64,000 bases of DNA from Klebsiella phage vB_KpM_FBKp34, in the sequence record MW394390.1. One strand, given 5' to 3'. The translations under genes were made by a program, and so were the position numbers. The notes under the pieces were generated by a model, which did not search any database, was not told the origin of the DNA, and saw nothing but the letters and a program-made list of their open reading frames with translations. Numbering within the stretch: position 1 is the first letter of the stretch; each line of letters opens with the position of its first letter. Positions 1 through 64,000 of the stretch are shown here, piece after piece.

Positions 1-377
1 CTGTAACACTCAATCTCTTTCTGCTTAGTAGTATGATCTGTAATTAACTCTAAGATATTTTCTACAATATCATGACACCCATCTTTTCTTCCTCTGAAGA
101 TTATAGGGTACATCTGACCAATTCTTTTATTATCTAATCTTAGGATCCTTTCATAAGATGTTTCATATTTTATCTTACTCATCTAACTCCTTACTTAATA
201 TTAATATGATTAATTATAATTATTATAATTTCTGGGAGGGTACTATACTCCATCCTAATACTGTTTTGCTTCCAGGCCAGATATACCAAGGCTTGCAGCC
301 AGATCAGAGTTCATGACTTTTATAGTGTCTGTAAAAGACAAAACACACAACATATAGGTATAGTGGTTACTAACTTT

Positions 378-614
378 TTAATCAAGATTTTTACCTTCAA
401 CAGTCACACTACGATCATTTTTAGAAACATAGTAATCCGCAGTTCTATAATTCCATAACTCTAAAGCAGATTGAGGTTTGTAATCACCCTCAACTTCAGC
501 ACAGCAACCTAAACAGCTTACCCGATCAGTTATCTTAGTTTCTTTGTTACCTTTTGTCCAGTGTGCTCTTTCACCACAAAACGGGCAACCTTTTAAGATT
601 AATATTTTTGCCAT
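378..614 (-). CDS. Lar-family restriction alleviation / zinc-ribbon protein
   Basis: 78 aa; N-terminal LKGCPFCGE plus a second Cys pair (CLGCCAEVEG) and a conserved Trp-Asn near the C-terminus, typical of the Lar family. Confidence 0.5.
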   Translation of the reverse strand: MAKILILKGCPFCGERAHWTKGNKETKITDRVSCLGCCAEVEGDYKPQSALELWNYRTADYYVSKNDRSVTVEGKNLD

Positions 615-751
615 AATATACCCTAAAATCGTGAATCAAATTTAAGACACCTAGAAACGATTCTGAGAGGTTTTAGTTTAAAGTAACCCATACGGATATC
701 TTCTCTCTAAAAACCTCTCATATTGCTTTCTAGACCGCTAATTTTTGATTA

Positions 752-2104
752 TCAAAACATTGGTCCGGTTACACTGACGGGTTCAACAGCACTCCCTTCA
801 TTTTCTTCAGGCAAATCTTCCAAATCCAGTTCTTCATTTCGACAATGATTCTCTGAGACTTTGATATTAAATTTACTACTAATATCTACAGTAGACAGGT
901 CAGGAGATTTGACATAAGGCTCATTAACAACACTCAGAACTTTAACCTTAGTGAAACGAAGTTCATTAGATCTGTGAGCCGTGCGATCTTTAATTTCTGC
1001 AAGACACATCAACATAACAACGCCTTCACGATTTGCAAAGTAGTGGTCTTTAATATCTGTATCCTTGCAGAAGAATAAGCCAGATTGCTCATCTACGGCA
1101 TCTTTACCAAGTTCGTATAAGAAAGAATCTCGGTGAATAGATTTAAAGATATTTGGATTCTCTGTTTTATGCACCCATTTATAAAACATTCCACTAGTAG
1201 GCTCTTCTGGGTTTACATTTTCAAAGACTTCATTTTGAGGTGCAAACAGCAAAGCAATATTTAGTGGAACGGATTGACGAGCATATTCAGACCTGTAATG
1301 AGCTACATCTCCATCTCGATACCAACCACCATCTAATGGATTATCAGAGTGAATAAGACGAGCAAGCTGATGAACAGCAAGTGTAGGTTCATTTGGCTTT
1401 GAAATAACTTTGTTAATTTCTGGTTTACTTCCTTCAGAAGATTCATTTAAGACCTTCAGACCTTTTTCAAGATCAAAATCTTTATCATCCAGCTTGGAAA
1501 GCGCTGCCAAAGCACTGTTACCATAGAAACCACCAACCTGCTCAATAAACTGACGAGGTGTTTTAATTTCAAGCTGTGAAACAGTTAAAAGAAGTTTAAT
1601 CATTTCACTACGAGAAATTTGATAACCACGCTCTTTAAATTTATTTACTCGCAAAGCACTAACCAAAGGATATGCTGTATTTTTATTAAAACTCAGACGG
1701 CGCTGTGATAAATCACTAAAGAAGTCAGGATGATATTCTAGCTTTTCAGTTTTGAAATCATATCCACACATAGAGATTGTGAAGTCAAAAGTGTTGAAAA
1801 CATCCTGAAGATCTTCAAAATACTTAAAATAGATTAATTGAATTGGTACACTTCCACCAATCAACGTCACAGATTTATCAGTAATAGAGATACAAAAACG
1901 CTTGTCGCCGTACTCCGAAATATAATTCAGAAAGCGAACAAGATCAGCTTTAGATCGAAAATAGCAATCAACATCATTTACTTCTTTCTTGGTAAAAAGG
2001 GAAGTAAAAACTCCGCCTGCAATCATCATATTACACTCTTTGAAAAGAGCTTTTTCATATTTAAATGTATTAAGTACAGTCTCAATAACAAATTCTTTAC
2101 TCAT
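752..2104 (-). CDS. hypothetical protein, possible nucleotidyltransferase-fold (AGG...DVDCYF)
   Basis: 450-aa ORF; N-terminal MMIAGGVFTSLF...NDVDCYF resembles a G[GS]-x(9-13)-DxD NTase signature; large C-terminal extension of unknown function. Confidence 0.3.
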   Translation of the reverse strand: MSKEFVIETVLNTFKYEKALFKECNMMIAGGVFTSLFTKKEVNDVDCYFRSKADLVRFLNYISEYGDKRFCISITDKSVTLIGGSVPIQLIYFKYFEDLQDVFNTFDFTISMCGYDFKTEKLEYHPDFFSDLSQRRLSFNKNTAYPLVSALRVNKFKERGYQISRSEMIKLLLTVSQLEIKTPRQFIEQVGGFYGNSALAALSKLDDKDFDLEKGLKVLNESSEGSKPEINKVISKPNEPTLAVHQLARLIHSDNPLDGGWYRDGDVAHYRSEYARQSVPLNIALLFAPQNEVFENVNPEEPTSGMFYKWVHKTENPNIFKSIHRDSFLYELGKDAVDEQSGLFFCKDTDIKDHYFANREGVVMLMCLAEIKDRTAHRSNELRFTKVKVLSVVNEPYVKSPDLSTVDISSKFNIKVSENHCRNEELDLEDLPEENEGSAVEPVSVTGPMF

Positions 2105-2116
2105 TTAATTCTCCTG

Positions 2117-2437
2117 TTAAGATAAAACACACATTGATTTTTTAAAAAGGTATTGCGAATGACGGTCTCCACAACCATTATCACCATCTACAACTAAGTA
2201 TTTCTCAGATTCATATACAATCCAATTAACTTCCACACTATAAGTATTCCCTTCTCGCCATTCAAGATCCTCTATACTGGCATCTTCATTCCAAGCAATA
2301 GAGTACTGATCTTGTTCATAAGGATATTTAGTTAAATCTATTAATCCAATATGTAAATCAGGGTACTGACCTTGACTAAATTCCTCAAGTACCCCATTTA
2401 ACTCAATAATTTTCTCAATAACTTTATCTGCTTCCAT
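2117..2437 (-). CDS. hypothetical protein
   Basis: 106-aa ORF tightly packed in a minus-strand early gene array. Confidence 0.5.
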   Translation of the reverse strand: MEADKVIEKIIELNGVLEEFSQGQYPDLHIGLIDLTKYPYEQDQYSIAWNEDASIEDLEWREGNTYSVEVNWIVYESEKYLVVDGDNGCGDRHSQYLFKKSMCVLS

Positions 2438-2443
2438 AATTCC

Positions 2444-2692
2444 TCACTTATTGTTTTTGAATAAAACATCTACAGCATGTTGAATTTTATTCCATGTTTC
2501 AAGATCAAAAGAGATCTCACCATTACTTACATAGTCTTTTAAGTTTTCATTAAATTCTTCATATGAAAGGACGACAACATCAGGAAAATCTGGAGAAGTT
2601 TTAACTGAATAACGCCAGGCATCAAAATGTGGACTATCATAGATGTGTGCAGAGAAGTCAATGGTATTCTCTTGAATATTTTCTTTAGTCAA
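2444..2692 (-). CDS. hypothetical protein
   Basis: 82-aa ORF, packed array. Confidence 0.45.
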   Translation of the reverse strand: MTKENIQENTIDFSAHIYDSPHFDAWRYSVKTSPDFPDVVVLSYEEFNENLKDYVSNGEISFDLETWNKIQHAVDVLFKNNK

Positions 2693-2700
2693 ATTTCCTC

Positions 2701-2895
2701 CTAATCCTTGCTCAATGTAATTTTAGTCTCAATAGACAAACCTTGTGTAGTATGCTCAATTTGCTCTAAGATAGCAATTGCTGAATCTAAACCACGCATT
2801 GCATTATGATATTTGTTTTCATAATAGGTTCCAGCTAAAGCATCTGAACGTTTTTTCTTAATATAATCAAGTGTCTCTTTGCTAACAATACTCAT
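2701..2895 (-). CDS. hypothetical protein
   Basis: 64-aa ORF; its start overlaps the stop of the neighbouring ORF (ATGA-type overlap). Confidence 0.4.
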   Translation of the reverse strand: MSIVSKETLDYIKKKRSDALAGTYYENKYHNAMRGLDSAIAILEQIEHTTQGLSIETKITLSKD

Positions 2896-3089
2896 TTTAT
2901 CTCCTTAACTTCTAATTTGACGGGCTTACCTTCAATATAAAAACAATCATATGAAGCTTTATCTCCTTGAGTAGTAGGCCAATGCAAAGCTACATAACAT
3001 TCTGCAGGAGTTTTATAAATTTGTGCTTGGTCTATTTCTTGCTTACCATTCAAAGTAGCAACTACAACCCAACCAGATAAAGTTATCAT
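2892..3089 (-). CDS. hypothetical protein
   Basis: 65-aa ORF overlapping its neighbour by 4 nt. Confidence 0.4.
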   Translation of the reverse strand: MITLSGWVVVATLNGKQEIDQAQIYKTPAECYVALHWPTTQGDKASYDCFYIEGKPVKLEVKEIK

Positions 3090-3328
3090 ACTTTAGCCAC
3101 CCAGCCTTTTTCAATTAAGATTTCAAAGATTGGCATATGTTCATTGTATTCTAAAATATCACCAACAGAATATGCACCTAAGCAGGATAAAGCAGCACCG
3201 TAATTTTCAAATGCACGGATATCAGTAATACGTAATTTCATTATTTCCCCTCATTCATAAGCTTTTGTTTAGCAAGGATTAAATCCATTGCTGTGTAAGG
3301 TTTATTCGTCCCATGATACTCTAAAGGT

Positions 3329-3550
3329 TTAATCATCCCATTTTTCCTTATAACTATAGCCAATTAATTCACCGTGTTGCCTAAGTGAAGAAATGTCAAT
3401 AGGGAAAATATTTCGTGTTTTAAGATTTTCCATATCAACTGTATATCTAAAAACTTGAATAACTACACAGTGAGCATACACTACGGAATCACCTAGCTTA
3501 TATGGTAGTTTTACAATCATTCCCGGACAAACAAAAGTATTTTGATTCAT
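3329..3550 (-). CDS. hypothetical protein
   Basis: 73-aa ORF. Confidence 0.4.
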   Translation of the reverse strand: MNQNTFVCPGMIVKLPYKLGDSVVYAHCVVIQVFRYTVDMENLKTRNIFPIDISSLRQHGELIGYSYKEKWDD

Positions 3551-3918
3551 TATTTTCTACTCTTCAACTTATGAACGATGTCTAAATCCCCTTTAGAAAG
3601 ATAATACACACCAAAACGAGTGTCAATATAAAATTGACGTTTAGTGTGGTCCATGCAAAGTTTTGCTTCTTGTTTGCATAAGACTTCTTTGTAAGGTGTA
3701 CCTTGACCACCATCCCTGAAGAAAGAAACAGTAAGGATTTGTTCATCATCTTCATTCATAAAGAAACTATCAATTTTGACAAATTTCCCAGAAGTAACAC
3801 CAGGGAATAATTCATTTAAACTATAACGCCCATCTGGGTTAATGGAATCAAACTCTTGTTTAATCAGATCTTTATCTTGTACAATCTGAACTTTAATTGG
3901 TACATAGTAACCATTCAT
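3550..3918 (-). CDS. hypothetical protein
   Basis: 122-aa ORF abutting downstream ORF. Confidence 0.5.
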   Translation of the reverse strand: MNGYYVPIKVQIVQDKDLIKQEFDSINPDGRYSLNELFPGVTSGKFVKIDSFFMNEDDEQILTVSFFRDGGQGTPYKEVLCKQEAKLCMDHTKRQFYIDTRFGVYYLSKGDLDIVHKLKSRK

Positions 3919-3945
3919 AATAAACTCCTGAAATTTAAATAAAAA

Positions 3946-4440
3946 TCAATCTTCGTGAATAGATTTTAATTTATCTAAGATTGTGTTGACGTCATCTAAA
4001 GTTTCAGCTTCTTGGAGACGACGAGTCAGAGTATTAATTAAACCCTTAATCACAGCAGGATTTGTTTTAGGTTTACGTTCTAAAAGTAGTTCCATTTCTT
4101 TTTGATGATTGCTTATCAATGTAGCTTGTTCTTGTTGCCAAGCTTCTTCATCCATAGCACCTTTACATACACAAGTATAACCGTAAACCTGATAATCACC
4201 TTCTTCAATATAAGGTTGTAAAGGTAAACCTTCATGACCACAATATGCACAAATTGGAGCACCTGAGCTAAAGACCATCTTAGTTGGTTGTGCGTTACAT
4301 TCAGGACTCCAATACATCCTATAACTACTGCCATTTTCACCATGAAAACTACCTACAAAACTTTTACGAAAACGATTGTAGGAACGTTCATCTGCATAAC
4401 TTGGGATAGCCATTTTAGTTTCCTTATAGACTATAAACAA
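3946..4440 (-). CDS. hypothetical zinc-finger protein
   Basis: 164 aa; Cys clusters CAYCGH...CVCKG. Confidence 0.45.
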   Translation of the reverse strand: MFIVYKETKMAIPSYADERSYNRFRKSFVGSFHGENGSSYRMYWSPECNAQPTKMVFSSGAPICAYCGHEGLPLQPYIEEGDYQVYGYTCVCKGAMDEEAWQQEQATLISNHQKEMELLLERKPKTNPAVIKGLINTLTRRLQEAETLDDVNTILDKLKSIHED

Positions 4441-4570
4441 CAGATTTAATATCTTGAACGTTTAACTCAGTCAAAGAGATAAAACGTTCAATAGCTAAAC
4501 AGATATTTGATGCTGAAATTCTCAATGAAGTGCCATTGAAAGCAGTAATGTTATACATAATCTTTTCTCC

Positions 4571-4858
4571 TCAGAATGCAAGTACACGTTTGATGTCTTT
4601 TGGTGCATTTTCGAACAACTCAATTACAAAGTCAAGCATTTTTATTAGATCATTCGTCACACTATACTCTTTGTAAGACCTCAAGCATGTTTTCTGTTCA
4701 CCAACTTGATGCAAAACCTTGATTGGTGCATCCAGGCGGATGTTACGGTCTTCGTCCTCCTCAAAAGAAGCTAACCACTTTTCATTGTCACCATGGACAG
4801 CAATTATGATCCCATAACCGTCAACAGTTTCTGAAATGTTTTTAGTTGCCTTTATCAT
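4571..4858 (-). CDS. hypothetical protein
   Basis: 95-aa ORF. Confidence 0.45.
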   Translation of the reverse strand: MIKATKNISETVDGYGIIIAVHGDNEKWLASFEEDEDRNIRLDAPIKVLHQVGEQKTCLRSYKEYSVTNDLIKMLDFVIELFENAPKDIKRVLAF

Positions 4859-5396
4859 TCAAGAGTTCCTCAATGTGACTAACACGATGTTCATAATAAT
4901 CCCCAAGAGAAAAGTAAGCTGCTGGGCTATGCAAAACATCCCATTCAAGCATCATCTCAATAGTTTTGTACATCTTAAGATACTTTTGCATTCTTGCAAA
5001 GTCTTTTTCTCGCAAACCTTTTAAACGACGAATATCTGTGTTGTGACGAAGATCAGCCAGCTTCACACGACACGTATCAGAAGAATACAAAATGCCTGAA
5101 AGGTACTCATTATGAGATTGACCTGCTTTCTTGGTTAAACGATTGATGCCATCCACTACCCGCTCTGAAAAACCGTAGGCAGCAAGTTCGATAAAAGTCA
5201 CATCACAATCTTCAACCAAATCATGACCGACAGCAATGCAGTTAAGTTCATCATCATCCGATTTGAGATAGTGCATAACCTTTAGTACATGCAAAATGTA
5301 AGGTCTTCCACCTTTATCAAATTGATCTTTATGGCCTTCTGCTGCTAACTTAATCATAAGGGAGAGTTGTTGTGCTGGAGTAAGTTCAAATTTCAT
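4842..5396 (-). CDS. HD-domain small alarmone hydrolase (SpoT/MESH1-like (p)ppGpp hydrolase)
   Basis: 184 aa; H...HD...ED motif (EGHKDQFDKGGRPYILHVLKV...GHDLVEDCDVTFIEL), FGERVVDGINRLTK and KLADLRHNTD match the Rel/SpoT hydrolase HD domain. Confidence 0.7.
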   Translation of the reverse strand: MKFELTPAQQLSLMIKLAAEGHKDQFDKGGRPYILHVLKVMHYLKSDDDELNCIAVGHDLVEDCDVTFIELAAYGFSERVVDGINRLTKKAGQSHNEYLSGILYSSDTCRVKLADLRHNTDIRRLKGLREKDFARMQKYLKMYKTIEMMLEWDVLHSPAAYFSLGDYYEHRVSHIEELLNDKGN

Positions 5397-5426
5397 TTGT
5401 ATGTCCTTCTTGGTTAAGATAACTCC

Positions 5427-5454
5427 ATCTTACTCTAAAAATATTTCATGTCAA
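5427..5454 (-). promoter_or_regulatory. sigma70-like promoter (TTGACA-N16-TAAGAT) for the minus-strand early operon
   Basis: reverse complement of 5427-5454 reads TTGACATGAAATATTTTTAGAGTAAGAT, directly upstream of the gene starting at 5396. Confidence 0.45.
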
Positions 5455-5457
5455 GGG

Positions 5458-5485
5458 TTGACTTTCTTTTTCGGTTTGATAAGAT
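5458..5485 (+). promoter_or_regulatory. sigma70-like promoter (TTGACT-N16-TAAGAT) for the plus-strand early/middle block
   Basis: TTGACT at 5458-5463 and TAAGAT at 5480-5485, followed by RBS GAGAGGAG and ATG at 5516; back-to-back with the minus-strand promoter. Confidence 0.45.
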
Positions 5486-5515
5486 TGTTGCATACCAAAC
5501 GAGAGGAGAAAAAAG

Positions 5516-5878
5516 ATGCCTATTTACCATGTAACTACTGAAGGTGATGATGAAGGTCGTAGCACTCGCGACCTGGGATATGTTGAAGCAAATAGCCCTG
5601 AACATGCTGTCAAATACTTGAAAAGTATTGGTATCCATGAATATTATGATTACTATGTGGACGTAGCACTGAATGTTGTTCGTAAAGCCGCCCCAGAAGA
5701 AACTCTGAATATGTGGGTAGCCGAACTATCCCTGCGGCCTTACAGCAAAGATTCTTACAAAGGTAAGGTAGTTGAAAACACAGAAGTACGTAAGCGTTGT
5801 CAACAAACTGTTCGAGAAGCAATGAAACGTGCAGGGCTTTCTTATGAAGACGTAGTTAACTTTGGTAAAGGAGAATAA
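5516..5878 (+). CDS. hypothetical protein
   Basis: 120-aa ORF with strong RBS; first gene of the plus-strand block. Confidence 0.55.
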   Translation: MPIYHVTTEGDDEGRSTRDLGYVEANSPEHAVKYLKSIGIHEYYDYYVDVALNVVRKAAPEETLNMWVAELSLRPYSKDSYKGKVVENTEVRKRCQQTVREAMKRAGLSYEDVVNFGKGE

Positions 5879-5880
5879 CA

Positions 5881-6252
5881 ATGTATAACCTCACCTGGAC
5901 GCAAGCCCAAGAAGCAATGCGTGAAGGTAAACGTGTAAAAAACTGTCACTTTACTGATGATGAGTGGTTTACAATGCAGGGTTGCTCTATTATAGATGAA
6001 GCTGGATATTCAATGGAAGGTTGGTATCGTGGTGAGCCTTGGCAAGATGTTGGTTGGACAGTTATTGCTGATGAAATAGCAGAACTTACAAAAGATGTAG
6101 AGTTTGTTCTGGACTTTACTAATCTTGAAAAGTATACTCTTAAAAGTATGATAGCTACAACAACTAAAGATAGATCTGATAGTGACTATGCCACTACAAA
6201 AATCTATAAAGGTAAAGGTCATAACAAGCTCCAGAAGAGGAAGAAGAAATGA
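5881..6252 (+). CDS. hypothetical protein (basic C-terminus)
   Basis: 123-aa ORF ending KLQKRKKK. Confidence 0.5.
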   Translation: MYNLTWTQAQEAMREGKRVKNCHFTDDEWFTMQGCSIIDEAGYSMEGWYRGEPWQDVGWTVIADEIAELTKDVEFVLDFTNLEKYTLKSMIATTTKDRSDSDYATTKIYKGKGHNKLQKRKKK

Positions 6253-6477
6253 AAATATTATATATTGAAGATGTTATGTGCGAGAAATGTTATGGTAGTA
6301 TTTTCTCTGGTGGGTGTATTTGTAAATGACTATCTATCAAAACATGTTTCGTGCTATCATGCGTAAGTATATCGGAAGTAAGGGGTATGCATCCCTTGAT
6401 GGTGGAAACACTTGGTCAGAAAGTGGAACACCAGAGGAGTTGATCAAACGTCTACCTTACTATGTGGAGATTAAATA

Positions 6478-6801
6478 ATGTTTTTATATTTTATTGGAGT
6501 TTTGGTTAGTGGTCTGCTATGGTTTGGTTTAATTAAGCTTCGACAGAAAGGTTTTGGTATAAAGATGCCAAAGTCTTTTGGTGAAGATTCCTTTTTCTTA
6601 GAACCTCTGGATAATAGAAGTGTGAACTATTCTTTAGTTATGATAGGGTTACTGCTATTCTCAATTCTATGGCCTATTGCTTGGGTCTTTCTTTTTTGGT
6701 TATATCTAATGGCATATATAATCGAGTTTGTTCAGTGGTTGTGGAAGAACTCAGTAGGAAATGAGAAATTTGTCAAGAAATTTTTTGGAGTAAGCAAGTG
6801 A
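6478..6801 (+). CDS. hypothetical membrane protein
   Basis: 107 aa with three hydrophobic helices. Confidence 0.5.
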   Translation: MFLYFIGVLVSGLLWFGLIKLRQKGFGIKMPKSFGEDSFFLEPLDNRSVNYSLVMIGLLLFSILWPIAWVFLFWLYLMAYIIEFVQWLWKNSVGNEKFVKKFFGVSK

Positions 6802-7007
6802 CTGACTGGGTTAAAATTAAAGCTACTAAAGAAATTCCTGTAGGAAAGTGGTTAGTCTACATGGAAGATGGAGAATATGGCTATTGTGAAGTAAACAAAA
6901 CTAAAAGTGGTACAATCGCTGTTATAAACGGTCGTTTTTACTTTGACATAGCTAGTGTAGTAGCATACACTTCATTTAACCACTATGAAGGAGGTAAAAA
7001 TGTTTAG
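6798..7007 (+). CDS. hypothetical protein
   Basis: 69-aa ORF, 4-nt overlap with its neighbour. Confidence 0.4.
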   Translation: MTDWVKIKATKEIPVGKWLVYMEDGEYGYCEVNKTKSGTIAVINGRFYFDIASVVAYTSFNHYEGGKNV

Positions 7008-7341
7008 TAACACAGTTCTGGATTCATTGGGAATCTTGCTTAATGCTGGGATCGAGGTCTCAATGCATTATGATCGTGAGAAAAAATTGTGGTATGCTGA
7101 CCTTAACACTGGGGCAAAAAGTCACATGCATTTGTATGATGATGGAAAAATCATCACATTAGAAAAACGTTATAATGAAAAAGATCAATTAAATTATGAG
7201 TTTGATAATTCGATGGAAGATATCTTGAACTTTTATTGTTGTAATTTTGTATCATGTATCAAAGGACGATCTTTTGCTAATGAAAATTGGGTTGCTTTTG
7301 CAAAAGAACGAGGTTATACTGCTGTCTTCGGAATTAATTAA
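6985..7341 (+). CDS. hypothetical protein
   Basis: 118-aa ORF. Confidence 0.45.
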   Translation: MKEVKMFSNTVLDSLGILLNAGIEVSMHYDREKKLWYADLNTGAKSHMHLYDDGKIITLEKRYNEKDQLNYEFDNSMEDILNFYCCNFVSCIKGRSFANENWVAFAKERGYTAVFGIN

Positions 7342-7350
7342 GGAGACCAA

Positions 7351-7587
7351 ATGTTAAATTCATTATATGTAAAAGACTATAATGACAATGTTTATACAAA
7401 AGTTGTAGCTGTCCTTCTGATCAATAATGTACCAACCTATATCGACGCCTACGGTGAAGGATATGAAGTGGGTGTTGCACATGTTATTGATATTGATCAC
7501 ATAGTTGATCCATATTTAGGTATTGAATGGCATGATAATGGGTTAACTTTTAAAACTTATGAACGGAAATATCCAAGGGAGCTTTAA
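7351..7587 (+). CDS. hypothetical protein
   Basis: 78-aa ORF with RBS AAGGAGA. Confidence 0.45.
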   Translation: MLNSLYVKDYNDNVYTKVVAVLLINNVPTYIDAYGEGYEVGVAHVIDIDHIVDPYLGIEWHDNGLTFKTYERKYPREL

Positions 7588-7589
7588 TA

Positions 7590-8288
7590 ATGCAAGTTAA
7601 AAATTTAAAACCTTTAATCACAGAAAGTTCACATGCAGGGGATGTTTCACAAAAGATTAGTCATCCTGCATATGGACTAATTTCTGTTACACGTCCGATG
7701 GGTGGCAGAAAAGAAATGTTTGGTTCTGATTTACGTCATGACAACACTGTGACAATCCGAATATCTAATGCTATTGAAGAACGTTCATTAGGACGTTCCT
7801 GGTACTATGAGAAAGGTCAAATCATTGAATTGGATATGACTGAAGCACAGTGGGCTAAGTTTGTCTCCTCACATGGTATGTCGGGAACACCGGTTACTTT
7901 ACGATATATCCGCGAAGAAGGTCAAATTCCTTGGATTGAATCTCAGAATAGCAAAGCAGATTACTCAGAAAAAGAATTTGAACGTGTTATTAAGAACAAT
8001 ATGCAGTACGCTCAAGATGCTTTAAATGAAGTTAAAGAACTCATTGCCAAGGGTAAAGCAGGTAAAAAGGATTTAGAGAATCTTGAAAAGGTTCTTTGGC
8101 GTATTGTTGAACGTTTCCCAGATAGTGCAGCGTTTGCAGTAAGAGCTTTCAAAGAAGAAACTGAAGAAATGGTAGAAGGTGCTAAAATTGAGATTGAAGC
8201 CTCTTTATCAGCTTTGGTGCAAAATACAGGTATTGAAGCTTTAGGTATTAAAAACTGGAATAAACTTGAGGATAAATCTGATGAGTAA
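7590..8288 (+). CDS. hypothetical protein
   Basis: 232-aa ORF. Confidence 0.5.
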   Translation: MQVKNLKPLITESSHAGDVSQKISHPAYGLISVTRPMGGRKEMFGSDLRHDNTVTIRISNAIEERSLGRSWYYEKGQIIELDMTEAQWAKFVSSHGMSGTPVTLRYIREEGQIPWIESQNSKADYSEKEFERVIKNNMQYAQDALNEVKELIAKGKAGKKDLENLEKVLWRIVERFPDSAAFAVRAFKEETEEMVEGAKIEIEASLSALVQNTGIEALGIKNWNKLEDKSDE

Positions 8289-8475
8289 GATTGTAATGGA
8301 AACCATCTTTGGTTCACATTTATATGGTCTGAATACCCCTAACAGTGATACAGATTACAAAGGAATTTTTATTCCTGATGCAAAAGATATTCTCTTAGGA
8401 AAAGCTCCTAAAACAATTCAATCATCTACAGGTGATAAACACTCAAAGAATACAAAAGATGACATTGATCGCTAA
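8266..8475 (+). CDS. nucleotidyltransferase, N-terminal part (GS-x9-DxD); ends at an in-frame TAA
   Basis: FGSHLYGLNTPNSDTDYKGIF is a classic pol-beta/MNT-type NTase signature; the next ORF continues in the same frame after a single TAA. Confidence 0.5.
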   Translation: MRINLMSKIVMETIFGSHLYGLNTPNSDTDYKGIFIPDAKDILLGKAPKTIQSSTGDKHSKNTKDDIDR

Positions 8476-9237
8476 ATGTTTAGTTTGAGTAAATTCATCA
8501 GTCTTGCTTGTGAAGGTGATACAGTAGCTATCGACATGATTCATGCTGATGATAGTAAGCTCGTAACCAATTCTGAAACGTGGCAATATATTCGTGACAA
8601 TCGTCACCGTTTTTATACTAAAAAGCTGACAGGACTTTTTGGTTATGTAAGGAAACAAGCATCTAAGTATGGAATTAAAGGCTCCAGGCTTGCAGCATTA
8701 CGTGAAGTTGTAGAATATATTAAGACAATAGATGATTCTAAAAAGGTTGGTGATTTCAAAGAATATTTTCCACTCAATGAGTTTGCATATTGGATCTTTG
8801 CTACGGATAAAAATGGTGTAAATCAAATCTTTTATGAAGTTCTTGGAAGAAAGTTTCAACAAACAGTCTCAGTAAAAGAAATGAAAACATCTTTATTTAA
8901 ACTGTGGGAAGAATATGGTGATAGAGCACGTTTGGCTGAGGCTAATCAAGGTGTGGATTGGAAAGCTCTGAGCCACGCTCTTCGTGGTGGATATCAACTT
9001 ATTAACATTTATAAGCATGGTGATCTTGTTTATCCTATGGAACAAAATCCCTTGATTTTATCTGTTAAGACTGGTAACATGCCTTTCAATGAGGTTCAGG
9101 AAGAACTTGAGAAGGTTGTACAGGAAGTTGAAATTTTAGCAGAAAACTCTCATTATCCTTCTTCAGTAGATAAGGAATTTTGGGAAGATTTTCTAGAAGA
9201 GGTTTATTCAGAACATATTCTTGGAGCATATTTGTGA
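8476..9237 (+). CDS. nucleotidyltransferase, C-terminal part (same frame as 8266-8475)
   Basis: starts with ATG right after the TAA; contains VAIDMIHADD (possible third acidic residue) and a long helical domain. Confidence 0.5.
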   Translation: MFSLSKFISLACEGDTVAIDMIHADDSKLVTNSETWQYIRDNRHRFYTKKLTGLFGYVRKQASKYGIKGSRLAALREVVEYIKTIDDSKKVGDFKEYFPLNEFAYWIFATDKNGVNQIFYEVLGRKFQQTVSVKEMKTSLFKLWEEYGDRARLAEANQGVDWKALSHALRGGYQLINIYKHGDLVYPMEQNPLILSVKTGNMPFNEVQEELEKVVQEVEILAENSHYPSSVDKEFWEDFLEEVYSEHILGAYL

Positions 9238-9251
9238 CTAATGAATACCAG

Positions 9252-9515
9252 ATGCCTTACAGAATTCATGAGATTGTCTTAGTAGATGGGATAGAAGCTA
9301 CTATCCGGGATATCTATAATAAGACTGTTAGAATCAAAGGAGAAGGCACTGAAGAAGACTCTTTCATGACAGTCTGGAGTTATCGTATTCATGAAAAGCC
9401 TTGGTGGGGCCAGGATGTTCTCCCACATAGAATTGAAAAACTTAACGGCGAACTGAGATTTGAGGAAAAGACCTATGCTAAACCCACAACAAAAGCATTT
9501 CTTCCTTACGAATGA
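9252..9515 (+). CDS. hypothetical protein
   Basis: ORF 9180-9515 trimmed to the internal ATG at 9252 to avoid overlap; a GTG at 9234 is an alternative start. Confidence 0.35.
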   Translation: MPYRIHEIVLVDGIEATIRDIYNKTVRIKGEGTEEDSFMTVWSYRIHEKPWWGQDVLPHRIEKLNGELRFEEKTYAKPTTKAFLPYE

Positions 9516-9699
9516 GGATTATAGTGATACTAAAACTTTTAACCTTGAGCAGTTACTATTAGAGCAATCTAATAATAACGTAGGTGAGATGTTTGTTTTG
9601 CTGGTTACAAATTTGTTTGAAAGAAAATTGTTGACAAAAGACGATCTGGCAGATATGATGGGCATCTCCCATTCCCAATTAGAAGAGGCACCTTGGTAA
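9460..9699 (+). CDS. hypothetical protein
   Basis: 79-aa ORF. Confidence 0.4.
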   Translation: MRKRPMLNPQQKHFFLTNEDYSDTKTFNLEQLLLEQSNNNVGEMFVLLVTNLFERKLLTKDDLADMMGISHSQLEEAPW

Positions 9700-10076
9700 T
9701 GAATAAAAATAAAAAACTAATTAAAGCTTTGAACACTTTTAGAAATGAACTTATTAGAGATTTGCATTCCTTTCGAAAATGTTCGGTGAACAGGAAAAAG
9801 ATGGATCAAAGTTATTTCAGTAAAACTTGTAATAAGATTAAACTTGAAATTAAAGAAGTTGATAAGTTAATCGAAGAAGCAAAGTTACAGAAAGAAAAGA
9901 ATTTCTTCGACTTGCGCCCGCAATGTTCAAGTATTGAAAGTGGACCAGAGCCAAGCATCACGATGCTTCTTGAAGACTACTATCGGGAATACTTTCCTGA
10001 AGATTATAAGAAGATGGCAAAAGATTATTTAGATAAACTTATGGAGATGAAGGATGCAGAACAAGTTAGTCTATAA
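9693..10076 (+). CDS. hypothetical protein
   Basis: 127-aa ORF, Lys-rich. Confidence 0.45.
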   Translation: MVMNKNKKLIKALNTFRNELIRDLHSFRKCSVNRKKMDQSYFSKTCNKIKLEIKEVDKLIEEAKLQKEKNFFDLRPQCSSIESGPEPSITMLLEDYYREYFPEDYKKMAKDYLDKLMEMKDAEQVSL

Positions 10077-10090
10077 AGTTGGAGATTTGA

Positions 10091-10753
10091 TTGAAACAAA
10101 AACTTGTACATAACTATGGCATTAATGATAGTGTAGACCCTGTCTCTATAAATAGATTTGAAGATGGTAAATGGAAGCAAATTTGGCTCTGTCCGATATA
10201 TAGCCGATGGAAAGACATTCTTAGAAGATGTTATAATTTAAAACAAAAAGATCCATATTATTTTGTCTATGAAGGTTGTACTGTAAGTGAAGAGTGGAAA
10301 TACTTTTCAAATTTTAAAGCTTGGGCCATATCTAAGGATTTTGATAATTTATGCATTGATAAGGATATATTAATTAAAGGTAATAAGCTTTATAGTAAAG
10401 AGACTTGCGTTATGGTTCCGAACTATATTAACTGCCTATTAACAGATAGTAGATCTGCAAGAGGACACCTCCCACTAGGGGTAAGTCTTAAAAAGAAGAA
10501 AAAGCCTCATCATAGGGATAGGTTCCAAGCTTATTGTCATGTATCTGGTAAGATTGTTTATCTAGGTTATCATAACTCACCAGACCTTGCTCATAAACAG
10601 TGGCAAGATTATAAAATTATTGCAATCAAGGAAAGCTTACAAAAATATAAAGAATCTGCACACTTTAATAAGGTTGTTGAAACTGCCTTACTTGATAGGA
10701 TCCAAGATATAAAAGAAGATATAAGTTTAAATAGAGAGACATTAAAATTATAG
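10091..10753 (+). CDS. homing-endonuclease-like protein (HNH_3-like region + AP2 DNA-binding domain)
   Basis: 220 aa; IDKDILIKGNKLYSKETCVMVPNYIN resembles an HNH_3 core; C-terminal RFQAYCHVSGKIVYLGYHNSPDLAHKQW matches the AP2 fold; paralog of 34973-35671. Confidence 0.55.
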   Translation: MKQKLVHNYGINDSVDPVSINRFEDGKWKQIWLCPIYSRWKDILRRCYNLKQKDPYYFVYEGCTVSEEWKYFSNFKAWAISKDFDNLCIDKDILIKGNKLYSKETCVMVPNYINCLLTDSRSARGHLPLGVSLKKKKKPHHRDRFQAYCHVSGKIVYLGYHNSPDLAHKQWQDYKIIAIKESLQKYKESAHFNKVVETALLDRIQDIKEDISLNRETLKL

Positions 10754-10761
10754 GGGGTAAT

Positions 10762-11277
10762 ATGTTGAAATATAAAGTGATGGATTTGTTATTGGCTGCA
10801 AAAAGTGGAGAAGTAAATGTTATTGCACAACAATGTAACTGTTTTAATGCACGTAAACGTGGGATTGCCCCACTTTTAGATAAAGCTTTCCCGGAAGTCG
10901 CTATTGCAGATGATTCAACTATTAAAGGAGACCCTAAAAAATTTGGAGATTTCTCATATGCCCATTCTCCATTGTATAATTTAAGTATTTATAATTTATA
11001 CGGACAGTGGGGTTGGTGGAAACGTGAGGATGGAAAACCAAATACAGATTTAGATAAGCTTGAATCTTCTTTCAAAGCTATGTCTAAACAGCTAATGCTT
11101 TTTGAAAATCAGGATCTTAAAATTGGACTTCCCAAACTTGGTGCAGGTCTTGGAGGAGCAGAGTGGTCTTCTGTTGAAGATATTATCAAAAAGACATTGT
11201 GTGAAGCCGGGTACAATGTTACCATCTATGTACTTGATGAAGCTGAAATCCCTGAAAATGCCACTGTGATCAAATAA
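10762..11277 (+). CDS. macro-domain protein (ADP-ribose binding/hydrolase)
   Basis: 171 aa; VIAQQCNCFNARKRGIAPLLDKAF (macro N-terminal Gly-rich motif) and IGLPKLGAGLGGAEW (second macro motif). Confidence 0.55.
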   Translation: MLKYKVMDLLLAAKSGEVNVIAQQCNCFNARKRGIAPLLDKAFPEVAIADDSTIKGDPKKFGDFSYAHSPLYNLSIYNLYGQWGWWKREDGKPNTDLDKLESSFKAMSKQLMLFENQDLKIGLPKLGAGLGGAEWSSVEDIIKKTLCEAGYNVTIYVLDEAEIPENATVIK

Positions 11278-11286
11278 GAGGTCTAT

Positions 11287-12216
11287 ATGAAGTTAGACGA
11301 ACAAGAACTCAAAAAACGTTTTGAATCTAAGAAAAAAGATGCCAGGAAGCGTGGTATTGATTTCAAATTAACCATTGAAGATATGAAAGCACTTTTCTTA
11401 CGTAATGAGGGTAAGTGTGATTATACTGGTGTTACCTTTGATGAGGATAAACATAAGATATCCATTGAACGTTTAGATGATAAACTCGGTTATGAACGAG
11501 GAAATGTTTGTTTAACTTCAGTAGCAGTAAATAGAATAAAAGATTATGCTCTTGACAAAACCGAAGTACAAGTAGTAAGGATCAATGAAACTTCTGAAGC
11601 AATTTTACGAGTAGTTCAAGAGAAAGTTACACCAGAGTATAAAAGGTTTTTATCTTATAAATACAACCATTTAATTAAATTTGAATCTAATGTTTATAAA
11701 AATTATTTTAAAGGTATTGACTATACAAATTTTTATGATAACTTGAATGGTGTCTTAACACAAAAAATTGAACTATCACGTAATGATCAAGGAGTCCTGA
11801 AGATGTCAGATAAACAGATTGCCCCAGATGTACGCATTGCCTCTTACTATTCTGATATGGCTAAACATGCCTCTGCGGAAAAGAAAGAGTTTACAGTTAG
11901 TTTTGCAGAGTTTAAAGCTAAGTTTTCAGGAACTAAGTGCAAATTAACAGGAGAGACAATTGAACTGTCTCAAAAAGTCTTTATCCTGTTAGACCAAACC
12001 CAGGGTTATACTAAAGATAACATAGTGCTTGTAGGTAAAGAGGTGGGTTCAAAGATGGTAGAAGCTAGTAAGCTCTTAGGAATGTCTATTCCAGAGATGG
12101 CTAAGAATCTTAATCCTTTTGTCAAGAACTATGTACCAAAAAAGAAACCTGTACCCAAAACCCCGCTTGTATCTTTAAGCTCTATTATGAAAAGTAAAAG
12201 TGGAGATAAGAAGTGA
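11287..12216 (+). CDS. hypothetical protein with tandem degenerate HNH-like repeats
   Basis: 309 aa; two similar segments (CDYTGVTFDED...ISIERLD...GNVCL...NRIK and CKLTGETIELS...ILLD...DNIVLVGKE) resemble HNH cores lacking the catalytic His. Confidence 0.3.
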   Translation: MKLDEQELKKRFESKKKDARKRGIDFKLTIEDMKALFLRNEGKCDYTGVTFDEDKHKISIERLDDKLGYERGNVCLTSVAVNRIKDYALDKTEVQVVRINETSEAILRVVQEKVTPEYKRFLSYKYNHLIKFESNVYKNYFKGIDYTNFYDNLNGVLTQKIELSRNDQGVLKMSDKQIAPDVRIASYYSDMAKHASAEKKEFTVSFAEFKAKFSGTKCKLTGETIELSQKVFILLDQTQGYTKDNIVLVGKEVGSKMVEASKLLGMSIPEMAKNLNPFVKNYVPKKKPVPKTPLVSLSSIMKSKSGDKK

Positions 12217-12395
12217 TTACAGTAATTAGTTATATTGTCTTAAGACACTTATTTCAAGAAGATTATCCTGGATGGTTGTTATTCCTTCCGGTGGTATTGG
12301 ACTTAACTTTAATTGATCGTATAGGTAAATAGCATATGTATAGAGGTTATGTTTTAAAAAATGAATTTGTTAATAAAATTTTAGGAGAAGAAATG

Positions 12396-12746
12396 AATAA
12401 AGAAATTAAAGTAGCAAAACCACGTTTTCACAAGAAGCGTAAACCAGTCCCAGTTCGTAAGAAAACTGACATTACCGTTTACTATTCCACAGGGGAAAAA
12501 TATACCATTAAAAATGTAAAAGCTTTATGTGTTAAAGGTGATACTATCTGCATTGGTTTGACTCCAGAGGTTAAAAATGGATATTTTGAGGGAAATTCTT
12601 TTGGTTTCACTACTGGAAATGTGGATTCTTTCCTTGTAAAAACACCAAAAGGAAGTTATACTCTTGATTCTGTTGGAGACAATGAGTTTATTCTGACTCA
12701 AGAAGGTTCTGTTATGACTCTGACGGAGCTAAATCAGACCTTTTAA
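12396..12746 (+). CDS. hypothetical protein
   Basis: ORF 12336-12746; the ATG at 12396 is preceded by AGGAGAAG. Confidence 0.45.
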   Translation, partial: NKEIKVAKPRFHKKRKPVPVRKKTDITVYYSTGEKYTIKNVKALCVKGDTICIGLTPEVKNGYFEGNSFGFTTGNVDSFLVKTPKGSYTLDSVGDNEFILTQEGSVMTLTELNQTF

Positions 12747-12758
12747 GGGAGGTATATT

Positions 12759-13196
12759 GTGAGTGTTGATCATAAAGTGTTTGTTTGTTGTTCAAAAGAT
12801 AAAGCCCTTGAAGTATATGGGGCTGTATTAACAGCACTGAGAGAATTTTATCGAAATAGGATTGCAAAGTTACGTTCTCAGTATAATTGCAATACTGTAC
12901 ATGAACTTCCAGAAGAAATTAAGTCAAAACTAAATAATGTTGACATAACCTCTTCTGATTTTAAGCACTTTTGGATCTATTTTAGTACAGAGGAAGAATC
13001 TAGGAACATCTTTATGTCACACTCGTGTTCTTCAGATTATAAAGAGATTTATGATGGGGAGAAGATTATCTTTAGTATAGGTCACTGGGGAGACCACCAA
13101 ATCTATATGGATATTATTAAAGATGCAATTAAAGACTTTGGTGACGTTTATGAAGATGTCAACGATTGCGATGATATTGATTTTGAAAAGGTATAA
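12759..13196 (+). CDS. hypothetical protein
   Basis: 145-aa ORF with RBS GGGAGG. Confidence 0.5.
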   Translation: MSVDHKVFVCCSKDKALEVYGAVLTALREFYRNRIAKLRSQYNCNTVHELPEEIKSKLNNVDITSSDFKHFWIYFSTEEESRNIFMSHSCSSDYKEIYDGEKIIFSIGHWGDHQIYMDIIKDAIKDFGDVYEDVNDCDDIDFEKV

Positions 13197-13223
13197 TTGT
13201 AGTACTAATTAGAGGAGTAATTT

Positions 13224-13661
13224 ATGAATCCACTGTTTGATAAAATTAATGATTGGTTTGAAGATCTTAAGGAATATGCTGAAAACTCTCCCAAAGAGTT
13301 TCTTAAAGATATGGAATATATTTTAGATTCTAGCTTCTTTGAAGAAGTTTATGAGAAACTTGATACTGTTCGAAGCTCTTTGGATGACCTCCGTGAAGAA
13401 GTTGAAGCTAAAGTAGCACCTGAGTTTCGTGTTGAAAAACTTCATAAGTTGATTAAGCTTGTTGAAATTACAGATTTGAAAGGGAAATATGTTCGAGATG
13501 GATTTGAAGAAGATCTTTTTCTGAACCACAAAGATAAGATCCGTCCTCCAGTCAATACCCACCAAGTTGGAGACGTATTCCAAATTGAAGAGGTCGAAGC
13601 ACTCCTCGGTTCAACTGTTCTTAATAAAGAAGCTGTGTTGAAACTTCTGGAAAAACTTTAA
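13224..13661 (+). CDS. hypothetical acidic protein
   Basis: 145-aa ORF with RBS GAGGAG; followed by a terminator. Confidence 0.5.
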   Translation: MNPLFDKINDWFEDLKEYAENSPKEFLKDMEYILDSSFFEEVYEKLDTVRSSLDDLREEVEAKVAPEFRVEKLHKLIKLVEITDLKGKYVRDGFEEDLFLNHKDKIRPPVNTHQVGDVFQIEEVEALLGSTVLNKEAVLKLLEKL

Positions 13662-13682
13662 GGGCGAAAGCCCTTTTATTCA
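13661..13682 (+). terminator. rho-independent terminator
   Basis: AGGGCGAAAGCCCT hairpin followed by TTTATT. Confidence 0.55.
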
Positions 13683-13698
13683 CTTAACAGGGGGTGAA

Positions 13699-14985
13699 AT
13701 GTCTGAGAGTAAAATGCTAATCATGTTTGATTCAAAGAATAATAACAATAAATTCTATGAAGCAACCTTAGATGACGTTGGAAATATTGCAGTTCGTTTT
13801 GGTCGGGTAGGTGGCGGGGTTCAAACTACCTCCTACTCTGGTGGTAAAAAGAAGTTTGACAGTCTTGTTGCATCTAAAATCAAGAAAGGTTATAAAGAAG
13901 CACAACTAGAAGCTGTCTCTGGTGAAACTGGGTTGACTCAAAAAGTTAACGTAGTAGACATTGCACTTAAGCAAATTGATTGTAAAGACGACACAAGTCG
14001 TAATCTTATTCAAGCAATTGCTAAAGCAAACATTCATAATATCACCAGTTCTACCAACATTAAATATGATGAAAAAGATGGTCTGTTTAAGTCTCCTTTA
14101 GGAGTTGTAAAGAAAGCTGCTGTGGAAGAAGCAATGATCCATCTTGGTAATATTGAATCCCTTTTGGATGAATATGAAAAGAGTGGTAAAGGTGAAGATG
14201 AGATCTTAACTTTAAATGATTCTTATTTTGTTCTTATTCCTAATAAAGTTGCAACTACACGTGATAAACGTCACTTGTTGTTTAGTCAGAAAAAGATTGA
14301 TGAACAACGTGAAATTTGTAAAGCACTTCTGGAAACCTTAGACCTTATTGAAGAACTTAAGAAGAATCAGGAAGATAAACCTAAAGAAGAAGTTGAAGTA
14401 GAAAAAATCTTTAATTTTGGTATCTCTCATGTTGAAGATTCTGCTACAATTGATCGTATTGTTAAGTACTACAATGAAAGTAAAAATGCCCAACACGGCG
14501 GTCGCATCATGGGTTCTAAGGTTAAAAATATCTATAAAATTAATCTTGGAAATCAACAAGCACCATTTGATAAAGCCATTACTAAGTATGGAAATGTTCA
14601 TGAACTGTGGCATGGAACACGTGTAGCTAATTTGTTATCTATTTTCTGTAAAGGTTTGATGATGCCTAAGCAATCACCAGGGCAGAAAGCTGGTGCAATG
14701 TTTGCAGACGGTATATATTTCGCTAACCAAAGTTCTAAGAGCATCAACTATTGTGACGGCGGGTACTGGACAGGCGGTTCTGGTAGTGGTAAGGTATACA
14801 TGTTCCTAGCTTCAGTGGCTGTCGGAAATGCTTATACACCTAGAGGTCCAACGAGTCAATTGCCTCCGAAAGGTTATCATTCATATTGGGCGAAGGCTGG
14901 TTACTCTGGAGTCAGAAATGATGAAATCATTGTTTTTGATCTGAGTCAGATTCGTTTAGATTACTTACTTGAAATTGAATATTAA
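13699..14985 (+). CDS. WGR-domain poly(ADP-ribose) polymerase-like ADP-ribosyltransferase (H-Y-E class)
   Basis: 428 aa; N-terminal FYEATL...AVRFGRVGGGVQ (WGR-like); catalytic region HELWHGTRVANLLSIFCKGL...MFADGIYFANQSSKSINYC...NDEIIVFDLSQIRLDYLL is near-collinear with the PARP1 catalytic core (H-G-S, Y-F-A, catalytic Glu at 14923-14925). Confidence 0.8.
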   Translation: MSESKMLIMFDSKNNNNKFYEATLDDVGNIAVRFGRVGGGVQTTSYSGGKKKFDSLVASKIKKGYKEAQLEAVSGETGLTQKVNVVDIALKQIDCKDDTSRNLIQAIAKANIHNITSSTNIKYDEKDGLFKSPLGVVKKAAVEEAMIHLGNIESLLDEYEKSGKGEDEILTLNDSYFVLIPNKVATTRDKRHLLFSQKKIDEQREICKALLETLDLIEELKKNQEDKPKEEVEVEKIFNFGISHVEDSATIDRIVKYYNESKNAQHGGRIMGSKVKNIYKINLGNQQAPFDKAITKYGNVHELWHGTRVANLLSIFCKGLMMPKQSPGQKAGAMFADGIYFANQSSKSINYCDGGYWTGGSGSGKVYMFLASVAVGNAYTPRGPTSQLPPKGYHSYWAKAGYSGVRNDEIIVFDLSQIRLDYLLEIEY

Positions 14986-15002
14986 AATATAAGGAGTGAT
15001 AG

Positions 15003-15470
15003 ATGGGTAAAGCCATTAAAAGTATAGAGTTTGTTTTTGAAAACTGTGAATCCTTGGTGTTTAATTACCCAGATGTCTTTATGTTTAATATTTGGGGTGA
15101 AAAAGAATCTTACCACTCTTACTCTAATTGTATACTGCTTGAGAAAAGTATCTCAGGTTTTTATGCAGGCATTAATAAAGATGCAAAACCCACACATGAA
15201 AGTTGCTACTGGGGAAATGAAGGGCAAGAACCAAATTTATATCACTTATTACAATATAAGGATGTTACTCAGGTTCTTATTAATTTCGAAAATTCTGGCT
15301 CATGTTGTTACTTTGTTGAATGGCCCGAGGGGGATTCAACAAGCCATAGTGGGCAATCTTGGCAAAAAACAGAAGAAGGTCATATCTTCTATTTGAGTAC
15401 TATGAAAGATAGTCCTCAAGAGATTCCATCTATAGAAGACGTTGATAGTTTTGCATATATGGCACTTTAA
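15003..15470 (+). CDS. hypothetical protein
   Basis: 155-aa ORF with RBS AAGGAG. Confidence 0.5.
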   Translation: MGKAIKSIEFVFENCESLVFNYPDVFMFNIWGEKESYHSYSNCILLEKSISGFYAGINKDAKPTHESCYWGNEGQEPNLYHLLQYKDVTQVLINFENSGSCCYFVEWPEGDSTSHSGQSWQKTEEGHIFYLSTMKDSPQEIPSIEDVDSFAYMAL

Positions 15471-15482
15471 AAGGAAACTAAA

Positions 15483-15890
15483 ATGATTATTGAAAAAATG
15501 AAACAAGACCAACTTGCTTTTCGTAAATCCGGTGATAAAGAAAAGGCTGCTACTCTAACCTTTCTTTTAGGAAAATTGTCACAAGATAAAAATTCAACTG
15601 ACGAAGATGCTATTGCCTTAATTAAGTCTACTGTAAAATCTACTCGTGCAAGTCTTGAAGGTCATGAAGCACAACTGAAACAGTATGAAGAAGAAATTGC
15701 TTTTATGGAAAGTTATCTTCCTGCACAGTTGAGTGAAGAAGAGATTCGTGATTTCTTGGATACTGCGGTACAGAATGGTGATAAAATCACTATGAGTTTC
15801 ATGGGTAAAATTAACATGGTTGCTAAAGCTGCTGGTAAAACAGTAGACAACCAATTAGCAAAAACTATTCTTCAAGCTTATCTGATTTAA
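15483..15890 (+). CDS. GatB/YqeY-domain protein
   Basis: 135 aa; IALIKSTVKSTRASLEG...EEEIAFMESYLPAQLSEEEIRDFL...MGKINMVAKAAGKTVDNQLAKTILQAYL matches the YqeY/GatB C-terminal domain. Confidence 0.6.
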   Translation: MIIEKMKQDQLAFRKSGDKEKAATLTFLLGKLSQDKNSTDEDAIALIKSTVKSTRASLEGHEAQLKQYEEEIAFMESYLPAQLSEEEIRDFLDTAVQNGDKITMSFMGKINMVAKAAGKTVDNQLAKTILQAYLI

Positions 15891-15937
15891 ATCAAGATCT
15901 GAAATCAGAATAAAAGCTAAAATAAGGATCTACTTTT

Positions 15938-15967
15938 AAGCCAGTTAACGCTGGCTTCTTATTTTGG
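15938..15967 (+). terminator. stem-loop AAGCCAG-TTAACG-CTGGCTT with U tract (terminator or 5'-UTR hairpin)
   Basis: perfect 7-bp stem followed by CTTATTTTGG; a near-identical hairpin recurs at 39760. Confidence 0.5.
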
Positions 15968-15974
15968 AGGAATA

Positions 15975-18900
15975 ATGCACCACCCATACAAAATTATAAA
16001 ACGTGATGGACGCACTGAACAATTTGATGAACGTAAAGTTTACAATGCAGTATATCAAGCAGCACTAGCTAACTCTTCATTATCAATCACAGCAGAACAT
16101 GTTGCTGATCAAATCACAGAACACGTTATTAAAAATCTCAAAGAGAATAAGTCAGTCTCAAATGTTCAAAAAATGATTGAAGATTTCCTTATGTCTAATC
16201 CAAAGACATATGATATAGCCAGAACCTATATTGAGTACAGACATGATAGAGATAAAATTCGTGAAGGAAATGGGAAACTTTATAATGACATCTCTGGCTT
16301 CTTAGAACAAACAGCAGAAGAATTTACTCGTGAGAACGCTAATAAACCCAGCAATGTTGTAAACACGCACAGAGACCTCTTAGCAGGGATTTTAAGTAAG
16401 CATGTAGCATTAACTCAAATACTACCTAAAAACCTCTCAGAATGGCATACAAGCGGTTTTGGGCATATTCATGACCTAGATTATCTAATCAGTCCTCTTA
16501 CAAATTGTCTAGGAAGAGAAACAGCTTTTATCACAAAAGAAGGAACAAAAACGTTTTTCGATTTTAATAGTGGAGATGATGTCCTAGCCTTAACCCATAC
16601 AGGTACTTTTAAGAAGGCAAAAGTTTACAATTATGGGTACGGACTTTTAAATGAAATTACATTAAAACGTGGACGTCTAAGAAAAACAATACGTGCAACA
16701 GCTAATCACAGGTGGTTATTAGAGGATGGCACAGTCACTACTAACCTTAAGGTAGGTGATAAACTACTGAAAACTCCTACAACATATAATAGAGATTGGG
16801 CCACATTGAGCAACTCTGAAAAAAGAGCTTGGTGTTTTGGTTTTGGATATGCAGATGGTGTGAGTAGGATTACACAATGGGGTAATTTTTTTACTATACC
16901 CCTTATTGGTAAAAAACAGGATTATCAAGAATTATTTGAAGATGCTGGATTTAGAGTTACTAAAACAAAGTTGTACTCTGTAGTACATTTAGGTAAATTA
17001 GAAAAATTTTTACCTACAACATTAACCCATACAGAAAATGAGATTTTTTGTTTTGTTGATGGGCTTATAGCAGCAGACGGACATAAAAAATATAGACCTA
17101 AGCTAAATAAAAATATTCCAGCGTCGATTCAGATGACTGGAGAAGAAATAAATGACTTTATACAAACTTGGTTTGAACCTGCTGGGTATTATTTGGGGGC
17201 AACGTTAGATCTTTCCTGTCAAGAAACAAATTATGGTAAAAGAAACGGAAAAACTATAGAATATAAATTAAACCCAGAACAGAACCATATGGCATGGACT
17301 GTCACTGAAATTATCAACACAGGCAAAGAAGAGGAGGTGTGGTGTTTGGAGGTGGAAGAAGATGCAAGTTTTATTCTTTCTAATGGAGTAGTCACAGGTA
17401 ACTGTTGTCTTGTTAACTATCAAGATATGTTAGAAAATGGTTTCCATATTGGAAATGCTTTCATTGAAAAACCTAAATCAATTGGTGTTGCTACTACAGT
17501 GTTGACACAAATTATTCAGGCGGTGGCCTCTAGTCAATATGGTGGACAAACTTGCGCACATATTGATACAGGATTAAAACAGTATGTAGAGTCAACATAC
17601 TATAGGAATGAAGGTTTATTTAATCAATATAATATCTCAGAATATAAAGTAGATGCTTTTAGGAAAACAGAACAAGATGTCTATGATGCAATGCAAACCC
17701 TTATTTATCAGGTTAATACATTAATGAGTGTAAATGGTCAGTCTCCATTCATCACTATTAGTCTTGGTTTAGATACTTCAGAATTTGGTAGAATGATCAC
17801 TCGTAACTATCTAAAAATTCATAAAGAAGGTCTGGGTAAAGATAAAGTAACACCTGTGTTCCCGAAAGTGATTTTCTTTCTTGAAGAAGGTGTAAACATG
17901 CACCCTGATGATCCTAATTATGACCTGAAACAACTAGCAATGGAGTGTTGTGCAGAAAGAATTTATCCAGATTTTATTTCAGTTCCTAGAAATAAACTAG
18001 TTACAAAATCTTCAAAAGGTCATGTTACTAGCATGGGCTGTCGTAGCTTCCTTTCTTATTTTGCTACAGAACAAGGTGAGAAATATGATGGCAGATTTAA
18101 TCTTGGGGTAGTGTCTTTAAACCTACCGATGATTGCCAAGGATTGTACCACCAACGGAAAACTTTTTCTTGAAGAACTTTATAAGCATATGCAAACAGCA
18201 TATGAAGCACATATGCTGAGGATTAATCGCCTTAAGGGAACTAAAGCAAAACAAAATCCTGTGATGTTCGTTGAAGGAGCATTAGCTAGACTCGATCCTG
18301 AAGAAACTATTGACAAACTTTTTTACAAAGGTTATGCTTCAGCAAGTTTTGGTTATGTAGGGCTTTACGAATGTGTAAAAATCCTTTATCCAGAGGTAAC
18401 TTTAGACGAGTACAAGGATTTTGGACAAAAAATTCTTAAATTTATGTCTAATATGGCAGAAGATTATAAAAAGAAAACAGGTGTAGGTTTTGGTCTTTAT
18501 GGAACCCCAGCAGAATCACTTTGCTATAAGTTTGCTAATAAAATTAATGAGAAATTCCCAGGAACTATCGAGAAAGATTACTTGACCAACTCTTTCCATG
18601 TTCCAGTAGACCAAGAAGTAGACCCTTTTACTAAATGGAATGTTGAATCAGGGTTTGACTTTATCAGTTCAGGTGGTAATATAGGTTATGTTGAGACACC
18701 AAATCTGAAACACAACATGCAAGGACTGGAAGCATTAATCAACTATGGATATGAAAATATTCATTACTTTGGGATTAATCAACCTGTTGATAAATGTCTG
18801 AAGTGTGGCTTTCATGGAGAGTTTAAAGCAACAGCAGAAGGCTTTGAATGTCCTGATTGTGGCAATACTGAGGAAGGAACGATCAACGTGATTCGGAGAG

Positions 18901-18992
18901 TCTCAGGTTACTTATCTGCACCTAACAGCAGACCTTTTAATAAGGGTAAGATGCAGGAAGTTGTTCAACGTGTAAAACATACAAATTTATGA
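15975..18992 (+). CDS. nrdD: anaerobic ribonucleoside-triphosphate reductase NrdD carrying an intein
   Basis: 1005 aa; C-terminal glycyl-radical motif RRVSGYLSAP and Zn-ribbon CLKCG...CPDCG; ATP-cone-like N-terminus; 299-aa in-frame insertion with intein and LAGLIDADG signatures. Confidence 0.8.
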   Translation: MHHPYKIIKRDGRTEQFDERKVYNAVYQAALANSSLSITAEHVADQITEHVIKNLKENKSVSNVQKMIEDFLMSNPKTYDIARTYIEYRHDRDKIREGNGKLYNDISGFLEQTAEEFTRENANKPSNVVNTHRDLLAGILSKHVALTQILPKNLSEWHTSGFGHIHDLDYLISPLTNCLGRETAFITKEGTKTFFDFNSGDDVLALTHTGTFKKAKVYNYGYGLLNEITLKRGRLRKTIRATANHRWLLEDGTVTTNLKVGDKLLKTPTTYNRDWATLSNSEKRAWCFGFGYADGVSRITQWGNFFTIPLIGKKQDYQELFEDAGFRVTKTKLYSVVHLGKLEKFLPTTLTHTENEIFCFVDGLIAADGHKKYRPKLNKNIPASIQMTGEEINDFIQTWFEPAGYYLGATLDLSCQETNYGKRNGKTIEYKLNPEQNHMAWTVTEIINTGKEEEVWCLEVEEDASFILSNGVVTGNCCLVNYQDMLENGFHIGNAFIEKPKSIGVATTVLTQIIQAVASSQYGGQTCAHIDTGLKQYVESTYYRNEGLFNQYNISEYKVDAFRKTEQDVYDAMQTLIYQVNTLMSVNGQSPFITISLGLDTSEFGRMITRNYLKIHKEGLGKDKVTPVFPKVIFFLEEGVNMHPDDPNYDLKQLAMECCAERIYPDFISVPRNKLVTKSSKGHVTSMGCRSFLSYFATEQGEKYDGRFNLGVVSLNLPMIAKDCTTNGKLFLEELYKHMQTAYEAHMLRINRLKGTKAKQNPVMFVEGALARLDPEETIDKLFYKGYASASFGYVGLYECVKILYPEVTLDEYKDFGQKILKFMSNMAEDYKKKTGVGFGLYGTPAESLCYKFANKINEKFPGTIEKDYLTNSFHVPVDQEVDPFTKWNVESGFDFISSGGNIGYVETPNLKHNMQGLEALINYGYENIHYFGINQPVDKCLKCGFHGEFKATAEGFECPDCGNTEEGTINVIRRVSGYLSAPNSRPFNKGKMQEVVQRVKHTNL
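16506..17402 (+). mobile_element. intein with double-motif LAGLIDADG homing endonuclease inside nrdD
   Basis: begins SPLTN|CLGRETAFITKEG (block A-like, Cys1) and ends FILSNGVVTGN|CCLVNY (block G-like, terminal Asn, +1 Cys); internal FGFGYADGVS and FVDGLIAADGH LAGLIDADG motifs. Confidence 0.7.
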
Positions 18993-19001
18993 GGATAAAT
19001 T

Positions 19002-19253
19002 ATGACAACAGTAAGTAAATTGCCAGAAGTTGGTACTAAGGAGTGGGGTAACTTAGTGGAGAATGAGTTTGCTATAGTTGAAACCTCTAAAAGACCTGTA
19101 TCATCTTATGAAGAAATTATGACAGCGCTTGCTTGGTACTTTGGGGACGATGGGTATTATGCAAGTGCAGAAAGTATCTATGAGATTATTAATCAAGAAC
19201 ATGATCCTATTGAGACTATTGCAAAGGCATTGGATGACTATCGGGAGCAGTAA
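19002..19253 (+). CDS. hypothetical protein between nrdD and nrdG
   Basis: 83-aa ORF with RBS GAGGA. Confidence 0.45.
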   Translation: MTTVSKLPEVGTKEWGNLVENEFAIVETSKRPVSSYEEIMTALAWYFGDDGYYASAESIYEIINQEHDPIETIAKALDDYREQ

Positions 19254-19732
19254 TGAACTATTCAGGTTACATTTTTGGTGACTTGGTTAATGGAGAGGGA
19301 GCCAGGTGCTCCCTTTTTGTTTCTGGGTGTTCACAAGGTTGTGAAGGATGCTTTAACAAAGAGACATGGAACTATAACCATGGTCAACCTTTTACTAAAG
19401 ATTTTCAAGACAAACTGTTGAAAGATTTGAAGAAAACTTTCATTAATGGGTTAAGCATCTTGGGAGGAAACCCTTTAGAAAGAAAAAATTTTGACACAGT
19501 ATTAAAGCTTTGCTATTCTGTTAAACAAGAGATGCCAGAGAAGACAATCTGGTTATGGTGTGGGCAGACAATGCAAGAGATAAAAAATAACTTGCTTTAT
19601 GCTCAAATACTGGATATAGTGGATGTCATCATAGATGGGAAGTTTGTGAAAGACCTTCCTACAAAGAAACCTTTTAGGGGATCTGATAACCAAGTTTTAT
19701 GGAGAAAAGTTAATGGTAAGTGGGAAAGCTGA
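19253..19732 (+). CDS. nrdG: anaerobic RNR activating enzyme (radical SAM)
   Basis: 159 aa; CSLFVSGCSQGCEGCFN cysteine cluster and position directly downstream of nrdD. Confidence 0.75.
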   Translation: MNYSGYIFGDLVNGEGARCSLFVSGCSQGCEGCFNKETWNYNHGQPFTKDFQDKLLKDLKKTFINGLSILGGNPLERKNFDTVLKLCYSVKQEMPEKTIWLWCGQTMQEIKNNLLYAQILDIVDVIIDGKFVKDLPTKKPFRGSDNQVLWRKVNGKWES

Positions 19733-20096
19733 TTTAGAAATCCATGTACTGAACAATATTTACAATTTTAACATTGTTCTTGGTGGTTATGAAGATTTGA
19801 AGAGAGGGAATACATATTTTCTTATCCAACATGTAAATGGAAATAATGGTGCACATTCATTTTATGAACCGTTGCAAAAGATGAGTGAAGTGGAATGGTT
19901 ATCTTGCCACTATGAAATGTTAAACCATTTCCATGATACCACCAATCTTTTTGGAGTTTACAAGGTTATTAAGAAAGTCAAAAATGAGATTTTATCTTTT
20001 AACCCTTGGAATAAGAAATATTTGCTTCAGAGATATGAAAATGGTTGGTGCATACATGCAGAAGTAATAAAATCACAATCAAATTCAATAAATTAA
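19713..20096 (+). CDS. hypothetical protein
   Basis: 127-aa ORF. Confidence 0.4.
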   Translation: MVSGKADLEIHVLNNIYNFNIVLGGYEDLKRGNTYFLIQHVNGNNGAHSFYEPLQKMSEVEWLSCHYEMLNHFHDTTNLFGVYKVIKKVKNEILSFNPWNKKYLLQRYENGWCIHAEVIKSQSNSIN

Positions 20097-20105
20097 GGTG
20101 ATATA

Positions 20106-20288
20106 ATGAAAGAGGCATGGCAAGAGGTCTGTTACTACTATGGTGCCTGTGTTGCGATTAAATTGTGGTTGCCGGAATATGTTGATACACTTTTTCGTTG
20201 TAAGAGATTGGTAATAAAAGCTAAAACAAAAACCCTAATCGTACAAGATAGGGTCTTAACTTACAGAGAAGATGAAGCTTATGAATAA
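20106..20288 (+). CDS. hypothetical protein
   Basis: 60-aa ORF with RBS AAGGTG. Confidence 0.35.
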   Translation: MKEAWQEVCYYYGACVAIKLWLPEYVDTLFRCKRLVIKAKTKTLIVQDRVLTYREDEAYE

Positions 20289-20703
20289 TACTGATTATAG
20301 TAAGATGAGTGATCTGGAAATAAACATCAATGTGGCTGAATTACTGCATCCTGGTAAAAAATTTACCGCAGCGTATTCATTCTTCCAGCCAGAAGGTCCG
20401 GCTGTTCAGTGGATTTGTGGTTACGCTGAGTATATTAAGGCAGATTACTGCAATAACCCAGAAGATGCATGGCCTGTAATTACAAAATATAAAATAAATA
20501 TAGAATTTCACCAGTGGAAAAATGACATAACAAAACCATATTCATTAAGCAATAAGACTGGGTTATCTGCTTATAGTGATAATCCGCTTCGTGCAGCAAT
20601 GATTGTCTTTCTGAAAATGCAGGATAGTAAAAATGTTTCTGAAAGAATGTTAAACAATTTAGAAAACACTTTAAAGACAGAAAATTTTGATACTTATGAA
20701 TGA
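20272..20703 (+). CDS. hypothetical protein
   Basis: 143-aa ORF. Confidence 0.45.
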   Translation: MKLMNNTDYSKMSDLEININVAELLHPGKKFTAAYSFFQPEGPAVQWICGYAEYIKADYCNNPEDAWPVITKYKINIEFHQWKNDITKPYSLSNKTGLSAYSDNPLRAAMIVFLKMQDSKNVSERMLNNLENTLKTENFDTYE

Positions 20704-20710
20704 GGTAAAT

Positions 20711-20929
20711 ATGATCCATTATACAAATCAAAAACGTGTTATTAAACTTCCACGATTGGCTTATCACCTTCTCTTGGAAAAAGTTTGTGAGAATGTCACA
20801 ACTTGGGTTGTTACTCAAAAAGAGCCAGCATACAAAGGCGATACCCGGTCATTTGAGTTCATGGGTGTTATCTACGTTGAGGAAGATGAGAGTTCCATGA
20901 ATGGTAACTCAGGGTGGCTTAACCCATGA
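20711..20929 (+). CDS. hypothetical protein
   Basis: ORF 20687-20929; the ATG at 20711 follows GAGGTAAAT. Confidence 0.4.
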   Translation: MIHYTNQKRVIKLPRLAYHLLLEKVCENVTTWVVTQKEPAYKGDTRSFEFMGVIYVEEDESSMNGNSGWLNP

Positions 20930-21258
20930 ATAAGGTAAGCTTTTGTTATACTTTGTTAGATAAAATACATAAGATAGTGGAATCTCATTACGAGAACGAT
21001 TGGGATTTAGATGTCTTAAAAATTTGTCTATCCATAGAGGATTGGTATGAACTGATCCGCGATGAGAACTCACTGATATATCTGAATAAATTTACTGGTT
21101 ATAATAACTTAAAGTTTTCAAACTTTAAATTGGAAATTTATTCAACTATTAAGAAGTCATATATTCTTGTAGACAGATATCGGGTATGTGAGTTTCTTAA
21201 TGTGGAAATGACCAGCGATGAATTTAATCTGTGGGGTGAACATAAGATTGAACTATAG
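20926..21258 (+). CDS. hypothetical protein
   Basis: 110-aa ORF. Confidence 0.45.
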   Translation: MNKVSFCYTLLDKIHKIVESHYENDWDLDVLKICLSIEDWYELIRDENSLIYLNKFTGYNNLKFSNFKLEIYSTIKKSYILVDRYRVCEFLNVEMTSDEFNLWGEHKIEL

Positions 21259-21266
21259 GTGACAAC

Positions 21267-21458
21267 ATGTTTATATGTCTTTGTAATAAAATTAATGACA
21301 AAATGCTACAAAAAGTTATAAAAGATTTTTCTTGTAAGTCATTGGAAGATGTGCAAAGATATATACCAGTCGCCACTTGTTGTGGTAAATGTAAACAAAC
21401 GATAGTTGAGGTGTTAAATGAAAATAATGATAGCTCTTTGTCTGATCCTGTTTTGTAG
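21267..21458 (+). CDS. BFD-like [2Fe-2S]-binding domain protein
   Basis: 63 aa; CLCNKI...CCGKCK pattern typical of the bacterioferritin-associated ferredoxin domain. Confidence 0.5.
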   Translation: MFICLCNKINDKMLQKVIKDFSCKSLEDVQRYIPVATCCGKCKQTIVEVLNENNDSSLSDPVL

Positions 21459-21624
21459 TTTGACAATGGCTGAAGATAGCGTTACAGTTAAACGAGTGTA
21501 CAACGGCTACACTGCTGTTAACAAGATTTACATCATGAAGGACGATATTAATGGAAAATTCTGTTATATTGTGTATAATGATGCAGGTAGTAACGCAATG
21601 TACTGTTTTGATAAGCAAAAATAA
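21418..21624 (+). CDS. small secreted protein
   Basis: 68 aa; signal-peptide-like MKIMIALCLILFCSLTMA. Confidence 0.4.
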   Translation: MKIMIALCLILFCSLTMAEDSVTVKRVYNGYTAVNKIYIMKDDINGKFCYIVYNDAGSNAMYCFDKQK

Positions 21625-21652
21625 TTTATTTTAAACTGAGGAGAGTAAAATA

Positions 21653-22630
21653 GTGACACATCATTTTGGGTTCCCCCTTCTGGATATTGCAGTTCTTGTT
21701 GGAGTTCTTGCACTATCAATCCTTGTAGATTTCTTTGGACACAAGGAAAATAAAGAGATCGGTATTAAGTCTGCATTGGCTTGGTCTGCATTTTGGATCG
21801 CATTAGCATTTGCATACTATGGTTTTATTTGGGTAGAGTATGGCAAAGAATTTGCCTCTTTGTTTCTGAGTGGGTATGTGCTAGAAAAATCATTGTCTGT
21901 GGATAACTTGATGGTGTTCATGGCAATCTTCGCTAGCTTCGGGATCAAATCGACACACTTACAGCATAAGATTCTTCTTTGGGGTATTGCTGGTGCCATT
22001 GTATTTCGAGGTATCTTTGTGGCAGCAGGTACGGCAATCTTTAATTTACACTGGTTTTTCCAAGTGCTGTTCGGTCTGATTGTAGCATGGTCTGCACTGG
22101 CTATTATCAAAGGCGGCGATGATGAGGAAGATGAAGTTGATTACTCTAAACACTGGGCGACTCGTCTGGTTGGTAAGATTCTTCCTGTTCATCCGGCTCT
22201 AGATGGCGAGAAATTTATCACCATTAAGAATGGGATCAAGTATGCAACTCCGGCTTTGTTGTGTGTCTTTGTAGTGGAGTTTACTGATGTAATTTTCTCC
22301 TTTGACTCTGTCCCGGCTGTAATTGGTGTGACGCAAGAACCTCTGCTGGTTTACTCTGCAATGTTATTTGCAATTCTTGGTCTCCGTGCACTGTTCTTTG
22401 TACTGAGTGTAGCAGTTAAATACTTGGTTCATCTGGAAAAAGCCGTTGCTGTAGTTCTAGTGTTTGTAGGTGCTAAACTGATTTACCATCCTTTTGGTGA
22501 GACACTAAATGCAAAATGGTCTTTCCTGCCACATGATATCTCAGCAAACGTAAGTCTTTGTATTGTACTTGGAACGCTGGCCTTGGGTATTATTGCAAGT
22601 CTGGTTTTTCCTGAGAAAAAAGAAGCTTGA
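21653..22630 (+). CDS. TerC-family integral membrane protein
   Basis: 325 aa, multi-pass; LEKSLSVDNLMVFMAIFASF matches the TerC E-x-SLSVDN signature; GTG start with RBS GAGGAGA. Confidence 0.7.
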   Translation: MTHHFGFPLLDIAVLVGVLALSILVDFFGHKENKEIGIKSALAWSAFWIALAFAYYGFIWVEYGKEFASLFLSGYVLEKSLSVDNLMVFMAIFASFGIKSTHLQHKILLWGIAGAIVFRGIFVAAGTAIFNLHWFFQVLFGLIVAWSALAIIKGGDDEEDEVDYSKHWATRLVGKILPVHPALDGEKFITIKNGIKYATPALLCVFVVEFTDVIFSFDSVPAVIGVTQEPLLVYSAMLFAILGLRALFFVLSVAVKYLVHLEKAVAVVLVFVGAKLIYHPFGETLNAKWSFLPHDISANVSLCIVLGTLALGIIASLVFPEKKEA

Positions 22631-22634
22631 GAAT

Positions 22635-22657
22635 AGCCCCGAAAGGGGCTTTAGTTT
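22635..22657 (+). terminator. rho-independent terminator
   Basis: AGCCCCGAAAGGGGCT hairpin followed by TTAGTTT. Confidence 0.55.
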
Positions 22658-22674
22658 AAAGAGGAAACTTTAAC

Positions 22675-23037
22675 ATGAATGATATTTTTGATGAAATGGA
22701 AGAATATGCTTGGGCTTTGGGTGATAATGTAAATGCAATGGCTTTACTCCAAGAAAGATACCCACAAACAAACATTCAGATCTTAGAAGTTTCCGATCTA
22801 ATTCTTCCTAAAGGTGTTGTAGCTTGTTGTGGTACGGGCGCAGGGGAAGTAACACCTGTAAAACGTTTAGAAATGGCTTTTGGCTCCAGTTTAAATGGTG
22901 AAATGGAAAATGCTACCTTTGTCCAATTCTGGACTTCACCAAATGCTAAATTATTTGACAACACAACTTGGGAACTTTTCTTCTGGGATCAGGTGAAGGA
23001 TCGAGAGGTACAGTTTGAAGTTCCTGTTGTAGAATAA
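22675..23037 (+). CDS. hypothetical protein
   Basis: 120-aa ORF with RBS AAGAGGA. Confidence 0.5.
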   Translation: MNDIFDEMEEYAWALGDNVNAMALLQERYPQTNIQILEVSDLILPKGVVACCGTGAGEVTPVKRLEMAFGSSLNGEMENATFVQFWTSPNAKLFDNTTWELFFWDQVKDREVQFEVPVVE

Positions 23038-23146
23038 TGTTGACTTTTGCTAAGACAAGCTTTATAGTTTGTCTTGTTGAAAGAAACAAACCAGTAAGGA
23101 GTAAAAATGTTTGCTGAAGAAGATATTCATTCAGAGATAGAATGGC

Positions 23147-23353
23147 TTGAATTTATTACAGAAAATTGGGAAGGTTAAAATGTTTGATTTGACTTATCAG
23201 TTTGACCCTGAGAGAGTATGTCTATGCCCAATTTGTGATCAACCAATGTTTACTTACGAAGCAGTAACAACTATCGTAGTCGATGATTGTCAATGTATGG
23301 CACACAATTTTTGTGCAATCAATTTCGACGAGGAAGAAGACGATGAAGATTGA
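23147..23353 (+). CDS. hypothetical zinc-finger protein, acidic C-terminus
   Basis: 68 aa; CLCPICDQ...CQCMAHNFC...EEEDDED. Confidence 0.4.
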   Translation: MNLLQKIGKVKMFDLTYQFDPERVCLCPICDQPMFTYEAVTTIVVDDCQCMAHNFCAINFDEEEDDED

Positions 23354-23528
23354 GATCATTCACTCAGCAGGAACACCTTTTGAGGAAGGTAAACAATATG
23401 ACTTGGTCTACGATAGATATCTTCGTACCTATATGATCCAAGAGTGGGAACATGGTGAGTTATTGGAAACGTGGCTCAATGATTTGATTCATGATGCAGT
23501 TGAGTTTAAAATTATTAAGGAGAGTTAA
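23343..23528 (+). CDS. hypothetical protein
   Basis: ORF 23283-23528 trimmed to the ATG at 23343. Confidence 0.35.
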   Translation: MKIEIIHSAGTPFEEGKQYDLVYDRYLRTYMIQEWEHGELLETWLNDLIHDAVEFKIIKES

Positions 23529-23732
23529 ATGCCCAACATGAGCTATTGCCAATTTAGAAATACAGAAGGTGATTTTCGTCAATGTCTTGATGCAATTGGC
23601 AACGCAGAGTCAATTGAAGATTTTTCACAAAGTGAGCAAAACTCTGCGGAAAATTTATATGAAATGGCGAAAGATTATGTCAATTGGTATGAACAATTAT
23701 TAGATCAAGAGGTTGAAGATGAAGATTGTTGA
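23529..23732 (+). CDS. hypothetical acidic protein
   Basis: 67-aa ORF. Confidence 0.4.
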   Translation: MPNMSYCQFRNTEGDFRQCLDAIGNAESIEDFSQSEQNSAENLYEMAKDYVNWYEQLLDQEVEDEDC

Positions 23733-23976
23733 ACAATATGTTTTTGAAGTTGGGGATGTCTTTACAGGTAAAGGTGATGGTTGTTGGTTAGTGCCAAATC
23801 AACGAAGACTCCTTTCAGCACCAGATCACTATCTTTTTGTAAAAGAAGTTGGGATCAATGCAGTTTATCTTTGTGGTGTAGGGTATGCTTATAATTTTTC
23901 ACCAGAAGAGTTGACAGACCATATTAAAAAAGATAATCTCATTTATCTTGGTAATGTTTACAAAGGTAAAAACTAA
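23713..23976 (+). CDS. hypothetical protein
   Basis: 87-aa ORF. Confidence 0.45.
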   Translation: MKMKIVEQYVFEVGDVFTGKGDGCWLVPNQRRLLSAPDHYLFVKEVGINAVYLCGVGYAYNFSPEELTDHIKKDNLIYLGNVYKGKN

Positions 23977-24308
23977 TGAAAATTTTAATTATCTATGAAA
24001 ATATTCCAGAAACAACAGATCTTTTTGTTCTTGAAACTTCTGATTCTGAAGAGATCAAAAATCTGAGCGTCATTCATGGACACTATATTAATGCAGAAGA
24101 GAATGAAAAAATTCTTGACAATTGTACACGGTGGTACTATAAGCTATACGGTGAGACTACTTGGGCTGACAAGGAAGAGTATAGTAAATATGGTGTGCAG
24201 GATAGTGAAGTAGGAAAATATCTTAAAAATAAGATTGACTATCAAGATATCTTAGATGTAAAATCTTTAGATATTGATTATGTAGTTGTAACAGGATTTA
24301 TTTGTTAA
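23976..24308 (+). CDS. hypothetical protein
   Basis: 110-aa ORF. Confidence 0.45.
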   Translation: MKILIIYENIPETTDLFVLETSDSEEIKNLSVIHGHYINAEENEKILDNCTRWYYKLYGETTWADKEEYSKYGVQDSEVGKYLKNKIDYQDILDVKSLDIDYVVVTGFIC

Positions 24309-24328
24309 TTTAGAGGAGAAACACTAAT

Positions 24329-25042
24329 ATGAGTAATAAACTATCACTTGAGAAACGTACTGAGACTGTAAAACTGTCCCTGGAAAAAGCTGGTGTTCAA
24401 CGCAAGGATATTTGTCTCCGTGTAGCGCTTGCACTGGATAAAAGTGGATCAGCAGAAGATTTCTATCGTAATGGTCAATTTGAAGAGTTGGTTGATCGAC
24501 TCCTACCAGTCTCTGCAAATATGGATGATGACGGTACTATTGACACTTGGCTATTCCATACTCGCTCAATGGAGGTTGAACCTGCAACACCTAAAAACTA
24601 TGGCGGATACATCTCTAACGTCATCATGAAGGGTAAATATAAAAACGAGTGGGGTGGTACTAATTATGCTCCAGTGATGAAAGACATTCATCATCATTAC
24701 TTTGGAAAAGAAGAGAAGAAAGGTCTGTTTGGTTTTGGTAAAGCCAAAACTGTCCCTGTAACAGATTCAGATATTCCCGCACTTGTTTTCTTTATTACCG
24801 ATGGTTCTAATAGTGATCGGGTTGAGACTTTGCGACTACTTGACAGTATCAAAGATGAGCCTGTATATTGGATGACAGTAGGTGTTGGTCCAGATAGCTA
24901 CTTCACTTTCCTTCGTGAGATTGCTGAACGTTATGATAATGTAGGATTTGTTAATTTTAACAATCTAAATATTAGTGATGAGCAAATGTATAATGCAATC
25001 ATTGATGGTGAACTTGCAGCATGGATTAATAAGGTCTCCTAA
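24329..25042 (+). CDS. vWA-domain protein (TerY-like)
   Basis: 237 aa; MIDAS motif LALDKSGSAED (DxSxS); position immediately upstream of two TerD genes, as with TerY in ter operons. Confidence 0.55.
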   Translation: MSNKLSLEKRTETVKLSLEKAGVQRKDICLRVALALDKSGSAEDFYRNGQFEELVDRLLPVSANMDDDGTIDTWLFHTRSMEVEPATPKNYGGYISNVIMKGKYKNEWGGTNYAPVMKDIHHHYFGKEEKKGLFGFGKAKTVPVTDSDIPALVFFITDGSNSDRVETLRLLDSIKDEPVYWMTVGVGPDSYFTFLREIAERYDNVGFVNFNNLNISDEQMYNAIIDGELAAWINKVS

Positions 25043-25109
25043 AAGAGTTGACTTTAAATTTTACTTTGAATATAATATTTAAACTGAATAACTAAGAGAG
25101 GAAATAAAT

Positions 25110-25691
25110 ATGTCACTTAATCTGGAAAAAGGTTCTTCATTGCCAATGGTTAAAGAAGATGGCAAAACTCCACTAAAACGAGTTCGTGTAGAGTTATCCT
25201 GGAATCCTAATACCAATTCATCTTCACATGATTTTGATCTGGATGTTCTTGGCGCAGTCTGTAAGAATGAAAATCTGCAAGCTGTATCAGTTAGTGAAGT
25301 TGCATACTGGGGGCAAAAACAGACTAAAGCAATTAACGTCTCCCCTGATAATCAAACTGGTATTGGTGATGGTGTTGATGAGTTCCTGGATATTAATCTT
25401 GAAAATGTGTCTTCAGACGGAGATCGTATTCCAGTTTTGGTTTATATCTACAATGCACGACCACGAAATCAGAGTTTTGCTCAGGTAGATGGTGCTAGTG
25501 TTGTTCTTCGTGACCTTGACTCAGGTAAAACTATTGGTTCTTGTAATATCTCTGAGAAAGGTTCTTCTATAGATGAGTCGCTTCTTGTTGGTGTATTTGA
25601 GAAACAAGCAGATGGAACTTTTATTTACAACCAAGTGAATGAGTTTTATGATAAGAGTTTTCAAGAATGGGTAGGTGTTTTTACTAACTAA
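25110..25691 (+). CDS. TerD-family protein
   Basis: 193 aa; MSLNLEKGSSL, DFDLDVLG, PDNQTGIGDGVDEFLDINL and RNQSFAQVDGA are collinear with E. coli TerD. Confidence 0.8.
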   Translation: MSLNLEKGSSLPMVKEDGKTPLKRVRVELSWNPNTNSSSHDFDLDVLGAVCKNENLQAVSVSEVAYWGQKQTKAINVSPDNQTGIGDGVDEFLDINLENVSSDGDRIPVLVYIYNARPRNQSFAQVDGASVVLRDLDSGKTIGSCNISEKGSSIDESLLVGVFEKQADGTFIYNQVNEFYDKSFQEWVGVFTN

Positions 25692-25752
25692 TTAGTTAAA
25701 GGCACTATTGGAGATAGTGCCACTTTTAATCTCGAAAACAGGAGAAAATATT

Positions 25753-26334
25753 ATGGTTTTAAGTCTGGATAAAGGTTCTAAGCTGTCACTAGATAAATTT
25801 CAAGCATCTGATCTGAAAGTATTGCGTGTTGAAATGACTTGGGACGCACCAGAGAAAACGAGTTCTTTCTTTAAGAGCTATGATTATGATCTTGATGTAA
25901 TTGCAGTTATTGTAGACAAAGATAATAAGGCTGTGGATGGCTCTAAACACTTTTGTTTCTTCAACCAACAGGAAACTCCAGCAATCAAAAGTTCTGGAGA
26001 TGATTTAAATGGGGAGGATGGCGGTGAATCTCTCCTGATTACCCTGGATAAAGTTCCTGAAAAAGGTAAACATATTCCAATTATTGTTGACCTTCATAAG
26101 GCTAAGGAACGTAAACAGAACCTTTCTCAAATGAAAGATGGTACGGTTCGTATTCTTAATCATGAAACAGACGAACTTCTTGCAGAAATTAAGATGAATA
26201 CTTTCTCAAGTAATGATACATCTATCTTGTTTGTGGTTGTTAATCGCACGGATACGGGTTTTGAAGTAGAGAACGTTAGTACAGCATACCCTAAGAGTAT
26301 TGTTGACTGGATTGAACTTTACCAAGTACAATAA
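25753..26334 (+). CDS. TerD-family protein (second paralog)
   Basis: MVLSLDKGSKLSL...YDYDLDV...GDDLNGEDGGESLLITLDKVP; start set to the ATG at 25753 after AGGAGAAAAT. Confidence 0.7.
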   Translation: MVLSLDKGSKLSLDKFQASDLKVLRVEMTWDAPEKTSSFFKSYDYDLDVIAVIVDKDNKAVDGSKHFCFFNQQETPAIKSSGDDLNGEDGGESLLITLDKVPEKGKHIPIIVDLHKAKERKQNLSQMKDGTVRILNHETDELLAEIKMNTFSSNDTSILFVVVNRTDTGFEVENVSTAYPKSIVDWIELYQVQ

Positions 26335-26352
26335 GATCATTTTAAACTGTTA

Positions 26353-26377
26353 GGTGGGCCGATGCCCACCTTTTATT
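26353..26377 (+). terminator. rho-independent terminator
   Basis: GGTGGGCCGATGCCCACC hairpin followed by TTTTATT. Confidence 0.6.
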
Positions 26378-26392
26378 AGGAAGGAGATTAAA

Positions 26393-27271
26393 ATGAGTGC
26401 AGACTATAAAAACCTTTTCAATAAACAAAAAGATTATTCTAATCTGTTCTCTGACAGTCAAAAACAAACTAAACAGGAATCAAACATGTCATATAAAAAT
26501 ATATTTGGCAATTCGGTATCTGTTCCCGAAGTTACTAAAATAAAATCAGTTTTCCCTGAAAAACAAATTGATGCACGAGTAAAAGATATTCAAACTATAG
26601 ATGCTAAAATTAGTACCCATGCTGTGATAAGCTGGATAGATAATTTTGATAATAACTTCAAGAAACTCACTACCATCAACCAGGAAGTTTCTCAATGTGA
26701 GTTAGATTTAGCAATGGAATTTACTAGTGGCAGACTTCAAGTACAAACCCTCTTCAATGATATAAAACAGGCTGTTTCCAAGTTAAAGGGACCGCAAAAG
26801 AAGCCTGGGCTACTATCACGTATTTTAGGTTCTAATGAGGAGTTTAAGTTAACTCAGGAAATTATTACCGAAGTTATCCAAGAGATTAAATTAAACTTGG
26901 AACAATTTAAGAACAAGGCCAAATATAACACTAGCATGTTTTTAAAATCAGAAATGAGGGCTATAGAAGCTAAAATTTTGGATTTAAAAAGTGACCTGGA
27001 GTGTGCTATTGTTGCTGCAACTTACATGATAAATAGTGATGATTTTAAGGGAACTGTTAGATTAGAGAAATTAAAACAAGTAAGTGGTTTAACAAATATT
27101 TCAGAATTGCAATTAAAAAATACTTACCAACTTCTTGAGAAAGATCTTGAAGCATACGAGAACTTAAAAAACATGACAATTCCATTTTTGTATGCTAAGA
27201 TCCAAACCTTAATGAGTAGCACTTTAGATTCTGAAGCGCTTAACGTGATTAATGATATTGATAAACTTTGA
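26393..27271 (+). CDS. TelA-like helical protein, paralog 1 (call by context)
   Basis: 293 aa from the ATG at 26393 (RBS GGAAGGAG); shares the N-terminal MS..YKNLFNK motif with the next gene; all-helical and Lys/Glu-rich; sits after TerD as TelA/YceH does in ter clusters. Confidence 0.35.
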   Translation: MSADYKNLFNKQKDYSNLFSDSQKQTKQESNMSYKNIFGNSVSVPEVTKIKSVFPEKQIDARVKDIQTIDAKISTHAVISWIDNFDNNFKKLTTINQEVSQCELDLAMEFTSGRLQVQTLFNDIKQAVSKLKGPQKKPGLLSRILGSNEEFKLTQEIITEVIQEIKLNLEQFKNKAKYNTSMFLKSEMRAIEAKILDLKSDLECAIVAATYMINSDDFKGTVRLEKLKQVSGLTNISELQLKNTYQLLEKDLEAYENLKNMTIPFLYAKIQTLMSSTLDSEALNVINDIDKL

Positions 27272-27281
27272 GGATTAAATT

Positions 27282-28358
27282 ATGTCATATGGTAATCTAT
27301 TCAATAAAACACAAGCTGCTGAAAATGTTGCAAACAAAAACTCTACAACATTTACTCAACCTGTAAAATCTTTACCTATTTTAAAAGATGCAGAAGGCAA
27401 TACTTATGCAATGGAATTGAGTGAAATTCAAAATTTTGGTATTGTTAAAAATTCAAAACAATCTGAAATTAATAATCAAATCTTATCTAAAACTCTTGTT
27501 GCAGATAGTGGTGTAATGGCACAAGGCTTTACTCAAATTATGGCTCTATCTGAAAAAGTAGATATTGGTTCTTTAACTGATGGCAAAGTTGGTTTCTTAA
27601 AAAGTTTACGTAATAAGTTTATTGATCGTAAAGCTGAAGTGAAAGCTCAATTTACTACTGTGCGTAAACAAATTACAGATGTCGCAGCTAACCTTAAGAC
27701 GAAACTTATTGAAATGGAAGAAGAAGGTAAGTGGTTAGAATCTATGTATAAGGCAAACCTTGAAGAAGTTCGTATGTGGGAGCAAAATAAAATTCTTGTT
27801 AATGATGCACTTGAACAAGCTGAGAGTTACCTACAAAACTTAATTAATACAGATGCCTCCGTAGATCAAATCGAAGAAACTCGAATGAAAGTTAATGCAC
27901 TAAGTAAACAAGCAGATAAAGTAAATAAAATGCACCAACTGAGTGCTATTGCTGCACCAGAGATACGTATGATGCAAGTTACCAACTTCAATAATGTGAA
28001 TAAGTTCAATGATATTCTTGAGTTAACAATCCCATACTGGGAAAAGAAAATGTCCCTGGCATTAAACGCAGAAAATCAGCGACAACAAATTGCTCAAGCA
28101 AAAGTTATGGATGATTTTACTAACAACTTAATTCAAGAAACCGCTAAACAGGTAGGACAAAATATGGTAGATTCGGCTAAAGCAAATCAAAGAGGGATTG
28201 CTGATGTAGATATTATGGTAGAAGCTACTAATGTCATTATCAATTCTATAAAAGAAGTTGTAGAGATTGATAAGAATGGTAATAATGTACGTAAAGAAAA
28301 TGCCAAAAAGATTGAAAAATCTTTGGTAGATATGCAGGATGCATTACGTAGTGTATAA
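27282..28358 (+). CDS. TelA-like helical protein, paralog 2 (call by context)
   Basis: 358 aa, a size typical for TelA/KlaB; coiled-coil-rich; paralogous N-terminus MSYGNLFNK. Confidence 0.4.
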   Translation: MSYGNLFNKTQAAENVANKNSTTFTQPVKSLPILKDAEGNTYAMELSEIQNFGIVKNSKQSEINNQILSKTLVADSGVMAQGFTQIMALSEKVDIGSLTDGKVGFLKSLRNKFIDRKAEVKAQFTTVRKQITDVAANLKTKLIEMEEEGKWLESMYKANLEEVRMWEQNKILVNDALEQAESYLQNLINTDASVDQIEETRMKVNALSKQADKVNKMHQLSAIAAPEIRMMQVTNFNNVNKFNDILELTIPYWEKKMSLALNAENQRQQIAQAKVMDDFTNNLIQETAKQVGQNMVDSAKANQRGIADVDIMVEATNVIINSIKEVVEIDKNGNNVRKENAKKIEKSLVDMQDALRSV

Positions 28359-28374
28359 AATTTTATGTTGACTA

Positions 28375-28405
28375 AAAGGGGCTAATTGCCCCTTTACTAT
28401 TTTTA
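28375..28405 (+). terminator. rho-independent terminator
   Basis: AAAGGGGCTAATTGCCCCTTT hairpin followed by ACTATTTTT. Confidence 0.6.
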
Positions 28406-28422
28406 AAATATAAGGAGGACTT

Positions 28423-28932
28423 TTGCTAAAGAAACTGCCAATGATTTTGTTGACAGCGATACTAGCGCTTCAGAACGCTGCTGCGAGCACTTCAAGTAAA
28501 GATAAGCCATTACATACCTGTACTAAGAAAGATTCAACCACGCTCGTTTTGGCGTGCTCTATGTATGCTGAGGCACGTGGAGACGGTGAAAAAGGTATGT
28601 TGATGGTAGGTAATGTAATTTTAAACAGGAAAAATCATGAAGATTACCCCTCTAAAATCAAAAAAGTAGTTTATCAGAAGAATCAATTTTCATACTTAAC
28701 AGGAAGTCCTGTAAGAATTTATGAAAAAGACACCTGGAATAAAGCTAAAAACTTAGCTAAATTTTTGATTTTATTAGAGAATGAAGATCCTTCTCTGAGG
28801 GTATTGCACGACCGAACTAAAGGTGCTATCTTTTATGTCAAGAGAGGTACAAGAGTAGCTTGGTTAAAATCAATGAAAAAGGTTGCAAGCTATAAAGACC
28901 ATGATTTCTATGTTCCAAAATCAGATACATAA
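28423..28932 (+). CDS. SleB-like cell wall hydrolase (Hydrolase_2 family), secreted
   Basis: 169 aa; signal peptide MLKKLPMILLTAILALQNAAAS; LACSMYAEARGDG...VGNVILNR...YQKNQFS matches the SleB family; TTG start 5 nt after TAAGGAGG. Confidence 0.6.
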   Translation: MLKKLPMILLTAILALQNAAASTSSKDKPLHTCTKKDSTTLVLACSMYAEARGDGEKGMLMVGNVILNRKNHEDYPSKIKKVVYQKNQFSYLTGSPVRIYEKDTWNKAKNLAKFLILLENEDPSLRVLHDRTKGAIFYVKRGTRVAWLKSMKKVASYKDHDFYVPKSDT

Positions 28933-28944
28933 TGGAGATTAAAA

Positions 28945-29196
28945 ATGGCTGGTTATCACATTAAAGAAATTGAAAAACGTCGTTATGGATCATTAGGTAA
29001 GATTCAGGAGGAAGTAGAAGAACTTCTAGATGCACATCAACAAGGTAGCTACATTATGATGTTGGTAGAACTCTCTGATTTATACGGTGCTATTGAAGGT
29101 TTCATGGAAGAAAACTTTCCTGACATGAAGATTGCAGATCTTAAAAAGTTCTCAGATATCACAAAACGTGCGTTTAAAGAAGGTCATCGATCATGA
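28945..29196 (+). CDS. MazG/HisE-like all-alpha NTP pyrophosphohydrolase
   Basis: 83 aa; IQEEVEELLDAH...MMLVELSDLYGAIEGF matches the EExxE...E(L)xD(L) metal-binding helices of MazG/HisE. Confidence 0.45.
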   Translation: MAGYHIKEIEKRRYGSLGKIQEEVEELLDAHQQGSYIMMLVELSDLYGAIEGFMEENFPDMKIADLKKFSDITKRAFKEGHRS

Positions 29197-29783
29197 ACAT
29201 AAATCTTGACTTGATCCAAAAAGCTATTGATTGGTATAGCACAGATTGTGTTTTATCAAGCGTACCATACTTAGTGGACCAAGATATTATGAAGTGGACT
29301 TGTCCACCTGGTGTTGTAGATCGTAGAATGACACACTACAATGATAAACAATACGTTGCCAGTGCAGAACAATCTTTCCTTCAGCTAGAGAAAGATGGAG
29401 AGATAACAGATGGGATTAAACCGCTTATTGCATTGACGCCTTGTTATAGAGACGAACCAATTCTTGATGAGACTCATTTTAACATCTTTTTAAAATTAGA
29501 AATTTTTGATTATAACCCTAAAGGTCCAGTAGATTATTCAGTTTTCTGGGCTAAAAGAATGTCTCTATTTTTCCTAGAGTTTGATCTAAAAACAGACATC
29601 ATTCAAACAGATATTGGTTATGATGTGATGTACGGAGACTTAGAGTTAGGAAGTTTTGGAGAAAGAATCTCACCAAAAGGTATCCCTTACGTGTATGGTA
29701 CAGGTCTTGCAGAACCCAGGGCATCTTTAGCATTACAAAGAAATTCTAAAAAGTTGTTGCTTTCTGACTCAAGTGTGTCATAA
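29193..29783 (+). CDS. small class-II aminoacyl-tRNA-synthetase-like ligase core (AsnA/EpmA-like?)
   Basis: 196 aa; LTPCYRDEP resembles class II motif 2 (c-[FY]-R-[DN]-E) and VYGTGLAEPRASLAL resembles motif 3 (G-x-G-x-x-R). Confidence 0.3.
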   Translation: MNINLDLIQKAIDWYSTDCVLSSVPYLVDQDIMKWTCPPGVVDRRMTHYNDKQYVASAEQSFLQLEKDGEITDGIKPLIALTPCYRDEPILDETHFNIFLKLEIFDYNPKGPVDYSVFWAKRMSLFFLEFDLKTDIIQTDIGYDVMYGDLELGSFGERISPKGIPYVYGTGLAEPRASLALQRNSKKLLLSDSSVS

Positions 29784-29814
29784 TTAGCTCATCAAAACAT
29801 GAGAGGGCTTATTA

Positions 29815-30117
29815 ATGAAACGTACATTAGGTTTTCAAGCAGAAGATTTGATTTTCAAAAGTGAAGAATTCAATATCTTTAATGAGTTCACTACTGAAAT
29901 CTCTGCTACAAAGATATTTGAATACGCCAATGAGATTAAGAATAACTGTTCAGAAGATCAGTATGCGATAGCTTGGGCTTGTGCACTTAAAGGTGCTAGG
30001 GCTGGTCTTGATAATTGGGAAGAGGATGGTGCTCTAGGTGGTATTGAGGATTATATGGATGATGGAATCATAGCCGAACTCTATGACTTTTTCTTTACCT
30101 GTAATGGAGCAGCTTAA
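29815..30117 (+). CDS. hypothetical protein
   Basis: 100-aa ORF with RBS GAGAGGG. Confidence 0.45.
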   Translation: MKRTLGFQAEDLIFKSEEFNIFNEFTTEISATKIFEYANEIKNNCSEDQYAIAWACALKGARAGLDNWEEDGALGGIEDYMDDGIIAELYDFFFTCNGAA

Positions 30118-30119
30118 TA

Positions 30120-30395
30120 ATGAAATTATCAGATGCACAAATCTACACTTTACGTAGAATGAATTCTGGTACAAGATACTTCATGAGAGGTGATGGTCTC
30201 AAAGGTGAAGAAGATCGAAGTGTAAGATACTCCGTAGACAGGGTAAACTGTAAATCAATCCCTGTGCTCTATGAAAAAGGTCTAGTAGAATTTTGTAGTG
30301 ATTGTTTGAAACTTAAATCTAGTTGGTATAGTATAAGACTTTCATTACTAGGCAAAGAAATCTTACAAGATCTTAAAACATCTGGAGAAAAATAA
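30120..30395 (+). CDS. hypothetical protein
   Basis: 91-aa ORF. Confidence 0.45.
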   Translation: MKLSDAQIYTLRRMNSGTRYFMRGDGLKGEEDRSVRYSVDRVNCKSIPVLYEKGLVEFCSDCLKLKSSWYSIRLSLLGKEILQDLKTSGEK

Positions 30396-31045
30396 TGATT
30401 AAGCATATCTCTTTTGACGTATGGAATACTTTGATCACTGCAAATCCTTTATATAGTGAAATTCGTACTAAAATAATTGCAAAGTATGCAAATGTAACTG
30501 ATCGTGAAGCAGGTACAATGTATCGGAAAGTAAAGAAATATTTAGACCAAAACGCAGAAAAAGGTATTTGTAGTTTTACCTCGACTGCTTGGTATGTTTT
30601 AGGTAAAAATTTAAACATGGAACCAAAAGCAATTACTCAAATGCAACGCGAATGTGAAGAAGCTTTTCTTGCATTCTCACCACGTTTAAATGAAGATTTA
30701 GTTGACCAATTAATAAGCCTTGATGACAAGTATGAACTGAGTATTAAAAGCAATACTAACTTTATTTCAGGAAGGATCTTGTCTGAAGCTGTAGGCTTTG
30801 ATAGAATGCCATGGTGTAGTTTTATGCATTTCTCGGATGAACATCTGCTTTGTAAACCAGACATTTTATTCTTTGCTAAAACTCTGCTTTCTAGTAAGCT
30901 GTCTAACCTAGCAAACTACGAAATTTTGCACATTGGGGATAGTGAAGTTTTTGATGGAAAATGTGTTGACTTAGGATTTAAGTTCTGCCATATTAAAAAC
31001 CCTGAAGACCTTTTAAACAAACTCATTAATGGAGAAGTAATCTAA
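30395..31045 (+). CDS. HAD-superfamily hydrolase (haloacid-dehalogenase-like)
   Basis: 216 aa; motif I ISFDVWNTLI (compare FDxYGTL) and motif IV HIGDSEVFD. Confidence 0.5.
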   Translation: MIKHISFDVWNTLITANPLYSEIRTKIIAKYANVTDREAGTMYRKVKKYLDQNAEKGICSFTSTAWYVLGKNLNMEPKAITQMQRECEEAFLAFSPRLNEDLVDQLISLDDKYELSIKSNTNFISGRILSEAVGFDRMPWCSFMHFSDEHLLCKPDILFFAKTLLSSKLSNLANYEILHIGDSEVFDGKCVDLGFKFCHIKNPEDLLNKLINGEVI

Positions 31046-31869
31046 TGCGTAATGAAACTCAATTCTTTACTCACGCTTTTTCTGAACTGAAATCTGCACC
31101 ATTTTCACCTGAGAAATATTCTCGTTTGAAGTTTGGTAGTGATAAAGTAGCTAAAGAATTTGGTTATGATCTTGCAGACTCATTCTTCAAGCATTATGGT
31201 GATGATTTTATTGAACACAAAGGTGTAGTTATTCCATCACCTTATAATCAAGTTAAGAATGCTGCAACAATCATGTCTGAACATTTCATGGATCGTATGA
31301 ATGACCTGTTGGTTTCTCATGGTGGTTCAAATCTCGAATGGTCCGTCATTAATCGTAAAGTTTCTTATATTAACGACTATGGTTTCCTCGATAAAGAGAA
31401 GCGTAAAGCTTTGATTGATGGAGATGTGTTCCATTTGAACAAAGGTTTTCTTGAAGGTAAGAAACTCATTTTTATCGACGACGTCAATATCACTGGGACG
31501 CATGAAGACAAACTGATTGAAATCTTGGATCATAATGAAATTAAAAATGATGCATATTTCCTGTACTATGCTAAGTACACAAAAGGTGCAGTAGATGCTA
31601 ATATTGAAGCAGCATTGAACTTTGCCGGGATCCGTGATGCACGAGATTATGTTGCATTGACAGCAGAAAAGAACCACCATCTGATTGTGCGTCCTATTAA
31701 GTTTCTGATGAGCCGGGATCCTGCGGAATTTGAAAAAGTTATTAAAGACCTTGACATTGAGTTCATCCAGAAATTATACTATGGTTGCTTAAGTGAAGGT
31801 TATCATAAGATTAAAGAATATCAGATTAACTTTAAATTTCTGATGTGGTATCTTGGTAAAAATAAATAA
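31045..31869 (+). CDS. type-I phosphoribosyltransferase-like protein
   Basis: 274 aa; KKLIFIDDVNITGTH fits the PRPP-binding signature (hydrophobic-hydrophobic-D-D-hydrophobic-x-x-T-G). Confidence 0.5.
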   Translation: MRNETQFFTHAFSELKSAPFSPEKYSRLKFGSDKVAKEFGYDLADSFFKHYGDDFIEHKGVVIPSPYNQVKNAATIMSEHFMDRMNDLLVSHGGSNLEWSVINRKVSYINDYGFLDKEKRKALIDGDVFHLNKGFLEGKKLIFIDDVNITGTHEDKLIEILDHNEIKNDAYFLYYAKYTKGAVDANIEAALNFAGIRDARDYVALTAEKNHHLIVRPIKFLMSRDPAEFEKVIKDLDIEFIQKLYYGCLSEGYHKIKEYQINFKFLMWYLGKNK

Positions 31870-31878
31870 GGAGTCATT

Positions 31879-32298
31879 GTGAAATCATTAATTATCTCTC
31901 TGAAACAAATCCTGTCAGAATCAAAAGAAGAATTATCTACGGTAGGATTGCAACTGGCAAGTCTGGGAATGTTCATGGATTCTCTAAACTATGTTTACAA
32001 GAATAAGAACGGAACTACCTTTACTTACAAAGGAGAGGATAAACGTTTTCCAAAGGAACTTACCTGGAAAGATGCAGTAATTTTGCATAATACTGGTTTC
32101 TTTCTTATTGGTGATAAAGGATTTTACCAAGTTCCTCAAATGCATGTACATTATGTTAAGAGTTATACGTTTGATCTAAAAGAAGCTGTCAACTCTTCTC
32201 CTCTGGTTAAGATTTATCTTCAGTGGAACAAAAAGAAGAAACACTGGCAAACATCTACTAATCGTATTAAATTTAACGAGGAGTATTTCAATGGGTGA
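31879..32298 (+). CDS. hypothetical protein
   Basis: 139 aa; GTG start after AGGAG. Confidence 0.45.
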   Translation: MKSLIISLKQILSESKEELSTVGLQLASLGMFMDSLNYVYKNKNGTTFTYKGEDKRFPKELTWKDAVILHNTGFFLIGDKGFYQVPQMHVHYVKSYTFDLKEAVNSSPLVKIYLQWNKKKKHWQTSTNRIKFNEEYFNG

Positions 32299-32551
32299 AG
32301 TTATCAGTTTTGATTTCAAAGAAAAGAAAAAGATTGAAAAATATGTAATTACACCTTGGAAATGTCTTGTTTGCAAAATAGCTTTCCAGTATGATTCTCG
32401 CAAAGATAAAGAGAATATGCCAAGGATTATTCTTCGTGAAGGAACTAAGCAACGTTCTGAAGAAGCAATATGCAAGAATTGCTCCCTGGATATAAAAGCA
32501 ACTGCTGAAGATTGTAAGTGGAAATATGATGAGGAAGACAGCAATGACTGA
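32291..32551 (+). CDS. hypothetical zinc-ribbon protein
   Basis: 86 aa; CLVCK...CKNC. Confidence 0.45.
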   Translation: MGEVISFDFKEKKKIEKYVITPWKCLVCKIAFQYDSRKDKENMPRIILREGTKQRSEEAICKNCSLDIKATAEDCKWKYDEEDSND

Positions 32552-32963
32552 TATCACCGAACTGGCGCAGAGCCTGAAAGCGGCAGCAGATAGAGAGATG
32601 ATTTGCCGAGATGGCGCCGAAACTTCTGAAATCTGGGAAAGAACTGTAACGCCGGAAAACATCCTCGCGCTGGTAGAGGCGCTGGAGAAGGCACAGGCGG
32701 ACCACCGACTACACGCAGCGCGGTTAATCAGCGAAAAAGCTTTGTTGAATGAGCGCATCGCCGAGCTGGAGTCCCGCACCGTGACGCTGCCGAAACCTAA
32801 AGATTCTGACCCGGGTTGGAAAATTGATCCAGAATTTATCAGCAAAGTTCAGAACGCAATAGGGTACGATGACCAATGCGAATGTTGGGAGGGTACACCT
32901 TCCATGGAGGTAGTAGAGGCCGTTTTGCTGGCCGCCGCTGGCATCAAGGTGGAGGCTGAATGA
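32544..32963 (+). CDS. lambdoid-prophage-like protein (Ead/Ea22-like?) in a GC-rich island
   Basis: the ATG at 32544 (MTDITELAQSLKAAADRE...) follows GAGGA; about 57% GC against about 36% in flanks; enterobacterial-type codon usage. Confidence 0.45.
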   Translation: MTDITELAQSLKAAADREMICRDGAETSEIWERTVTPENILALVEALEKAQADHRLHAARLISEKALLNERIAELESRTVTLPKPKDSDPGWKIDPEFISKVQNAIGYDDQCECWEGTPSMEVVEAVLLAAAGIKVEAE

Positions 32964-33139
32964 TGGCAGAGCTTTGGAAAACATATCTCACTATCGCATT
33001 CATCGGCTTGGGAGCTACGCCGATAAGCATGGTAGCGGCAAAGATTGACGTACCTGTTTGGGCGCTTATTGCCGGGCACTGCGGCGCGATTATAGCAGGA
33101 TTTATTTGTGCAGAACTTGGAAAGGGGGACAACCAATGA
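32960..33139 (+). CDS. small membrane protein (59 aa) in the GC-rich island
   Basis: MMAELWKTYLTIAFIGLGATPISMVAAKIDVPVWALIAGHCGAIIAGFICAEL; ATGA overlap with the upstream stop and TGA/ATG overlap with the downstream gene; below the ORF-track cutoff. Confidence 0.4.
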   Translation: MMAELWKTYLTIAFIGLGATPISMVAAKIDVPVWALIAGHCGAIIAGFICAELGKGDNQ

Positions 33140-33552
33140 CCAAATCAACCATAACCAGAGATGAGCTTAACGAAGTGATTTCCACATACGGAAAGCATCA
33201 CATTGCTCATCGAATGGCTAATGCATTGTTGGCCGCAATGGACAGCGAGCCGGATTGTAATGAGCGACAGCTTTTCTGTTCAACCGATACAGCTAGGATG
33301 AGGAAGGCAATCTCTGTCTCTGCTGGGACCAAGGTTGCACCGATTTATCACCATACTAAGCCAGCACCGGTAGTGCCGGATAACAGAGCTATTACTGTGG
33401 TGTTAAAATATACATCAGAGCCAAACGCCTTTGCTCCATGGGTAGCAAAAGCTTTTTATCAGTTTCATAAAGATACAGTAGATTCTTGTGTAAAAGCTTT
33501 CTCTGAAGCGTGTAATGAATCTAATATAAAACTTGAGATCATTTATAAATGA
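33136..33552 (+). CDS. hypothetical protein spanning the island junction
   Basis: ATG at 33136 (MTKSTITRDELNEV...) after AAGGGGGA; GC content decays toward the phage-like level across this gene. Confidence 0.45.
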   Translation: MTKSTITRDELNEVISTYGKHHIAHRMANALLAAMDSEPDCNERQLFCSTDTARMRKAISVSAGTKVAPIYHHTKPAPVVPDNRAITVVLKYTSEPNAFAPWVAKAFYQFHKDTVDSCVKAFSEACNESNIKLEIIYK

Positions 33553-34055
33553 ATAACTTATCAAATACAGAATTATCAAATATTAAATGGTATGCAGGAG
33601 AGGCCATGTGCCATTCTGATCCTAATTATCAACAAGAATTCTATAACCTAGTCTACCCTGGGAATGTGTTGAGTTTAGTTACTGAATTACAGCAACTTAG
33701 GGAAGATAATAAAACACTAGAAGAAACAGTTGAGGAGTTGAAAAATATTTGTGCTGAATCTTATCAAGTAGTCGGTTATCTTGCATATAGATCGGGAGTG
33801 TTTGATGAACTTCGTGTTATAAAAGCCTTAGATAATCTATCCTCTCAAGAGATGCTACATAAAGATATTTTACCTTTTTCTTTAGATGAAGATATTATGG
33901 TAAATTTTGAACAACATAAATTACGTGAGTTAGTAGATCTTGTTTGGAATACTGCTACTGAAAGTACTGAAGTGCCAAGCACAAAATGGGCTGATGAATT
34001 AATTACTAAAGTTTTTGGAGTTTATAAAAATGACAACTACTCCCCTGTTAGCTAG
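33549..34055 (+). CDS. hypothetical protein
   Basis: 168-aa ORF. Confidence 0.45.
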   Translation: MNNLSNTELSNIKWYAGEAMCHSDPNYQQEFYNLVYPGNVLSLVTELQQLREDNKTLEETVEELKNICAESYQVVGYLAYRSGVFDELRVIKALDNLSSQEMLHKDILPFSLDEDIMVNFEQHKLRELVDLVWNTATESTEVPSTKWADELITKVFGVYKNDNYSPVS

Positions 34056-34677
34056 TCGGTTAAAAGGCTACAATAAAAATATTTTTGTTGTTCCTAACGC
34101 TTTACCTTTTGATGAAAGCCAGTTTACAATTAGTAGAGATAAAGACTTCAAAAGTCCTATTGTATGGGTTGGCGGTGCATCTCATTATCCAGATTTAAAA
34201 GAAATTAAAGGTTGTTCTTTTATCAAGCCGCCGACGCTTTGTGGCTATGAACCTAAACCAGGACTTACACATGAGGAGTGGTTAAAGATCAGGGATGATC
34301 ATCCGACAGCCACATATGAAAAAGGATTACAAGAGTCTAATTATATGGACTTGTACGATGGTCATAAAGTTAGCATTGCGCCTTTATTAAATTCTGACTT
34401 TAATGCTTGCAAATCTAACTTAAAAGTGTTAGAATCTGGAGCTAAAGGATTACCTATCGTCTGCTCTAAAGTAGAACCCTACTACAATTCTATTGATTCC
34501 AAATATGTTTTATATGCAGAAACAAAACATGAATGGGAAACACATGTAAATAATCTTATAAAATATGAAGCATACAATGAAGATGTAGGTAAAGCTTTGT
34601 CTGAACATGTAAGATTACAGTATAATTTAAAAGATATTAATATCTTAAGAAAACATATTATTGAATCATTTAATTAA
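34030..34677 (+). CDS. glycosyltransferase-like protein (GT-B C-terminal-domain-like)
   Basis: the ATG at 34030 follows GGAG; KVLESGAKGLPIVCSKVEPYYNSID resembles the GT1 C-terminal E-x7-E region. Confidence 0.3.
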   Translation: MTTTPLLASRLKGYNKNIFVVPNALPFDESQFTISRDKDFKSPIVWVGGASHYPDLKEIKGCSFIKPPTLCGYEPKPGLTHEEWLKIRDDHPTATYEKGLQESNYMDLYDGHKVSIAPLLNSDFNACKSNLKVLESGAKGLPIVCSKVEPYYNSIDSKYVLYAETKHEWETHVNNLIKYEAYNEDVGKALSEHVRLQYNLKDINILRKHIIESFN

Positions 34678-34713
34678 CATTGTCCATCCTTTGGGCATTT
34701 TACGGAAGGTGTT

Positions 34714-34965
34714 ATGAAAAATATTATCTCTTTGTGCGTCCCGTACAATACATCTACTTCACAGACATTTTATGTAGATGTTGAAATTGATTATCAACTC
34801 CCAGATTTAAATCAAAATGATTCTGACTGGGATTATTATGGATGTTTTGATATTGTAGACTATTCCTCTGATTATCCTGATGAAATAAATCTGAATAAAC
34901 TTAAGCAAATTTGTCGTGAATATATTCGTGAACTTGTTATCTCCCAAACATTATATTTAGAGTAG
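34714..34965 (+). CDS. hypothetical acidic protein
   Basis: 83-aa ORF. Confidence 0.4.
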   Translation: MKNIISLCVPYNTSTSQTFYVDVEIDYQLPDLNQNDSDWDYYGCFDIVDYSSDYPDEINLNKLKQICREYIRELVISQTLYLE

Positions 34966-34972
34966 GAGGCTC

Positions 34973-35671
34973 ATGAGTTTTATTAAGAAGTTATTTGATG
35001 TTGGAGTAAAAGATGTAGATTATCCCTTATATAAATGGCACTATGAGGGAAGTAAACAAATAATCGACTGGTGTTGTCCATACTACCTCTTATGGAAGGA
35101 ATTACTAAGGAGATGTTATTCCACTAAAGAGCATATTAGATACCCTACGTATGTAGAATGCGAAGTAAGCCCTATATGGTATAGTCTAAATAATTTCACA
35201 ACATGGGTTAAAGATCAAAAACAACATGACCTTTGGTTAAGTGAAAAAGGTAAATCACGCAAAGATAAGAAAATAAACTTTCATCTTGATAAAGATATTT
35301 TAAGTATAGGGAGCAAAATATATAGCCCAGAAACTTGCGTTTTCATTCCTAATTATTTGAATAGTCTTTTGTTAATACAAAAATCTCAAAGAAATGCATT
35401 TAGCTTAGGTGTTGGCTGGGATAAAAAGTTAAATAAATTTCGAGCGTATATTTCTATAGGAAGTACCTATAAATATTTAGGCCACTTTGACAAAGAAGTG
35501 GACGCCCATAAAGCTTGGCAAAAAGCTAAAGCACAAAATATCTTGAATGTAAAAAGTAATTATCAAAAAGAGGACTATTCAGACTTAAGAGTAGTTTTAA
35601 AATTACAAGAGATAGCAGAAAGACTGTTAACGGACTATTCCCTTGATATAGAAACTAAAACCTTAATATAA
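34973..35671 (+). CDS. homing-endonuclease-like protein (HNH_3-like + AP2), paralog of 10091-10753
   Basis: 232 aa; shared blocks WKELLRRCYS, YVECEVSPIWYSLNNFTTW, LDKDILSIGSKIYSPETCVFIPNYLN and the AP2-like KFRAYISIGSTYKYLGHFDKEVDAHKAWQKA. Confidence 0.55.
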   Translation: MSFIKKLFDVGVKDVDYPLYKWHYEGSKQIIDWCCPYYLLWKELLRRCYSTKEHIRYPTYVECEVSPIWYSLNNFTTWVKDQKQHDLWLSEKGKSRKDKKINFHLDKDILSIGSKIYSPETCVFIPNYLNSLLLIQKSQRNAFSLGVGWDKKLNKFRAYISIGSTYKYLGHFDKEVDAHKAWQKAKAQNILNVKSNYQKEDYSDLRVVLKLQEIAERLLTDYSLDIETKTLI

Positions 35672-35684
35672 TTTGTGAGGCAGA

Positions 35685-37484
35685 GTGGACTATAAACATA
35701 TAAAATGGTATGGTACTGAGGTTGATCTAACAAAACAAGGTCATACAGGATGCCCTAGATGTATTTCAAAAGGCAGGGACAAAAATAAAGATAATTTAAT
35801 GGTATATGGGGAAAACTCTGAGGGCTATCATACAGGAGCTTTTTGTTTCTCTTGTCAGTTAAGTATACCAGATGAAATTTATATGATGGAAAATGATGAA
35901 GATTATGAAGAGGAGGATATATTGGGTAGTGAGTTTAACTCAGAAATTCATGAAAAACTTAAAGAAACCACTGGCCTTAAATCCAATGGTTATAGAGGGA
36001 TTAGAGATGAAATCTCAAAATTCTTCGGTGTAAGATACAAATATGATGAAACAGATGGTAAAACAGTAAAAGCTGTACTTTATCCTACAACTACTTCTTA
36101 TGAGATATCTGGTTATAAACAAAGAACACACCCCAAAAATTTCAAGTCGCCCGGACCAATCGGTGAAACTGGAAAAGAGTGTGACTTATTTGGGCAGTTT
36201 CGCTTTAAAACCTTCAGTAACACTTTGTTAATAGTTGGAGGGGAACATGATCAGTTAGCTGCATATCAAATGCTGGTTGATGCTCAGAAAAATAAGAATT
36301 ATGATCCAATTGCGGTAGTTAGTGGCACAACTGGTGAATCTTCTGTTTACAAACAGCTTCAAAACAATTATGATTTCATTAATCAGTTTAAGAAGATTGT
36401 CATCTGTATGGATGCAGATAAAGCAGGTGCTGAAGCCACTGAACGAATTCATGAAGTTTTACCGAAAGGTAAAGTCTTTGTGATGAAGATGCGTTATAAA
36501 GATCCTAATGAATACATTTATAATAAAGAAACAGGGAAATTAGTCCACAAAGAACAAGAGTTCGTCAATGATTTCTGGGCTGCTAAACCTTATACTCCAC
36601 ATGGTGTAAAAAGTGCAGCAGACGGCTTGGATGAGATTGAAGAAGAGCTAAGAAAGCCACGCATTACCCTTCCTGAATACATGCATGAAATGCAAGTAAT
36701 GATGGGTGGTGGTATGATTCAGGGTAGGATTGCAAACATTATTGCAGACACTTCTAGTGGTAAATCCACTCATGTTAACCGTATGGTTTACCATTGGATT
36801 TTCAACAGTCCGGTTACTCCAACTATTGTTAGTCTTGAAGCAACTGCTGCACAGTATATGTTGGAAATGTTATCGATTCATTTAGAAGTAAACTTACTCT
36901 GGAAAATGGCTCCAGAAGAAATTATCACGTGGTTGAAGACAGAAGAAGGACAAAGGGTTTATAGGGAGTTAGCTTATAAAGAAGATGGTCAACCACGTTT
37001 CTACATTCTTGATGAACGGGCTGGTAGTATTAAAGATTTGGAAGCAGAGTTAGAAATGCTTTATAGAAAACATGACAGCAAGCTTTTTGTCATTGATGTT
37101 CTTTCAGATTTACTTCGTGGTTCTAGTGAAGAACATGCAGAAGACCATATGAACTTTCAAAGAAATATGGCTAAGAATGGTGTTACCATTGTTAATGTTC
37201 TACACACTCGTAAACCACCACAAAACTCTGAAGGTAAGCCAAGAAAAGTCACTGAGTATGATGCATTGGGTACTGGGAGTTTTGTGCAATCAGCAGCATA
37301 TAATATCGTATTAAATAGAGATAAACTTTCAGAGGATTCTATTGAGAAAAATACCACTGAAGTAGATTTACCAAAATGCCGTGGTGGTAAGACAGGGGCT
37401 GCGGGTAAATGGTATTATGAATTTGACAAAAGCAAATGTCATGATCTAAATGACTACTTCTCGGATAAACCAGCACGGAGTTAA
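35685..37484 (+). CDS. bifunctional DNA primase/helicase (T7 gp4-like)
   Basis: 599 aa; N-terminal Zn-ribbon CPRC...CFSC, TOPRIM-like middle, helicase Walker A ADTSSGKST and DnaB-family C-terminus; GTG start after GTGAGG. Confidence 0.75.
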   Translation: MDYKHIKWYGTEVDLTKQGHTGCPRCISKGRDKNKDNLMVYGENSEGYHTGAFCFSCQLSIPDEIYMMENDEDYEEEDILGSEFNSEIHEKLKETTGLKSNGYRGIRDEISKFFGVRYKYDETDGKTVKAVLYPTTTSYEISGYKQRTHPKNFKSPGPIGETGKECDLFGQFRFKTFSNTLLIVGGEHDQLAAYQMLVDAQKNKNYDPIAVVSGTTGESSVYKQLQNNYDFINQFKKIVICMDADKAGAEATERIHEVLPKGKVFVMKMRYKDPNEYIYNKETGKLVHKEQEFVNDFWAAKPYTPHGVKSAADGLDEIEEELRKPRITLPEYMHEMQVMMGGGMIQGRIANIIADTSSGKSTHVNRMVYHWIFNSPVTPTIVSLEATAAQYMLEMLSIHLEVNLLWKMAPEEIITWLKTEEGQRVYRELAYKEDGQPRFYILDERAGSIKDLEAELEMLYRKHDSKLFVIDVLSDLLRGSSEEHAEDHMNFQRNMAKNGVTIVNVLHTRKPPQNSEGKPRKVTEYDALGTGSFVQSAAYNIVLNRDKLSEDSIEKNTTEVDLPKCRGGKTGAAGKWYYEFDKSKCHDLNDYFSDKPARS

Positions 37485-37500
37485 TTTTTAAGAGGGGAAG

Positions 37501-39717
37501 ATGAAGAAAATAGTTAACTGGAGAAAAGGTACAGTTGTAGATATTGAAACAGATGGACTTTTAGATGAATTAACAAAATGTCACGTAATGAGTTTTCAAA
37601 TGTGTGGCAAAGATAAACCTTCATCAATTGAAGGTAGTAATCTAAAAAGAATTAAGACAATGCTCCAATGGCATATCGACAATGAGATCCCAATTGTGGG
37701 CCATAACTTTATTCTGTTTGACTCCCCTGCCTTAGAAAAAATTACAGGTATGGATTTGTCTGAACTGAAGATAATTGATACTATGGCTTTAAGTTGGTAT
37801 CTTAATACCTTTAGGAAACAACATGGTCTTGACTCTTTTCATGAGGATTATGGAATCAAAAAACCAGAGATAACTGACTGGGAAAACTTAACTTACGAAG
37901 AGTATAGACATCGTTGTGAAGAAGATGTTAAGATTAACCAAGCACTATGGGATGATTTTAAAAATCGATTAACTGTGATGTATACCCTTTCAAAAGAACA
38001 AATTGATCTAGGGAATGTTGGAGGTACAAGGATGTCTCCAGATGAAGAGATCTACATTGACAGTTTAAAAGGTTTAAGCGTAGATGATCACATAGAAAGA
38101 TTTTTAACGTTCATGATGTTTAAAATGGATACATACCGTATTCAAGAGAAGGAAGGCATTCTTCTTGATAAAGTGCATATTGAAAAGAAAGAGGAAGAGT
38201 ACGCAGTTAAGGTGCAAGAATTAAAAACAGCTTTGGAATCTGTCATGCCAAAGATCGCAAAATACTCTAAGAAGAAAAAACCTGCAAAAGCCTTTAAACA
38301 AAATGGAGAATTAAGTGCTTCTGGATTAGCTTGGGAAGAGATAAAAACTCAGTACCTTGAGAAAACCACTGATGAATATGGAACAAGATTGGTTCTCTTA
38401 GGAAAAGATGAACCTACGATACTTGTTAATGGTGAAGAGAGATGCCGTCAGGTTGATGAAATAGAAGAGTTTCAAGTTTTTAAAGAGTATGAGAAACCTA
38501 ATGCCAACTCACCAGACCAAATTAAAGCTTTCCTATATGCACACGGATGGATACCAGAGACATTTAAGGAAGTAAAAGATAAGGAAGCAGAACAAGCTTG
38601 GCAGAATGAAATGAAAGCTTGGAAAGCTATCAAAGGAAGAAAGCCTAAGAAACCAGAACGCCCAGTAGCAAGACAAGTCCCTCAAGTTACAGTGCCTGGA
38701 GAAGATGGCAAAGAACTTTGTAGAAGTGTTGAACGTTTGGCTGAAGAAGTACCTGAAATCAAACTCTATTCAAACCTGAACCTTTTCAAACACCGTCATG
38801 GTGTGTTTAAAGGCTTCTTGAGAGATATGGATGAAAATGGAAGAATTAAAGCTTCTATTGGTGGTATGACAAATACCTTACGTGTTAAGCACAGAAATAT
38901 TGTGAATTTAGTTGGTGTTGATAAAATAGGTGGAGAAGATATTCGTGGATCATTAATTGCAGACCCTGGTATGGTGTTCTGTGGTAGCGATTTGAGTAGC
39001 CTTGAAGATCGAACCAAGCATCACTTCATGCTTCCACTTGATCCTGAATATGTAAACACAATGATGGCGGACGACTTTGACCCTCATCTTCTTATGGCTG
39101 TTACTGCACATTTCATCACAGAGCAAGAGATGCAGGACTACAAAGCAGGGATTAAACTACCTCATGTTGTCAAAGGTCGTAAGTTAGGTAAATCAACAAA
39201 CTACTCCGCAGTATATGGTGCAGGTGCCCCTAAGATTGCTTTAACAGCAGGTGTTGATGACGAGACAGGTCGATTGTTGCACACTTCCTACTGGAAACTG
39301 AACTGGAGTGTTCAGGCTATTGCAGAGGAACAAGTAATTATTGAACTCAGCCAAGATAATGATGAATATTCTGGTTGGCATAAGATGTGGCTCATTAACC
39401 CCATTAATGGATTCTTGTATAGTCTCCGTGCTAAGAAAGATGTATTCAGTACATTGTGTCAAGGTTCTGGTTCATTCTTCTTTGATATGTGGTTGAAAAA
39501 TGTATTACGTCGTCAGAAAGAGACTTTTGGTGTTCAAAAAGTTCAATTACAGATGCATGATGAATTAGCATTCTGCTTTAAGGATACTGAAAAACTTCGT
39601 GAGAAATTCTATCATATCGTTAAAGAAGCTATTTATGATGTTAATAAAGAATTTAAATTACGTAGGCCATTAGATAATGATATTCAATTTGGGTATGCTT
39701 ATTCAGATATACACTAA
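37501..39717 (+). CDS. family-A DNA polymerase with 3'-5' exonuclease (T7 gp5-like)
   Basis: 738 aa; Exo I VVDIETDGL; pol motif B KLGKSTNYSAVYGAG; motif C LQMHDELAF. Confidence 0.8.
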   Translation: MKKIVNWRKGTVVDIETDGLLDELTKCHVMSFQMCGKDKPSSIEGSNLKRIKTMLQWHIDNEIPIVGHNFILFDSPALEKITGMDLSELKIIDTMALSWYLNTFRKQHGLDSFHEDYGIKKPEITDWENLTYEEYRHRCEEDVKINQALWDDFKNRLTVMYTLSKEQIDLGNVGGTRMSPDEEIYIDSLKGLSVDDHIERFLTFMMFKMDTYRIQEKEGILLDKVHIEKKEEEYAVKVQELKTALESVMPKIAKYSKKKKPAKAFKQNGELSASGLAWEEIKTQYLEKTTDEYGTRLVLLGKDEPTILVNGEERCRQVDEIEEFQVFKEYEKPNANSPDQIKAFLYAHGWIPETFKEVKDKEAEQAWQNEMKAWKAIKGRKPKKPERPVARQVPQVTVPGEDGKELCRSVERLAEEVPEIKLYSNLNLFKHRHGVFKGFLRDMDENGRIKASIGGMTNTLRVKHRNIVNLVGVDKIGGEDIRGSLIADPGMVFCGSDLSSLEDRTKHHFMLPLDPEYVNTMMADDFDPHLLMAVTAHFITEQEMQDYKAGIKLPHVVKGRKLGKSTNYSAVYGAGAPKIALTAGVDDETGRLLHTSYWKLNWSVQAIAEEQVIIELSQDNDEYSGWHKMWLINPINGFLYSLRAKKDVFSTLCQGSGSFFFDMWLKNVLRRQKETFGVQKVQLQMHDELAFCFKDTEKLREKFYHIVKEAIYDVNKEFKLRRPLDNDIQFGYAYSDIH

Positions 39718-39724
39718 TTATTTA

Positions 39725-39754
39725 TTGACTTACTTCATAGAAATGTTGTAATAT
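39725..39754 (+). promoter_or_regulatory. sigma70-like promoter TTGACT-N18-TAATAT upstream of ssb
   Basis: TTGACT at 39725-39730, TAATAT at 39749-39754; transcript would start at the conserved hairpin. Confidence 0.4.
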
Positions 39755-39759
39755 AACCA

Positions 39760-39776
39760 AGCCAGTTAATCTGGCT
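39760..39776 (+). promoter_or_regulatory. conserved stem-loop AGCCAG-TTAAT-CTGGCT (5'-UTR or processing element)
   Basis: near-identical to the hairpin at 15938-15957; lies between the promoter and the strong RBS AAGAGGAGA of ssb. Confidence 0.45.
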
Positions 39777-39809
39777 ATTTCCTAAAACTAAAAGAGGAGA
39801 CTCAAATTT

Positions 39810-40670
39810 ATGTCTATTATTACTACTGTAGTTAACCCTGTAGATGATTCTGAAGTAACCCTGGCTACTGGCCTTGTAAAACGTATTCTGTTTAAAGATG
39901 CAAGTGCAGCACAGAAGAAATATGACACTACTCACAATGCCTCTATTATCCTAGCTGCTCAAGGTGAAGATGATGTTTTCGTAAACCTCTCTCTTAAAAT
40001 TAAAGATGGGCAAGAGCCTCAGATTCGTTATGCTGAAGGTAAGAAAGGTAGTGAAACTTGGCACACTCTTAATGCTGGAGATGAAGTTAAAATCCAGATG
40101 AAAGACGTCAATAAAGTAGGTGATAAAACTTATTATCAGACTTCTGTTTCTCGTATTAAAGTTACTAAGCGTAATGAGAATGCAGGTAGTCAAAATGAGG
40201 CACCTAAATCAAGCGTAGGGCAGAGTTCTTATAAGAAACGTGATATGACAGGGATGGAGACTGGACACGCTCTGAATGGTGCTCTGGAGCTTGTACGTGG
40301 TGGTTCTGTTGTGCATGATGAAGTAGAACTAGCTAAACTGGTTCATCAGATTACTGTAGATCTGAAAGCAGAAGTTGCAAAAGAGAAAGGAGTAGATGTT
40401 TCTGATTATGACATCGGTGCTTCTGTAGGTCATGCTGTTCTGAATGCTTGTCGTAATTTCCAAGGTGGTCAGATTGACAAAGATGAACTGATTGCAGAAG
40501 CTAAACGTATTCTGGCTATCGCAGAAGAAGTAACTAAATTTATTAAAGGTGAAGTTAAAGAAGAAACTAAAGTTGTAAAACCAAAAGTAAAGAAAGAAGT
40601 TAAAAAGGAAGACCCGGCAGAACAACTTGCTGAACCGCCAATGGACTTCGACGACGACATTCCGTTCTGA
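39810..40670 (+). CDS. ssb: single-stranded DNA-binding protein with host-SSB-like acidic C-terminal tail
   Basis: 286 aa; C-terminus AEPPMDFDDDIPF is identical in its last 9 residues to gamma-proteobacterial SSB tips; acidic linker; sits beside the replisome genes. Confidence 0.6.
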   Translation: MSIITTVVNPVDDSEVTLATGLVKRILFKDASAAQKKYDTTHNASIILAAQGEDDVFVNLSLKIKDGQEPQIRYAEGKKGSETWHTLNAGDEVKIQMKDVNKVGDKTYYQTSVSRIKVTKRNENAGSQNEAPKSSVGQSSYKKRDMTGMETGHALNGALELVRGGSVVHDEVELAKLVHQITVDLKAEVAKEKGVDVSDYDIGASVGHAVLNACRNFQGGQIDKDELIAEAKRILAIAEEVTKFIKGEVKEETKVVKPKVKKEVKKEDPAEQLAEPPMDFDDDIPF

Positions 40671-40802
40671 TGAAAATTCTTTAGTATAGGGTATAAAAAT
40701 GACTATTGAAGACCAAAGTGGAAAAGGATTAGCAGCAGAGAACGGCGGCGGTTTCGAATGTAGAGTTTCGCTATAGATGTATTCATAAATAATTAAAGTA
40801 AT

Positions 40803-40827
40803 AAAAAGGGCCTTTCGGCCCTTTTTC
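40803..40827. terminator. bidirectional rho-independent terminator between convergent ssb and tailspike genes
   Basis: AAAGGGCCTTTCGGCCCTTT with T/A tracts on both sides. Confidence 0.65.
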
Positions 40828-40831
40828 CTTA

Positions 40832-43800
40832 TCACTCCCCGCCCGCGATAGCGGCTTCTATTCTCTCCAACCTTCTGCGCTGATACGCAGCCTCCATAGC
40901 ATTACATTCATTCATAACAAGCCGCCATTCACCTCCTGCTGGTATCGCTTCTTTGGTAACTCGCGATCCTGCCGGGCGCACAAGGACCTGCATCTCATCA
41001 GAGATCTTAACCCCCTGCTCATCGTACTGCGCCGGAATGGTTTCGTACTCATCGTCCCATGACTCCACCTGCTCAGGCTGGGCGTCCCATTCATTGCGTA
41101 CAAGCAACGCCCATTCGGTAGCGTCCTCCCCTGCGGCTTCGAATGCTTCAATAATGTCCTGAGCAATATAGCCCACATGCCAGCGCGCACTATCTTCCCC
41201 CTTCCTAGCAATAGCCCAGTCATACTTAAACCGCTTGATACTGATTGTTCCCCAGATATCAAGGATCTTATCCGGTATCCCTTCCCGTACAGGCTTACGG
41301 TCGCGGTCTGAAACAACAGTTACCGCATTCTGGGCGTAGATGTTTTTGACCGTATTACCCGGGGAGCCTATATCCCAGGTATTTGTCGCGCTGAAACCAA
41401 TATTCCCACCGAAGACAAGAGCCGAGGCGTTAAGACCAAGTGAGGTTCCGTATGCGTTTATATCGGCGGATTTAGTGGTGGCACCTCCGACATAAAATTC
41501 AACGGTACGTGTACTTGTCGACCCAGCGTTATACCCGAAGCGCATTGTAGTACCACGCAGGGTGAAACTGCCGTTTGCTGTCAAGGCGTCTGCGGTGTAG
41601 TCTCGGCGATAAGTACGCGCTGTTAGTGTCCGCTGGTTGATATTCAGAGTATCGCCAACAGCTCCAACAACCGCATCAAGGACGTACTGCCCGCTAAGAG
41701 TTCCATCAGTTTTCAGGTTACGCTTATGGATACGGGTTTCACCAGTATATCCAGTGGACGAACCTCCGGTAATATTCAGAGGAACCCCCATGAAAACGTA
41801 TGGCTTATATGCAGCTGGTACGTCTACGGTTGTCCGACTATTAGTGGAGTCAACCTCAACAACATTTACGGTAAACTCCTTGGCGAAGAAGGAACCAATA
41901 CTATTACCACCTTTGATGATTAACGGCAGATTCGTAAAGCCATAATCCTCGTAAACAGTGGTTGCGAACTTGTAATTTGTGTTCGCCCGCTGGTGTGCCG
42001 TCCAGGGGTAAATGACATCCTCGGGCATGAAGATACCACCACCAACCTTTTTGAACAGGTTATATTTAAACCCGTTACTTGGATTGACGTGGCCCCATAC
42101 ACATAAGTCTGACGTCTCAGGACGATAATCCAGTCCGACAGGGAATACCGGAATACCACCAGTGAACGCCTGAACGGCCTTGAGAATAATGGGAGTGGTG
42201 TCAGGGATAGTAAACTGCAACGACTGCTGACTACCCGCTGTACCTACACCGTCATTGTTGTTCCATTTCAAGTTCTGGATAATCGCCATCTTATAGCCAT
42301 TACCATAATCAATGGCCATTTCCGCGCGGGCAAAGAACAGGTTCTGGTTGTACCCGGCATCTGCGGAATTCTGGTCAATGTTGGCATTAGTCCAGATAGC
42401 GATGTTGGACAGGTCAAAACTTCCGGTCAGGTCTTTGTACCAGATACAGATATTACTGTGCATCGCAGGCGACAAAACTGGCAGTTGCAGGATGCCATTC
42501 GCCGCCATCAACCCATACGGAGAGAACATCTCCTTGGTGGTTTTGTGCCCGCGCATACTATCCACATCTGGCGGATTTGGATAAGTGGTGTTTGTGCTGT
42601 ACATCACACCATAGGTGCCGTATTTGAAGTCAAACCCGCCATGTGGGAATGCGCCAGTATCGTGTGTCGGACTACCGAAGCGAACGAAGTCAATGCCGTT
42701 GGTTGACGGGTACGAACCGTATCCGGCTGGCGGCACCCAGTTCTCATTAGCATCATAATACCCAAATGCGCCTGGCTCGAAAGTCAGGTACTTATAGGTT
42801 CGGTCAGGACGATACTGTGAACCGATACAGTCGATATTTAAACCGAAACCTTTCTCGTTGCCATCGTTCCACCACTTGTTAAGGATTGTAACGTAGGACG
42901 GGGTGTCTTCCATATAACAAGCCGAATAGACGGAACCACGAGCGGCGGTAGCGATGACGGATTTGTTCGGTTTGCGTTCAGTCGGGTTGTACGCCGGGAT
43001 ACTGAGATATGTCCCTGAACAATGGAAACCATGTCCAGTTTCGATCAAGTAATAATCACATTGCTGACCGCTTACGGATGATGTCCAACGCCCGTTATTA
43101 GAGATCGTTCCGCCAATCCACTGACACCAGTCGATGTGCAATCGAACACAACAGTAACGCGCCGTGCTGATATATAGATTTTTGAAGACACACCCGTAGA
43201 AGTTGCCAATCTTCTCTGGGAGAACACTAGATTTGTATGGGATGATATCGCTGGACATCACGCCATCTTCATCAATACGGACCTGCATCCCGACTAGGTT
43301 GACACGGAAATTTTCTACGCGGATGTCTTCAAAAGAACAGTACCACGGGTTAAGTGCCAGTATACCGATACCAGCAGTACAATCAGCATCCAGCGTACCA
43401 GGTACATGGTCGCCAATAATCTTCCCACCAGTCATCTGTGTGAAGCCCAGACTTACCGATTCCCAGTAGAGCTTGTTTCCGAGCGCCGTGTACACCTCTT
43501 CCACGTCTTCTACAGAGTGCTCAAATCCGTTAAGGTACTCACCAGTAACCTGGAATTTACGGGAGGCGCTGGCCTTGACGTAAATCGTGGACGCGCCGAG
43601 ATTGTAGATGACGTTGGAACGTAGCTTCGCAGCCTCTTTCCCGATACGCCACAACCCAGATGAAATATTGAACGTGATTACAGAGTAGGTGCTCTGGTCA
43701 TTGATGTTATTACCGGGCTGCATCCACAGCGGGAGTACGCTGATGATGCCGTTAACTGCCTGCCCTAAGCATACAAAATCATCAGTATCAGCTTGTGCCT

Positions 43801-44434
43801 CAGCATAGTCCGCGACTTCCTTGGCGCCGTTGGCTTTGGGGCTGATAATACCCATACCGACACCTACCTGAAGCTGGTATTCAACACCATTGGCGTTATA
43901 GATTTTTGCTTCAGTGATGACGTGAGTTCCGGCTTTTGAGGCGTCAGTGTTTCCAGTGGCTACCCATATGCCATCCCCGCCATCATTAGGTGTATAAAAA
44001 CCTCTTACACGTATTTCATCAAAAATACTAGGTAATGTAAAAATATCTATCGCAGAATCCACAGTAAACGTATAAGGAAACGAATAAAGTTTCCAGTTTG
44101 CGTCCCCTACTGGGGTATCTCCCATCAAAATTGGATTTGTGGCTGTGGCTGTAGGTGCATAATACCAACCTTTATTGATATTATCTGTGTCATAAACATA
44201 GAGTTGGTTAAAGACTGTATTAGTATTTCCTGGATTCCATTGAATCGGATTTTTGAAATAAAAATTATCAATTAAAGCTTTTCTTAATGTAGGGATATCA
44301 CCGCTCTCGGTGCTTACAACTGAAGTTGCATCCCCATTAATTACATCCCCAAGCTGGTTACTGGAGTATATTGTAAGATCTACAGCTTGGTCAAATGACG
44401 TAGCAGGGTATTGTGGAAAATTATCTGCCATCAT
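40832..44434 (-). CDS. tailspike/tail-fibre protein with beta-helix-like middle and C-terminal S74 intramolecular-chaperone domain
   Basis: 1200 aa; C-terminal VVSDRDRKPVREG...FKYDWAIARKGEDSARWHVGYIAQDIIEAF matches the endosialidase-type auto-cleaving chaperone; N-terminal 150 aa is AT-rich, the rest about 55% GC. Confidence 0.7.
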   Translation of the reverse strand: MMADNFPQYPATSFDQAVDLTIYSSNQLGDVINGDATSVVSTESGDIPTLRKALIDNFYFKNPIQWNPGNTNTVFNQLYVYDTDNINKGWYYAPTATATNPILMGDTPVGDANWKLYSFPYTFTVDSAIDIFTLPSIFDEIRVRGFYTPNDGGDGIWVATGNTDASKAGTHVITEAKIYNANGVEYQLQVGVGMGIISPKANGAKEVADYAEAQADTDDFVCLGQAVNGIISVLPLWMQPGNNINDQSTYSVITFNISSGLWRIGKEAAKLRSNVIYNLGASTIYVKASASRKFQVTGEYLNGFEHSVEDVEEVYTALGNKLYWESVSLGFTQMTGGKIIGDHVPGTLDADCTAGIGILALNPWYCSFEDIRVENFRVNLVGMQVRIDEDGVMSSDIIPYKSSVLPEKIGNFYGCVFKNLYISTARYCCVRLHIDWCQWIGGTISNNGRWTSSVSGQQCDYYLIETGHGFHCSGTYLSIPAYNPTERKPNKSVIATAARGSVYSACYMEDTPSYVTILNKWWNDGNEKGFGLNIDCIGSQYRPDRTYKYLTFEPGAFGYYDANENWVPPAGYGSYPSTNGIDFVRFGSPTHDTGAFPHGGFDFKYGTYGVMYSTNTTYPNPPDVDSMRGHKTTKEMFSPYGLMAANGILQLPVLSPAMHSNICIWYKDLTGSFDLSNIAIWTNANIDQNSADAGYNQNLFFARAEMAIDYGNGYKMAIIQNLKWNNNDGVGTAGSQQSLQFTIPDTTPIILKAVQAFTGGIPVFPVGLDYRPETSDLCVWGHVNPSNGFKYNLFKKVGGGIFMPEDVIYPWTAHQRANTNYKFATTVYEDYGFTNLPLIIKGGNSIGSFFAKEFTVNVVEVDSTNSRTTVDVPAAYKPYVFMGVPLNITGGSSTGYTGETRIHKRNLKTDGTLSGQYVLDAVVGAVGDTLNINQRTLTARTYRRDYTADALTANGSFTLRGTTMRFGYNAGSTSTRTVEFYVGGATTKSADINAYGTSLGLNASALVFGGNIGFSATNTWDIGSPGNTVKNIYAQNAVTVVSDRDRKPVREGIPDKILDIWGTISIKRFKYDWAIARKGEDSARWHVGYIAQDIIEAFEAAGEDATEWALLVRNEWDAQPEQVESWDDEYETIPAQYDEQGVKISDEMQVLVRPAGSRVTKEAIPAGGEWRLVMNECNAMEAAYQRRRLERIEAAIAGGE

Positions 44435-44916
44435 ATCTCCTTAAAGTGTGAGGCAATAGCAAGTATGTAGTTACATGCTGCAAAAGTTAGCCAAAAATTT
44501 GTTCTTTTATCTATTCTTTTTAATACAGTCAAAAGATAGGTAATTAAAATCTCGTTTGCATAAGCAGAAGAATGTTTACAAAACACGTAAAGATAATAAC
44601 TTAATGAATCATCTCTTTGTATAAAGAAATCAATTGCAAGTATAAACATTGGATTTAATAATGTGAGGGTTACAGCAAAAGAAAATACCAATCTTAGTCT
44701 AATATCTTTTACAAAAGGTAATCCTATAAACATTAAAATCATTTCTACAAATGTTATACTAATTAAATACTCAATGGGTGAAACTAATAAATCATAAAGT
44801 ATAGTGTCAAACAGGTAGTCGAGACACAAAATGATAAAAACAATTTTAATATTTGTATCTTTAATCAAAAAGATCCCTAAGAGGTATATTAGAAGATACT
44901 GTTCATACAATAACAT
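44431..44916 (-). CDS. multi-pass membrane protein
   Basis: 161 aa; at least 4 predicted TM helices; ATGA overlap with the tailspike gene. Confidence 0.45.
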   Translation of the reverse strand: MLLYEQYLLIYLLGIFLIKDTNIKIVFIILCLDYLFDTILYDLLVSPIEYLISITFVEMILMFIGLPFVKDIRLRLVFSFAVTLTLLNPMFILAIDFFIQRDDSLSYYLYVFCKHSSAYANEILITYLLTVLKRIDKRTNFWLTFAACNYILAIASHFKEI

Positions 44917-44945
44917 CTTACCTCCTAGTTATTCTACATGAAAAA

Positions 44946-45284
44946 TCACTTTTTATCAATAAGTTTAGATAACATATCCTTGACAGGACCAATTTTTAGG
45001 TCCATAGTTTTCTCGATTCTTGTTTCCAACGTATTATTACTTTTTTCTAGATTCATTAAAAATTCTTGGAATAGATCACGCATTTGGTCTTGAGTTACAA
45101 ATGAGGATTCCATCTTAATAATTTTCTTTTCCAAGTCTGAATTTGCCATATTAAGCTTTTCAATATCTGAATCCATTCGAGACAACTTTTGTTGAAATAT
45201 TGCATAGATTAAACCTAATACAGGGAAGACTGCTACTTTAACAATATCCCAAAGAATAGGCCAAGATAACATATTAACCTCCAA
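44946..45284 (-). CDS. type-II membrane protein with coiled coil (i-spanin-like topology?)
   Basis: 112 aa; N-terminal TM (VAVFPVLGLIYAIF) then a heptad-rich helical region. Confidence 0.3.
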   Translation of the reverse strand: MEVNMLSWPILWDIVKVAVFPVLGLIYAIFQQKLSRMDSDIEKLNMANSDLEKKIIKMESSFVTQDQMRDLFQEFLMNLEKSNNTLETRIEKTMDLKIGPVKDMLSKLIDKK

Positions 45285-45762
45285 TGTTTTCTGTCAGAAC
45301 AGGAGGATCAATGCTACCATCCCCAGTTGATATATAAGATCTTAATTTTTTCCTGTAGTCTGTAAGTGAAGATTTAGCAGTTTGCAATTCTTCTTCACTT
45401 AGTTCTTCAAAATCCTGATCTTGTAATCTGTCAACATAATCTTGAATAGTTTTAGACACAGATTCATACTGCTCTTGAGCTTTATTAAGATTTGCTTTAT
45501 TCTTTATTTTCTTTTCTGCTTCAATCTGTTCAGTGCTTTGAGTCCATTTTAAACTATCTTTGTTGAAGGAGTAATATGGACTGGGTTTTGCTGTATCAGA
45601 TAGAGTTATGTCATTACCTTCAATCATTGCAAAAAAGCCTTGATTAATTTTATCTAAAGTGTCTAACCATACAATCTCATCAATAGTGATGACATCTGTA
45701 GGCAGCGATACATACTCTAAAGTTTCATCATAAAAAGCTTGAGTTTTTTCACTAAATAACAT
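45274..45762 (-). CDS. tail-fibre-associated protein (assembly chaperone?)
   Basis: 162-aa ORF immediately downstream of the tail-fibre gene. Confidence 0.3.
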   Translation of the reverse strand: MLFSEKTQAFYDETLEYVSLPTDVITIDEIVWLDTLDKINQGFFAMIEGNDITLSDTAKPSPYYSFNKDSLKWTQSTEQIEAEKKIKNKANLNKAQEQYESVSKTIQDYVDRLQDQDFEELSEEELQTAKSSLTDYRKKLRSYISTGDGSIDPPVLTENIGG

Positions 45763-45763
45763 A

Positions 45764-46792
45764 TTATCTCCCTATTGCAATCCAATAACATGGCTGTGCA
45801 ATGCTAAAATCTTGTCCAGAGTTACTATCACCCCATAAAGAAAAGCCTGTTGTTGTGCCATTTACACAAGCTAGGACTGTAATATTTCCTGTAGAGGTAT
45901 TCATCTGATTCAGCTTAGGATTAGCATTAATAGAATATACAGCATTAGGGAAAGTAATAGGAAATGTCACACCTACACTAGTTTGAGCTGAACCTGATGT
46001 TGTAGGCAGTGTTACAGAACCCCATTGAATAATAGTGCCAGTATTTACATCTTTCCAGTAACCATTAGTTGCAAATGATGCGGTACTCTTAGAATCAATA
46101 TAACTTCTTAATGTACCATCTAAATTACTTATTTGTCCATCAACATAATCTTTTCTTGTGAGATCTGCATTATCTGTACCTTGTGTACTTCTTGATCGAG
46201 GAGAAGTTAATTCTACCCTACCTGCATATAGAACAATTTCAGATGTTTTTGCAGTTGGTGTTCCTTTATAGATAGTAATAACATCGCCTGTTCTATCCCA
46301 CGCAAAAGAACCTCTTTGAGTATTACTAGCTGCTTGATCATAAATTCTATAATCAAAGTTTTGCCCTGCTGGGGCATATCCATAAAAGTTTTGTAGTGCT
46401 CCAAATCCACCACCACTATCTCTTTTTACAAGAGTATTTGGAGTAGGGTCAGAAGTTGCTGCATTTAAGGTTGCAGAGGATAGAGTCACAGAAGTAACTG
46501 CATCACCATTCCAAGTAGCAGTTCCTGAAATATCCCCTTCAAAGGTTAATTGTGTACCATCTTTAGGTAAATACACATCAGGAAGTCCTGCAATAACTTC
46601 ATCGTTTAAATATCTAATCCATTGACCAAGATTATTTAGTTCCCAGTTGAATTCTTCTGCACTAGGGATTTGACCTTTATCCCAGCCAATAGTTAAAAGG
46701 CTATTCTTAGGTCTAACCTTATTCGTTTGTCCTGTAGAAGGCAGTGTAGTGTCTTCTGTAGCCCAATCAGGATAGTATGTAGGTTGTGCCAT
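45764..46792 (-). CDS. tail fibre protein
   Basis: 342 aa; Ser/Thr/Gly/Asn-rich beta-rich composition; follows the baseplate I/J-like genes. Confidence 0.5.
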   Translation of the reverse strand: MAQPTYYPDWATEDTTLPSTGQTNKVRPKNSLLTIGWDKGQIPSAEEFNWELNNLGQWIRYLNDEVIAGLPDVYLPKDGTQLTFEGDISGTATWNGDAVTSVTLSSATLNAATSDPTPNTLVKRDSGGGFGALQNFYGYAPAGQNFDYRIYDQAASNTQRGSFAWDRTGDVITIYKGTPTAKTSEIVLYAGRVELTSPRSRSTQGTDNADLTRKDYVDGQISNLDGTLRSYIDSKSTASFATNGYWKDVNTGTIIQWGSVTLPTTSGSAQTSVGVTFPITFPNAVYSINANPKLNQMNTSTGNITVLACVNGTTTGFSLWGDSNSGQDFSIAQPCYWIAIGR

Positions 46793-46804
46793 TATATCTC
46801 CTTT

Positions 46805-47428
46805 TTAAGGTGTGGCGGTTAATAGTGAAGGTAAATGCCCACCATATGAATTCTCATCAAATACAGAACCAAATCCTTGGAAAACATCCGATGGTGTTTC
46901 ATCATAGACTGATCCAAAACCAAAAGGTGTCCCTGATTTCAATAGAAGTCTGTAACTACTAAGAATTGGGAAAATCTCTGTTAATTCCTCTTCTGCTTTT
47001 TCTGCATTTAAACATCCTTCATAAAATGCAATATCAAAAGATTTTTGACTACCAATATAAATATTTATACTTTGTTCATCTACTCCGGTAAACCTAACTA
47101 AAAGATCTATAATCTCTGGCATAGTTCCAGAAGTTTTAGTTCTATAAGATCTTATTTTTAGTACGTTTCTGTAATCATCATCAGAAGACCCATTTCTAGG
47201 AACCCCTAATTCCTCTCCGATATTATCAAGAACAATCCCTGTTCCTGTATCTATCGTTCTATTTTTACCCAAAAAGATAACTTCGTCATCTATTTGCTTT
47301 TTCATACTAGCAATAACTTGCAAAAGCTTGACAAGATTATCAGATCCTTTAAACTGTTCTAAAAGTAAATCAAAGGTATCTTTTACATAATCAGGATTAT
47401 ATTGGATATGGTCAACACTGTTAGCCAT
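46805..47428 (-). CDS. baseplate protein (P2 gpI / XkdU-like)
   Basis: 207 aa, directly downstream of the J-like gene. Confidence 0.45.
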   Translation of the reverse strand: MANSVDHIQYNPDYVKDTFDLLLEQFKGSDNLVKLLQVIASMKKQIDDEVIFLGKNRTIDTGTGIVLDNIGEELGVPRNGSSDDDYRNVLKIRSYRTKTSGTMPEIIDLLVRFTGVDEQSINIYIGSQKSFDIAFYEGCLNAEKAEEELTEIFPILSSYRLLLKSGTPFGFGSVYDETPSDVFQGFGSVFDENSYGGHLPSLLTATP

Positions 47429-47437
47429 GTGACCTCC

Positions 47438-48922
47438 TTAAATCACTTGTTCAAACGAAACATTTTCTGTAGAGATGGCTGCAATTTCAGAAAACGCTGG
47501 AGTAATGTCTGAAGTAGAGAAACTTGAATCAGGATCAGATGCTTTTTTAGTTTGAACTTCTAAATAACTTAATCTTCCAAAAGTAATAGAACTAAAAACA
47601 ACACTTTGTAATTGAACATTAAATATAGTTGTCCCAATCTCAAAAGATGAAGCCAGATTAACAAAGTTATTTTGGATAACTGTTTGTTCTTCTGCTGTCA
47701 ATGGAGAATCATCTACTGTTCTGTATCTTACTCTAATACTATATTCAGTTTCACTAGCAGGAGTATATTTTATAACTTCAATACCACCATCTGGAAGCGC
47801 TTGATTATAACTGACTGTACCTGATGTCAGAGTATTAATAGGTTTTTTATTATATAATGTAGTTGCAATTTCTTGAGGATCACCACCTAGCACTACTGTA
47901 TTAAATGTAAATGCTGGGGCTTCTGGTGTATCATTAATAGTTGGATTATCATAGATTCTAACTTTCTCAACACCGTCTAAATCAGAAATAGCTTTATAAA
48001 TTGCTGGTCTTGTTGCAGCATTTGATTCATCAATAACATCGTTAAATCTTGCTCTATACTCTGCATCTGTTTCAACATCACGACCCGGATAAAACTCAGT
48101 AAAGTTACCTACAGCAAGTTGACCTGTGATTGAAGGTGTTATACTAACAATTCCACCAGGAAAAACATCATAAACCCCAGTCTCAGTTGCTGTTACAGGA
48201 ATAAGACTCCACTTAGTTCCTACGTTAACTGTTGCATAGAATTTAACAGAAGAATTTAAACCAACAGGATTGGTTAAATCTGTACTATTAAATCCTACAT
48301 ATAAAGTATTATTCTGAACAAAAACTTTACTGGTCTCAGATGATGCAACGTTAGAAGATATAAAAGTTGCCAGATCTGTCATCAATGTTGAAGAGTTTGT
48401 TGCAAAAGTCGCAGTATTTAAGGCTCCACTAACTACATTTGTAATATAGAATGTAATGGATGTCCCAGCGGCAGTCAATTGCGATTTAGTAACCGTGTAA
48501 GCAGCAATACGATCACGTAATGCTGTTTCTATAGATACCTGGTATGTTTGACCACTAGATGATCTAAAAGATGTTGACAGCGGAATACTTGTCGTCCATA
48601 ATGCAGTATTATTTGTCTTAATGAAGGCATAACCATTCCCGGCTGCACTTGTCTTTCTAAATATACTACGTCTTGAGAGGATTTCATCCAGATAAATACC
48701 TTCTGCACCATTCAAAGTTTGGCTATTATAAACAGCTTGCAATCCTTGCCAAGTATAGATATCCTGAAATGCAAAGATACTCAGAAACTGTCCTATAACA
48801 GAAGAGTCTCCTATGTTTACATCACTCCCAAATGTTGCCCTTGCGTTTTCATAATATGCAGATCTCCAGTCATCATAAGAAGGCATTATGAAACCGAAAT
48901 CCTTTAATCCAAAGTCACTCAT
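47438..48922 (-). CDS. baseplate J-like protein (P2 gpJ / T4 gp6 family)
   Basis: 494 aa; position after the gp25-like gene; N-terminal architecture typical of baseplate J. Confidence 0.55.
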   Translation of the reverse strand: MSDFGLKDFGFIMPSYDDWRSAYYENARATFGSDVNIGDSSVIGQFLSIFAFQDIYTWQGLQAVYNSQTLNGAEGIYLDEILSRRSIFRKTSAAGNGYAFIKTNNTALWTTSIPLSTSFRSSSGQTYQVSIETALRDRIAAYTVTKSQLTAAGTSITFYITNVVSGALNTATFATNSSTLMTDLATFISSNVASSETSKVFVQNNTLYVGFNSTDLTNPVGLNSSVKFYATVNVGTKWSLIPVTATETGVYDVFPGGIVSITPSITGQLAVGNFTEFYPGRDVETDAEYRARFNDVIDESNAATRPAIYKAISDLDGVEKVRIYDNPTINDTPEAPAFTFNTVVLGGDPQEIATTLYNKKPINTLTSGTVSYNQALPDGGIEVIKYTPASETEYSIRVRYRTVDDSPLTAEEQTVIQNNFVNLASSFEIGTTIFNVQLQSVVFSSITFGRLSYLEVQTKKASDPDSSFSTSDITPAFSEIAAISTENVSFEQVI

Positions 48923-49238
48923 TATTTACGTCCTTACCTTTAGGTCTAGGCTCTTGATCGTCTTCAGTTTGATTAAAATCTCCGTAACGATACTTCATTA
49001 ATTTACTTGCAAGATTAGGAGTAACTACGATACATGCATAAATCCATGCATACCATTCAGGCAATCCTATGAAAAAGCCAAAGTAAATAAATACTGCGGT
49101 CATACATAGAAAACCAACATTACTCCAAAACCTTGTATGTGAATATTGCCCACCAGGTCTAAAGGCAAATAAAAAAGATTTTAAAAAATTTATCATTTGC
49201 ACCTCTAAACTATCCCCAGTTATTCCACCAAGTTGCAT
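48915..49238 (-). CDS. small membrane protein embedded in the baseplate module
   Basis: 107 aa; two TM helices (GFLCMTAVFIYFGFFIGL, WIYACIVV); charged C-terminus. Confidence 0.4.
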   Translation of the reverse strand: MQLGGITGDSLEVQMINFLKSFLFAFRPGGQYSHTRFWSNVGFLCMTAVFIYFGFFIGLPEWYAWIYACIVVTPNLASKLMKYRYGDFNQTEDDQEPRPKGKDVNNE

Positions 49239-49734
49239 AAGTGTTTATAGGTAGACCATTAAAATTAATAAACTCGTATAGTTTATTCACATAAGTTATT
49301 TGATCACCTAATCCACAATCAATATGAGGGTTATCATCACCAAAATCTGGGTATTCCCATTCAGCCTGTGGAGAAATTTCTGCATCAACAAAAATAACAC
49401 CGTCGTCTGTTACTACAGCAACTTTTAGATCATAAATTCTTAATTGTCTATCCCATGTAGATGAGAAGGAATCAATAGAGTTAACTCCTTCTTCTTGTCT
49501 AATTTCATTAAGAAAAATTGTATCTACATCTTTTTTATTACGGGCTTTACCTATAATCTCTTGTTGATAGGGTATCCCATAATCTTGGTTTATAAACCAC
49601 TCAGTTTCAAAAGTATTAAGTCTTATTTTCAATCTTTGACCTAACTCTTCGTCTTTCTTAGATGTAAAAGTTAAATCTTGATCCACAAAAATAAGATCAT
49701 TTGTATCCTTATCAAGTTTAAAATCAAAACTCAT
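49210..49734 (-). CDS. baseplate wedge protein (gp25/gpW lysozyme-like family)
   Basis: 174 aa; LGQRLKIRLNTFETEWFINQDYGIPY matches the GPW/gp25 motif. Confidence 0.65.
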   Translation of the reverse strand: MSFDFKLDKDTNDLIFVDQDLTFTSKKDEELGQRLKIRLNTFETEWFINQDYGIPYQQEIIGKARNKKDVDTIFLNEIRQEEGVNSIDSFSSTWDRQLRIYDLKVAVVTDDGVIFVDAEISPQAEWEYPDFGDDNPHIDCGLGDQITYVNKLYEFINFNGLPINTYATWWNNWG

Positions 49735-49736
49735 AA

Positions 49737-50390
49737 TTAACTCCCAAGTGGATTAGTACTGCTTCCACCACTCTCAACACCACCATGGGTATGTTTATCA
49801 ACAACAGAACCATCTACAAGTGTTAATTGTCCAGTAGGAGATATTTTTAAACCATTTAAGTTAATAGTTCCATCCGAACCCATTTCAATTTTCCCCCCAG
49901 AATTTTCAATAATAATTGTTCCATCTGGATATAAGGTAAATTTAGATTGATCATTAGCAATGACCAAATTTTCACTATCTATTTCTGTTGAACTATTTCC
50001 AGCAGATAAACATGGTATAATCGCAATAGGATATAAACCTAAATAAGTTCTCTGTGCAGGTTCACTTAAATTGTCACCATTATTTCCAGAAAGGAAGTTA
50101 GATGGGTCTCTTTCAGAGAAGACCACTAACACTGTATCACCAGGTTTAATAGGGAAAGTAATTTTTGCTTTACCACCATTACCAGATTGTACTACAATAG
50201 GAATATCTAACAATTCTGGATAGGGTATTGTTTTACTTGTACCTATGGCAGTTTTCACAAGTGGTTGTGCAGATCCTTTCCCTGAGCCATAGTTAATAGA
50301 AGTTAATCTCGCCGGAACTGCTGTATGGACATCTGCCAGTTTGCTTGTGATCAGATCTCCTAATGTTGTTGTAAATCTATCTGGATTCAC
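49737..50390 (-). CDS. baseplate spike/assembly protein V-like (OB-fold)
   Basis: 217 aa; IVVQSGNGGKAKITFPIKPGDTVLVVFSERDPSN matches the Phage_base_V core; Gly/Ser-rich C-terminal tip. Confidence 0.55.
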   Translation of the reverse strand: MNPDRFTTTLGDLITSKLADVHTAVPARLTSINYGSGKGSAQPLVKTAIGTSKTIPYPELLDIPIVVQSGNGGKAKITFPIKPGDTVLVVFSERDPSNFLSGNNGDNLSEPAQRTYLGLYPIAIIPCLSAGNSSTEIDSENLVIANDQSKFTLYPDGTIIIENSGGKIEMGSDGTINLNGLKISPTGQLTLVDGSVVDKHTHGGVESGGSSTNPLGS

Positions 50391-51356
50391 TTAAGCCCCC
50401 TGTTTTGATATAGTAGCATCTATTGGAACTGCTTCTACACGGGTTGTCCACTCAGACTCTTCATAACTTCCTTTATGAGTAACTTTTGTGACTCTAAATG
50501 CACCGTCATAGCCCCTGGCCTTGACATAAATTGTAGAATCAGGAATAATAGCACCATCAAGTTGACACTCCAAAGATATACCGTTTGCAGGTGTTTTATT
50601 CTTTTTAGATTTTTTCTCACTCTGACTTAATGGCTCTGGTCCCTGTTTGAGTCCCGTCTCATCTGACAAATACGCAGATTGCTGAGTTAATCTTTTATTA
50701 TTAGGTAACACATAAATAGAGCCGTCTTGAATTGAATAAGAGTGGTTAATCCCACTGGCAAGATTTCCTAATTGATTAGATGTTCCACCTACAAAAGAAA
50801 CAGGCGTTGTAGTTGTAGGCACAGAAGAGTCTATTTCAATTCTACCTACAGGAGTTCCTAAATCTTTTGCTAGGTCATTAAAGATTTGATCATATGTTGT
50901 CCCAGCAGGGTACGTCCTTGACGTTAGTGCCTCTTTTACATTCACAGCACCATCTGCACATTTAAGTGTAGTTTGTCTTGTTTCTCTTTCCCATTTATCA
51001 ATTATTTTTGCAACAGTGCCTTTAAATACAGTTTTAACTTCTCCAACCCAGCCAGCTTCTAAAATTAGAACCAAATAGTTTTCAATATTAGTTTTAATAT
51101 AATTTACAAGGTTATCATCTAAGTTAAATATTGTTATCTCAGTACTATTAGGTTCTTTATTATTATCTTTCTTTATTGTAAAGGAAATTTGATGAGTTGT
51201 CAACTCATAAGCATTTGTTCTTCCTTTAGAATCCTGAATATTTTTATCCAAATCAACAGGCACTGTGAAGGAAGAATTTGTGGATAAATTTTGTGATAAA
51301 GGTACACCAGTACCAAATCTTAACCTGTACTGATGAAGAAATCTATAATTTTCCAT
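50391..51356 (-). CDS. baseplate hub-like protein (XkdQ / Mu gpP-like position)
   Basis: 321-aa ORF between the DNA-circulation-like genes and the spike. Confidence 0.4.
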   Translation of the reverse strand: MENYRFLHQYRLRFGTGVPLSQNLSTNSSFTVPVDLDKNIQDSKGRTNAYELTTHQISFTIKKDNNKEPNSTEITIFNLDDNLVNYIKTNIENYLVLILEAGWVGEVKTVFKGTVAKIIDKWERETRQTTLKCADGAVNVKEALTSRTYPAGTTYDQIFNDLAKDLGTPVGRIEIDSSVPTTTTPVSFVGGTSNQLGNLASGINHSYSIQDGSIYVLPNNKRLTQQSAYLSDETGLKQGPEPLSQSEKKSKKNKTPANGISLECQLDGAIIPDSTIYVKARGYDGAFRVTKVTHKGSYEESEWTTRVEAVPIDATISKQGA

Positions 51357-51365
51357 TTAAGTTCC

Positions 51366-51707
51366 TCATAATGTTACAGTTTCTGTTGAATCAAAGTAAA
51401 CTAATCTATATCTCTTATCAATACCAAAATTATCGTAATCTACTCTTCCCCATATAGCTACTAGGTCTATGGCATAAAGAGATCCGTTAGGCACACCATC
51501 CATATATTTATATGGCCTTAATAAATCAAATCCATTAGTTATTTTAAATGAAGCAGAAGGATCTTCACCTGTAATACCTATATATGCTTGCCAAGATTCA
51601 TCTCTATCAATCCATTTCAATCTTAGATCGTAAGTGTTACCTTCTAGCACAACAGTATAAGTGACATCAACATCTTCTCCACTTTTTAGATACCAAACTG
51701 ACATCAC
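51366..51707 (-). CDS. tail protein (small, XkdR-like position?)
   Basis: 113-aa ORF in the conserved tail module. Confidence 0.35.
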   Translation of the reverse strand: MMSVWYLKSGEDVDVTYTVVLEGNTYDLRLKWIDRDESWQAYIGITGEDPSASFKITNGFDLLRPYKYMDGVPNGSLYAIDLVAIWGRVDYDNFGIDKRYRLVYFDSTETVTL

Positions 51708-51715
51708 ACCTCCAG

Positions 51716-52417
51716 CTAATTATTTGCTTCATTTCTTTTTATTGCTGCATCTCTTTCAGTTTTATATTTATCCTGTGCTGCAACAGCCGCTTCAGATTTT
51801 GCAGAACCACCACTATTAGTATTAGATGCCACACTCTTCTTAGTGCTTTTTGAAACATTTAAAGTGACCTGTTTAGCAAAAGCTAAACGAGTTTGTTCTA
51901 TAGCTATTTTAAAATTAATAGCTTCTTGTGCTTCTTGATCAAATTCTATACCAGTAATAATACAATTATCTATCTTTTGAAACTCACTGTATAAGGTGAA
52001 TAATGTTTTATTTTTAAAGAATTCTTCAAGATAGTCAACAGCAGCTTTAGTCCTTTGTGTACCCGTTCCATAAGTACTAAAATATTCTCCATCATGAGTT
52101 TCAAATGGAGTATTTGAAATAACACCCTCTAAGGTAAATTTATTATTTCTTATGGTAATGTGATCAGTAATATCTGAACCTTGAGACACAGGATACTTTG
52201 TTAAATCACCTTCCCACTTAGTATTGAACTTTGTTGTAACATCCAGTGCAATTATTTTTTGTTGATCACTTTGTGTTTTATCTCCTTGCTCATCAGTTTT
52301 TATATTACCACCTTCCTTGGCAGTAAACAGTCGAGAGGCAAGAAATAAATATGTTACAGTATTTCCCTCCTGAGAAGTACTCCCAGAGGTATTTGACACT
52401 GTAGATTTAGTTGCCAT
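51716..52417 (-). CDS. tail protein downstream of the tape measure (XkdP / DNA-circulation-like position)
   Basis: 233-aa ORF immediately after the tape measure. Confidence 0.4.
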   Translation of the reverse strand: MATKSTVSNTSGSTSQEGNTVTYLFLASRLFTAKEGGNIKTDEQGDKTQSDQQKIIALDVTTKFNTKWEGDLTKYPVSQGSDITDHITIRNNKFTLEGVISNTPFETHDGEYFSTYGTGTQRTKAAVDYLEEFFKNKTLFTLYSEFQKIDNCIITGIEFDQEAQEAINFKIAIEQTRLAFAKQVTLNVSKSTKKSVASNTNSGGSAKSEAAVAAQDKYKTERDAAIKRNEANN

Positions 52418-52421
52418 TTTA

Positions 52422-54365
52422 CTATTCCCCTAAAATACTTTGGTTAATTTGGAAGTTCTGATCATCAAATGCCCACTCAATTCTTTGGTCAGCACGTGCA
52501 TCAATCAGGTTGCCAAATTCTTCAGAAGGTTCTACTTGAACTACTACAGGCGCTGGTGTAATATTTAAATTATACTGTGGAAGATTAAATGGATTGTTAC
52601 CGCCAAAATTATTTTGATTAGCATACATAGCACTAGGTGCATTAGAACCACTTGAGAACCAGTTATCCCAAAGGTATGTTAACTGATCAGATAGACTCAT
52701 GGAAGTAGGATCAATGACAGCCAAAGGTAAATCACTTTGAGTGATACCTAAAGAAGCCTGGAAGTTCTTTCTCCAATCTAAGAGGCTGTTAATAGCCCCA
52801 CCAAGTTTAATAAATGAACCAGTTAAATCACCTGTGACTTTACCTAAAGCTTGAATAACAGGAACGAAACCTGACAATTCTTTTGAAAGATTGTTGCTAT
52901 TTATACCTGCATCTTTCAAGCCTTGAACAAACGCAGCACCAAATTGACCTTCCATAAAATCTGCTGTTTTACTAAAGGTTGCAGACATATCAGAAAGATC
53001 TTTCAAATTATCTCGTTGAACTTTGGTATAAAGCAAACCTGCGTCTGTTAGTTCATTAAGAGTTGCGACAACATTTTCACCATCTCTACCAACAGATTTA
53101 GCAATATAAGAGAAGTCATTTATTGCTTCTGCTAACGCAGTAAATTCAGAATCTGTAAGTTTTGCACTTTTACGTAAACCTTCAAGTAAGACTGCCAGTT
53201 CAACTGGGCCTTTTACGCTTCTTAGTGTTGCCAGTGCACCTTCACGGCTAAAACCACCACGTTCAGTCATGATCTTTAACCAGTCAGCCATTTCACCACC
53301 ACCACTAAAAGACCAATCCCCAGTTTTCTTATTTTGTTTCCATTCACCAAGGCTTAACTGACCAATTTTATCCTGCACGTCTTTAGAAATATCAGAAATT
53401 TTCTCGAAAGATAGATCGAATCCTGTTGATCTTAGGGCTGCAAGTTGCAAAGCTTGGGTTTCTTCAGGCATGATACCCATAGAACTAACACGACTTAACC
53501 CTCTAGATTGCAATACGGCGCTCTGGAGAGCCATGACAGCACGAGAGTAGCCCATGTAACCTAATGCACCTGCACCTATTAATCCAGCCCCTGCAATAGC
53601 ACCACCGAAGCCTAGACCACCTGATCCACCTTTTCTTAAGTCACCAATCCTCTCTCTGAGAGTCATATGCTCTTTTGAAAGATCTCTTGTGCTTCTTAAA
53701 AGTTGTCTTGTGCTTTCTCTGTATTGGTCTAGTTCTATTTTACCAGAACGGTATCTCCTGTTTAAATTTTCCAGTTCTCTTGAGAATTGTCTAGCTTCTT
53801 TAGCACCAAGATTTAATCTACTCACTTCAAAAGCTAATTGATTACTTCTTAAGCCAGATTTACTATCTCGTTTTTCTTGATTTCTTCTTGCAAGCAAAGC
53901 TTCTCTTGCGATCCTTTCACGAATTTTATCTACGTTTTTTTGCTGATCAAGCATATCCCTAGTATATCTTGCCATTTCAGCATTTTGTCTTTTTACCCTT
54001 TCGTTATCTTCTGCAAAAGCTTTTTTAAAAACGTTAGCACTATCTCTTGCAGATTTCCCAGGTGTCTTATTTACACCAAGTATTTTATTATATGAGTTTT
54101 GAACATTTTTTGCCGCTTGTTTACTTCTAAGCTTTGCAACATCTTCCATAGCTTTTATATGAGCATCCATAACTTGGGTTGCTGTTTTTTTAGCATTTCT
54201 TACGGTTGCTCTCGCAGCTACAGGAGATGCTATGGCATTAGAAGCAGTTTTAGAAAACTCTTGTTGAAGCTTTTTCATGTCATTTCTGACAGCTTTCAAA
54301 CTCTTGGTGTCTGTTTTATAGACAATCCTGTTGACAAGTGTTGCGGCTTCTACCTTAGTAGCCAT
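52422..54365 (-). CDS. tail tape measure protein
   Basis: 647 aa; N-terminal coiled-coil, Gly-rich membrane-like segment GGSGGLGFGGAIAGAGLIGAGALG; position after the chaperones. Confidence 0.7.
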   Translation of the reverse strand: MATKVEAATLVNRIVYKTDTKSLKAVRNDMKKLQQEFSKTASNAIASPVAARATVRNAKKTATQVMDAHIKAMEDVAKLRSKQAAKNVQNSYNKILGVNKTPGKSARDSANVFKKAFAEDNERVKRQNAEMARYTRDMLDQQKNVDKIRERIAREALLARRNQEKRDSKSGLRSNQLAFEVSRLNLGAKEARQFSRELENLNRRYRSGKIELDQYRESTRQLLRSTRDLSKEHMTLRERIGDLRKGGSGGLGFGGAIAGAGLIGAGALGYMGYSRAVMALQSAVLQSRGLSRVSSMGIMPEETQALQLAALRSTGFDLSFEKISDISKDVQDKIGQLSLGEWKQNKKTGDWSFSGGGEMADWLKIMTERGGFSREGALATLRSVKGPVELAVLLEGLRKSAKLTDSEFTALAEAINDFSYIAKSVGRDGENVVATLNELTDAGLLYTKVQRDNLKDLSDMSATFSKTADFMEGQFGAAFVQGLKDAGINSNNLSKELSGFVPVIQALGKVTGDLTGSFIKLGGAINSLLDWRKNFQASLGITQSDLPLAVIDPTSMSLSDQLTYLWDNWFSSGSNAPSAMYANQNNFGGNNPFNLPQYNLNITPAPVVVQVEPSEEFGNLIDARADQRIEWAFDDQNFQINQSILGE

Positions 54366-54376
54366 AATAACTCCTG

Positions 54377-54598
54377 TTATATTTTAGGTTTATTTTTCTC
54401 AGAAAGTCTTTTAACCTCAATATCTCTATATTCAAGATCTCTTATATACTCTTTAAGTGCAATTGCTTCATGAAGTTGTAAGAAATAGTCAATACCATAT
54501 TGATCTAAAGAGTATCTCGTTTCTGATGTCTCTGATACTACTTTAAAAAACATATAATCATACCAAGTTAAAGACGAACTTTTCCTAGCAACATCCAT
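54377..54598 (-). CDS. tail assembly chaperone, downstream frame (possible frameshift partner)
   Basis: 73-aa ORF in a different frame 20 nt after the 171-aa ORF, directly before the TMP. Confidence 0.35.
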   Translation of the reverse strand: MDVARKSSSLTWYDYMFFKVVSETSETRYSLDQYGIDYFLQLHEAIALKEYIRDLEYRDIEVKRLSEKNKPKI

Positions 54599-54618
54599 AG
54601 CTCTTTTGATGCTAGGGT

Positions 54619-55134
54619 TTACTCGGCTTTGCTCAGACCCACCACTGGAATGATCGAGCGAATAAGTTTTCCGAAACCTGTCTTGAAAAAAGGGGAGTAG
54701 TTTATCTCAACAACTTTAGCCATTAGTTGTAAAATAACCTCGTTTTTACCCATGAAAAGAGTATCGAAGTTTTCAAGAACACTTGTATTCTCATAATAAA
54801 CTTCATCTAACAACAGAGCAATGAATTGAAGAAGATCATCTTCATCCATTGTATTAAATAGCTGTAACAGAGCAGCAGGAAGGGCTTCAGAAAAGCTAGC
54901 TTCTCCTGGCTTTGTATCGACCATCATAGAAACAGGTACAGCAAAATACTTACCGATTTTAGAAATTCTTGAAAAAGTTTTAGTTGGACTCCAGTGGATA
55001 ATCCTGAAATTCATTTTTTCACCGCTAATACACTCAGCAGTAAACGTTGTCTCTGGTGCAGCTAATCTTTTCATTGTAGATTGCTGTTGCATACCTTGAA
55101 TACTTTGCATATTATCTCCATAAAAATAAAGCAC
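54619..55134 (-). CDS. tail assembly chaperone
   Basis: 171-aa acidic ORF between the tube and the TMP. Confidence 0.45.
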   Translation of the reverse strand: MLYFYGDNMQSIQGMQQQSTMKRLAAPETTFTAECISGEKMNFRIIHWSPTKTFSRISKIGKYFAVPVSMMVDTKPGEASFSEALPAALLQLFNTMDEDDLLQFIALLLDEVYYENTSVLENFDTLFMGKNEVILQLMAKVVEINYSPFFKTGFGKLIRSIIPVVGLSKAE

Positions 55135-55155
55135 GACATTGTGCCGTGCTTTTAT
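55123..55155 (-). terminator. rho-independent terminator after the tail tube gene
   Basis: minus-strand AAAGCACGGCACAATGTCGTGCTTT hairpin followed by ATTTTTAT. Confidence 0.55.
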
Positions 55156-55186
55156 TATAACATAAATATTTTTATTTTAAAACAAC

Positions 55187-55666
55187 TTAAACAGTAATAC
55201 CTTGGATAGAGTTCAGAGAAATTGCAGTAGTTCCTCTTACAAGACTACAATCTTTAAGTCCAATCACCCAATCTACAGAAGTAACTTCTGAACCGATTGT
55301 ATTTTCACCTTGACTTTGAATCCAGCCAATTGTATTAATAATAAAACCACGGGGGTCTTCCATATACACAGGGAAAGCAACTTCTCTTGTTAAATACATC
55401 TGCTCATGATACGCTGTAATAACATCATTAGCACTAGACGTTGCTTGCAGTGATAGAGTAAGAGTTCCTAGTTTATTTCTTTGCAGTGCAAGAGATACGT
55501 CACCATCTGTCCCTGAATAAGGAACAATGATATCACTGGTCTTAGTAATAGTGATTTTAGTATCTGTAGCAAAACCATAAGGTGCCCAACCACCCAGAAG
55601 TAACGTAACTTCTGAAGGATCGTAGGCCATTAGACCTGTTAGCATTTGATCCATTATATTCTCCAA
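55187..55666 (-). CDS. tail tube protein
   Basis: 159 aa, directly after the sheath, followed by a terminator (XkdM-like position). Confidence 0.5.
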   Translation of the reverse strand: MENIMDQMLTGLMAYDPSEVTLLLGGWAPYGFATDTKITITKTSDIIVPYSGTDGDVSLALQRNKLGTLTLSLQATSSANDVITAYHEQMYLTREVAFPVYMEDPRGFIINTIGWIQSQGENTIGSEVTSVDWVIGLKDCSLVRGTTAISLNSIQGITV

Positions 55667-55696
55667 TAATATGGGGAGCTTTACTCCCCTTTATAA

Positions 55697-57064
55697 TTAA
55701 CGGTCAACCAGAACGTTTACCTGAACTTTGATGTAGTGAATGAAACCAGCATAAACATATTCAACCACAACACCATTCAGAACACGTTGTGCAATGTCAT
55801 TCGTAGGAATATCTGCTCTATTAGGAACATAGACAGTAGGTCTTAAATCTTCTCTCATACCTGTTTCAGTAGAGACGTTGATTTCATTCGCAATAGATCC
55901 ATTTAAAATACCCTGATTAAGAGGATTATCCCAAATAGCTTGACGAACTTGACCCAGACCTACAGAAGTAAATCTTACTCCAGATAACAGATCAGAACGA
56001 CGTTTAAGCAGTGCAAACAGGCTTTCAGCTACACGAGCTTTAACCCACAATGCATGGTGAATTGTATCACAGAAGTTACCATCGACCATTCTACCATCAC
56101 GATAGAAGTTCTGTCCATATTCACGACGATAGATGTTACCATTCTGAGCTACGATATTTGTTTCTTGTGTAGTTGTTAGTTTCTGTACTGCAAGACCAAT
56201 TAGGGTTTTACCATGTAGGGTAGTAGTACCAGGATCAGCAGCAGCAATAGCACCTACAACAGCAGCTTCTGGGAATGTAGTGTCTGCATCAGTACGCCAC
56301 ATTGCAAAACCAGTATTACGATAACCTGAGAGCATCAGTTCTTGAAGAATGTTGCCATCTTCTGCGTTGACTACAGCGGTATCTTGTGAACTTGTCCAAT
56401 AAATCTTATCATGCTCTTGGGCATAGCCTGCAAGATTCATAACATCTGCTGGTACATGACTATCAGAAACCATCCAGAACCAAGTATTATTCACGTCTGC
56501 AACAGCAGTAATATCTTCCAGAATATCTGAACTTACATTACGTACCTGAACTAAATTAGTCCCTACAGATACATCTAATGCTTCACCTTCTACAGGGGTA
56601 AGTACCAGACTGTTTCCAGTTACAGATGCTGTTACTCTGGTATTCCATGTAGTATCTGCACTAATTAAAGTTTGCAGTCCAGTTGCAATTTCTGTTACTG
56701 TTGGTGAAGAAGTCGCCACAAACTGGAATGCTTTAGATACTGAGCCATGTTTTAAAGTAACTGTGTAAATAGCATTTGCTACAGCAGTTGGAGTGATAGT
56801 ATAATTTTCTAGTTGTCTACGTCCGATGACGATCTGATCTGGAGCACCAACACCCTGGAACATTAAAGATGCCATTTGGTATGTTGGGGAGTCACTAGCA
56901 AAACCTGCTTGAAGCATTGCATCAGTTGAAGTATAAACATCAACAGTATTTTCAGTGACATTGTGTGCTGCCAGGATCAGTGCAATATCGAATACAGCAG
57001 TTTCAATTACTGCTGAACCGAAGACTAGTGTTACGTCAATAACTTTATCAATTAAAGTTGCCAT
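55697..57064 (-). CDS. tail sheath protein
   Basis: 455 aa; position and size in the PBSX-like order sheath-tube-chaperones-TMP. Confidence 0.55.
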   Translation of the reverse strand: MATLIDKVIDVTLVFGSAVIETAVFDIALILAAHNVTENTVDVYTSTDAMLQAGFASDSPTYQMASLMFQGVGAPDQIVIGRRQLENYTITPTAVANAIYTVTLKHGSVSKAFQFVATSSPTVTEIATGLQTLISADTTWNTRVTASVTGNSLVLTPVEGEALDVSVGTNLVQVRNVSSDILEDITAVADVNNTWFWMVSDSHVPADVMNLAGYAQEHDKIYWTSSQDTAVVNAEDGNILQELMLSGYRNTGFAMWRTDADTTFPEAAVVGAIAAADPGTTTLHGKTLIGLAVQKLTTTQETNIVAQNGNIYRREYGQNFYRDGRMVDGNFCDTIHHALWVKARVAESLFALLKRRSDLLSGVRFTSVGLGQVRQAIWDNPLNQGILNGSIANEINVSTETGMREDLRPTVYVPNRADIPTNDIAQRVLNGVVVEYVYAGFIHYIKVQVNVLVDR

Positions 57065-57081
57065 TACAATAGATCCCCTTT

Positions 57082-57657
57082 TTAAGTTGTAAGGAAAGTG
57101 ACATTTATGCCTTGAATAACGGGGTTAACATCTCCCTCGTATTTATTTGTATATATTGACCCTGTTATAGTTTCAACTAAATTAGGGGCATTAGTATCAA
57201 GTGAAGAGATTCTTGCATTGAATGTTACAAGCATTCTTGCTCTTTTTTCTGTTTCAATTCCATCAAAGACAGTGTTAGCAGGTGTGGCATTAGAAACATC
57301 TAATAAACCAATCCCTTTAGAGTAAAGATGTTGATATCTTAATTCTTGAAAACCTCTAAAAGCTTGTATTAGTAGTGCAAGTGTTGCCATAGGTCTTCCA
57401 AATCTTGCTACTAATTCTACAGTAAAGGTTAAATCTGTTTTAGCTATATATCTACCATCTTCATTGATTTCATTAGTATTACCCCATCCATTTGAGTCGT
57501 CATATGATAAAATATGGACACCCACAGATGGTACTGTTTCATCAGGCCATGGTTGATCTATCAGAAATAAACTTAAACCAGTTACTTCTTGAATGAAGGC
57601 TCCTATGTTCTCAAGCAGATAGTCTTCGACTAATTCCATTTTATCTGCATTAACCAT
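57082..57657 (-). CDS. tail completion/neck protein
   Basis: ORF 57082-57789 trimmed to the ATG at 57657, which follows GGAGG and overlaps the upstream stop. Confidence 0.4.
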   Translation of the reverse strand: MVNADKMELVEDYLLENIGAFIQEVTGLSLFLIDQPWPDETVPSVGVHILSYDDSNGWGNTNEINEDGRYIAKTDLTFTVELVARFGRPMATLALLIQAFRGFQELRYQHLYSKGIGLLDVSNATPANTVFDGIETEKRARMLVTFNARISSLDTNAPNLVETITGSIYTNKYEGDVNPVIQGINVTFLTT

Positions 57658-58069
57658 AGTTTCCTCCAGTTGTATTTGAAGAGTCCATTGAGTTATTAAT
57701 TTCTTCTCGAACTGCTGCACAATGGTAGTGTGATAGATAAGATGTTCTGGTCCAATCTTTGAAATTATATATAGAGAACCACTCCCCATTAATTTGTATT
57801 TGATCAGCTAATTGGTTAGTATTCTGTTCTAAACCTTTCATTTCTGTTTTACACCAGAACTGATAAACAGCTTTTGATCTATAACCTTCTGGTAGAGCTT
57901 GAAGAGTTCTTCCATCTATTGGTTGCAAACTACAATCTTCGATGGTAAAATCTGTGTAATTAACTGTAGCGTAGGAATTTTTAAAGACGCTTTGGGTTGA
58001 TTTAACATATTCTCTATGTCTTCCTTGATAATTTTTTAATTCTATGAGTGTTAATTGTTCTAATAACAC
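57650..58069 (-). CDS. head-tail joining protein
   Basis: 139-aa ORF. Confidence 0.4.
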   Translation of the reverse strand: MLLEQLTLIELKNYQGRHREYVKSTQSVFKNSYATVNYTDFTIEDCSLQPIDGRTLQALPEGYRSKAVYQFWCKTEMKGLEQNTNQLADQIQINGEWFSIYNFKDWTRTSYLSHYHCAAVREEINNSMDSSNTTGGNYG

Positions 58070-58114
58070 AAAACCTCCTCTACACTTAATTTTAGCACGA
58101 AAATAGTATAATAA

Positions 58115-58600
58115 TCAAGACTTCTCATTAATCTTATATTCTGCGCTATTAAGTAATTCAGAAGTTTCTACAAGAATTGTGGAACTTCCTTTTTTCGCAA
58201 CAGTCGATGGTGCTAATGGAGTAAATCTTTGAGACATAATACTTCTTTGTATTGTTCTTACACCAGTCACACCTACTGGCTTGAATGAAGAATTAGCATC
58301 TTTCCTTTTGAAGAGATAATCTATCATTCCCTTTCTCATTGCAGAAATATCTTTATCATTTAATAGTTTTACACTATAAAAAACAAAAGGTCTTGCTGGA
58401 ATATTTCTTTTAACACTACCATATTCTTGAATAAGGGCTAAAGAACCAATAGGTAAACCAGAAGCATCATGCGTTTTGTCATCATAATAACCGTACTCTA
58501 CAGATACTTGATCTAACCTATAAGTTCTTTCTTCAAGTTGGTCAAAAAAAGATGTATCCCATTTACTGTCAATTTTCAAAGACATTATCTTCTTCTCCAA
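58115..58600 (-). CDS. head-tail joining protein
   Basis: 161-aa ORF. Confidence 0.4.
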   Translation of the reverse strand: MEKKIMSLKIDSKWDTSFFDQLEERTYRLDQVSVEYGYYDDKTHDASGLPIGSLALIQEYGSVKRNIPARPFVFYSVKLLNDKDISAMRKGMIDYLFKRKDANSSFKPVGVTGVRTIQRSIMSQRFTPLAPSTVAKKGSSTILVETSELLNSAEYKINEKS

Positions 58601-59091
58601 GGATTATATGGATCTACAAAAGTCCCTCTTGGTCTCCTGTTATCTACTCCAAAACCCCACAGACCATTAACACTATTAGGATCACATTTAACCCTATCGA
58701 CCTCGCATCTTTCAACACCACCGATAATTACACCTTTAGCGATTGGTCTTGTTGTTCCAGGTATCCATAAATCTCCATTCAGATATCCATCCAGTATTTT
58801 CTGCCATTTAGAAACATAATCAGCAGTATAACCAACTTCAACTTCAACCTGTCCAACCTTTTCCCTTCGTGTAGAACCAGCAGTTCCACCACTACCATTT
58901 GGATCTGTATAAATAAGATAATATAAACAATCTATGGTGGCATTATAAAGAACAACAGGTTCTTGTCTTGGATCAGGGTATATTGCAGTCCATTTATCAA
59001 TATTTGCTGCAATAATTTCATCTGGCAATTCTTGTTCTGTCGGATAAAAGCAATATGACCTAACTTTAAGAATTTGTTCTGGAGTAGCCAT
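58585..59091 (-). CDS. head completion/connector protein
   Basis: 168-aa ORF. Confidence 0.4.
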   Translation of the reverse strand: MATPEQILKVRSYCFYPTEQELPDEIIAANIDKWTAIYPDPRQEPVVLYNATIDCLYYLIYTDPNGSGGTAGSTRREKVGQVEVEVGYTADYVSKWQKILDGYLNGDLWIPGTTRPIAKGVIIGGVERCEVDRVKCDPNSVNGLWGFGVDNRRPRGTFVDPYNPWRRR

Positions 59092-59093
59092 AA

Positions 59094-59504
59094 TTACCCC
59101 TCAGTTTTAAGGAGATTAATGATTTCTTCTTTTTTCAGGGTTGGTTTTACTTCAAGACCTTTTTCAAGAGCCATGGCAAGCAGTTCAGCTTTAGTTTTTT
59201 CTTCAAGAGTACTTTTAGCTAATTCTTTTTCTACTTGATCAAGATAGCCATCTTCAAAGGTTACAAGATATCCGAAATTAGCTTCAATGCAACCAGACGG
59301 AATAAGCTTAACACCAAATGTTTCTTTGATTAGCTCACAAAGGTGTGTAAAATTACATCCACCGATAATGCCTTTAGATTTACTAAACATTGCATAATTA
59401 GGGGTTTGCTTATTTAATTCAACGTCACTGTTAATTTTATTTAAAAAGATTAAAAACTCACTAAAGTTCCAAAAACTTTTCTGATTTTCTTTTGTTACAA
59501 ACAT
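59094..59504 (-). CDS. hypothetical virion-module protein
   Basis: 136 aa with RBS GGAGG. Confidence 0.4.
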   Translation of the reverse strand: MFVTKENQKSFWNFSEFLIFLNKINSDVELNKQTPNYAMFSKSKGIIGGCNFTHLCELIKETFGVKLIPSGCIEANFGYLVTFEDGYLDQVEKELAKSTLEEKTKAELLAMALEKGLEVKPTLKKEEIINLLKTEG

Positions 59505-59521
59505 CGGTTCCTCCGATATAA

Positions 59522-59553
59522 ATAAAGGGAGATAGCTCTCACTATCTCCCTTT
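59522..59553 (-). terminator. strong rho-independent terminator after the major capsid gene
   Basis: minus-strand AGGGAGATAGTGAGAGCTATCTCCCT perfect 10-bp stem followed by TTATTTAT. Confidence 0.7.
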
Positions 59554-59570
59554 AGATAAGGACGCTATAC

Positions 59571-60569
59571 TTAGGACATTGTGCTACGTACAACCAGTTC
59601 AGGACGAGTGTTCACAGCCAGCAGAGAGAACTCTGTTTCAATGTGAGCAGTACGATGATCCTGAATCATGTACATATAGAAGTCTTGAGCAACTTCGTTG
59701 GCATCAGAAATAGCATCAGCAGGAGCATAGAACGCCTGGAACATATTCGGAATACCACGTGGGAAGAAGTAAGCTTCATTAGTCGGGATAGTTCCATACG
59801 GATCTTCTACATAAAGAACACCGTTGAAGAACCAAGAACGAGCATCAGAGTTACCACCAATACGATCACGCAGAGGAGACTGACCAGCAATACCATTATA
59901 AGCTGCACGAGTAAACGAGTTGCTTACAAGAGCCTGGAAATACTGACGACCACACAGTGCAACAATATCAGTAACAGCAGTACCAGTACCTTTGTTGTCG
60001 ATAATGAAACCACGAATTTCACTTTCAATAGTGTCAGTAGGGTTAACAGTAGTAGAACTGAAAGCTACATCAACAACTTCCTGGGTTACACCCCAAGTCT
60101 GGTAGTAGTCATAGTGCTCGTTAGCGTTTGCAGCAGTAACACCTGCATAGCTACGACCCATAACAGCTTCAGTAAAGATACGCTCTTTAGTGACAGACTC
60201 TGCATTACGAATCTGATTCAGCTTACGAGTAACAGCTTGCTGTACTGTAGCAGGAGTATCTTCACCAAGATCCAGAAGATTTGTAAAGTTCTGTACATCT
60301 ACAGCTTTAATGTTAGCATCAACTGGGAAGAATGGTACAATGAAGGCCACTTCTGAAGGTTGATTACCAGTGATCCAGTTACGTTCACCTTGACGTTGAC
60401 GAGCTTCAATCAGAACTTGTTCATCAACAATACGCTGTGCACGTACAGTGGTAGAACGGTCATAATTGATGTCGAACAGATCAAGAGATTCAACAACACC
60501 CGGAGTACGAGTGGTAATCTCAATCAGTGGAGACAGATCATAAAACTGGTTAGTTAAAAAATTAGGCAT
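59571..60569 (-). CDS. major capsid protein (HK97-like fold)
   Basis: 332 aa; higher GC and biased codon usage of a highly expressed gene; followed by a strong terminator; position after the decoration/scaffold genes. Confidence 0.65.
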   Translation of the reverse strand: MPNFLTNQFYDLSPLIEITTRTPGVVESLDLFDINYDRSTTVRAQRIVDEQVLIEARQRQGERNWITGNQPSEVAFIVPFFPVDANIKAVDVQNFTNLLDLGEDTPATVQQAVTRKLNQIRNAESVTKERIFTEAVMGRSYAGVTAANANEHYDYYQTWGVTQEVVDVAFSSTTVNPTDTIESEIRGFIIDNKGTGTAVTDIVALCGRQYFQALVSNSFTRAAYNGIAGQSPLRDRIGGNSDARSWFFNGVLYVEDPYGTIPTNEAYFFPRGIPNMFQAFYAPADAISDANEVAQDFYMYMIQDHRTAHIETEFSLLAVNTRPELVVRSTMS

Positions 60570-60586
60570 TTAGATATTCTCCTTTA

Positions 60587-60988
60587 TTAAGTAGTAGGCA
60601 GAAGGACTTTATCAGTCAGTTTCAGACCTTTCGCTTCCAGTGCGATTACACCTGCGTCATCAATGGCAGAACCATCAGAGTAGACAACACGGTAACGATT
60701 CAGAGTTGCATCTTGTTTAGCAACAACAGCACGGAATGAAGTACCTACTGGGATAGCATCTAGACCAAATGGCTGGTCAGCCCATACGAATACGGTGTCT
60801 GCATCAGCAGCGGCAGCAGCTTCTGTCAGGTCATCGGCAATAACGGAACCAAACTGAAGAGTCGCAGTCATTGTCAGGCTAACCTCACGGAAAGCGTGAC
60901 CAATGTCACTACCCATTACATAACCCAGAACTAGATCTGAGTAGTAAGGCATACGGCGGTCAGTTGGCACATAAGCTTGTTTTGGCAT
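60587..60988 (-). CDS. capsid-associated protein (decoration?)
   Basis: 133 aa, Ala/Val-rich, between the scaffold and the MCP. Confidence 0.35.
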   Translation of the reverse strand: MPKQAYVPTDRRMPYYSDLVLGYVMGSDIGHAFREVSLTMTATLQFGSVIADDLTEAAAAADADTVFVWADQPFGLDAIPVGTSFRAVVAKQDATLNRYRVVYSDGSAIDDAGVIALEAKGLKLTDKVLLPTT

Positions 60989-61003
60989 TGTTTACCTTCC
61001 TTA

Positions 61004-62344
61004 TTATTTAGATTGTTTTGCTTTAAGAACAGCAGCAATAGCTTTAACTTTTTCTACACCATCTTTCGGGGCTTCAGCCTTGCGGTCAGAACCTTTTTCG
61101 GAGGCAAATTCAGCTTTTACTTTTTCGATTTCTTCATGTGCTTTATTCAGCATTTCAATAAAGATTACAGAATTTTCAGTATCAGCCATCAGAGCTTTAA
61201 CTACTTCTTCTACTTTATCTTCTTCTACGAAACCGAAACCTTTGACCACATCTTCGTATGCAGTTTTAATACGTTTCTGTTCTGCTTTTTCTACTGCTTC
61301 AAGTCTTTCGTTAGCTTGTTTCAGAGATTTAGCCAGTTCTTCTTTTTCTGCATCTTTCTCTTTGGTTGCATCTGCAATAAGAGATTTCAGCATTTCTTGT
61401 GCTTCAGCACTTTTTAATAGTTCATTCAGATCCACAATATTGGCTCCTTGTTTTTTAGTGATTTTTCCAGAGGAATTCCCCTCTGATTTATCTTTATCCT
61501 CTGATTCAATCACAGAGTTTTTATTTTCCAGAGATTTAATAATGTCTGGGACATCATTATCCGGGAAGAATTTTTTATATGCTTTACGAACTTTAGCTTT
61601 AACAGAAGCAAGATCTTCTTCAGGAATTTCAACTTTATTTCCTCTGAAACCTTTACCAAGAGCAGCTACAGCCGCTGATGTATGTCTTGCATCGTCAATT
61701 CTAAGTTTCCAGGTGGAAGGTTTTTCTTTATCTGGTGTATAAGCATAATCAGAAGCTGTAAGCGTTGAACTACCAACTTTCTTAGTAGCAGCTTTAATAA
61801 CTTCTACGGTAGCTGGTTGACTTAGGGATTTAGCTAACATATCATAAACATCTTGTTCCATAGAATCCATTAGGTCTTCAGAAACAAGGATATCATTTCC
61901 GATAACAACATAGTCCTGAATAGGAACTACTGGATTAGCTACATCACCAACTTCAACATTTGTACCATCTGAGGTATAATCTACTGAATAAGTGCCTGAG
62001 TCTGTTGTAAATATTGCAACTGAATCATTCCAGTCAGAGACCCAAACATAATCATATTTATCTACAAACTCTTTTTCTCTGATTTTTTGATTTAGCATGT
62101 TTCTAAGGTCATTAGCATACATTGCTTTTTCAAGGTCTGTAGTATCTTCACCAAGTTCTTTCAACTTAATGATTAAATCTTTATTAATTTCTGTGTTGTC
62201 TGCTTTGAAAAGAAGTGGTTTATTATAGCCAGAAGCTGCACCACCTTGGAAGTCAAATGTGAGTGCAATATGTGCACCAAGACTATCCTCTGATTCTTCA
62301 AAGTCAAAACTAACATCTTCTAAATAAGTGTTAAGTTCTGGCAT
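61004..62344 (-). CDS. capsid scaffolding-like protein
   Basis: 446 aa; long charged coiled-coil C-terminal half (KEKDAEKEELAKSLKQANERLEAVEKAEQKR...). Confidence 0.45.
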   Translation of the reverse strand: MPELNTYLEDVSFDFEESEDSLGAHIALTFDFQGGAASGYNKPLLFKADNTEINKDLIIKLKELGEDTTDLEKAMYANDLRNMLNQKIREKEFVDKYDYVWVSDWNDSVAIFTTDSGTYSVDYTSDGTNVEVGDVANPVVPIQDYVVIGNDILVSEDLMDSMEQDVYDMLAKSLSQPATVEVIKAATKKVGSSTLTASDYAYTPDKEKPSTWKLRIDDARHTSAAVAALGKGFRGNKVEIPEEDLASVKAKVRKAYKKFFPDNDVPDIIKSLENKNSVIESEDKDKSEGNSSGKITKKQGANIVDLNELLKSAEAQEMLKSLIADATKEKDAEKEELAKSLKQANERLEAVEKAEQKRIKTAYEDVVKGFGFVEEDKVEEVVKALMADTENSVIFIEMLNKAHEEIEKVKAEFASEKGSDRKAEAPKDGVEKVKAIAAVLKAKQSK

Positions 62345-62832
62345 TATTTCTCCACTTTCTTACGTCTACCTTGAGCACCAATAGAGATACCCTTAAAGAC
62401 GCCATCTTTTCTTTTCTGAAAAAGTTCTGGATCATGGAACTTCAACTTCACTAATGGTAAACCTTCTTTAACTTCTTCTTCACCAATAACACAATCGCAT
62501 TCATTTACCCAGGCTTTAACTGGAGAGAATTTATCTGTGTTAATTGCATGACCAAAGTTACCTTTAATCTTATCTATATTGGCATTGAAGTTATCTACCA
62601 TTTTACGAATTTCAACTTCTGTCATTCCCTCGCCATGTGCATCTGCTTCTAACGGAGCACAATAAAGAACTTCAATACTCTCCATTTTCTCATCTTCAAA
62701 TTTCTTAATGACTGGGAGATTTACATTAGAAGGCTTTTCCGTGGAATGTTTTAATTCATCTTCAGAAGTCGTGTCGAGAAATTTTTTAAATAGCTCAACA
62801 AGAGATTCTTTGTTAAACAAAGGTTCCTCCAA
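62344..62832 (-). CDS. XkdF-like putative prohead protease
   Basis: 162 aa; EVLYCAPLEADAHGEGMTEVEIRKMVDNF resembles the PBSX XkdF / Peptidase_S78_2 family. Confidence 0.4.
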   Translation of the reverse strand: MEEPLFNKESLVELFKKFLDTTSEDELKHSTEKPSNVNLPVIKKFEDEKMESIEVLYCAPLEADAHGEGMTEVEIRKMVDNFNANIDKIKGNFGHAINTDKFSPVKAWVNECDCVIGEEEVKEGLPLVKLKFHDPELFQKRKDGVFKGISIGAQGRRKKVEK

Positions 62833-62858
62833 AAAGTTAGTTACCTTCTCTAATACTT

Positions 62859-62887
62859 ATTTTATAGTATTATTTTTATAATGTCAA
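62859..62887 (-). promoter_or_regulatory. sigma70-like promoter TTGACA-N17-TAAAAT upstream of the head genes
   Basis: minus strand: TTGACA (62887-62882), 17-nt spacer, TAAAAT (62864-62859); in the portal/protease intergenic region. Confidence 0.45.
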
Positions 62888-62967
62888 CACTATTAGATTA
62901 GAAAAGTATATTTTATTTAATAATTTAAAACTTATTTGTGGTAAAATAACCATCCTTGGTTAAAATT

Positions 62968-64000
62968 TTAAGCAGCATTCTCATTATTCATAGTTGAGGT
63001 ATCTGTTGAAGAAACAGAAGTTGAAGTGCCATTTAATCCACCTGCGGCAATTCCATCTCCAGATCTACTTGTTGATGCTGGAACATTATTTGCAATAAAT
63101 TCGGCAGCTTTCTCTGGATCAGAAACTATGTCATCAGGAATTCTATATTTAAAACCGCACATCTCTAGCATTTCATTCATTGTCTCAGCATTGAGAGGAA
63201 TTGCTCCTACAGCTACTACACGTTGAATCATTTTAGAATTGCCTTCAATGTCAGGATCACCAACATCACCAGGTTCAAATACAGGCATTTCTTCATCAGT
63301 AAGATACATGCCATTTAAAGCTAGGAGTTGTGGAATGAGGTCTTTATTAAGAACTTCAGAAATCCCTTTGACATCATGTTCAATAAATTGAGAATGAAGA
63401 GTTTGTTTATTATCGCTTAAAGAATATGAACCAGTTTCACTGTTACCCATAATAAGAAAACCAGCACCAAAACTGTCATATATTTCTTTTTTCCTTTGCT
63501 GTTTTAATTCTGTAGTATCAAATTGCTTACCTGAACCATCGATACCAAGGAATTTGATTTCATATTGTGGTGTTGTGCTTTGATCATGAAGATCCGATGG
63601 GATAATCATGTAAGCCTGTTCACCTGCATGAAGGTTAGCGAGGTTAGCTTTTAGAGTCTCAATGCTCATCGCTTCATCACTATTAGGATCAACAGCAGCA
63701 CGATTAAGGATGTCTGTTGGCACTTTTAATACCGGAGTACCACCTAAGTCTTTACCCACACCTACGACTTCATATTCAGAGATAAGTGTTTTTTCTTTCC
63801 ATGTAATATAAATAGACGAAAGAGGTGAGACACCTGTAGGATTAGAATCCGTAATTTGCTCACCAAACAACAGAAACTTATTTCTAGGAATATAAATCTC
63901 ACCAACCAGACTTACATCAGTATCTGTTGTGAAAGTGCTTTTGTTTGGGATCACTTGATAAACACCAAGAACGTCTCTACCATCATCAGAATATCTAAAT
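62968..64000 (-). CDS. portal protein (3' part; gene continues beyond the window edge)
   Basis: reading frame open to 64000 with no stop (the track's M at 63954 is a GTG); C-terminal Ser/Thr/Gly-rich tail. Confidence 0.5.
   Translation of the reverse strand, partial: FRYSDDGRDVLGVYQVIPNKSTFTTDTDVSLVGEIYIPRNKFLLFGEQITDSNPTGVSPLSSIYITWKEKTLISEYEVVGVGKDLGGTPVLKVPTDILNRAAVDPNSDEAMSIETLKANLANLHAGEQAYMIIPSDLHDQSTTPQYEIKFLGIDGSGKQFDTTELKQQRKKEIYDSFGAGFLIMGNSETGSYSLSDNKQTLHSQFIEHDVKGISEVLNKDLIPQLLALNGMYLTDEEMPVFEPGDVGDPDIEGNSKMIQRVVAVGAIPLNAETMNEMLEMCGFKYRIPDDIVSDPEKAAEFIANNVPASTSRSGDGIAAGGLNGTSTSVSSTDTSTMNNENAA

Follow-up and report, generated by a model that had tools for sequence, protein, structure and literature searches.

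The nucleotidyltransferase (NTase) gene of Klebsiella phage vB_KpM_FBKp34 (FBKp34) that spans positions 8281 to 9237 of the analyzed DNA is best explained as an accessory gene of the RlaP/T4 NrdC.11 family that carries a genuine ochre mutation of very recent origin, a reading to which we assign a probability of roughly 0.8. Throughout, "the window" denotes the whole analyzed stretch of 64,000 nucleotides from record MW394390.1 (GC content, 36.2%), and the genes given with window coordinates here lie on its plus strand. The lesion is a single C-to-T transition at position 8473 that replaces the Gln65 codon (CAA) with TAA. This is an ordinary gene knockout and involves no new coding mechanism. 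A first-pass annotation of the locus, made from the sequence alone, had offered a recent nonsense pseudogene, a sequencing error, a two-subunit arrangement, and stop codon readthrough or reinitiation as possible explanations; a CAA-to-TAA change in a gene whose orthologs are intact and under purifying selection singles out the first of these.

Structure and family of the interrupted gene

The whole gene comprises 318 codons plus TGA, with one premature stop. Codons 1 to 64 (8281 to 8472) are translated as the N-terminal fragment, which carries G11-S12, D23xD25, and D61/D63. The premature ochre codon (TAA, 8473 to 8475) takes the place of the ancestral CAA and is followed directly, in the same frame, by the ATG at 8476, an arrangement that the first-pass annotation had described and that we confirmed in the sequence. 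The C-terminal open reading frame (ORF) beginning there (codons 66 to 318 plus TGA; 8476 to 9237) encodes 253 amino acids (aa), including D85, H88, and the helical domain, and ends with the TGA at 9235 to 9237. The N-terminal ORF as originally listed (8266 to 8475) starts with TTG at 8266 in frame 1; the ATG at 8281 (MSKIVMETIFGSHLYG...), which is used by the relatives and in the GenBank record, is the likelier biological start. The two ORFs had been proposed to form a single NTase of about 323 aa when joined, and a single NTase is indeed what they form, although its length from ATG 8281 is 318 aa, matching the relatives. The N-terminal ORF contains the motif FGSHLYGLNTPNSDTDYKGIF, and the NTase signature in the window reads F-G11-S12-x10-D23-T-D25, which fits the pattern hG[GS]-x9-13-DxD; the GS...DxD motif noted earlier is thus present, with a spacing of 10 residues and not 9.

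Upstream of the lesion and outside it lies a 232-aa gene of unknown function (phrog_6452; 7590 to 8288), whose end, with the stop codon TAA at 8286 to 8288, is overlapped by the NTase frame starting at ATG 8281. Downstream, the GTG start codon at 9234 of a 93-aa gene (phrog_16965; 9234 to 9515) overlaps the NTase stop codon at 9235 to 9237 in the form GTGA, and translation of the 93-aa gene is predicted from this overlap to be coupled to the NTase frame.

The conceptual fusion of the two ORFs gave a single match to the Pfam family RlaP (PF10127; gathering score, 23 bits), which covers residues 3 to 133 across the stop with 51.3 bits, close to the 51.6 bits of the intact relative P0001. The N-terminal fragment by itself scored 26.4 bits, and the C-terminal ORF by itself had no Pfam match. 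P0001 also matches phrog_388 ("nucleotidyltransferase") over its full length (E value, 1.5e-113). The RlaP match spanning the stop, together with intact relatives that are 95 to 99% identical from end to end, indicates that the two ORFs belong together beyond chance. The proposal of one polymerase beta-superfamily NTase gene cut by a single in-frame TAA is therefore supported, with fused orthologs. A link to CD-NTase-like enzymes had been suggested as well; the family is instead RlaP/T4 NrdC.11, and membership in the CD-NTases or in a defense system was rejected after PADLOC and NCBIfam searches returned no match.

A sensitive DNA search found similarity in 974 phage records, of which the best, after one close relative, were T4-like phages that carry the gene under the name nrdC.11 with a nucleotidyltransferase annotation. 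NrdC.11 of phages RB43 and RB16 is encoded by a single gene of 328 aa that is about 65% identical to the window protein over the full length; where the window has its stop codon, both phages encode Gln. The T2-type homolog is likewise a single gene (50% identity to the window protein). Apparent splits in annotations of T4-like genomes were considered and rejected for RB43 and RB16, in which the second feature is a neighboring gene.

A preprint places T4 NrdC.11 in the RlaP family, but in a separate sequence cluster (PMC12776372). The same work reports the addition of one or two NMPs to RNA 3'-OH ends, shown only for the Pseudomonas proteins PfRlaP and PaRlaP, and proposes that bacterial RlaP acts in the repair of damaged tRNA (PMC12776372). 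By analogy, the intact phage enzyme may tail RNA 3' ends and have a role in tRNA repair. In the window, no RNA ligase or RNA repair gene was found by Pfam and PHROG searches up to about 1.5 kb from the NTase gene in both directions; the neighbors tested over this distance lack Pfam matches or fall into PHROGs without an assigned function. An HNH endonuclease gene lies 0.85 kb downstream of the NTase gene. T4 nrdC.11 presumably does not adjoin rnlA or pseT either.

Ancestral state and age of the stop codon

A protein search identified five near relatives (P0001 to P0005) of 318 to 319 aa with identities of 99, 97, 97, 95, and 85%, three of which sit on phage contigs of 135 to 142 kb. All five are uninterrupted, and the fusion is 95 to 99% identical to the four of 318 aa (P0001 to P0004); cluster listings place about 17 distinct full-length sequences in the clade. 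Consistently two-gene orthologs had been named as the observation that would speak against a broken gene, and this is not what we found: the orthologs are fused. Across the window's stop site, the near relatives read DDIDRQMFSL or DDVDRQMFSL. When the next relative is included (P0001 to P0006), the site reads D-R/N-Q-M-F-S-L, with Gln65 and Met66 present in six of six sequences. At the DNA level, four relatives have CGC CAA ATG (L006 and L007 in the alignment), versus CGC TAA ATG in the window. The gene order is shared as well, with genes for proteins of 78 aa, 232 aa, the NTase, 93 aa, 74 aa, and 125 aa common to the window and relatives L006 to L009.

The CAA-to-TAA change is the sole disabling change in the codon alignment. 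Compared with L006 and L007, the window differs uniquely at just one other site, by a synonymous substitution (TTT to TTC), and this indicates that the knockout is very recent. Pairwise dN/dS ratios among the window, L006, L007, and L008 range from 0.06 to 0.09 and show that purifying selection acts on the intact gene.

Authenticity and decoding of the stop codon

The two products are present in GenBank as exact matches, the 64-aa fragment as QQV91959.1 and the 253-aa fragment as QQV91783.1, both from FBKp34 (141,376 bp). The genome (36.0% GC) was sequenced on an MGISEQ-2000 instrument with paired-end 100 reads at >10,000x depth and assembled with SPAdes (PMC8386662). Pattern scans of viral, metagenome, and genome collections and look-ups of the exact products revealed no second copy of the TAA allele. 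Only one deposited genome is known to carry the split allele, as would be expected from a sequencing or assembly error in a phage that truly has CAA. The change is, however, a substitution and not a homopolymer indel, and it was called from short accurate reads at a depth that, for a substitution, makes a base-call error unlikely (PMC8386662). Moreover, a tblastn comparison found no internal stop in any other real gene in those regions of the window that are comparable to relatives; three other ORFs flagged in this check are short off-frame ORFs. With the same two products deposited in GenBank, the earlier suggestion of a sequencing error is highly improbable.

Systematic in-frame stops in the window were also considered and rejected, as a scan for abutting segments in the same frame returned only ordinary consecutive genes. 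TAA is the commonest stop codon in the window, being used by 53 of the 90 ORFs that are 100 aa or longer. In enterobacteria, UAA, which both RF1 and RF2 recognize, is the stop codon least prone to readthrough. No tRNA gene was found within the window, and the 18 tRNA genes reported for the phage lie outside it; a suppressor tRNA was flagged by the authors of the genome report only in a different phage (PMC8386662). In KP13-16, the nearest isolate, all 19 tRNAs have sense anticodons. These data bear on the idea that the full-length protein is still made, through suppression of the ochre codon or its programmed readthrough. The 18 tRNA genes outside the window leave some room for it, yet readthrough would in general be harmful because TAA ends 53 of the 90 long ORFs, and neither the window, which lacks tRNA genes, nor the sense tRNAs of KP13-16 offers a suppressor. 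Codon reassignment and a suppressor tRNA were thus rejected as far as checked, and the readthrough option of the first-pass annotation finds no support; we consider the chance that full-length protein is produced in this way to be remote.

Consequences for the protein and for translation

An alignment of 45 homologs showed D23, D25, D61, D63, D85, and H88 to be invariant. In an AlphaFold2 model of P0001 (mean pLDDT, 87), strands are formed by residues 3 to 10, 24 to 31, 45 to 49, and 62 to 68, and the remainder of the chain is mostly helical, ending in a helix at residues 298 to 317. Residue 65 falls within the strand at 62 to 68 of this model. The stop would therefore break the core beta-strand carrying the invariant D61/D63, so that neither fragment would make up a complete NTase domain. 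Such a break puts the GS/DxD part of the active site on one fragment and D85, H88, and the RNA-binding helical domain on the other, and on this model neither window fragment is expected to be a competent enzyme.

The 64-aa N-terminal fragment is the only product that is certain to be made; synthesis of the 253-aa product requires ribosomes to start anew at AUG 8476. Upstream of 8476, the best pairing with the anti-Shine-Dalgarno sequence at the 3' end of 16S rRNA is UGAUC (-5.8 kcal/mol), which ranks in the weaker third of the starts of long ORFs and is equaled or beaten by 20% of the ATGs in the window. The Shine-Dalgarno-like codons concerned are unchanged in the intact relatives. ATG 8476 was also considered as a compensatory start codon and rejected, since Met66 is ancestral in all six nearest relatives (P0001 to P0006). 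Scans for an internal promoter or terminator gave no signal above that of shuffled sequence. The stop/start overlaps in this operon imply that termination followed by reinitiation is routine for its ribosomes, and some restart should accordingly be possible at the UAA-AUG at 8473 to 8478. To judge from the sequence, restart is plausibly a by-product that limits polarity and not a designed feature.

The course of events that we propose starts with the C-to-T change, which converted Gln65 into a stop codon, so that translation from ATG 8281 would end after 64 residues. Some of the terminating ribosomes would probably reinitiate at the ancestral Met66 codon and yield a 253-aa C-terminal fragment, and this restart would also limit polarity on the coupled downstream genes. 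The RNA 3'-OH-tailing activity reported for bacterial RlaP would most likely be lost.

The same arrangement could instead be read as a working split enzyme, in which the 64-aa and 253-aa products are made through UAA-AUG reinitiation and reassemble, or in which the C-terminal fragment serves a separate function. The abutting stop and start codons are compatible with this view, as are the stop/start overlaps by which neighboring operon genes are likewise coupled, the otherwise undamaged state of both fragments, and the in-frame retention of the C-terminal 227 residues in KP13-16. On the other hand, no relative is split at the 8473 site, about 17 distinct sequences being intact, and FBKp34 is the one record in which look-ups found the exact 64-aa and 253-aa products. 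Because Met66 and the preceding codons were already present in the ancestor, no part of the site has been adapted to restart. The Shine-Dalgarno match is weak as well, and the break is predicted to cut through a core beta-strand in a region flanked by invariant acidic residues. The missing decay is equally explained by recency; the divergence is so low that sequence decay alone cannot tell a recently dead gene from one working in two pieces. The two-subunit arrangement suggested in the first-pass annotation is thus unsupported, and a functional split enzyme is very unlikely; a recent knockout remains our preferred reading of the fragments.

Recurrent damage and dispensability

Two further lesions occur in the same small clade as the window's ochre mutation, namely, a frameshift shared by L010 (a contig from another sample) and L011 and a replacement of the N terminus in KP13-16. 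In L010 and L011, a run of five Ts that matches window positions 8610 to 8614 is shortened to four, and the resulting frameshift leaves pieces of 115 and 118 aa. KP13-16 is 99% identical to the window from position 8551 on, but the 3.1-kb segment upstream differs. The gene at this site in KP13-16 specifies a 533-aa chimera in which 305 NadR-like residues are fused in frame to NTase residues 92 to 318; the NadR-like part corresponds to an NMN adenylyltransferase/kinase that breaks off at position 291 of the 325 in the profile, and the chimera lacks the catalytic N terminus of the NTase. Outside this clade, the T4-like Klebsiella phage Lychee_ER51 carries a frameshifted copy that is split at a different site. 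A fragment spanning nrdC.11 to mobD.3 is one of several that viable T4 mutants with reduced genomes have lost (PMC9825161). The NTase gene is thus expendable and has been damaged repeatedly, and the phage probably tolerates the knockout because it can grow on its isolation host without this gene.

Selection for damage to the N-terminal catalytic part of the NTase, beyond mere tolerance of it, is a further but improbable interpretation of this recurrence. The lesion of KP13-16 removes the catalytic N terminus, and those of the window and of L010 and L011 interrupt the NTase domain; the C-terminal frame is open from residue 66 in the window and from residue 92 in KP13-16 but only from residue 201 in L010 and L011. 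If damage were selected, some Klebsiella hosts could detect the enzyme in its active form or the RNA that it produces, and the lesions would represent escape mutations; alternatively, a restart-made C-terminal helical fragment could retain an RNA-binding role of its own.

A tolerated recent knockout, which we favor, has consequences for annotation and for the study of the enzyme. The GenBank entries "hypothetical protein" (QQV91959.1) and "putative thioredoxin" (QQV91783.1), which present the halves as genes without a relationship, should be corrected to one NrdC.11/RlaP gene with an ochre mutation. The allele also provides a natural data point indicating that a widespread phage NTase is conditionally dispensable. 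Furthermore, FBKp34 and its relatives with an intact gene form a natural near-isogenic pair for probing the function of the enzyme, and such a pair could be compared on hosts with tRNA-cleaving defense nucleases.

Comparison with known systems

The closest known counterparts of the window NTase are the NrdC.11 proteins of T4-like phages, with which it shares full-length homology (318 versus 328 to 336 aa), the GS...DxD motif, and the invariant residues. The genomic settings differ: the window gene resides, among different neighbors, in a Stephanstirmvirinae-like Klebsiella phage of 141 kb, whereas NrdC.11 is found in T4-like phages. The window gene is also set apart by its premature TAA at codon 65, since the examined T4-like copies are intact except for the frameshifted one of Lychee_ER51.

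With bacterial RlaP, the window NTase shares a Pfam match above the PF10127 gathering score, a predicted layout in which a helical domain comes after an N-terminal polymerase beta NTase domain, and the conserved acidic residues, although the Pfam match covers only residues 3 to 133 of the window protein. The NTase and helical domains of RlaP form a cleft and have three strictly conserved Asp residues, and in the crystal structure of PfRlaP the terminal helix packs back on the NTase domain (PMC12776372). PfRlaP coordinates gave no match in the copy of the PDB that we searched. The window locus has no neighboring RNA ligase gene, unlike the locus to which RlaP owes its name.

At the level of structure, a Foldseek search of the PDB with the P0001 model returned only polymerase beta NTases with a helical domain (E values, 5e-4 to 2e-2), among them Hailong HalB (9dbh/9dbj), 3c18, and the kanamycin NTase ANT(4'), and a sequence search of the PDB gave chance kinase matches only. 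HalB, 3c18, and ANT(4') belong to the same general fold class as the P0001 model, but with TM-scores of 0.25 to 0.42 and identities of 6 to 13%, the resemblance is at the fold level only. These fold-level relatives show no sign of a common substrate or role.

As a mutation, the window allele resembles the reinitiation mutants of T4 rIIB and lacI, which are classical nonsense alleles with translational restart. In both cases, a premature stop codon is followed closely by an in-frame AUG. Restart of the rIIB/lacI type yields a C-terminal fragment and relieves polarity; in the window, unlike in rIIB and lacI, restart is suggested only by an AUG that directly abuts the UAA and by a Shine-Dalgarno match that is weak.

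NTase alleles in related phages

The NrdC.11/RlaP-family nucleotidyltransferase (NTase) gene is also disrupted in other phage loci. A homopolymer run matching window positions 8610 to 8614 is shortened from T5 to T4 in the alleles at L010:2501-3456 and L011:431-1386, which splits the NTase into ORFs of 115 and 118 aa; these two assemblies may have a common source in the same sample. The homologue of the T4-like Klebsiella phage vB_KpnM_Lychee_ER51 (L003:1508-2514) is annotated as two "nucleotidyltransferase" coding sequences, and its translation revealed a frameshift following ...TVAEMK, after which the C-terminal part runs on in a different frame. This frameshift could be a true mutation or a homopolymer sequencing error.

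The closest isolate, KP13-16, carries an in-frame chimera gene of 533 aa (L001:3086-4687, i.e., OP617741.1 85755-87356), in which a NadR-like nicotinamide mononucleotide (NMN) adenylyltransferase/ribosylnicotinamide kinase, truncated at its C terminus and contributing approximately 305 residues, is joined to NTase residues 92 to 318. The fusion junction corresponds to window position 8551, and an unrelated 3.1-kb segment stands in place of window 6448-8550 in KP13-16. A second, separate full nadR is located at 9035-10081 in this phage.

Flanking and other window regions

Upstream of the conserved block formed by the 78-aa, 232-aa, and NTase genes, the region at approximately 5140-6800 of the window is strongly mosaic among relatives (loci L005 to L009), with patchy short matches (71 to 97% identity) and variable small-gene content. 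Downstream, 0.85 kb 3' of the NTase gene, the window encodes an HNH endonuclease of 220 aa (10091-10753, plus strand; phrog_953, E value of 1.3e-72). Window segment 10092-11110 has a counterpart in KP13-16 and none in the relatives represented by L007 to L009; it looks like a mobile homing-endonuclease insertion.

On the minus strand of the window (48925-45764), three long same-frame segments of 496, 211, and 347 codons abut one another, with one TAA between each; they may represent either a normal succession of genes or a further case of gene interruption.

Annotation and structural neighbors

In GenBank, the C-terminal ORF of the NTase (window 8476-9237) is labeled "putative thioredoxin," and several full-length homologues in other phage records are likewise named "thioredoxin." A domain search of this protein yielded no thioredoxin domain matches. 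The label was most likely carried over from the T4 locus name nrdC.11, given that nrdC encodes thioredoxin.

The top PDB matches to the AlphaFold2 model of P0001, an intact 318-aa relative of the window NTase, were structures of HalB, the NTase of the Hailong defense system (9dbh and 9dbj; E values of about 5e-4), with kanamycin nucleotidyltransferase ranking behind. Because the TM-scores of the best matches were low (0.3 to 0.4), the likeness of the predicted structure to HalB probably reflects merely a general pol-beta fold similarity.

Follow-up and report, generated by a model that had tools for sequence, protein, structure and literature searches.

The window analysed here is a stretch of 64,000 nucleotides from Klebsiella phage vB_KpM_FBKp34 (record MW394390.1), and the features under discussion are collected in Table 1. 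At the centre of the locus lies a genuine gene for a small protein, encoded in a frame whose opposite strand is crowded with stops and in a region that shares about 96% identity with Klebsiella phage KP13-16. An initial annotation, made from the sequence alone, had described the product as a macro-domain protein with two macro motifs, and both are found: CNCFNARKRGIAPLL at residues 25-39 and GLPKLGAGLGGAEW at residues 122-135. The phage record labels the same protein (100% identity) "putative phosphatase", a label which likely stems from the yeast ADP-ribose-1''-phosphate phosphatase Poa1p.

Table 1. Features of the macrodomain locus (window coordinates).
Feature	Coordinates	Strand	Description
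Gad2-linked ORF	752..2104	-	91% identical to the copy in related locus L022, which has a precomputed PF26128 match
HNH homing-endonuclease-like gene, free-standing	10091..10753	+	220 aa; directly upstream of the macro gene
Divergent cassette	10092..11218	+	HNH gene and first ~85% of the macro gene
Ribosome-binding site GGGGG	10753..10757	+	strong Shine-Dalgarno, 4 nt 5' of the ATG at 10762
Macro-domain ORF	10762..11277	+	171 aa, ATG start; ALC1/TARG1-like class, Gln-type, phage Adpp/phrog_335 family
Second HNH-endonuclease-like gene	11287..12216	+	309 aa; directly downstream of the macro gene
PARP homologue	13699..14985	+	428 aa; WGR, PARP_reg and PARP catalytic domains; intact H-Y-E; proposed "writer"

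The macro-domain claim was upheld by both profile and structure searches. The protein matches the phrog_335 family ("phosphatase") at E=5.6e-44; it spans the full Pfam Macro model PF01661 (4-118 of 118) yet scores 15.1 bits, under the gathering cut-off of 22, and some of its relatives have a precomputed PF01661 match. The AlphaFold2 model (pLDDT 95.1, pTM 0.90) was matched by Foldseek to TARG1, BT1257, DarG, Poa1p and SCO6735, which together fill ranks 1-17, with query-normalised TM-scores of 0.69-0.78 for the ALC1-class matches and 192 PDB matches at E<=0.001 overall. Given a Foldseek probability of 1.0 for each of these five macro proteins, the structure lies inside the three-layer alpha/beta macro fold and not outside it. 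The single sequence finds BT1257 (3e-7), SCO6735 (8e-5) and DarG (3e-3) in the PDB; with the family profile these become 3e-22, 6e-18 and 3e-9, joined by TARG1 (5e-14) and Poa1p (6e-9), and against the family HMM the PDB relatives reach 35-83 bits. All 15 of the PDB matches to the family profile come from the ALC1-like class, and not from MacroD, PARG or viral nsP3 macros. The FBKp34 protein is a member of the macro domain superfamily and, within it, of the ALC1-like (TARG1/DarG/Poa1p/SCO6735) class.

Key residues of the protein are Q23, N26, R31-K32-R33, Q82, G84, K87/R88/K92 and the Gly-rich diphosphate loop G127-A-G-L-G-G-A-E-W135, which is conserved among relatives. In 49 of 49 macro relatives N26 and Q82 are invariant and the Gly-rich loop is strictly conserved, which favours catalysis over mere binding of ADP-ribose. 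Other positions are more variable: R31-K32-R33 is usually M-G-S in relatives, and residue 24, Gln in the window protein, is Q, C or G. Residue 23 is Gln in the window protein, as in the five cluster representatives nearest to it (P0002-P0006), but His in 45 of the 49 relatives and in Adpp, SCO6735, BT1257, TARG1 and Poa1p. His23 of Poa1p is described as a catalytic residue of key importance (PMC12846349), and structures of the H23A mutant exist; with Gln in its place, the chemistry of the window protein may differ from that of the assayed enzyme of its family.

That enzyme is Adpp of Vibrio phage Gary, which when purified converts ADPR-1P to ADPR and is required for the phage NAD+ reconstitution pathway NARP1, a counter to RES-domain NAD+ depletion, to beat aRES; it is the sole assayed member of the family, with one substrate reported in a preprint (bioRxiv 10.64898/2026.01.28.702374). 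Macros embedded in NARP1 of Vibrio phages Noelle and VPG01 align with the window protein over their full length (37-39% identity, 146-167 aligned columns). On the family HMM they reach 139-152 bits, compared with 20 for PhiKZ AdfM; Noelle gp169 and Gary Adpp (KNV71_gp137) share 97.5% identity. With the window protein as query, 1,324 of 50,697 phage records have a macro homologue, and with Adpp as query 2,762; more than 1,300 records have the family without a PARP, and the PARP itself is found in 8 of the same 50,697. A macro is present in 15% of 859 NARP1 operons (bioRxiv 10.64898/2026.01.28.702374). The family is much commoner than NARP1-associated macros, so its members may have several substrates.

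The NARP1 enzymes themselves also have homologues in these phages. In KP13-16 a homologue of Adps (39.5% identical to Noelle Adps) adjoins a 561-aa protein that matches the SPbetaL1 Namat structures 9W5X/9W5W at 1e-123 and true Nampt at 1e-52 or weaker, and Namat of FBKp34 (QQV91749.1) falls in the same 90%-identity cluster. The KP13-16 pair lies at 11.1-13.8 kb of the record and the macro at 83.7-84.2 kb, some 70 kb apart; the relatives KaOmega and KNP2 likewise have both a macro and Namat. Judged by these homologues (Adps and Namat in KP13-16, Namat in FBKp34), NARP1 is present in the lineage of the window phage.

Taken together, these observations lead us to favour, tentatively and at somewhat less than an even chance, a small early-expressed Adpp-family macro hydrolase whose most likely job would be counter-defence. 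The enzyme would strip the group at the 1'' position of ADP-ribose, chiefly the phosphate of ADPR-1''-phosphate, which arises from NAD+ phosphorolysis by host RES-domain defence proteins (aRES). The freed ADP-ribose could then serve as substrate for the phage NARP1 enzymes Adps and Namat and be returned to NAD+. Both the substrate and this connection to NARP1, which would operate in trans, are inferred; what the data establish is the macro fold, membership of the family, the residues of the active site, a NARP1 in the lineage and, across phages, an occurrence of the macro that is independent of PARP. aRES systems have been cloned from K. pneumoniae, E. coli and Enterobacter. The initial annotation had offered two interpretations, a counter-defence against NAD/ADP-ribose-based immunity and a self-contained ADP-ribosylation cycle formed with the PARP downstream. 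The former is better supported, because Adpp is the closest characterised relative, because the family is distributed so widely compared with PARP, and because NARP1 is found in the lineage.

The PARP is located as the initial annotation described, starting 2,422 nt past the macro stop, with domains and catalytic triad intact (its H, Y and E correspond to H862, Y896 and E988 of human PARP1). The macro lies 2.4-5 kb from a PARP on the same strand in the window and in L001, L002, L006, L008, L020, L021 and L022, that is, in every genome or contig of the lineage examined that reaches the PARP position (L007 ends before it). It is thus conceivable, but in our judgement unlikely, that the macro serves the PARP of the same phage as an eraser or recycler, removing the Glu/Asp-linked (terminal) ADP-ribose which that enzyme places on proteins, so that the modification is limited or reset and the pool refilled. 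The whole genome of KP13-16 has one macro only and a TARG1-type macro is missing from the lineage, so the window protein is the only candidate for such a role, and the Gln-type SCO6735 strips PARP1 E988Q automodification in vitro (PMC9411070). Against this, the co-occurrence that the initial annotation suggested checking fails in ESCO8 and KNP2, relatives which have no PARP and whose early block of genes still includes the macro at the corresponding place; the proximity may therefore be inherited context. The genes separating macro and PARP vary among relatives, and the family is at home in the many PARP-less records counted above.

Indirect support for a partnership comes from other phages. 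An alignment query retrieved 80 metagenomic phage PARP loci from IMG/VR, where a single PARP sequence gave none, and in 56 of the 80 a macro ORF of the ALC1 class is found no more than 10 kb from the PARP. There are 59 such ORFs; each of them shares the strand of the PARP, and for 55 the distance is at most 1.9 kb. The majority (44 of 59) are TARG1-type (human TARG1 at E=8e-25), with the Lys in 44 of 44 and the Asp in 31, and are usually found directly upstream of the PARP, abutting it at 13-45 nt. A Gln-type macro stands beside the PARP in L040, where it is 27 nt upstream, in L050, where it is 504 nt downstream, and in 9 of the 10 loci of the L034 PARP cluster. In favour of the counter-defence reading, on the other hand, both types are present in locus L058, the Gln-type beside Adps-Namat and the TARG1-type directly before the PARP. 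We also observed loci chaining NARP1, macro and PARP, and a conserved TARG1-PARP gene pair in phages. By contrast, no ALC1-class macro lies within 10-20 kb of the nearest relatives of the window PARP (L023-L033, XacN1, Xoo-sp13, RAS14), and 150 ORFs neighbouring macro-less PARPs yielded just two Pfam Macro matches and neither a PARG nor an ARH.

The immediate flanks bear on the gene's history. Within the cassette, DNA identity to L022 drops to 0-68%, as opposed to 95-100% on either side, and the tract is divergent relative to L008 as well. The upstream HNH gene is found in KP13-16 and missing at that position from the near-identical L008, L020 and L022, whereas the downstream one is 95-99% conserved in all four. 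Identity of the macro ranges over 49-99% among phages that mostly agree at 94-100% in the genes on either side. By these comparisons the macro gene is a cassette swapped between near-identical phages. An arms race as the sole cause of the macro divergence is weakened by the coincidence of the divergent tract with the homing-endonuclease insertion and by its end within the gene; since the tract marks the HNH insertion site and stops inside the macro, co-conversion fits. Macro alleles 49%, 68% and 99% identical adjoin PARPs that are 94-99% identical, a macro swapped beside a stable PARP; the two thus show no co-evolution, which speaks against an eraser role.

We also considered whether the Q23/RKR allele is a PARP-specific version of the macro, and rejected this: the PARP-bearing 05F01, L020 and L022 carry His-type alleles, and Q-type alleles occur with no PARP in the available sequence of L019 (6 kb downstream covered) and L014 (0.6 kb only), which also speaks against the eraser role. 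A combined scenario, in which this His-less, extra-basic (Q23, R31-K32-R33) Adpp variant replaced the TARG1-type enzyme as PARP eraser and feeds NARP1, we regard as quite improbable; if true, it would close a phage loop from NAD+ through protein ADP-ribosylation and free ADP-ribose back to NAD+.

Other neighbours of the macro include a Gad2-family gene in the related loci L006, L016, L020 and L022. In the window, a Pfam scan of the corresponding ORF gave no Gad2 match, and the link is made through its identity to the L022 gene. This neighbourhood of anti-defence genes is a further point in favour of the counter-defence reading.

Another counter to host immunity would be DNA repair in the manner of an orphan antitoxin, the macro removing the ADP-ribose that host DarT2 has attached to thymidine in single-stranded phage DNA, an activity known for PhiKZ AdfM, bacterial DarG and SCO6735 (PMC13309987; PMC9411070). 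DarG is the sole PADLOC match of the window protein (E=4e-8) and its best NCBIfam match (2e-6), though with a score of 27.3 against a cut-off of 250. The SCO6735 residues for thymidine-ADPr have their equivalents (Asn27 as N26, Gln85 as Q82, Gly87 as G84), the long basic loop with K87, R88 and K92 is present, and the extra basic R31-K32-R33 falls at the site of the DNA-contacting Lys34 of SCO6735. Thymidine ADP-ribosylation is reversed by every enzyme of the ALC1 class that has been tested (PMC9411070), and there are phage precedents in AdfM (PMC13309987) and AdfN (PMC11825919). AdfM is without His at the residue-23 position, so Q23 is not obviously harmful to such an activity. Nevertheless, AdfM itself is only distantly related to the window protein (22% identity, pairwise E=0.41, 20 bits against the family HMM), which is also without the catalytic Lys and the C-terminal DarT-binding domain of DarG, and the much closer Adpp acts on a small molecule. 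A macro of the DarG/AdfM anti-DarT type was accordingly demoted, and we consider DNA repair a rather unlikely function.

Least probable of all is housekeeping: clean-up of other 1''/2''-substituted ADP-ribose from phage enzymes, such as sirtuin O-acetyl-ADP-ribose or ADPR-1''-P from Tpt1/KptA-type RNA repair (both ADPR-1''P and O-acetyl-ADP-ribose are processed by Poa1p and TARG1), or non-catalytic binding of ADP-ribose, for although KP13-16 has a SIR2-family protein, the lineage has an RlaP-type RNA-repair nucleotidyltransferase 1.5-2 kb upstream, an RNA ligase gene adjoins the macro in KNP2 and SSBI34 and a cREC_REC domain gene follows the Q-type macro in L014, the sirtuin is some 80 kb away, the window ORFs scanned include no RNA ligase or KptA, and a mere binder would hardly be expected to keep N26, Q82 and the Gly-rich loop so strictly.

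The preferred reading, a counter-defence hydrolase, bears on the conflict between phages and bacteria, in which NAD+ and ADP-ribose have a central place. The macro family is among the commonest accessory enzymes of large lytic phages (~3-5% of deposited phage genomes), and its record labels are still "hypothetical" or "phosphatase". The window gene adds to this known family, with a PARP partnership possible for it, and its placement with Adpp predicts resistance to RES-type NAD+ depletion in therapy-relevant Klebsiella phages. More broadly, the TARG1-PARP pair, the loci chaining NARP1, macro and PARP, and the swapped cassette point to complete ADP-ribosylation circuits in phages and to an unusually rapid evolution of the macro slot.

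Comparison with characterised macrodomains helps to place the protein. Human TARG1/OARD1, of the same class and size, is the top Foldseek match (TM-score 0.71 query-normalised, 0.86 TARG1-normalised) and has the C-terminal G-x-G-L-x-x-x-x-W...[IV]T[IV]Y motif in common with it; the window protein, however, has Q82/G131 in place of the catalytic dyad Lys84/Asp125, its mobile loop is six residues longer, and the phage TARG1-type genes abut their PARP where the window macro is 2.4 kb away. Poa1p (15-18% identity) shares the equivalents of Asn26 and Gly33/34 along with its profile and Foldseek matches, but its His23 is Gln and its Ser30 is Ala in the window protein. DarG, like AdfM (PhiKZ gp104), belongs to the ALC1-like class and has the conserved Asn (N26 here, N23 in AdfM), and AdfM is likewise a stand-alone phage macro, used or proposed against ADP-ribose-based defence. 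They differ from the window protein in having P-T-K in place of Y-G-Q; the window macro has Gln at the catalytic Lys position (Lys80 in Thermus aquaticus DarG), is a 171-aa single domain, adjoins HNH endonuclease-like genes and no darT, and is outside the nuclear-shell phage context of AdfM.

The best solved-structure relatives by sequence are SCO6735 of Streptomyces coelicolor and BT1257 of Bacteroides thetaiotaomicron, bacterial chromosomal proteins at 21-25% identity only, which likewise have Gln for the catalytic Lys, an Asn27 equivalent, a long basic mobile loop and a Gly-rich diphosphate loop. By Q82, N26, G84, K87, R88 and K92 the window macro belongs to their Gln-type subclass. SCO6735 acts on thymidine-ADPr DNA and Glu-ADPr protein; its Asn27 and Gly87 support the Gln, and the backbone of Val/Ile25 positions the proposed catalytic water (PMC9411070). 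The window protein differs at His24 (Q23) and at Val25 (Q24), the latter mismatch being of little weight because the proposed role runs via the backbone. Adpp is closer than any of these. The window macro lies outside a NARP1 operon, between HNH endonuclease-like genes and 2.4 kb from a PARP, and departs from Adpp at the conserved His (Q23) and in the loop (R-K-R as opposed to M-G-R). The two nonetheless belong to the same phrog_335 family, align over their full length as single domains of ~160 aa, have in common the motifs CNCF..G.GIAPL, N-[LV]-Y-G-Q, G-LP-[KL]-[IL]-G-[AC]-G-L-.-G-.-.-W and DVTI[YF], and come from phage lineages that both encode Adps and Namat as well.

The macro-domain protein proposed by the initial annotation is borne out by an open reading frame that contains both of the motifs quoted there, by Pfam, PHROG and PDB matches, and by its predicted fold. 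Stop codons occur throughout the opposite strand, and the ORF matches the 'putative phosphatase' of vB_KpM_FBKp34 at 100% identity; the surrounding DNA is ~96% identical to that of Klebsiella phage KP13-16 (Stephanstirmvirinae), whose record labels the gene 'hypothetical protein'. The Pfam Macro match runs end to end at 15.1 bits, below the gathering score of 22, and the match to the phage family PHROG 335 ('phosphatase') reaches 6e-44. An AlphaFold2 model, calculated from the alignment with 48 relatives, has a pLDDT of 95. Because its best Foldseek matches (TARG1, BT1257, DarG, Poa1p and SCO6735, probability 1.0 for all) and the profile matches of the family in the PDB (BT1257 3e-22, SCO6735 6e-18, TARG1 5e-14, DarG 3e-9, Poa1p 6e-9) all come from the ALC1/TARG1-like group, the only group matched by the profile, the protein belongs to this class. 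As its most likely function we tentatively propose an Adpp-family hydrolase that frees ADP-ribose for NAD+ rebuilding by the phage pathway NARP1 (Adps and Namat) under RES-type defence. The Q23/RKR active site and the cassette-like exchange of the gene are unusual, and its genomic setting is of interest (see table).

Coordinates of the macro gene, its neighbors and the loci compared
Sequence	Position	Strand	Feature
Window	752-2104	-	450-aa ORF
Window	10091-10753		homing-endonuclease insertion
Window	10092 to ~11218		divergent DNA tract: upstream HNH gene and ~first 85% of macro gene
Window	4 nt upstream of macro ATG		ribosome-binding site GGGGG
Window	10762-11277	+	macro gene, 171 codons, ATG start
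Window	13699-14985	+	PARP, 428 aa; WGR, PARP_reg and PARP domains
Window	15975-18992		NrdD, 1,005 aa
Window	~16510-17400		NrdD insertion, ~300 aa
Window	21653-31869		Ter-type stress cluster: TerC, vWA-TerF-like, two TerD, TelA; ComF-like PRTase_3 farther on
KP13-16 record (outside window)	2850-13791		SIR2-family, PnuC, NadR, Adps-like Prs, Namat, then tRNA array
L014	10001-10858		Gln23-type macro (P0006); 4 nt on, cREC_REC (cyclic-phosphate processing receiver) domain gene
L041	4217-4657		TARG1-type macro
L041	4673-5881		PARP
L058	4221-11188		Adps, Namat, Gln-type macro; farther on TARG1-type macro, PARP
L083	5580-11170		Adps, Gln-type macro, interval of ~1.3 kb, Namat, PARP
L090	9530-9967		TARG1-type macro
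L090	10001-11197		PARP
JS10 (EU863409)	54346-54600		tk.4
nt-1 (NC_021529)	222227-222478		tk.4

A PARP gene does lie 2.4 kb downstream, as had been noted (gap 2,422 nt). Its H-Y-E triad is intact, with His, Tyr and Glu aligning to H862, Y896 and E988 of human PARP1, and its regulatory domain is helical. Both genes share a strand with the early/replication block (NrdD, primase-helicase, DNA polymerase). Wherever available sequence extends to the PARP position, macro and PARP are found on one strand in the lineage (window, KP13-16, 05F01 and the loci L006, L008, L020, L021 and L022), 2.4-5 kb apart with variable genes between.

Several neighboring genes merit a separate comment. NrdD measures 703-707 aa in KP13-16, L008, L020 and L022, and the insertion in the window copy, missing in relatives, is probably an intein; the Intein_splicing match is weak and below the Pfam cut-off. 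A PRTase_3 gene adjoins or lies near the macro gene in 05F01, L006 and ESCO8. The 450-aa ORF is 91% identical to an L022 gene with a precomputed PF26128 assignment (Gad2, anti-Gabija), a family that the Pfam search of the window ORF did not return; Gad2-family genes are also close to the macro gene in L006, L016 and L020.

The macro slot itself is hypervariable, its alleles being 49%, 68% or 99% identical at the protein level where flanking genes are mostly 94-100% identical. Relative to the window, PARP, downstream HNH gene, YqeY and macro are 99%, 98%, 99% and 49% identical in L020, 99%, 99%, 100% and 49% in L022, and 98%, 95%, 97% and 68% in L008. The divergent tract begins at the homing-endonuclease insertion and stops within the macro gene; both its flanks show 95-100% DNA identity, and the upstream HNH gene is missing from these three loci. 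The macro gene is a swapped cassette, the tract looks like co-conversion linked to the homing endonuclease, and the swap argues against tight macro-PARP co-adaptation.

A search of 50,697 phage records, with one query protein each, returned homologs of the window macro in 1,324 records, of Adpp (Vibrio phage Noelle gp169) in 2,762, of Namat (KP13-16) in 1,624 and of the window PARP in 8; PARP, rare among these deposited genomes, is frequent in IMG/VR, where at least 110 matches were confirmed. Macro carriers include Stephanstirmvirinae, Vequintavirinae, Pakpunavirus, Salmonella/Klebsiella phages of 156-160 kb and T4-like phages. Because PARP-less relatives have the macro gene in the same early block (ESCO8, with PRTase_3 then macro close to NrdD and TelA; KNP2, with macro, two small ORFs, then RNA ligase), it is older than PARP in this group and independent of it.

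That the macro protein erases marks written by the phage PARP is accordingly unlikely, although the pairing as such finds support elsewhere. The jumbo Xanthomonas/Stenotrophomonas phages that carry the most similar deposited PARPs have no macro of this class within 20 kb. When IMG/VR was scanned with a PARP alignment, yielding 80 loci, an ALC1-class macro ORF was unexpectedly found within 10 kb in 56 of them. These loci contain 59 such ORFs, every one of them on the same strand as PARP and 55 no more than 1.9 kb away from it; in 39 loci, 13-45 nt separate the end of the ORF from the start of PARP. Forty-four are TARG1-type (best PDB match human TARG1, 8e-25; Lys in 44/44, Asp in 31/44; five clusters at 60% identity), and these fill 38 of the 39 adjacent slots. 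The other 15 are Gln-type, with Gln at the position of the catalytic Lys. In L040 a Gln-type ORF immediately precedes PARP, a place taken by the TARG1-type gene in related loci; in L050 it follows PARP at a distance of 504 nt; and in 9 of 10 loci of the L034 group, which forms a PARP cluster of its own, it is found 0.5-1.9 kb downstream. In loci with both types, the Gln-type accompanies NARP1. From these 80 loci we therefore conclude that writer-eraser pairing is a real, recurrent feature of phage PARPs, normally involving a TARG1-type gene. The loci with PARPs closest to that of the window (L023-L033) have no such macro, and no PARG or ARH among neighbors. In metagenomic phage contigs (IMG/VR loci L041-L102), the TARG1-type macro and WGR-PARP form a conserved same-strand two-gene unit, of which no description was found in the literature examined. 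L083 and L058 suggest phage 'NAD+/ADP-ribose islands' linking PARP output with NAD+ rebuilding.

The window macro is neither TARG1 nor DarG: it has Gln82 in place of the catalytic Lys and Gly131 in place of the TARG1 Asp. Gln82 is invariant across the 49 family sequences and, with a supporting Asn (N26), Gly84 and a long basic loop, is common to SCO6735 and BT1257. In SCO6735 the Gln, Asn, Gly and basic loop are required for ADP-ribose removal from thymidine in DNA, and PARP1 is also de-modified (PMC9411070). T4 lacking adfA and adfN retains DarTG2 resistance (PMC11825919), for which Tk.4, a member of this macro family in T4-like phages, would be an obvious candidate. A DNA de-ADP-ribosylase directed against DarT2 is decidedly unlikely for the window protein; removal of by-products left by a sirtuin or by RNA repair is improbable, as is a role confined to binding.

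Residue 23 is Gln in the window macro and its five nearest cluster representatives, and His in 45/49 relatives as well as in Adpp, SCO6735, BT1257, TARG1 and Poa1p. His23 is cited as a key catalytic residue of Poa1p (PMC12846349), for which an H23A mutant structure exists. The six Gln23 proteins carry R-K-R (R-K-S in the representative P0006), the others M-G-S. Because Gln23 is kept across proteins 62-100% identical to the window macro, the variant is likely functional, and its substrate preference may be shifted. Its distribution among phage loci rejected the idea that it is specific to PARP-bearing phages. The P0006 contig (L014) bears T7-like markers, and the 10 kb upstream of its macro gene contain no PARP.

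By homology, this phage lineage does encode NARP1, at a site beyond the window (the window corresponds to KP13-16 positions ~95-26 kb). The KP13-16 Prs-like gene is 39.5% identical to Noelle Adps, and the adjoining 561-aa product matches the SPbetaL1 Namat structures 9W5X/9W5W at 1e-123 (genuine Nampt at 1e-52 or weaker); FBKp34 Namat falls in the same 90%-identity cluster. With a SIR2 protein, PnuC and NadR also encoded, the lineage has a large NAD+ toolkit. The macro would free ADP-ribose from 1''-substituted forms, chiefly ADPR-1''-phosphate, and phage NARP1 would then rebuild NAD+ under RES-type defence. RES-domain 'aRES' defence proteins, with genes cloned from K. pneumoniae, E. coli and Enterobacter, produce ADPR-1''-phosphate, which NARP1 is unable to use and which Adpp dephosphorylates (2026 Sorek laboratory preprint, bioRxiv 10.64898/2026.01.28.702374).

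Vibrio phages Noelle and VPG01 have the three-gene operon of that preprint, and Noelle gp169 shares 97.5% identity with the Adpp of Vibrio phage Gary. The Adpp proteins of Noelle and VPG01 can be aligned to the window macro from end to end with 37-39% identity. Because they also reach 139-152 bits with the family HMM and have all family motifs, including N-[LV]-Y-G-Q, Adpp is the closest characterized relative of the window macro, and the GenBank label 'phosphatase' is reasonable. In contrast, PhiKZ gp104 (AdfM), a DarG2-like macro that strips DarT2 marks from DNA (PMC13309987), shares 22% identity with the window macro and reaches 20 bits with the family HMM; unlike Adpp, it has no His at the residue-23 position.

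Follow-up and report, generated by a model that had tools for sequence, protein, structure and literature searches.

Does a phage gene whose product resembles the poly(ADP-ribose) polymerases (PARPs) of eukaryotes encode a working enzyme, and, if so, what would that enzyme make and modify in an infected bacterium? The question is raised by an open reading frame (ORF) in a 64,000-nucleotide stretch of Klebsiella phage vB_KpM_FBKp34 (record MW394390.1), which we call the window. A first-pass annotation, made from the letters of the window, had described the ORF as a rare, eukaryote-type PARP with an H-Y-E catalytic triad behind a WGR-like domain. The genome belongs to a Stephanstirmvirinae Klebsiella phage, 92-95% identical in nucleotide sequence to KP13-16; the phage is lytic, has a genome of ~140 kb, and is not a jumbo phage.

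Domain architecture and catalytic residues

On sequence comparison, the match of the ORF to PARPs is far above chance. All three of its Pfam domains exceed the curated gathering cut-offs: the PARP catalytic domain PF00644 scores 87.7 bits (cut-off 26.7, E 9.7e-25), WGR PF05406 scores 30.9 bits (cut-off 22), and the helical regulatory domain, PARP_reg PF02877, scores 34.4 bits (cut-off 26.8). The ORF also matches PHROG 23333 (E 1.6e-57). Among solved structures, a phmmer search of the PDB ranks the catalytic fragment of human PARP1 first (E 2e-20), and the phmmer alignment with PARP2 spans residues 7 to 355. The annotated order of WGR domain and catalytic domain is thus borne out, but the helical domain (HD) that lies between them had been overlooked. 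Because of this HD, the enzyme belongs with the allosteric, PARP1/2/3-type PARPs. The coordinates of these and neighboring features are collected in Table 1.

Table 1. Features of the PARP locus; positions are counted from the first nucleotide of the window.
Feature	Position	Strand	Basis or remark
Putative macrodomain protein, 171 aa, SCO6735/BT1257/DarG-like	10762..11277	+	PDB phmmer, PHROG 335, PADLOC
Gene Y, orphan acidic protein, 145 aa, pI 4.7	13224..13661	+	Candidate PARP partner or regulator
GC-rich GAAA-tetraloop hairpin, then T-run, between gene Y and PARP	13660..13682	+	Read from sequence
Shine-Dalgarno GGGGGTG, 5' of the ATG at 13699	13690..13696	+	Read from sequence
PARP gene, 428 aa + stop, WGR + HD + ART	13699..14985	+	ATG-to-TAA ORF, Pfam, PHROG, AF2, Foldseek, dN/dS
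WGR domain, aa 6-69	13714..13905	+	Pfam WGR PF05406
Helical regulatory domain (HD / PARP_reg), aa 102-227	14002..14379	+	Pfam PARP_reg, AF2 helices, PARP1 HD alignment
ADP-ribosyltransferase (PARP catalytic, ART) domain, aa 249-428	14443..14982	+	Pfam PARP
Catalytic codons H305, Y340, E409	14611-14613, 14716-14718, 14923-14925	+	Coordinates checked

The motif pairs cited in the annotation, namely LWHGTR versus LWHGSR, MFADGIYFANQSSKSINYC versus MFGKGIYFADMVSKSANYC, and NDEIIVFD versus YNEYIVYD, are all present and aligned with human PARP1 by phmmer, and the triad is kept on that alignment as H305, Y340 and E409. In an alignment of 119 rows, made up of 117 homologs, human PARP1 and the query itself, the histidine is conserved in 119, and the tyrosine and the glutamate in 118 each; K347, S348 and Y351 are likewise conserved. 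A set of 75 sequences contains 28 invariant columns, among them H305, G306, Y340, S345, Y351 and E409. PARP/H-Y-E families are the only matches, which upholds the proposed distinction from the R-S-E class of T4 Alt/Mod.

The WGR motif itself reads F34-G35-R36 (13798-13806), with Phe instead of Trp. The glycine and the arginine are invariant in 75/75 family members, while at position 34 Y (50 members) is more frequent than F (11) or W (6). Bacterial PARPs with a ‘YGR’ version of the motif have been reported (PMC5966428). The domain carries a net charge of +4. Compared with PDB sequences, the isolated WGR region has no match at E≤1, and the domain assignment rests instead on Pfam and on the full-length fold match.

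The AlphaFold (AF2) model of the protein (pLDDT 87, pTM 0.77) is helical at residues 98-117, 139-162, 166-179 and 197-225, in the HD region. Its top Foldseek matches are WGR-HD-ART chains of PARP1 and PARP2 bound to DNA breaks, with E-values of 1e-23 to 1e-25 and alignments covering ~480-490 columns. The predicted fold is PARP1/2-like.

The protein has three domains, with intact NAD-binding and catalytic residues. Its gene is under strong purifying selection, with a whole-gene dN/dS of 0.14 against KP13-16 and a second value of 0.07. We consider it likely that the product of the ORF is a working ADP-ribosyltransferase with PARP1/2/3 architecture and allosteric regulation.

Distribution and fungal relatives

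The gene is phage-borne, as the annotation had supposed, since it occurs in the complete genomes of the isolated Klebsiella phages KP13-16 and 05F01. It is also rare, being found in 8 of 50,697 phage records. The existence of phage PARPs was already known from sequence (PHROG 23333, the annotation of phage XacN1, Perina 2014, Iyer 2021/2022), so that the gene is indeed rare but belongs to a known kind. What is new here is the nesting of fungal PARPs in the phage family, the linkage with gene Y, and the macrodomain upstream of PARP. A 2026 Klebsiella-phage paper uses the term ‘PARP’ once, in a list of bacterial defence systems, and contains nothing on a phage-encoded PARP.

The family is large. 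Its members, of ~430 aa, reside in megaplasmids and in jumbo phages, the latter with 89 IMG/VR contigs, and form 325 clusters at E≤1e-30; among the 150 of these clusters that were listed, nearly all measure ~405-455 aa and align over their full length. A scan of GTDB genomes returned 2 loci, but, since it used a single peptide pattern, it tells us little about absence from bacteria.

The term ‘eukaryote-type’ holds for the architecture of the protein but not for its kinship. Identity is 35-94% to the nearest phage, megaplasmid and fungal Pyl1-class relatives, versus about 30% to the canonical eukaryotic PARP1-3, where the human PARP1 value was measured over 283 columns. Of the relatives that have a name, those nearest in sequence are unusual PARPs from yeasts and from early-diverging fungi. 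These Pyl1-class proteins are 52-59% identical to the query over conserved columns, and they nest within the phage and mobile-element family, with indels in common. The clade formed by the fungal proteins and the query excludes each of the three other phage groups tested, in 97%, 99.5% and 99.5% of 200 neighbor-joining (NJ) bootstraps. The Pyl1-class PARPs of fungi include the only known budding-yeast PARPs.

Genomic neighborhood

The + strand block around PARP also contains genes for nucleotide metabolism and DNA replication: NrdD and NrdG lie downstream, and a primase-helicase and a DNA polymerase are on the same strand. In the annotation of 05F01, nearly all of the first 29 kb is labelled ‘hypothetical’. 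Neither PARP nor gene Y matches any of the PADLOC models of defence-system proteins.

Gene Y precedes PARP in 7/7 members of the clade, and was found in none of the other phage records. The hairpin between the two genes was scored by a pattern scan on the - strand only; on the + strand a stem followed by TTTTATT can be read by eye. The whole 52-nt stretch, which forms two hairpins, has a fold energy of -15.4 kcal/mol, and an equivalent tetraloop hairpin lies 3' of the Y stop codon in 6/7 clade loci. From its sequence, we infer that the element may act in a terminator-like or attenuator-like manner. More speculatively, gene Y may be a clade-specific regulator, adaptor or target of PARP. Two points speak against this: the linkage could reflect mere synteny inside one phage clade, and a terminator-like hairpin stands between the two genes.

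In jumbo-phage and megaplasmid loci a different neighbor is usual: family X, of ~215 aa, is conserved directly downstream of PARP in 33/87 loci. Profile searches with this family give weak AbrB/MraZ and HTH hints alone, and hmmsearch and hhalign both indicate that it is absent from the window.

Considering the fungal and the genomic evidence jointly, we tentatively suggest, as a reading that is quite possible but no better than that, that the phage/megaplasmid lineage was the source of the fungal Pyl1-class PARPs, and that the Klebsiella clade carries PARP and Y as a two-gene cassette. This joint reading takes Y to be a regulator or adaptor of PARP, and it attributes the patchy fungal distribution to transfer, not to vertical retention of Clade 1 PARP.

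A putative macrodomain gene lies 2.4 kb upstream of PARP. Its product matches, by phmmer against the PDB, BT1257 (E 3e-7), SCO6735 (E 8e-5) and TARG1 (E 0.018), as well as PHROG 335 (E 5.6e-44) and the PADLOC model for DarG (E 4e-8). The protein is divergent and surfaced by neighborhood clustering; Pfam Macro scores 15.1 bits, under the cut-off of 22, and the match to DarG of NCBIfam likewise falls far short of its threshold. Membership of the SCO6735/BT1257/DarG subclass does not demand the TARG1 catalytic residues Lys84/Asp125. In a Pfam scan of ~45 window ORFs, drawn from outside the structural-gene half, we found no PARG, ARH, NADAR, NAMPT or NMNAT, and the macrodomain is the sole eraser candidate in the scanned part of the window.

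SCO6735 strips Glu-linked ADP-ribose from PARP1 (PMC5087735), and the phage macrodomain is, judging from its relatives, a possible ADP-ribose eraser whose tie to PARP is uncertain. A macrodomain occurs within 8 kb of PARP in 9/87 loci. As a whole, 1,324 phage records contain the family, almost always without a PARP, as against 8 records for PARP. These numbers, together with the likeness to DarG, weaken the case for a dedicated partner of PARP. Since it resembles DarG, the protein probably serves anti-defence or the repair of RNA, independently of PARP.

Proposed function and alternatives

By homology with characterized PARPs, the WGR domain would bind a nucleic-acid end or break during infection, and this binding would relieve autoinhibition by the HD. 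With host NAD+ as substrate, the enzyme would then ADP-ribosylate proteins in its vicinity as well as itself, and possibly DNA ends. Its product is probably poly(ADP-ribose) (PAR), since Yarrowia Pyl1, the closest characterized relative, makes PAR. By the same comparison the dependence on DNA may not hold, since Pyl1 is active in vitro without added DNA. As to targets we can only speculate: proteins at DNA ends or in the nucleoid of the infected cell seem likely, and their modification might serve host takeover or the protection of phage DNA ends. The DarG/SCO6735-like macrodomain may remove protein-proximal ADP-ribose.

Although required for polymer synthesis, the H-Y-E triad does not guarantee it: PARP3 and PARP4 carry it and yet are mono-transferases. 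The phage enzyme might, instead of a polymerase, be a mono-ADP-ribosyltransferase of this sort, or an enzyme that modifies the ends of DNA or RNA, and would then place single ADP-ribose units on a few host proteins or on phosphorylated nucleic-acid termini. Several features point this way. When the phage protein and its family are aligned to PARP1, 26 gap columns appear immediately before the catalytic Glu, and the position of PARP1 Tyr986 is occupied by an invariant Asn407; PARP4, a mono-ADP-ribosyltransferase according to PDB naming, is among both the sequence and the fold matches; the neighboring macrodomain resembles the SCO6735/DarG type, which removes mono-ADP-ribose from Glu or DNA and does not cleave PAR; and PARG was not found among the window ORFs scanned. 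However, the short loop and the motifs recur in Pyl1, which is 59% identical in conserved regions and is a reported maker of PAR, and in the phage protein K347, S348 and Y351 are intact along with the triad. We regard a mono-transferase as unlikely, though as an alternative that carries real weight.

In a second alternative, the gene acts mainly on NAD+ metabolism and not on specific targets: it would drain or re-route host NAD+, for instance switching off the host or forestalling NAD-dependent defences, and ADP-ribosylation would be incidental automodification. Homologs of the phage PARP do occur in NAD-consumer contexts. One lies beside PnuC, a NadR-like kinase and NUDIX; in another lineage one lies near PncA, NAPRTase and an NMNAT-like gene; and in a third lineage one adjoins SIR2. 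NAD+ is, moreover, a recognized battleground of phage and host (PMC9503650). Against this, the WGR sensor and the HD are conserved under purifying selection, which argues for triggered, localized activity and not for a bulk NADase, and NAD-resynthesis genes were not detected among the window ORFs scanned. Depletion of NAD usually damages phage replication, which counts against such a role as well. We judge a primarily metabolic role improbable. Less probable still is that the gene is a recent passenger with no part in infection, or a catalytically dead decoy. Its absence from almost all related phages (the 8 records in 50,697) and the dissimilar genes that flank it in the three Klebsiella phages are what one would expect of a passenger, but a dN/dS of 0.07-0.14, the conservation of all catalytic and NAD-binding residues in more than 100 homologs, the breadth of the family at E≤1e-30 with nearly all listed clusters aligned end to end, and the conserved clade-specific neighbors are not.

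A regulated ADP-ribosyltransferase that probably makes PAR is the reading we prefer. Its kinship to Yarrowia Pyl1 would turn genuine PAR synthesis into an evidence-based expectation, and the same tie could explain why PARPs are so puzzlingly sparse among yeasts. Concrete candidates for regulators or substrates are the neighbors specific to each clade, Y here and, in jumbo phages, X. The presence of the gene in cultured phages of ~140 kb (KP13-16, 05F01) with a tractable host makes it easier to study than its counterparts in jumbo phages.

Comparison with known systems

Pyl1-class PARPs, represented by Pyl1 of Yarrowia lipolytica and found in Saccharomycotina, Kickxellomycotina and Mucoromycota, have in common with the phage PARP an N-terminal WGR domain, the HD helices and H-Y-E. 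Both contain the motifs SPGQKAGAMF.DG.YFANQSSKS.NYCDG and PPKGY.SYWAKAG.SGV.NDEIIVF, and, relative to PARP1, an identical set of 26 gap columns ahead of the catalytic Glu, with a common insertion after NYC. The two differ in the HD, which in fungi accommodates a big coiled-coil/low-complexity insertion (450-630 aa in total) but in the phage protein is contiguous. Yarrowia Pyl1 is an experimentally proven PARP that auto-PARylates and PARylates Ku70/80, a complex that binds DNA ends, with no requirement for added DNA in vitro (PMC12412787). The fungal genes are chromosomal and eukaryotic and act on Ku and telomeres, whereas the phage enzyme works in a bacterial cell with no known counterpart of either.

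Human PARP1, PARP2 and PARP3, the Clade 1 PARPs that depend on DNA damage, have the WGR-HD-ART layout and H-Y-E in common with the phage PARP, and 23/49 aligned positions of the NAD-binding signature are identical to PARP1. The phage protein differs from them in that it lacks zinc fingers, a BRCT domain and any N-terminal extension, in carrying FGR/YGR for WGR, and in the shorter segment before the Glu and the replacement of Tyr986 by Asn. To our knowledge, the phage PARP has no HPF1 or PARG partner.

The PARPs of jumbo phages and megaplasmids (Xanthomonas phage XacN1 ORF414; Vibrio and Pseudomonas megaplasmids) belong to the same family, with the same three-domain layout and length, and are 31-35% identical to the query over their full length. 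Iyer et al. 2021 cite ORF414 (BBA65562.1), which is already annotated as a poly(ADP-ribose) polymerase; the Vibrio and Pseudomonas homologs are annotated ‘WGR domain-containing protein’. Their loci differ from ours in that jumbo phages usually carry family X downstream, whereas the Klebsiella-phage clade lacks X and has gene Y upstream.

Among chromosomal prokaryotic PARPs, HaPARP of Herpetosiphon aurantiacus and CdPARP of Clostridioides difficile CD160 resemble the phage protein in their WGR-(HD)-ART layout, their H-Y-E triad and their YGR-type motif. HaPARP reportedly needs DNA for activation and makes long PAR chains (PMC4245714), and CdPARP is reported to be highly active, about 3-fold over HaPARP (PMC5966428). 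Unlike the phage PARP, both are encoded in genomes that also have PARG or DUF2263, and neither is among the 120 best matches to the query.

The large ‘PARP catalytic domain’ proteins of T4-like phages (1,200-1,400 aa; pf16, phiAS5) are a weak structural match to the query. T4 Alt, ModA and ModB are R-S-E mono-ADP-ribosyltransferases, a class with an Alt/VIP2-type fold, without WGR or HD, whereas the query is of the H-Y-E class; what they have in common with the phage PARP, as proposed here, is that they are phage-encoded, NAD+-using modifiers of host macromolecules.

The phage PARP and its domains

Taking the curated Pfam cut-offs as the threshold for domain calls, we find that three of three domains in the product of the PARP gene exceed them: a WGR domain, a helical regulatory domain (HD, PARP_reg) and a PARP catalytic domain (see table). 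The first-pass annotation had described a WGR domain before the catalytic region; the HMM search that it proposed bears out both parts, but the HD between them had been missed. A phmmer alignment reproduces the motifs quoted there as matching PARP1. Among PDB sequences, phmmer matches the human PARP1 catalytic fragment to the query (E 2e-20) and aligns PARP2 from residue 7 to 355, covering WGR, HD and ART.

The H-Y-E triad claimed for this protein also holds on alignment. In 119 rows (117 homologs, the query and the catalytic fragment of human PARP1), the triad columns of PARP1 are occupied by H305, Y340 and E409, which are kept in 119, 118 and 118 rows, respectively. Also conserved are K347, S348 and Y351, the counterparts of Lys903, Ser904 and Tyr907 of PARP1 (standard numbering). 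The WGR motif of the query reads F-G-R. Across 75 family sequences its G and R are invariant, and at the first position Y is found 50 times, F 11 times and W 6 times; this agrees with a ‘YGR’ variant on record for PARPs of bacteria (PMC5966428).

An AlphaFold2 model built from a 75-sequence alignment (pLDDT 87, pTM 0.77) finds its best Foldseek matches in WGR-HD-ART chains from DNA-break-bound PARP1 and PARP2; E ranges from 1e-23 to 1e-25, the alignments span some 480-490 columns and TM reaches 0.67. The query is thus shown to be a complete PARP1/2/3-type module, with NAD-binding and catalytic residues intact and a matching fold. The observation of a phage PARP is confirmed, far beyond chance, and the interpretation of the reading frame as such is supported.

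Features of the PARP region, with residues (aa) for domains of the PARP
Feature	Position	Strand	Evidence or remarks
RlaP-like nucleotidyltransferase	8476-9237	+	PHROG 388, E 4e-83
Macrodomain	10762-11277		BT1257 E 3e-7; SCO6735 E 8e-5; PHROG 335 E 5.6e-44; PADLOC DarG E 4e-8
309-aa protein, two HNH/endonuclease VII-like halves	11287-12216	+	between macrodomain and PARP
Gene Y	13224-13661		145 aa, pI 4.7; directly upstream of PARP
Shine-Dalgarno GGGGGTG	13690-13696	+	sequence; 5' of PARP ATG
PARP ORF	13699-14985	+	ATG to TAA, 428 codons
WGR domain	aa 6-69		Pfam 30.9 bits (cut-off 22)
PARP_reg (HD)	aa 102-227		Pfam 34.4 bits (cut-off 26.8)
PARP catalytic domain	aa 249-399		Pfam 87.7 bits (cut-off 26.7), E 9.7e-25
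NrdD (anaerobic ribonucleotide reductase)	15975-18992	+	1005 aa; intein-like insert, Pfam Intein_splicing weak, aa 216-475
TerC	21653-22630	+	Ter-type cluster
vWA-TerF-like	24329-25042	+	Ter-type cluster
TerD, two genes	25110-25691 and 25708-26334	+	Ter-type cluster
TelA	27282-28358	+	Ter-type cluster
HAD-like hydrolase	30395-31045	+	Ter-type cluster
ComF-like PRTase_3	31045-31869	+	Ter-type cluster

Distribution of the family

PARPs had been called rare in phages, and for isolates this proves correct: at E<=1e-5, tblastn detects homologs in no more than 8 of the 50,697 phage records deposited and no match in the others, so the rarity is real. The eight records comprise three isolate lineages (two Klebsiella phages; the Xanthomonas jumbo phages XacN1 and Xoo-sp13; the Stenotrophomonas phages CM1 and RAS14) and two uncultured huge phages.

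The family in metagenomes is large and uniform. Clustered at 50% identity, it has 325 representatives at E<=1e-30; of the 150 listed, almost all are ~405-455 aa long and align end to end. It is present on 89 IMG/VR viral contigs, many of them 150-550 kb, and on 28 plasmid records; 13 of the 15 plasmid records listed are megaplasmids of 0.7-1.2 Mb from Pseudomonas, Vibrio, Variovorax and Aneurinibacillus, whose homologs are annotated merely ‘WGR domain-containing protein’. Neither NCBIfam nor PADLOC has a model for the family, which explains its poor annotation; the query matches PHROG 23333 (E 1.6e-57).

Phage PARPs are a kind already known, described purely computationally. XacN1 ORF414 is annotated poly(ADP-ribose) polymerase, and Iyer et al. 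2021 cite it as an instance of a phage PARP; Perina et al. 2014 list PARPs in dsDNA viruses, and Iyer et al. 2022 place the PART/PARP family with the viral ARTs met most often. The query adds a member, in an unusually tractable phage-host pair. What the analysis adds is the HD, the placement of the query in a large phage/megaplasmid family that also holds the fungal relatives of Pyl1, a PARP of Yarrowia lipolytica (the Pyl1 class), and two clade-specific candidate partner genes.

Genome setting and selection

At the nucleotide level, the PARP region shares 92-95% identity with Klebsiella phage KP13-16 (137 kb, Stephanstirmvirinae), whose copy of the gene is labelled ‘hypothetical protein’; the counterpart in Klebsiella phage 05F01, with 80% protein identity to the query, is annotated ‘ADP-ribosylation’. 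Since dN/dS is 0.14 against KP13-16 and 0.07 against 05F01 (dS saturated), the gene is under purifying selection. It lies in a long plus-strand block with a YqeY-like gene, NrdD, NrdG, a Ter-type cluster, a primase-helicase and a family-A DNA polymerase, and we infer that it is expressed with the early or middle genes.

The KP13-16 ortholog of NrdD has 706 aa and is without the insert, so the intein was gained or lost recently. The Ter-type (‘tellurite resistance’-like) stress-response cluster is complete in this phage (21653-31869, plus strand); on a related contig (L094) a TerC gene lies ~1.6 kb downstream of PARP, and in XacN1 a vWA gene follows PARP. For the 309-aa protein, PHROG matches labelled ‘Srd anti-sigma factor’ and ‘decoy of host sigma70’ were obtained as well. 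The RlaP-like nucleotidyltransferase is found at most 8 kb from PARP in 6 loci (cluster 16), L003 among them.

Candidate partner genes

Searches of Pfam, PHROG, PADLOC and NCBIfam give no match for gene Y, which encodes an orphan acidic protein. Of the 50,697 phage records just 2 have it, each a Klebsiella phage that is PARP-positive, and it forms no more than 12 clusters among 5.8 billion proteins. The longest contigs of three clusters (5,206, 7,869 and 135,098 bp) have the same sizes as those for PARP homologs, which suggests that both genes sit on shared contigs. Gene Y stands 5' of PARP in all seven clade loci, across which PARP identity to the query runs from 59% to 94%; alignable Y-Y pairs share only 23-37%, the near-identical KP13-16 copy excepted. 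Its C-terminal motif L.LN..G.[IVL]RPP[VIM] is conserved, and a GC-rich tetraloop hairpin lies 3' of its stop codon in six of the seven loci, followed in three by a T-run. We regard gene Y as a candidate clade-specific partner of the phage PARP. An NCBI contig of 7,869 bp labelled ‘MAG: Actinobacteria bacterium’ (P0009, P0269) carries a PARP copy at 98% and a gene Y copy at 90%; it is almost certainly mis-binned and from the query's Klebsiella-phage group.

Family X (~215 aa, alignment A2) is absent from the window. In 33 of the 87 loci compared it is encoded downstream of PARP and on the PARP strand, within 1 kb in 23, and where present in jumbo-phage loci (L013-L086, e.g. L014:9349-10011) it is always so placed. 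Its N-terminal domain is conserved (FTAFDVT..LR..H), its C-terminus gives weak AbrB/MraZ-like hints, and in L006 it forms a domain of a 1280-aa protein adjoining a bacterial PARP homolog. Family X proteins probably bind DNA and act as partners of phage PARPs. In nine loci of related jumbo phages (L038-L049, L063) a T4 Rnl1-type RNA ligase lies just upstream of PARP; near these PARPs are also genes for a P-loop protein resembling dNMP kinases, a topoisomerase II subunit and a non-specific endonuclease. This arrangement may reflect local synteny alone.

Mechanism and activity

The established mechanism of PARP1 and PARP2 is the model for activation triggered by DNA breaks. By analogy, the phage WGR domain would bind a DNA break, this binding would release the autoinhibition exerted by the HD, and the ART domain would then modify the enzyme itself and nearby proteins. 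The bacterial HaPARP is reported to require DNA for activation (PMC4245714). Because Pyl1 did without added DNA in vitro (PMC12412787), we hold DNA dependence of the phage enzyme to be an evenly balanced question.

Polymer synthesis by the phage PARP is likely, given that Pyl1 has the same short loop and makes PAR; mono-transfer or DNA-end modification in place of polymer is a serious rival, to which we would assign a fairly low probability. Real NAD+ consumption is supported by the NAD-uptake and salvage genes, and the SIR2 gene, near homologs in other lineages: P0024 (L092) directly follows PnuC and a NadR-like AAA_28 kinase, with a NUDIX gene nearby; P0070 (L005) lies a few kb from isochorismatase/PncA-like, NAPRTase and NMNAT-like genes; and P0049, which comes from a very large assembly, adjoins SIR2 on a contig with few genes. 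The macrodomain could serve as eraser, since SCO6735 takes Glu-linked ADP-ribose off PARP1 (PMC5087735). However, the macrodomain family is spread over 1,324 phage records, which makes a role apart from PARP, in anti-defence or RNA repair, no less likely. As a speculation drawn from Pyl1 and Ku, the infection role that we favour for the PARP has as its targets proteins at DNA ends or the nucleoid.

Relationship to fungal PARPs

The named matches listed at 45-60% identity are all fungal (Yarrowia, Trichomonascus, Smittium, Coemansia, Dipsacomyces, Linderina, Hesseltinella). Across 283 columns in common, the query shares 52-59% identity with the fungal proteins and ~30% with human PARP1. In NJ trees rooted on a single outgroup, the human PARP1 catalytic fragment with a filled-in central segment, the fungal sequences nest inside the phage/mobile-element radiation, adjoining the Klebsiella-phage clade. 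The smallest clade of fungal sequences and query excludes the three other prokaryote/viral groups tested with 97%, 99.5% and 99.5% support, and fungal monophyly receives just 60% (200 bootstraps).

Among non-fungal homologs, P0040 (L091, a 65-kb contig) is one of those nearest the fungal clade. Beside phage-like genes, namely for an RNR, a CCA-adding enzyme and an S49 peptidase, this contig has some that are eukaryote- or giant-virus-like, and it encodes a MYG1 exonuclease and a protein with a TSP1_ADAMTS domain. Given this mix, L091 could stem from a giant virus or from a large phage of an unusual sort, possibly one that links bacterial with eukaryotic hosts.

A 2025 study demonstrated that Pyl1 PARylates itself as well as Ku70/80, and described it as a ‘distinct class’, sparsely distributed and with no known eraser (PMC12412787); the words ‘phage’ and ‘horizontal’ do not occur in that paper. 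Citarelli 2010 viewed the gene in Yarrowia as a Clade 1 PARP that had been retained. PARP_reg is stated to be absent from Pyl1 (PMC12412787). The Yarrowia proteins P0031 and P0032 nevertheless align to the HD helices of the query on either side of a large coiled-coil/low-complexity insertion, which indicates, at the level of sequence, that the HD of Pyl1 is retained and split rather than absent.

In T4-like phages, the ‘PARP-domain’ proteins are large (1,200-1,400 aa) and differ from the query in architecture. The Pyl1-class fungal proteins have long motifs in common with the phage proteins, the same 26 gap columns relative to PARP1 directly before the catalytic Glu, and a common insertion after the NYC motif. 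Although this reading is limited by its reliance on NJ trees with one outgroup and by the uncertain origin of several metagenomic neighbours, P0040 and P0049 among them, we take the nesting of the fungal sequences together with the common motifs, gap and insertion as evidence that the gene was transferred between fungi and a lineage of phages or mobile elements, in the simplest case towards the fungi.
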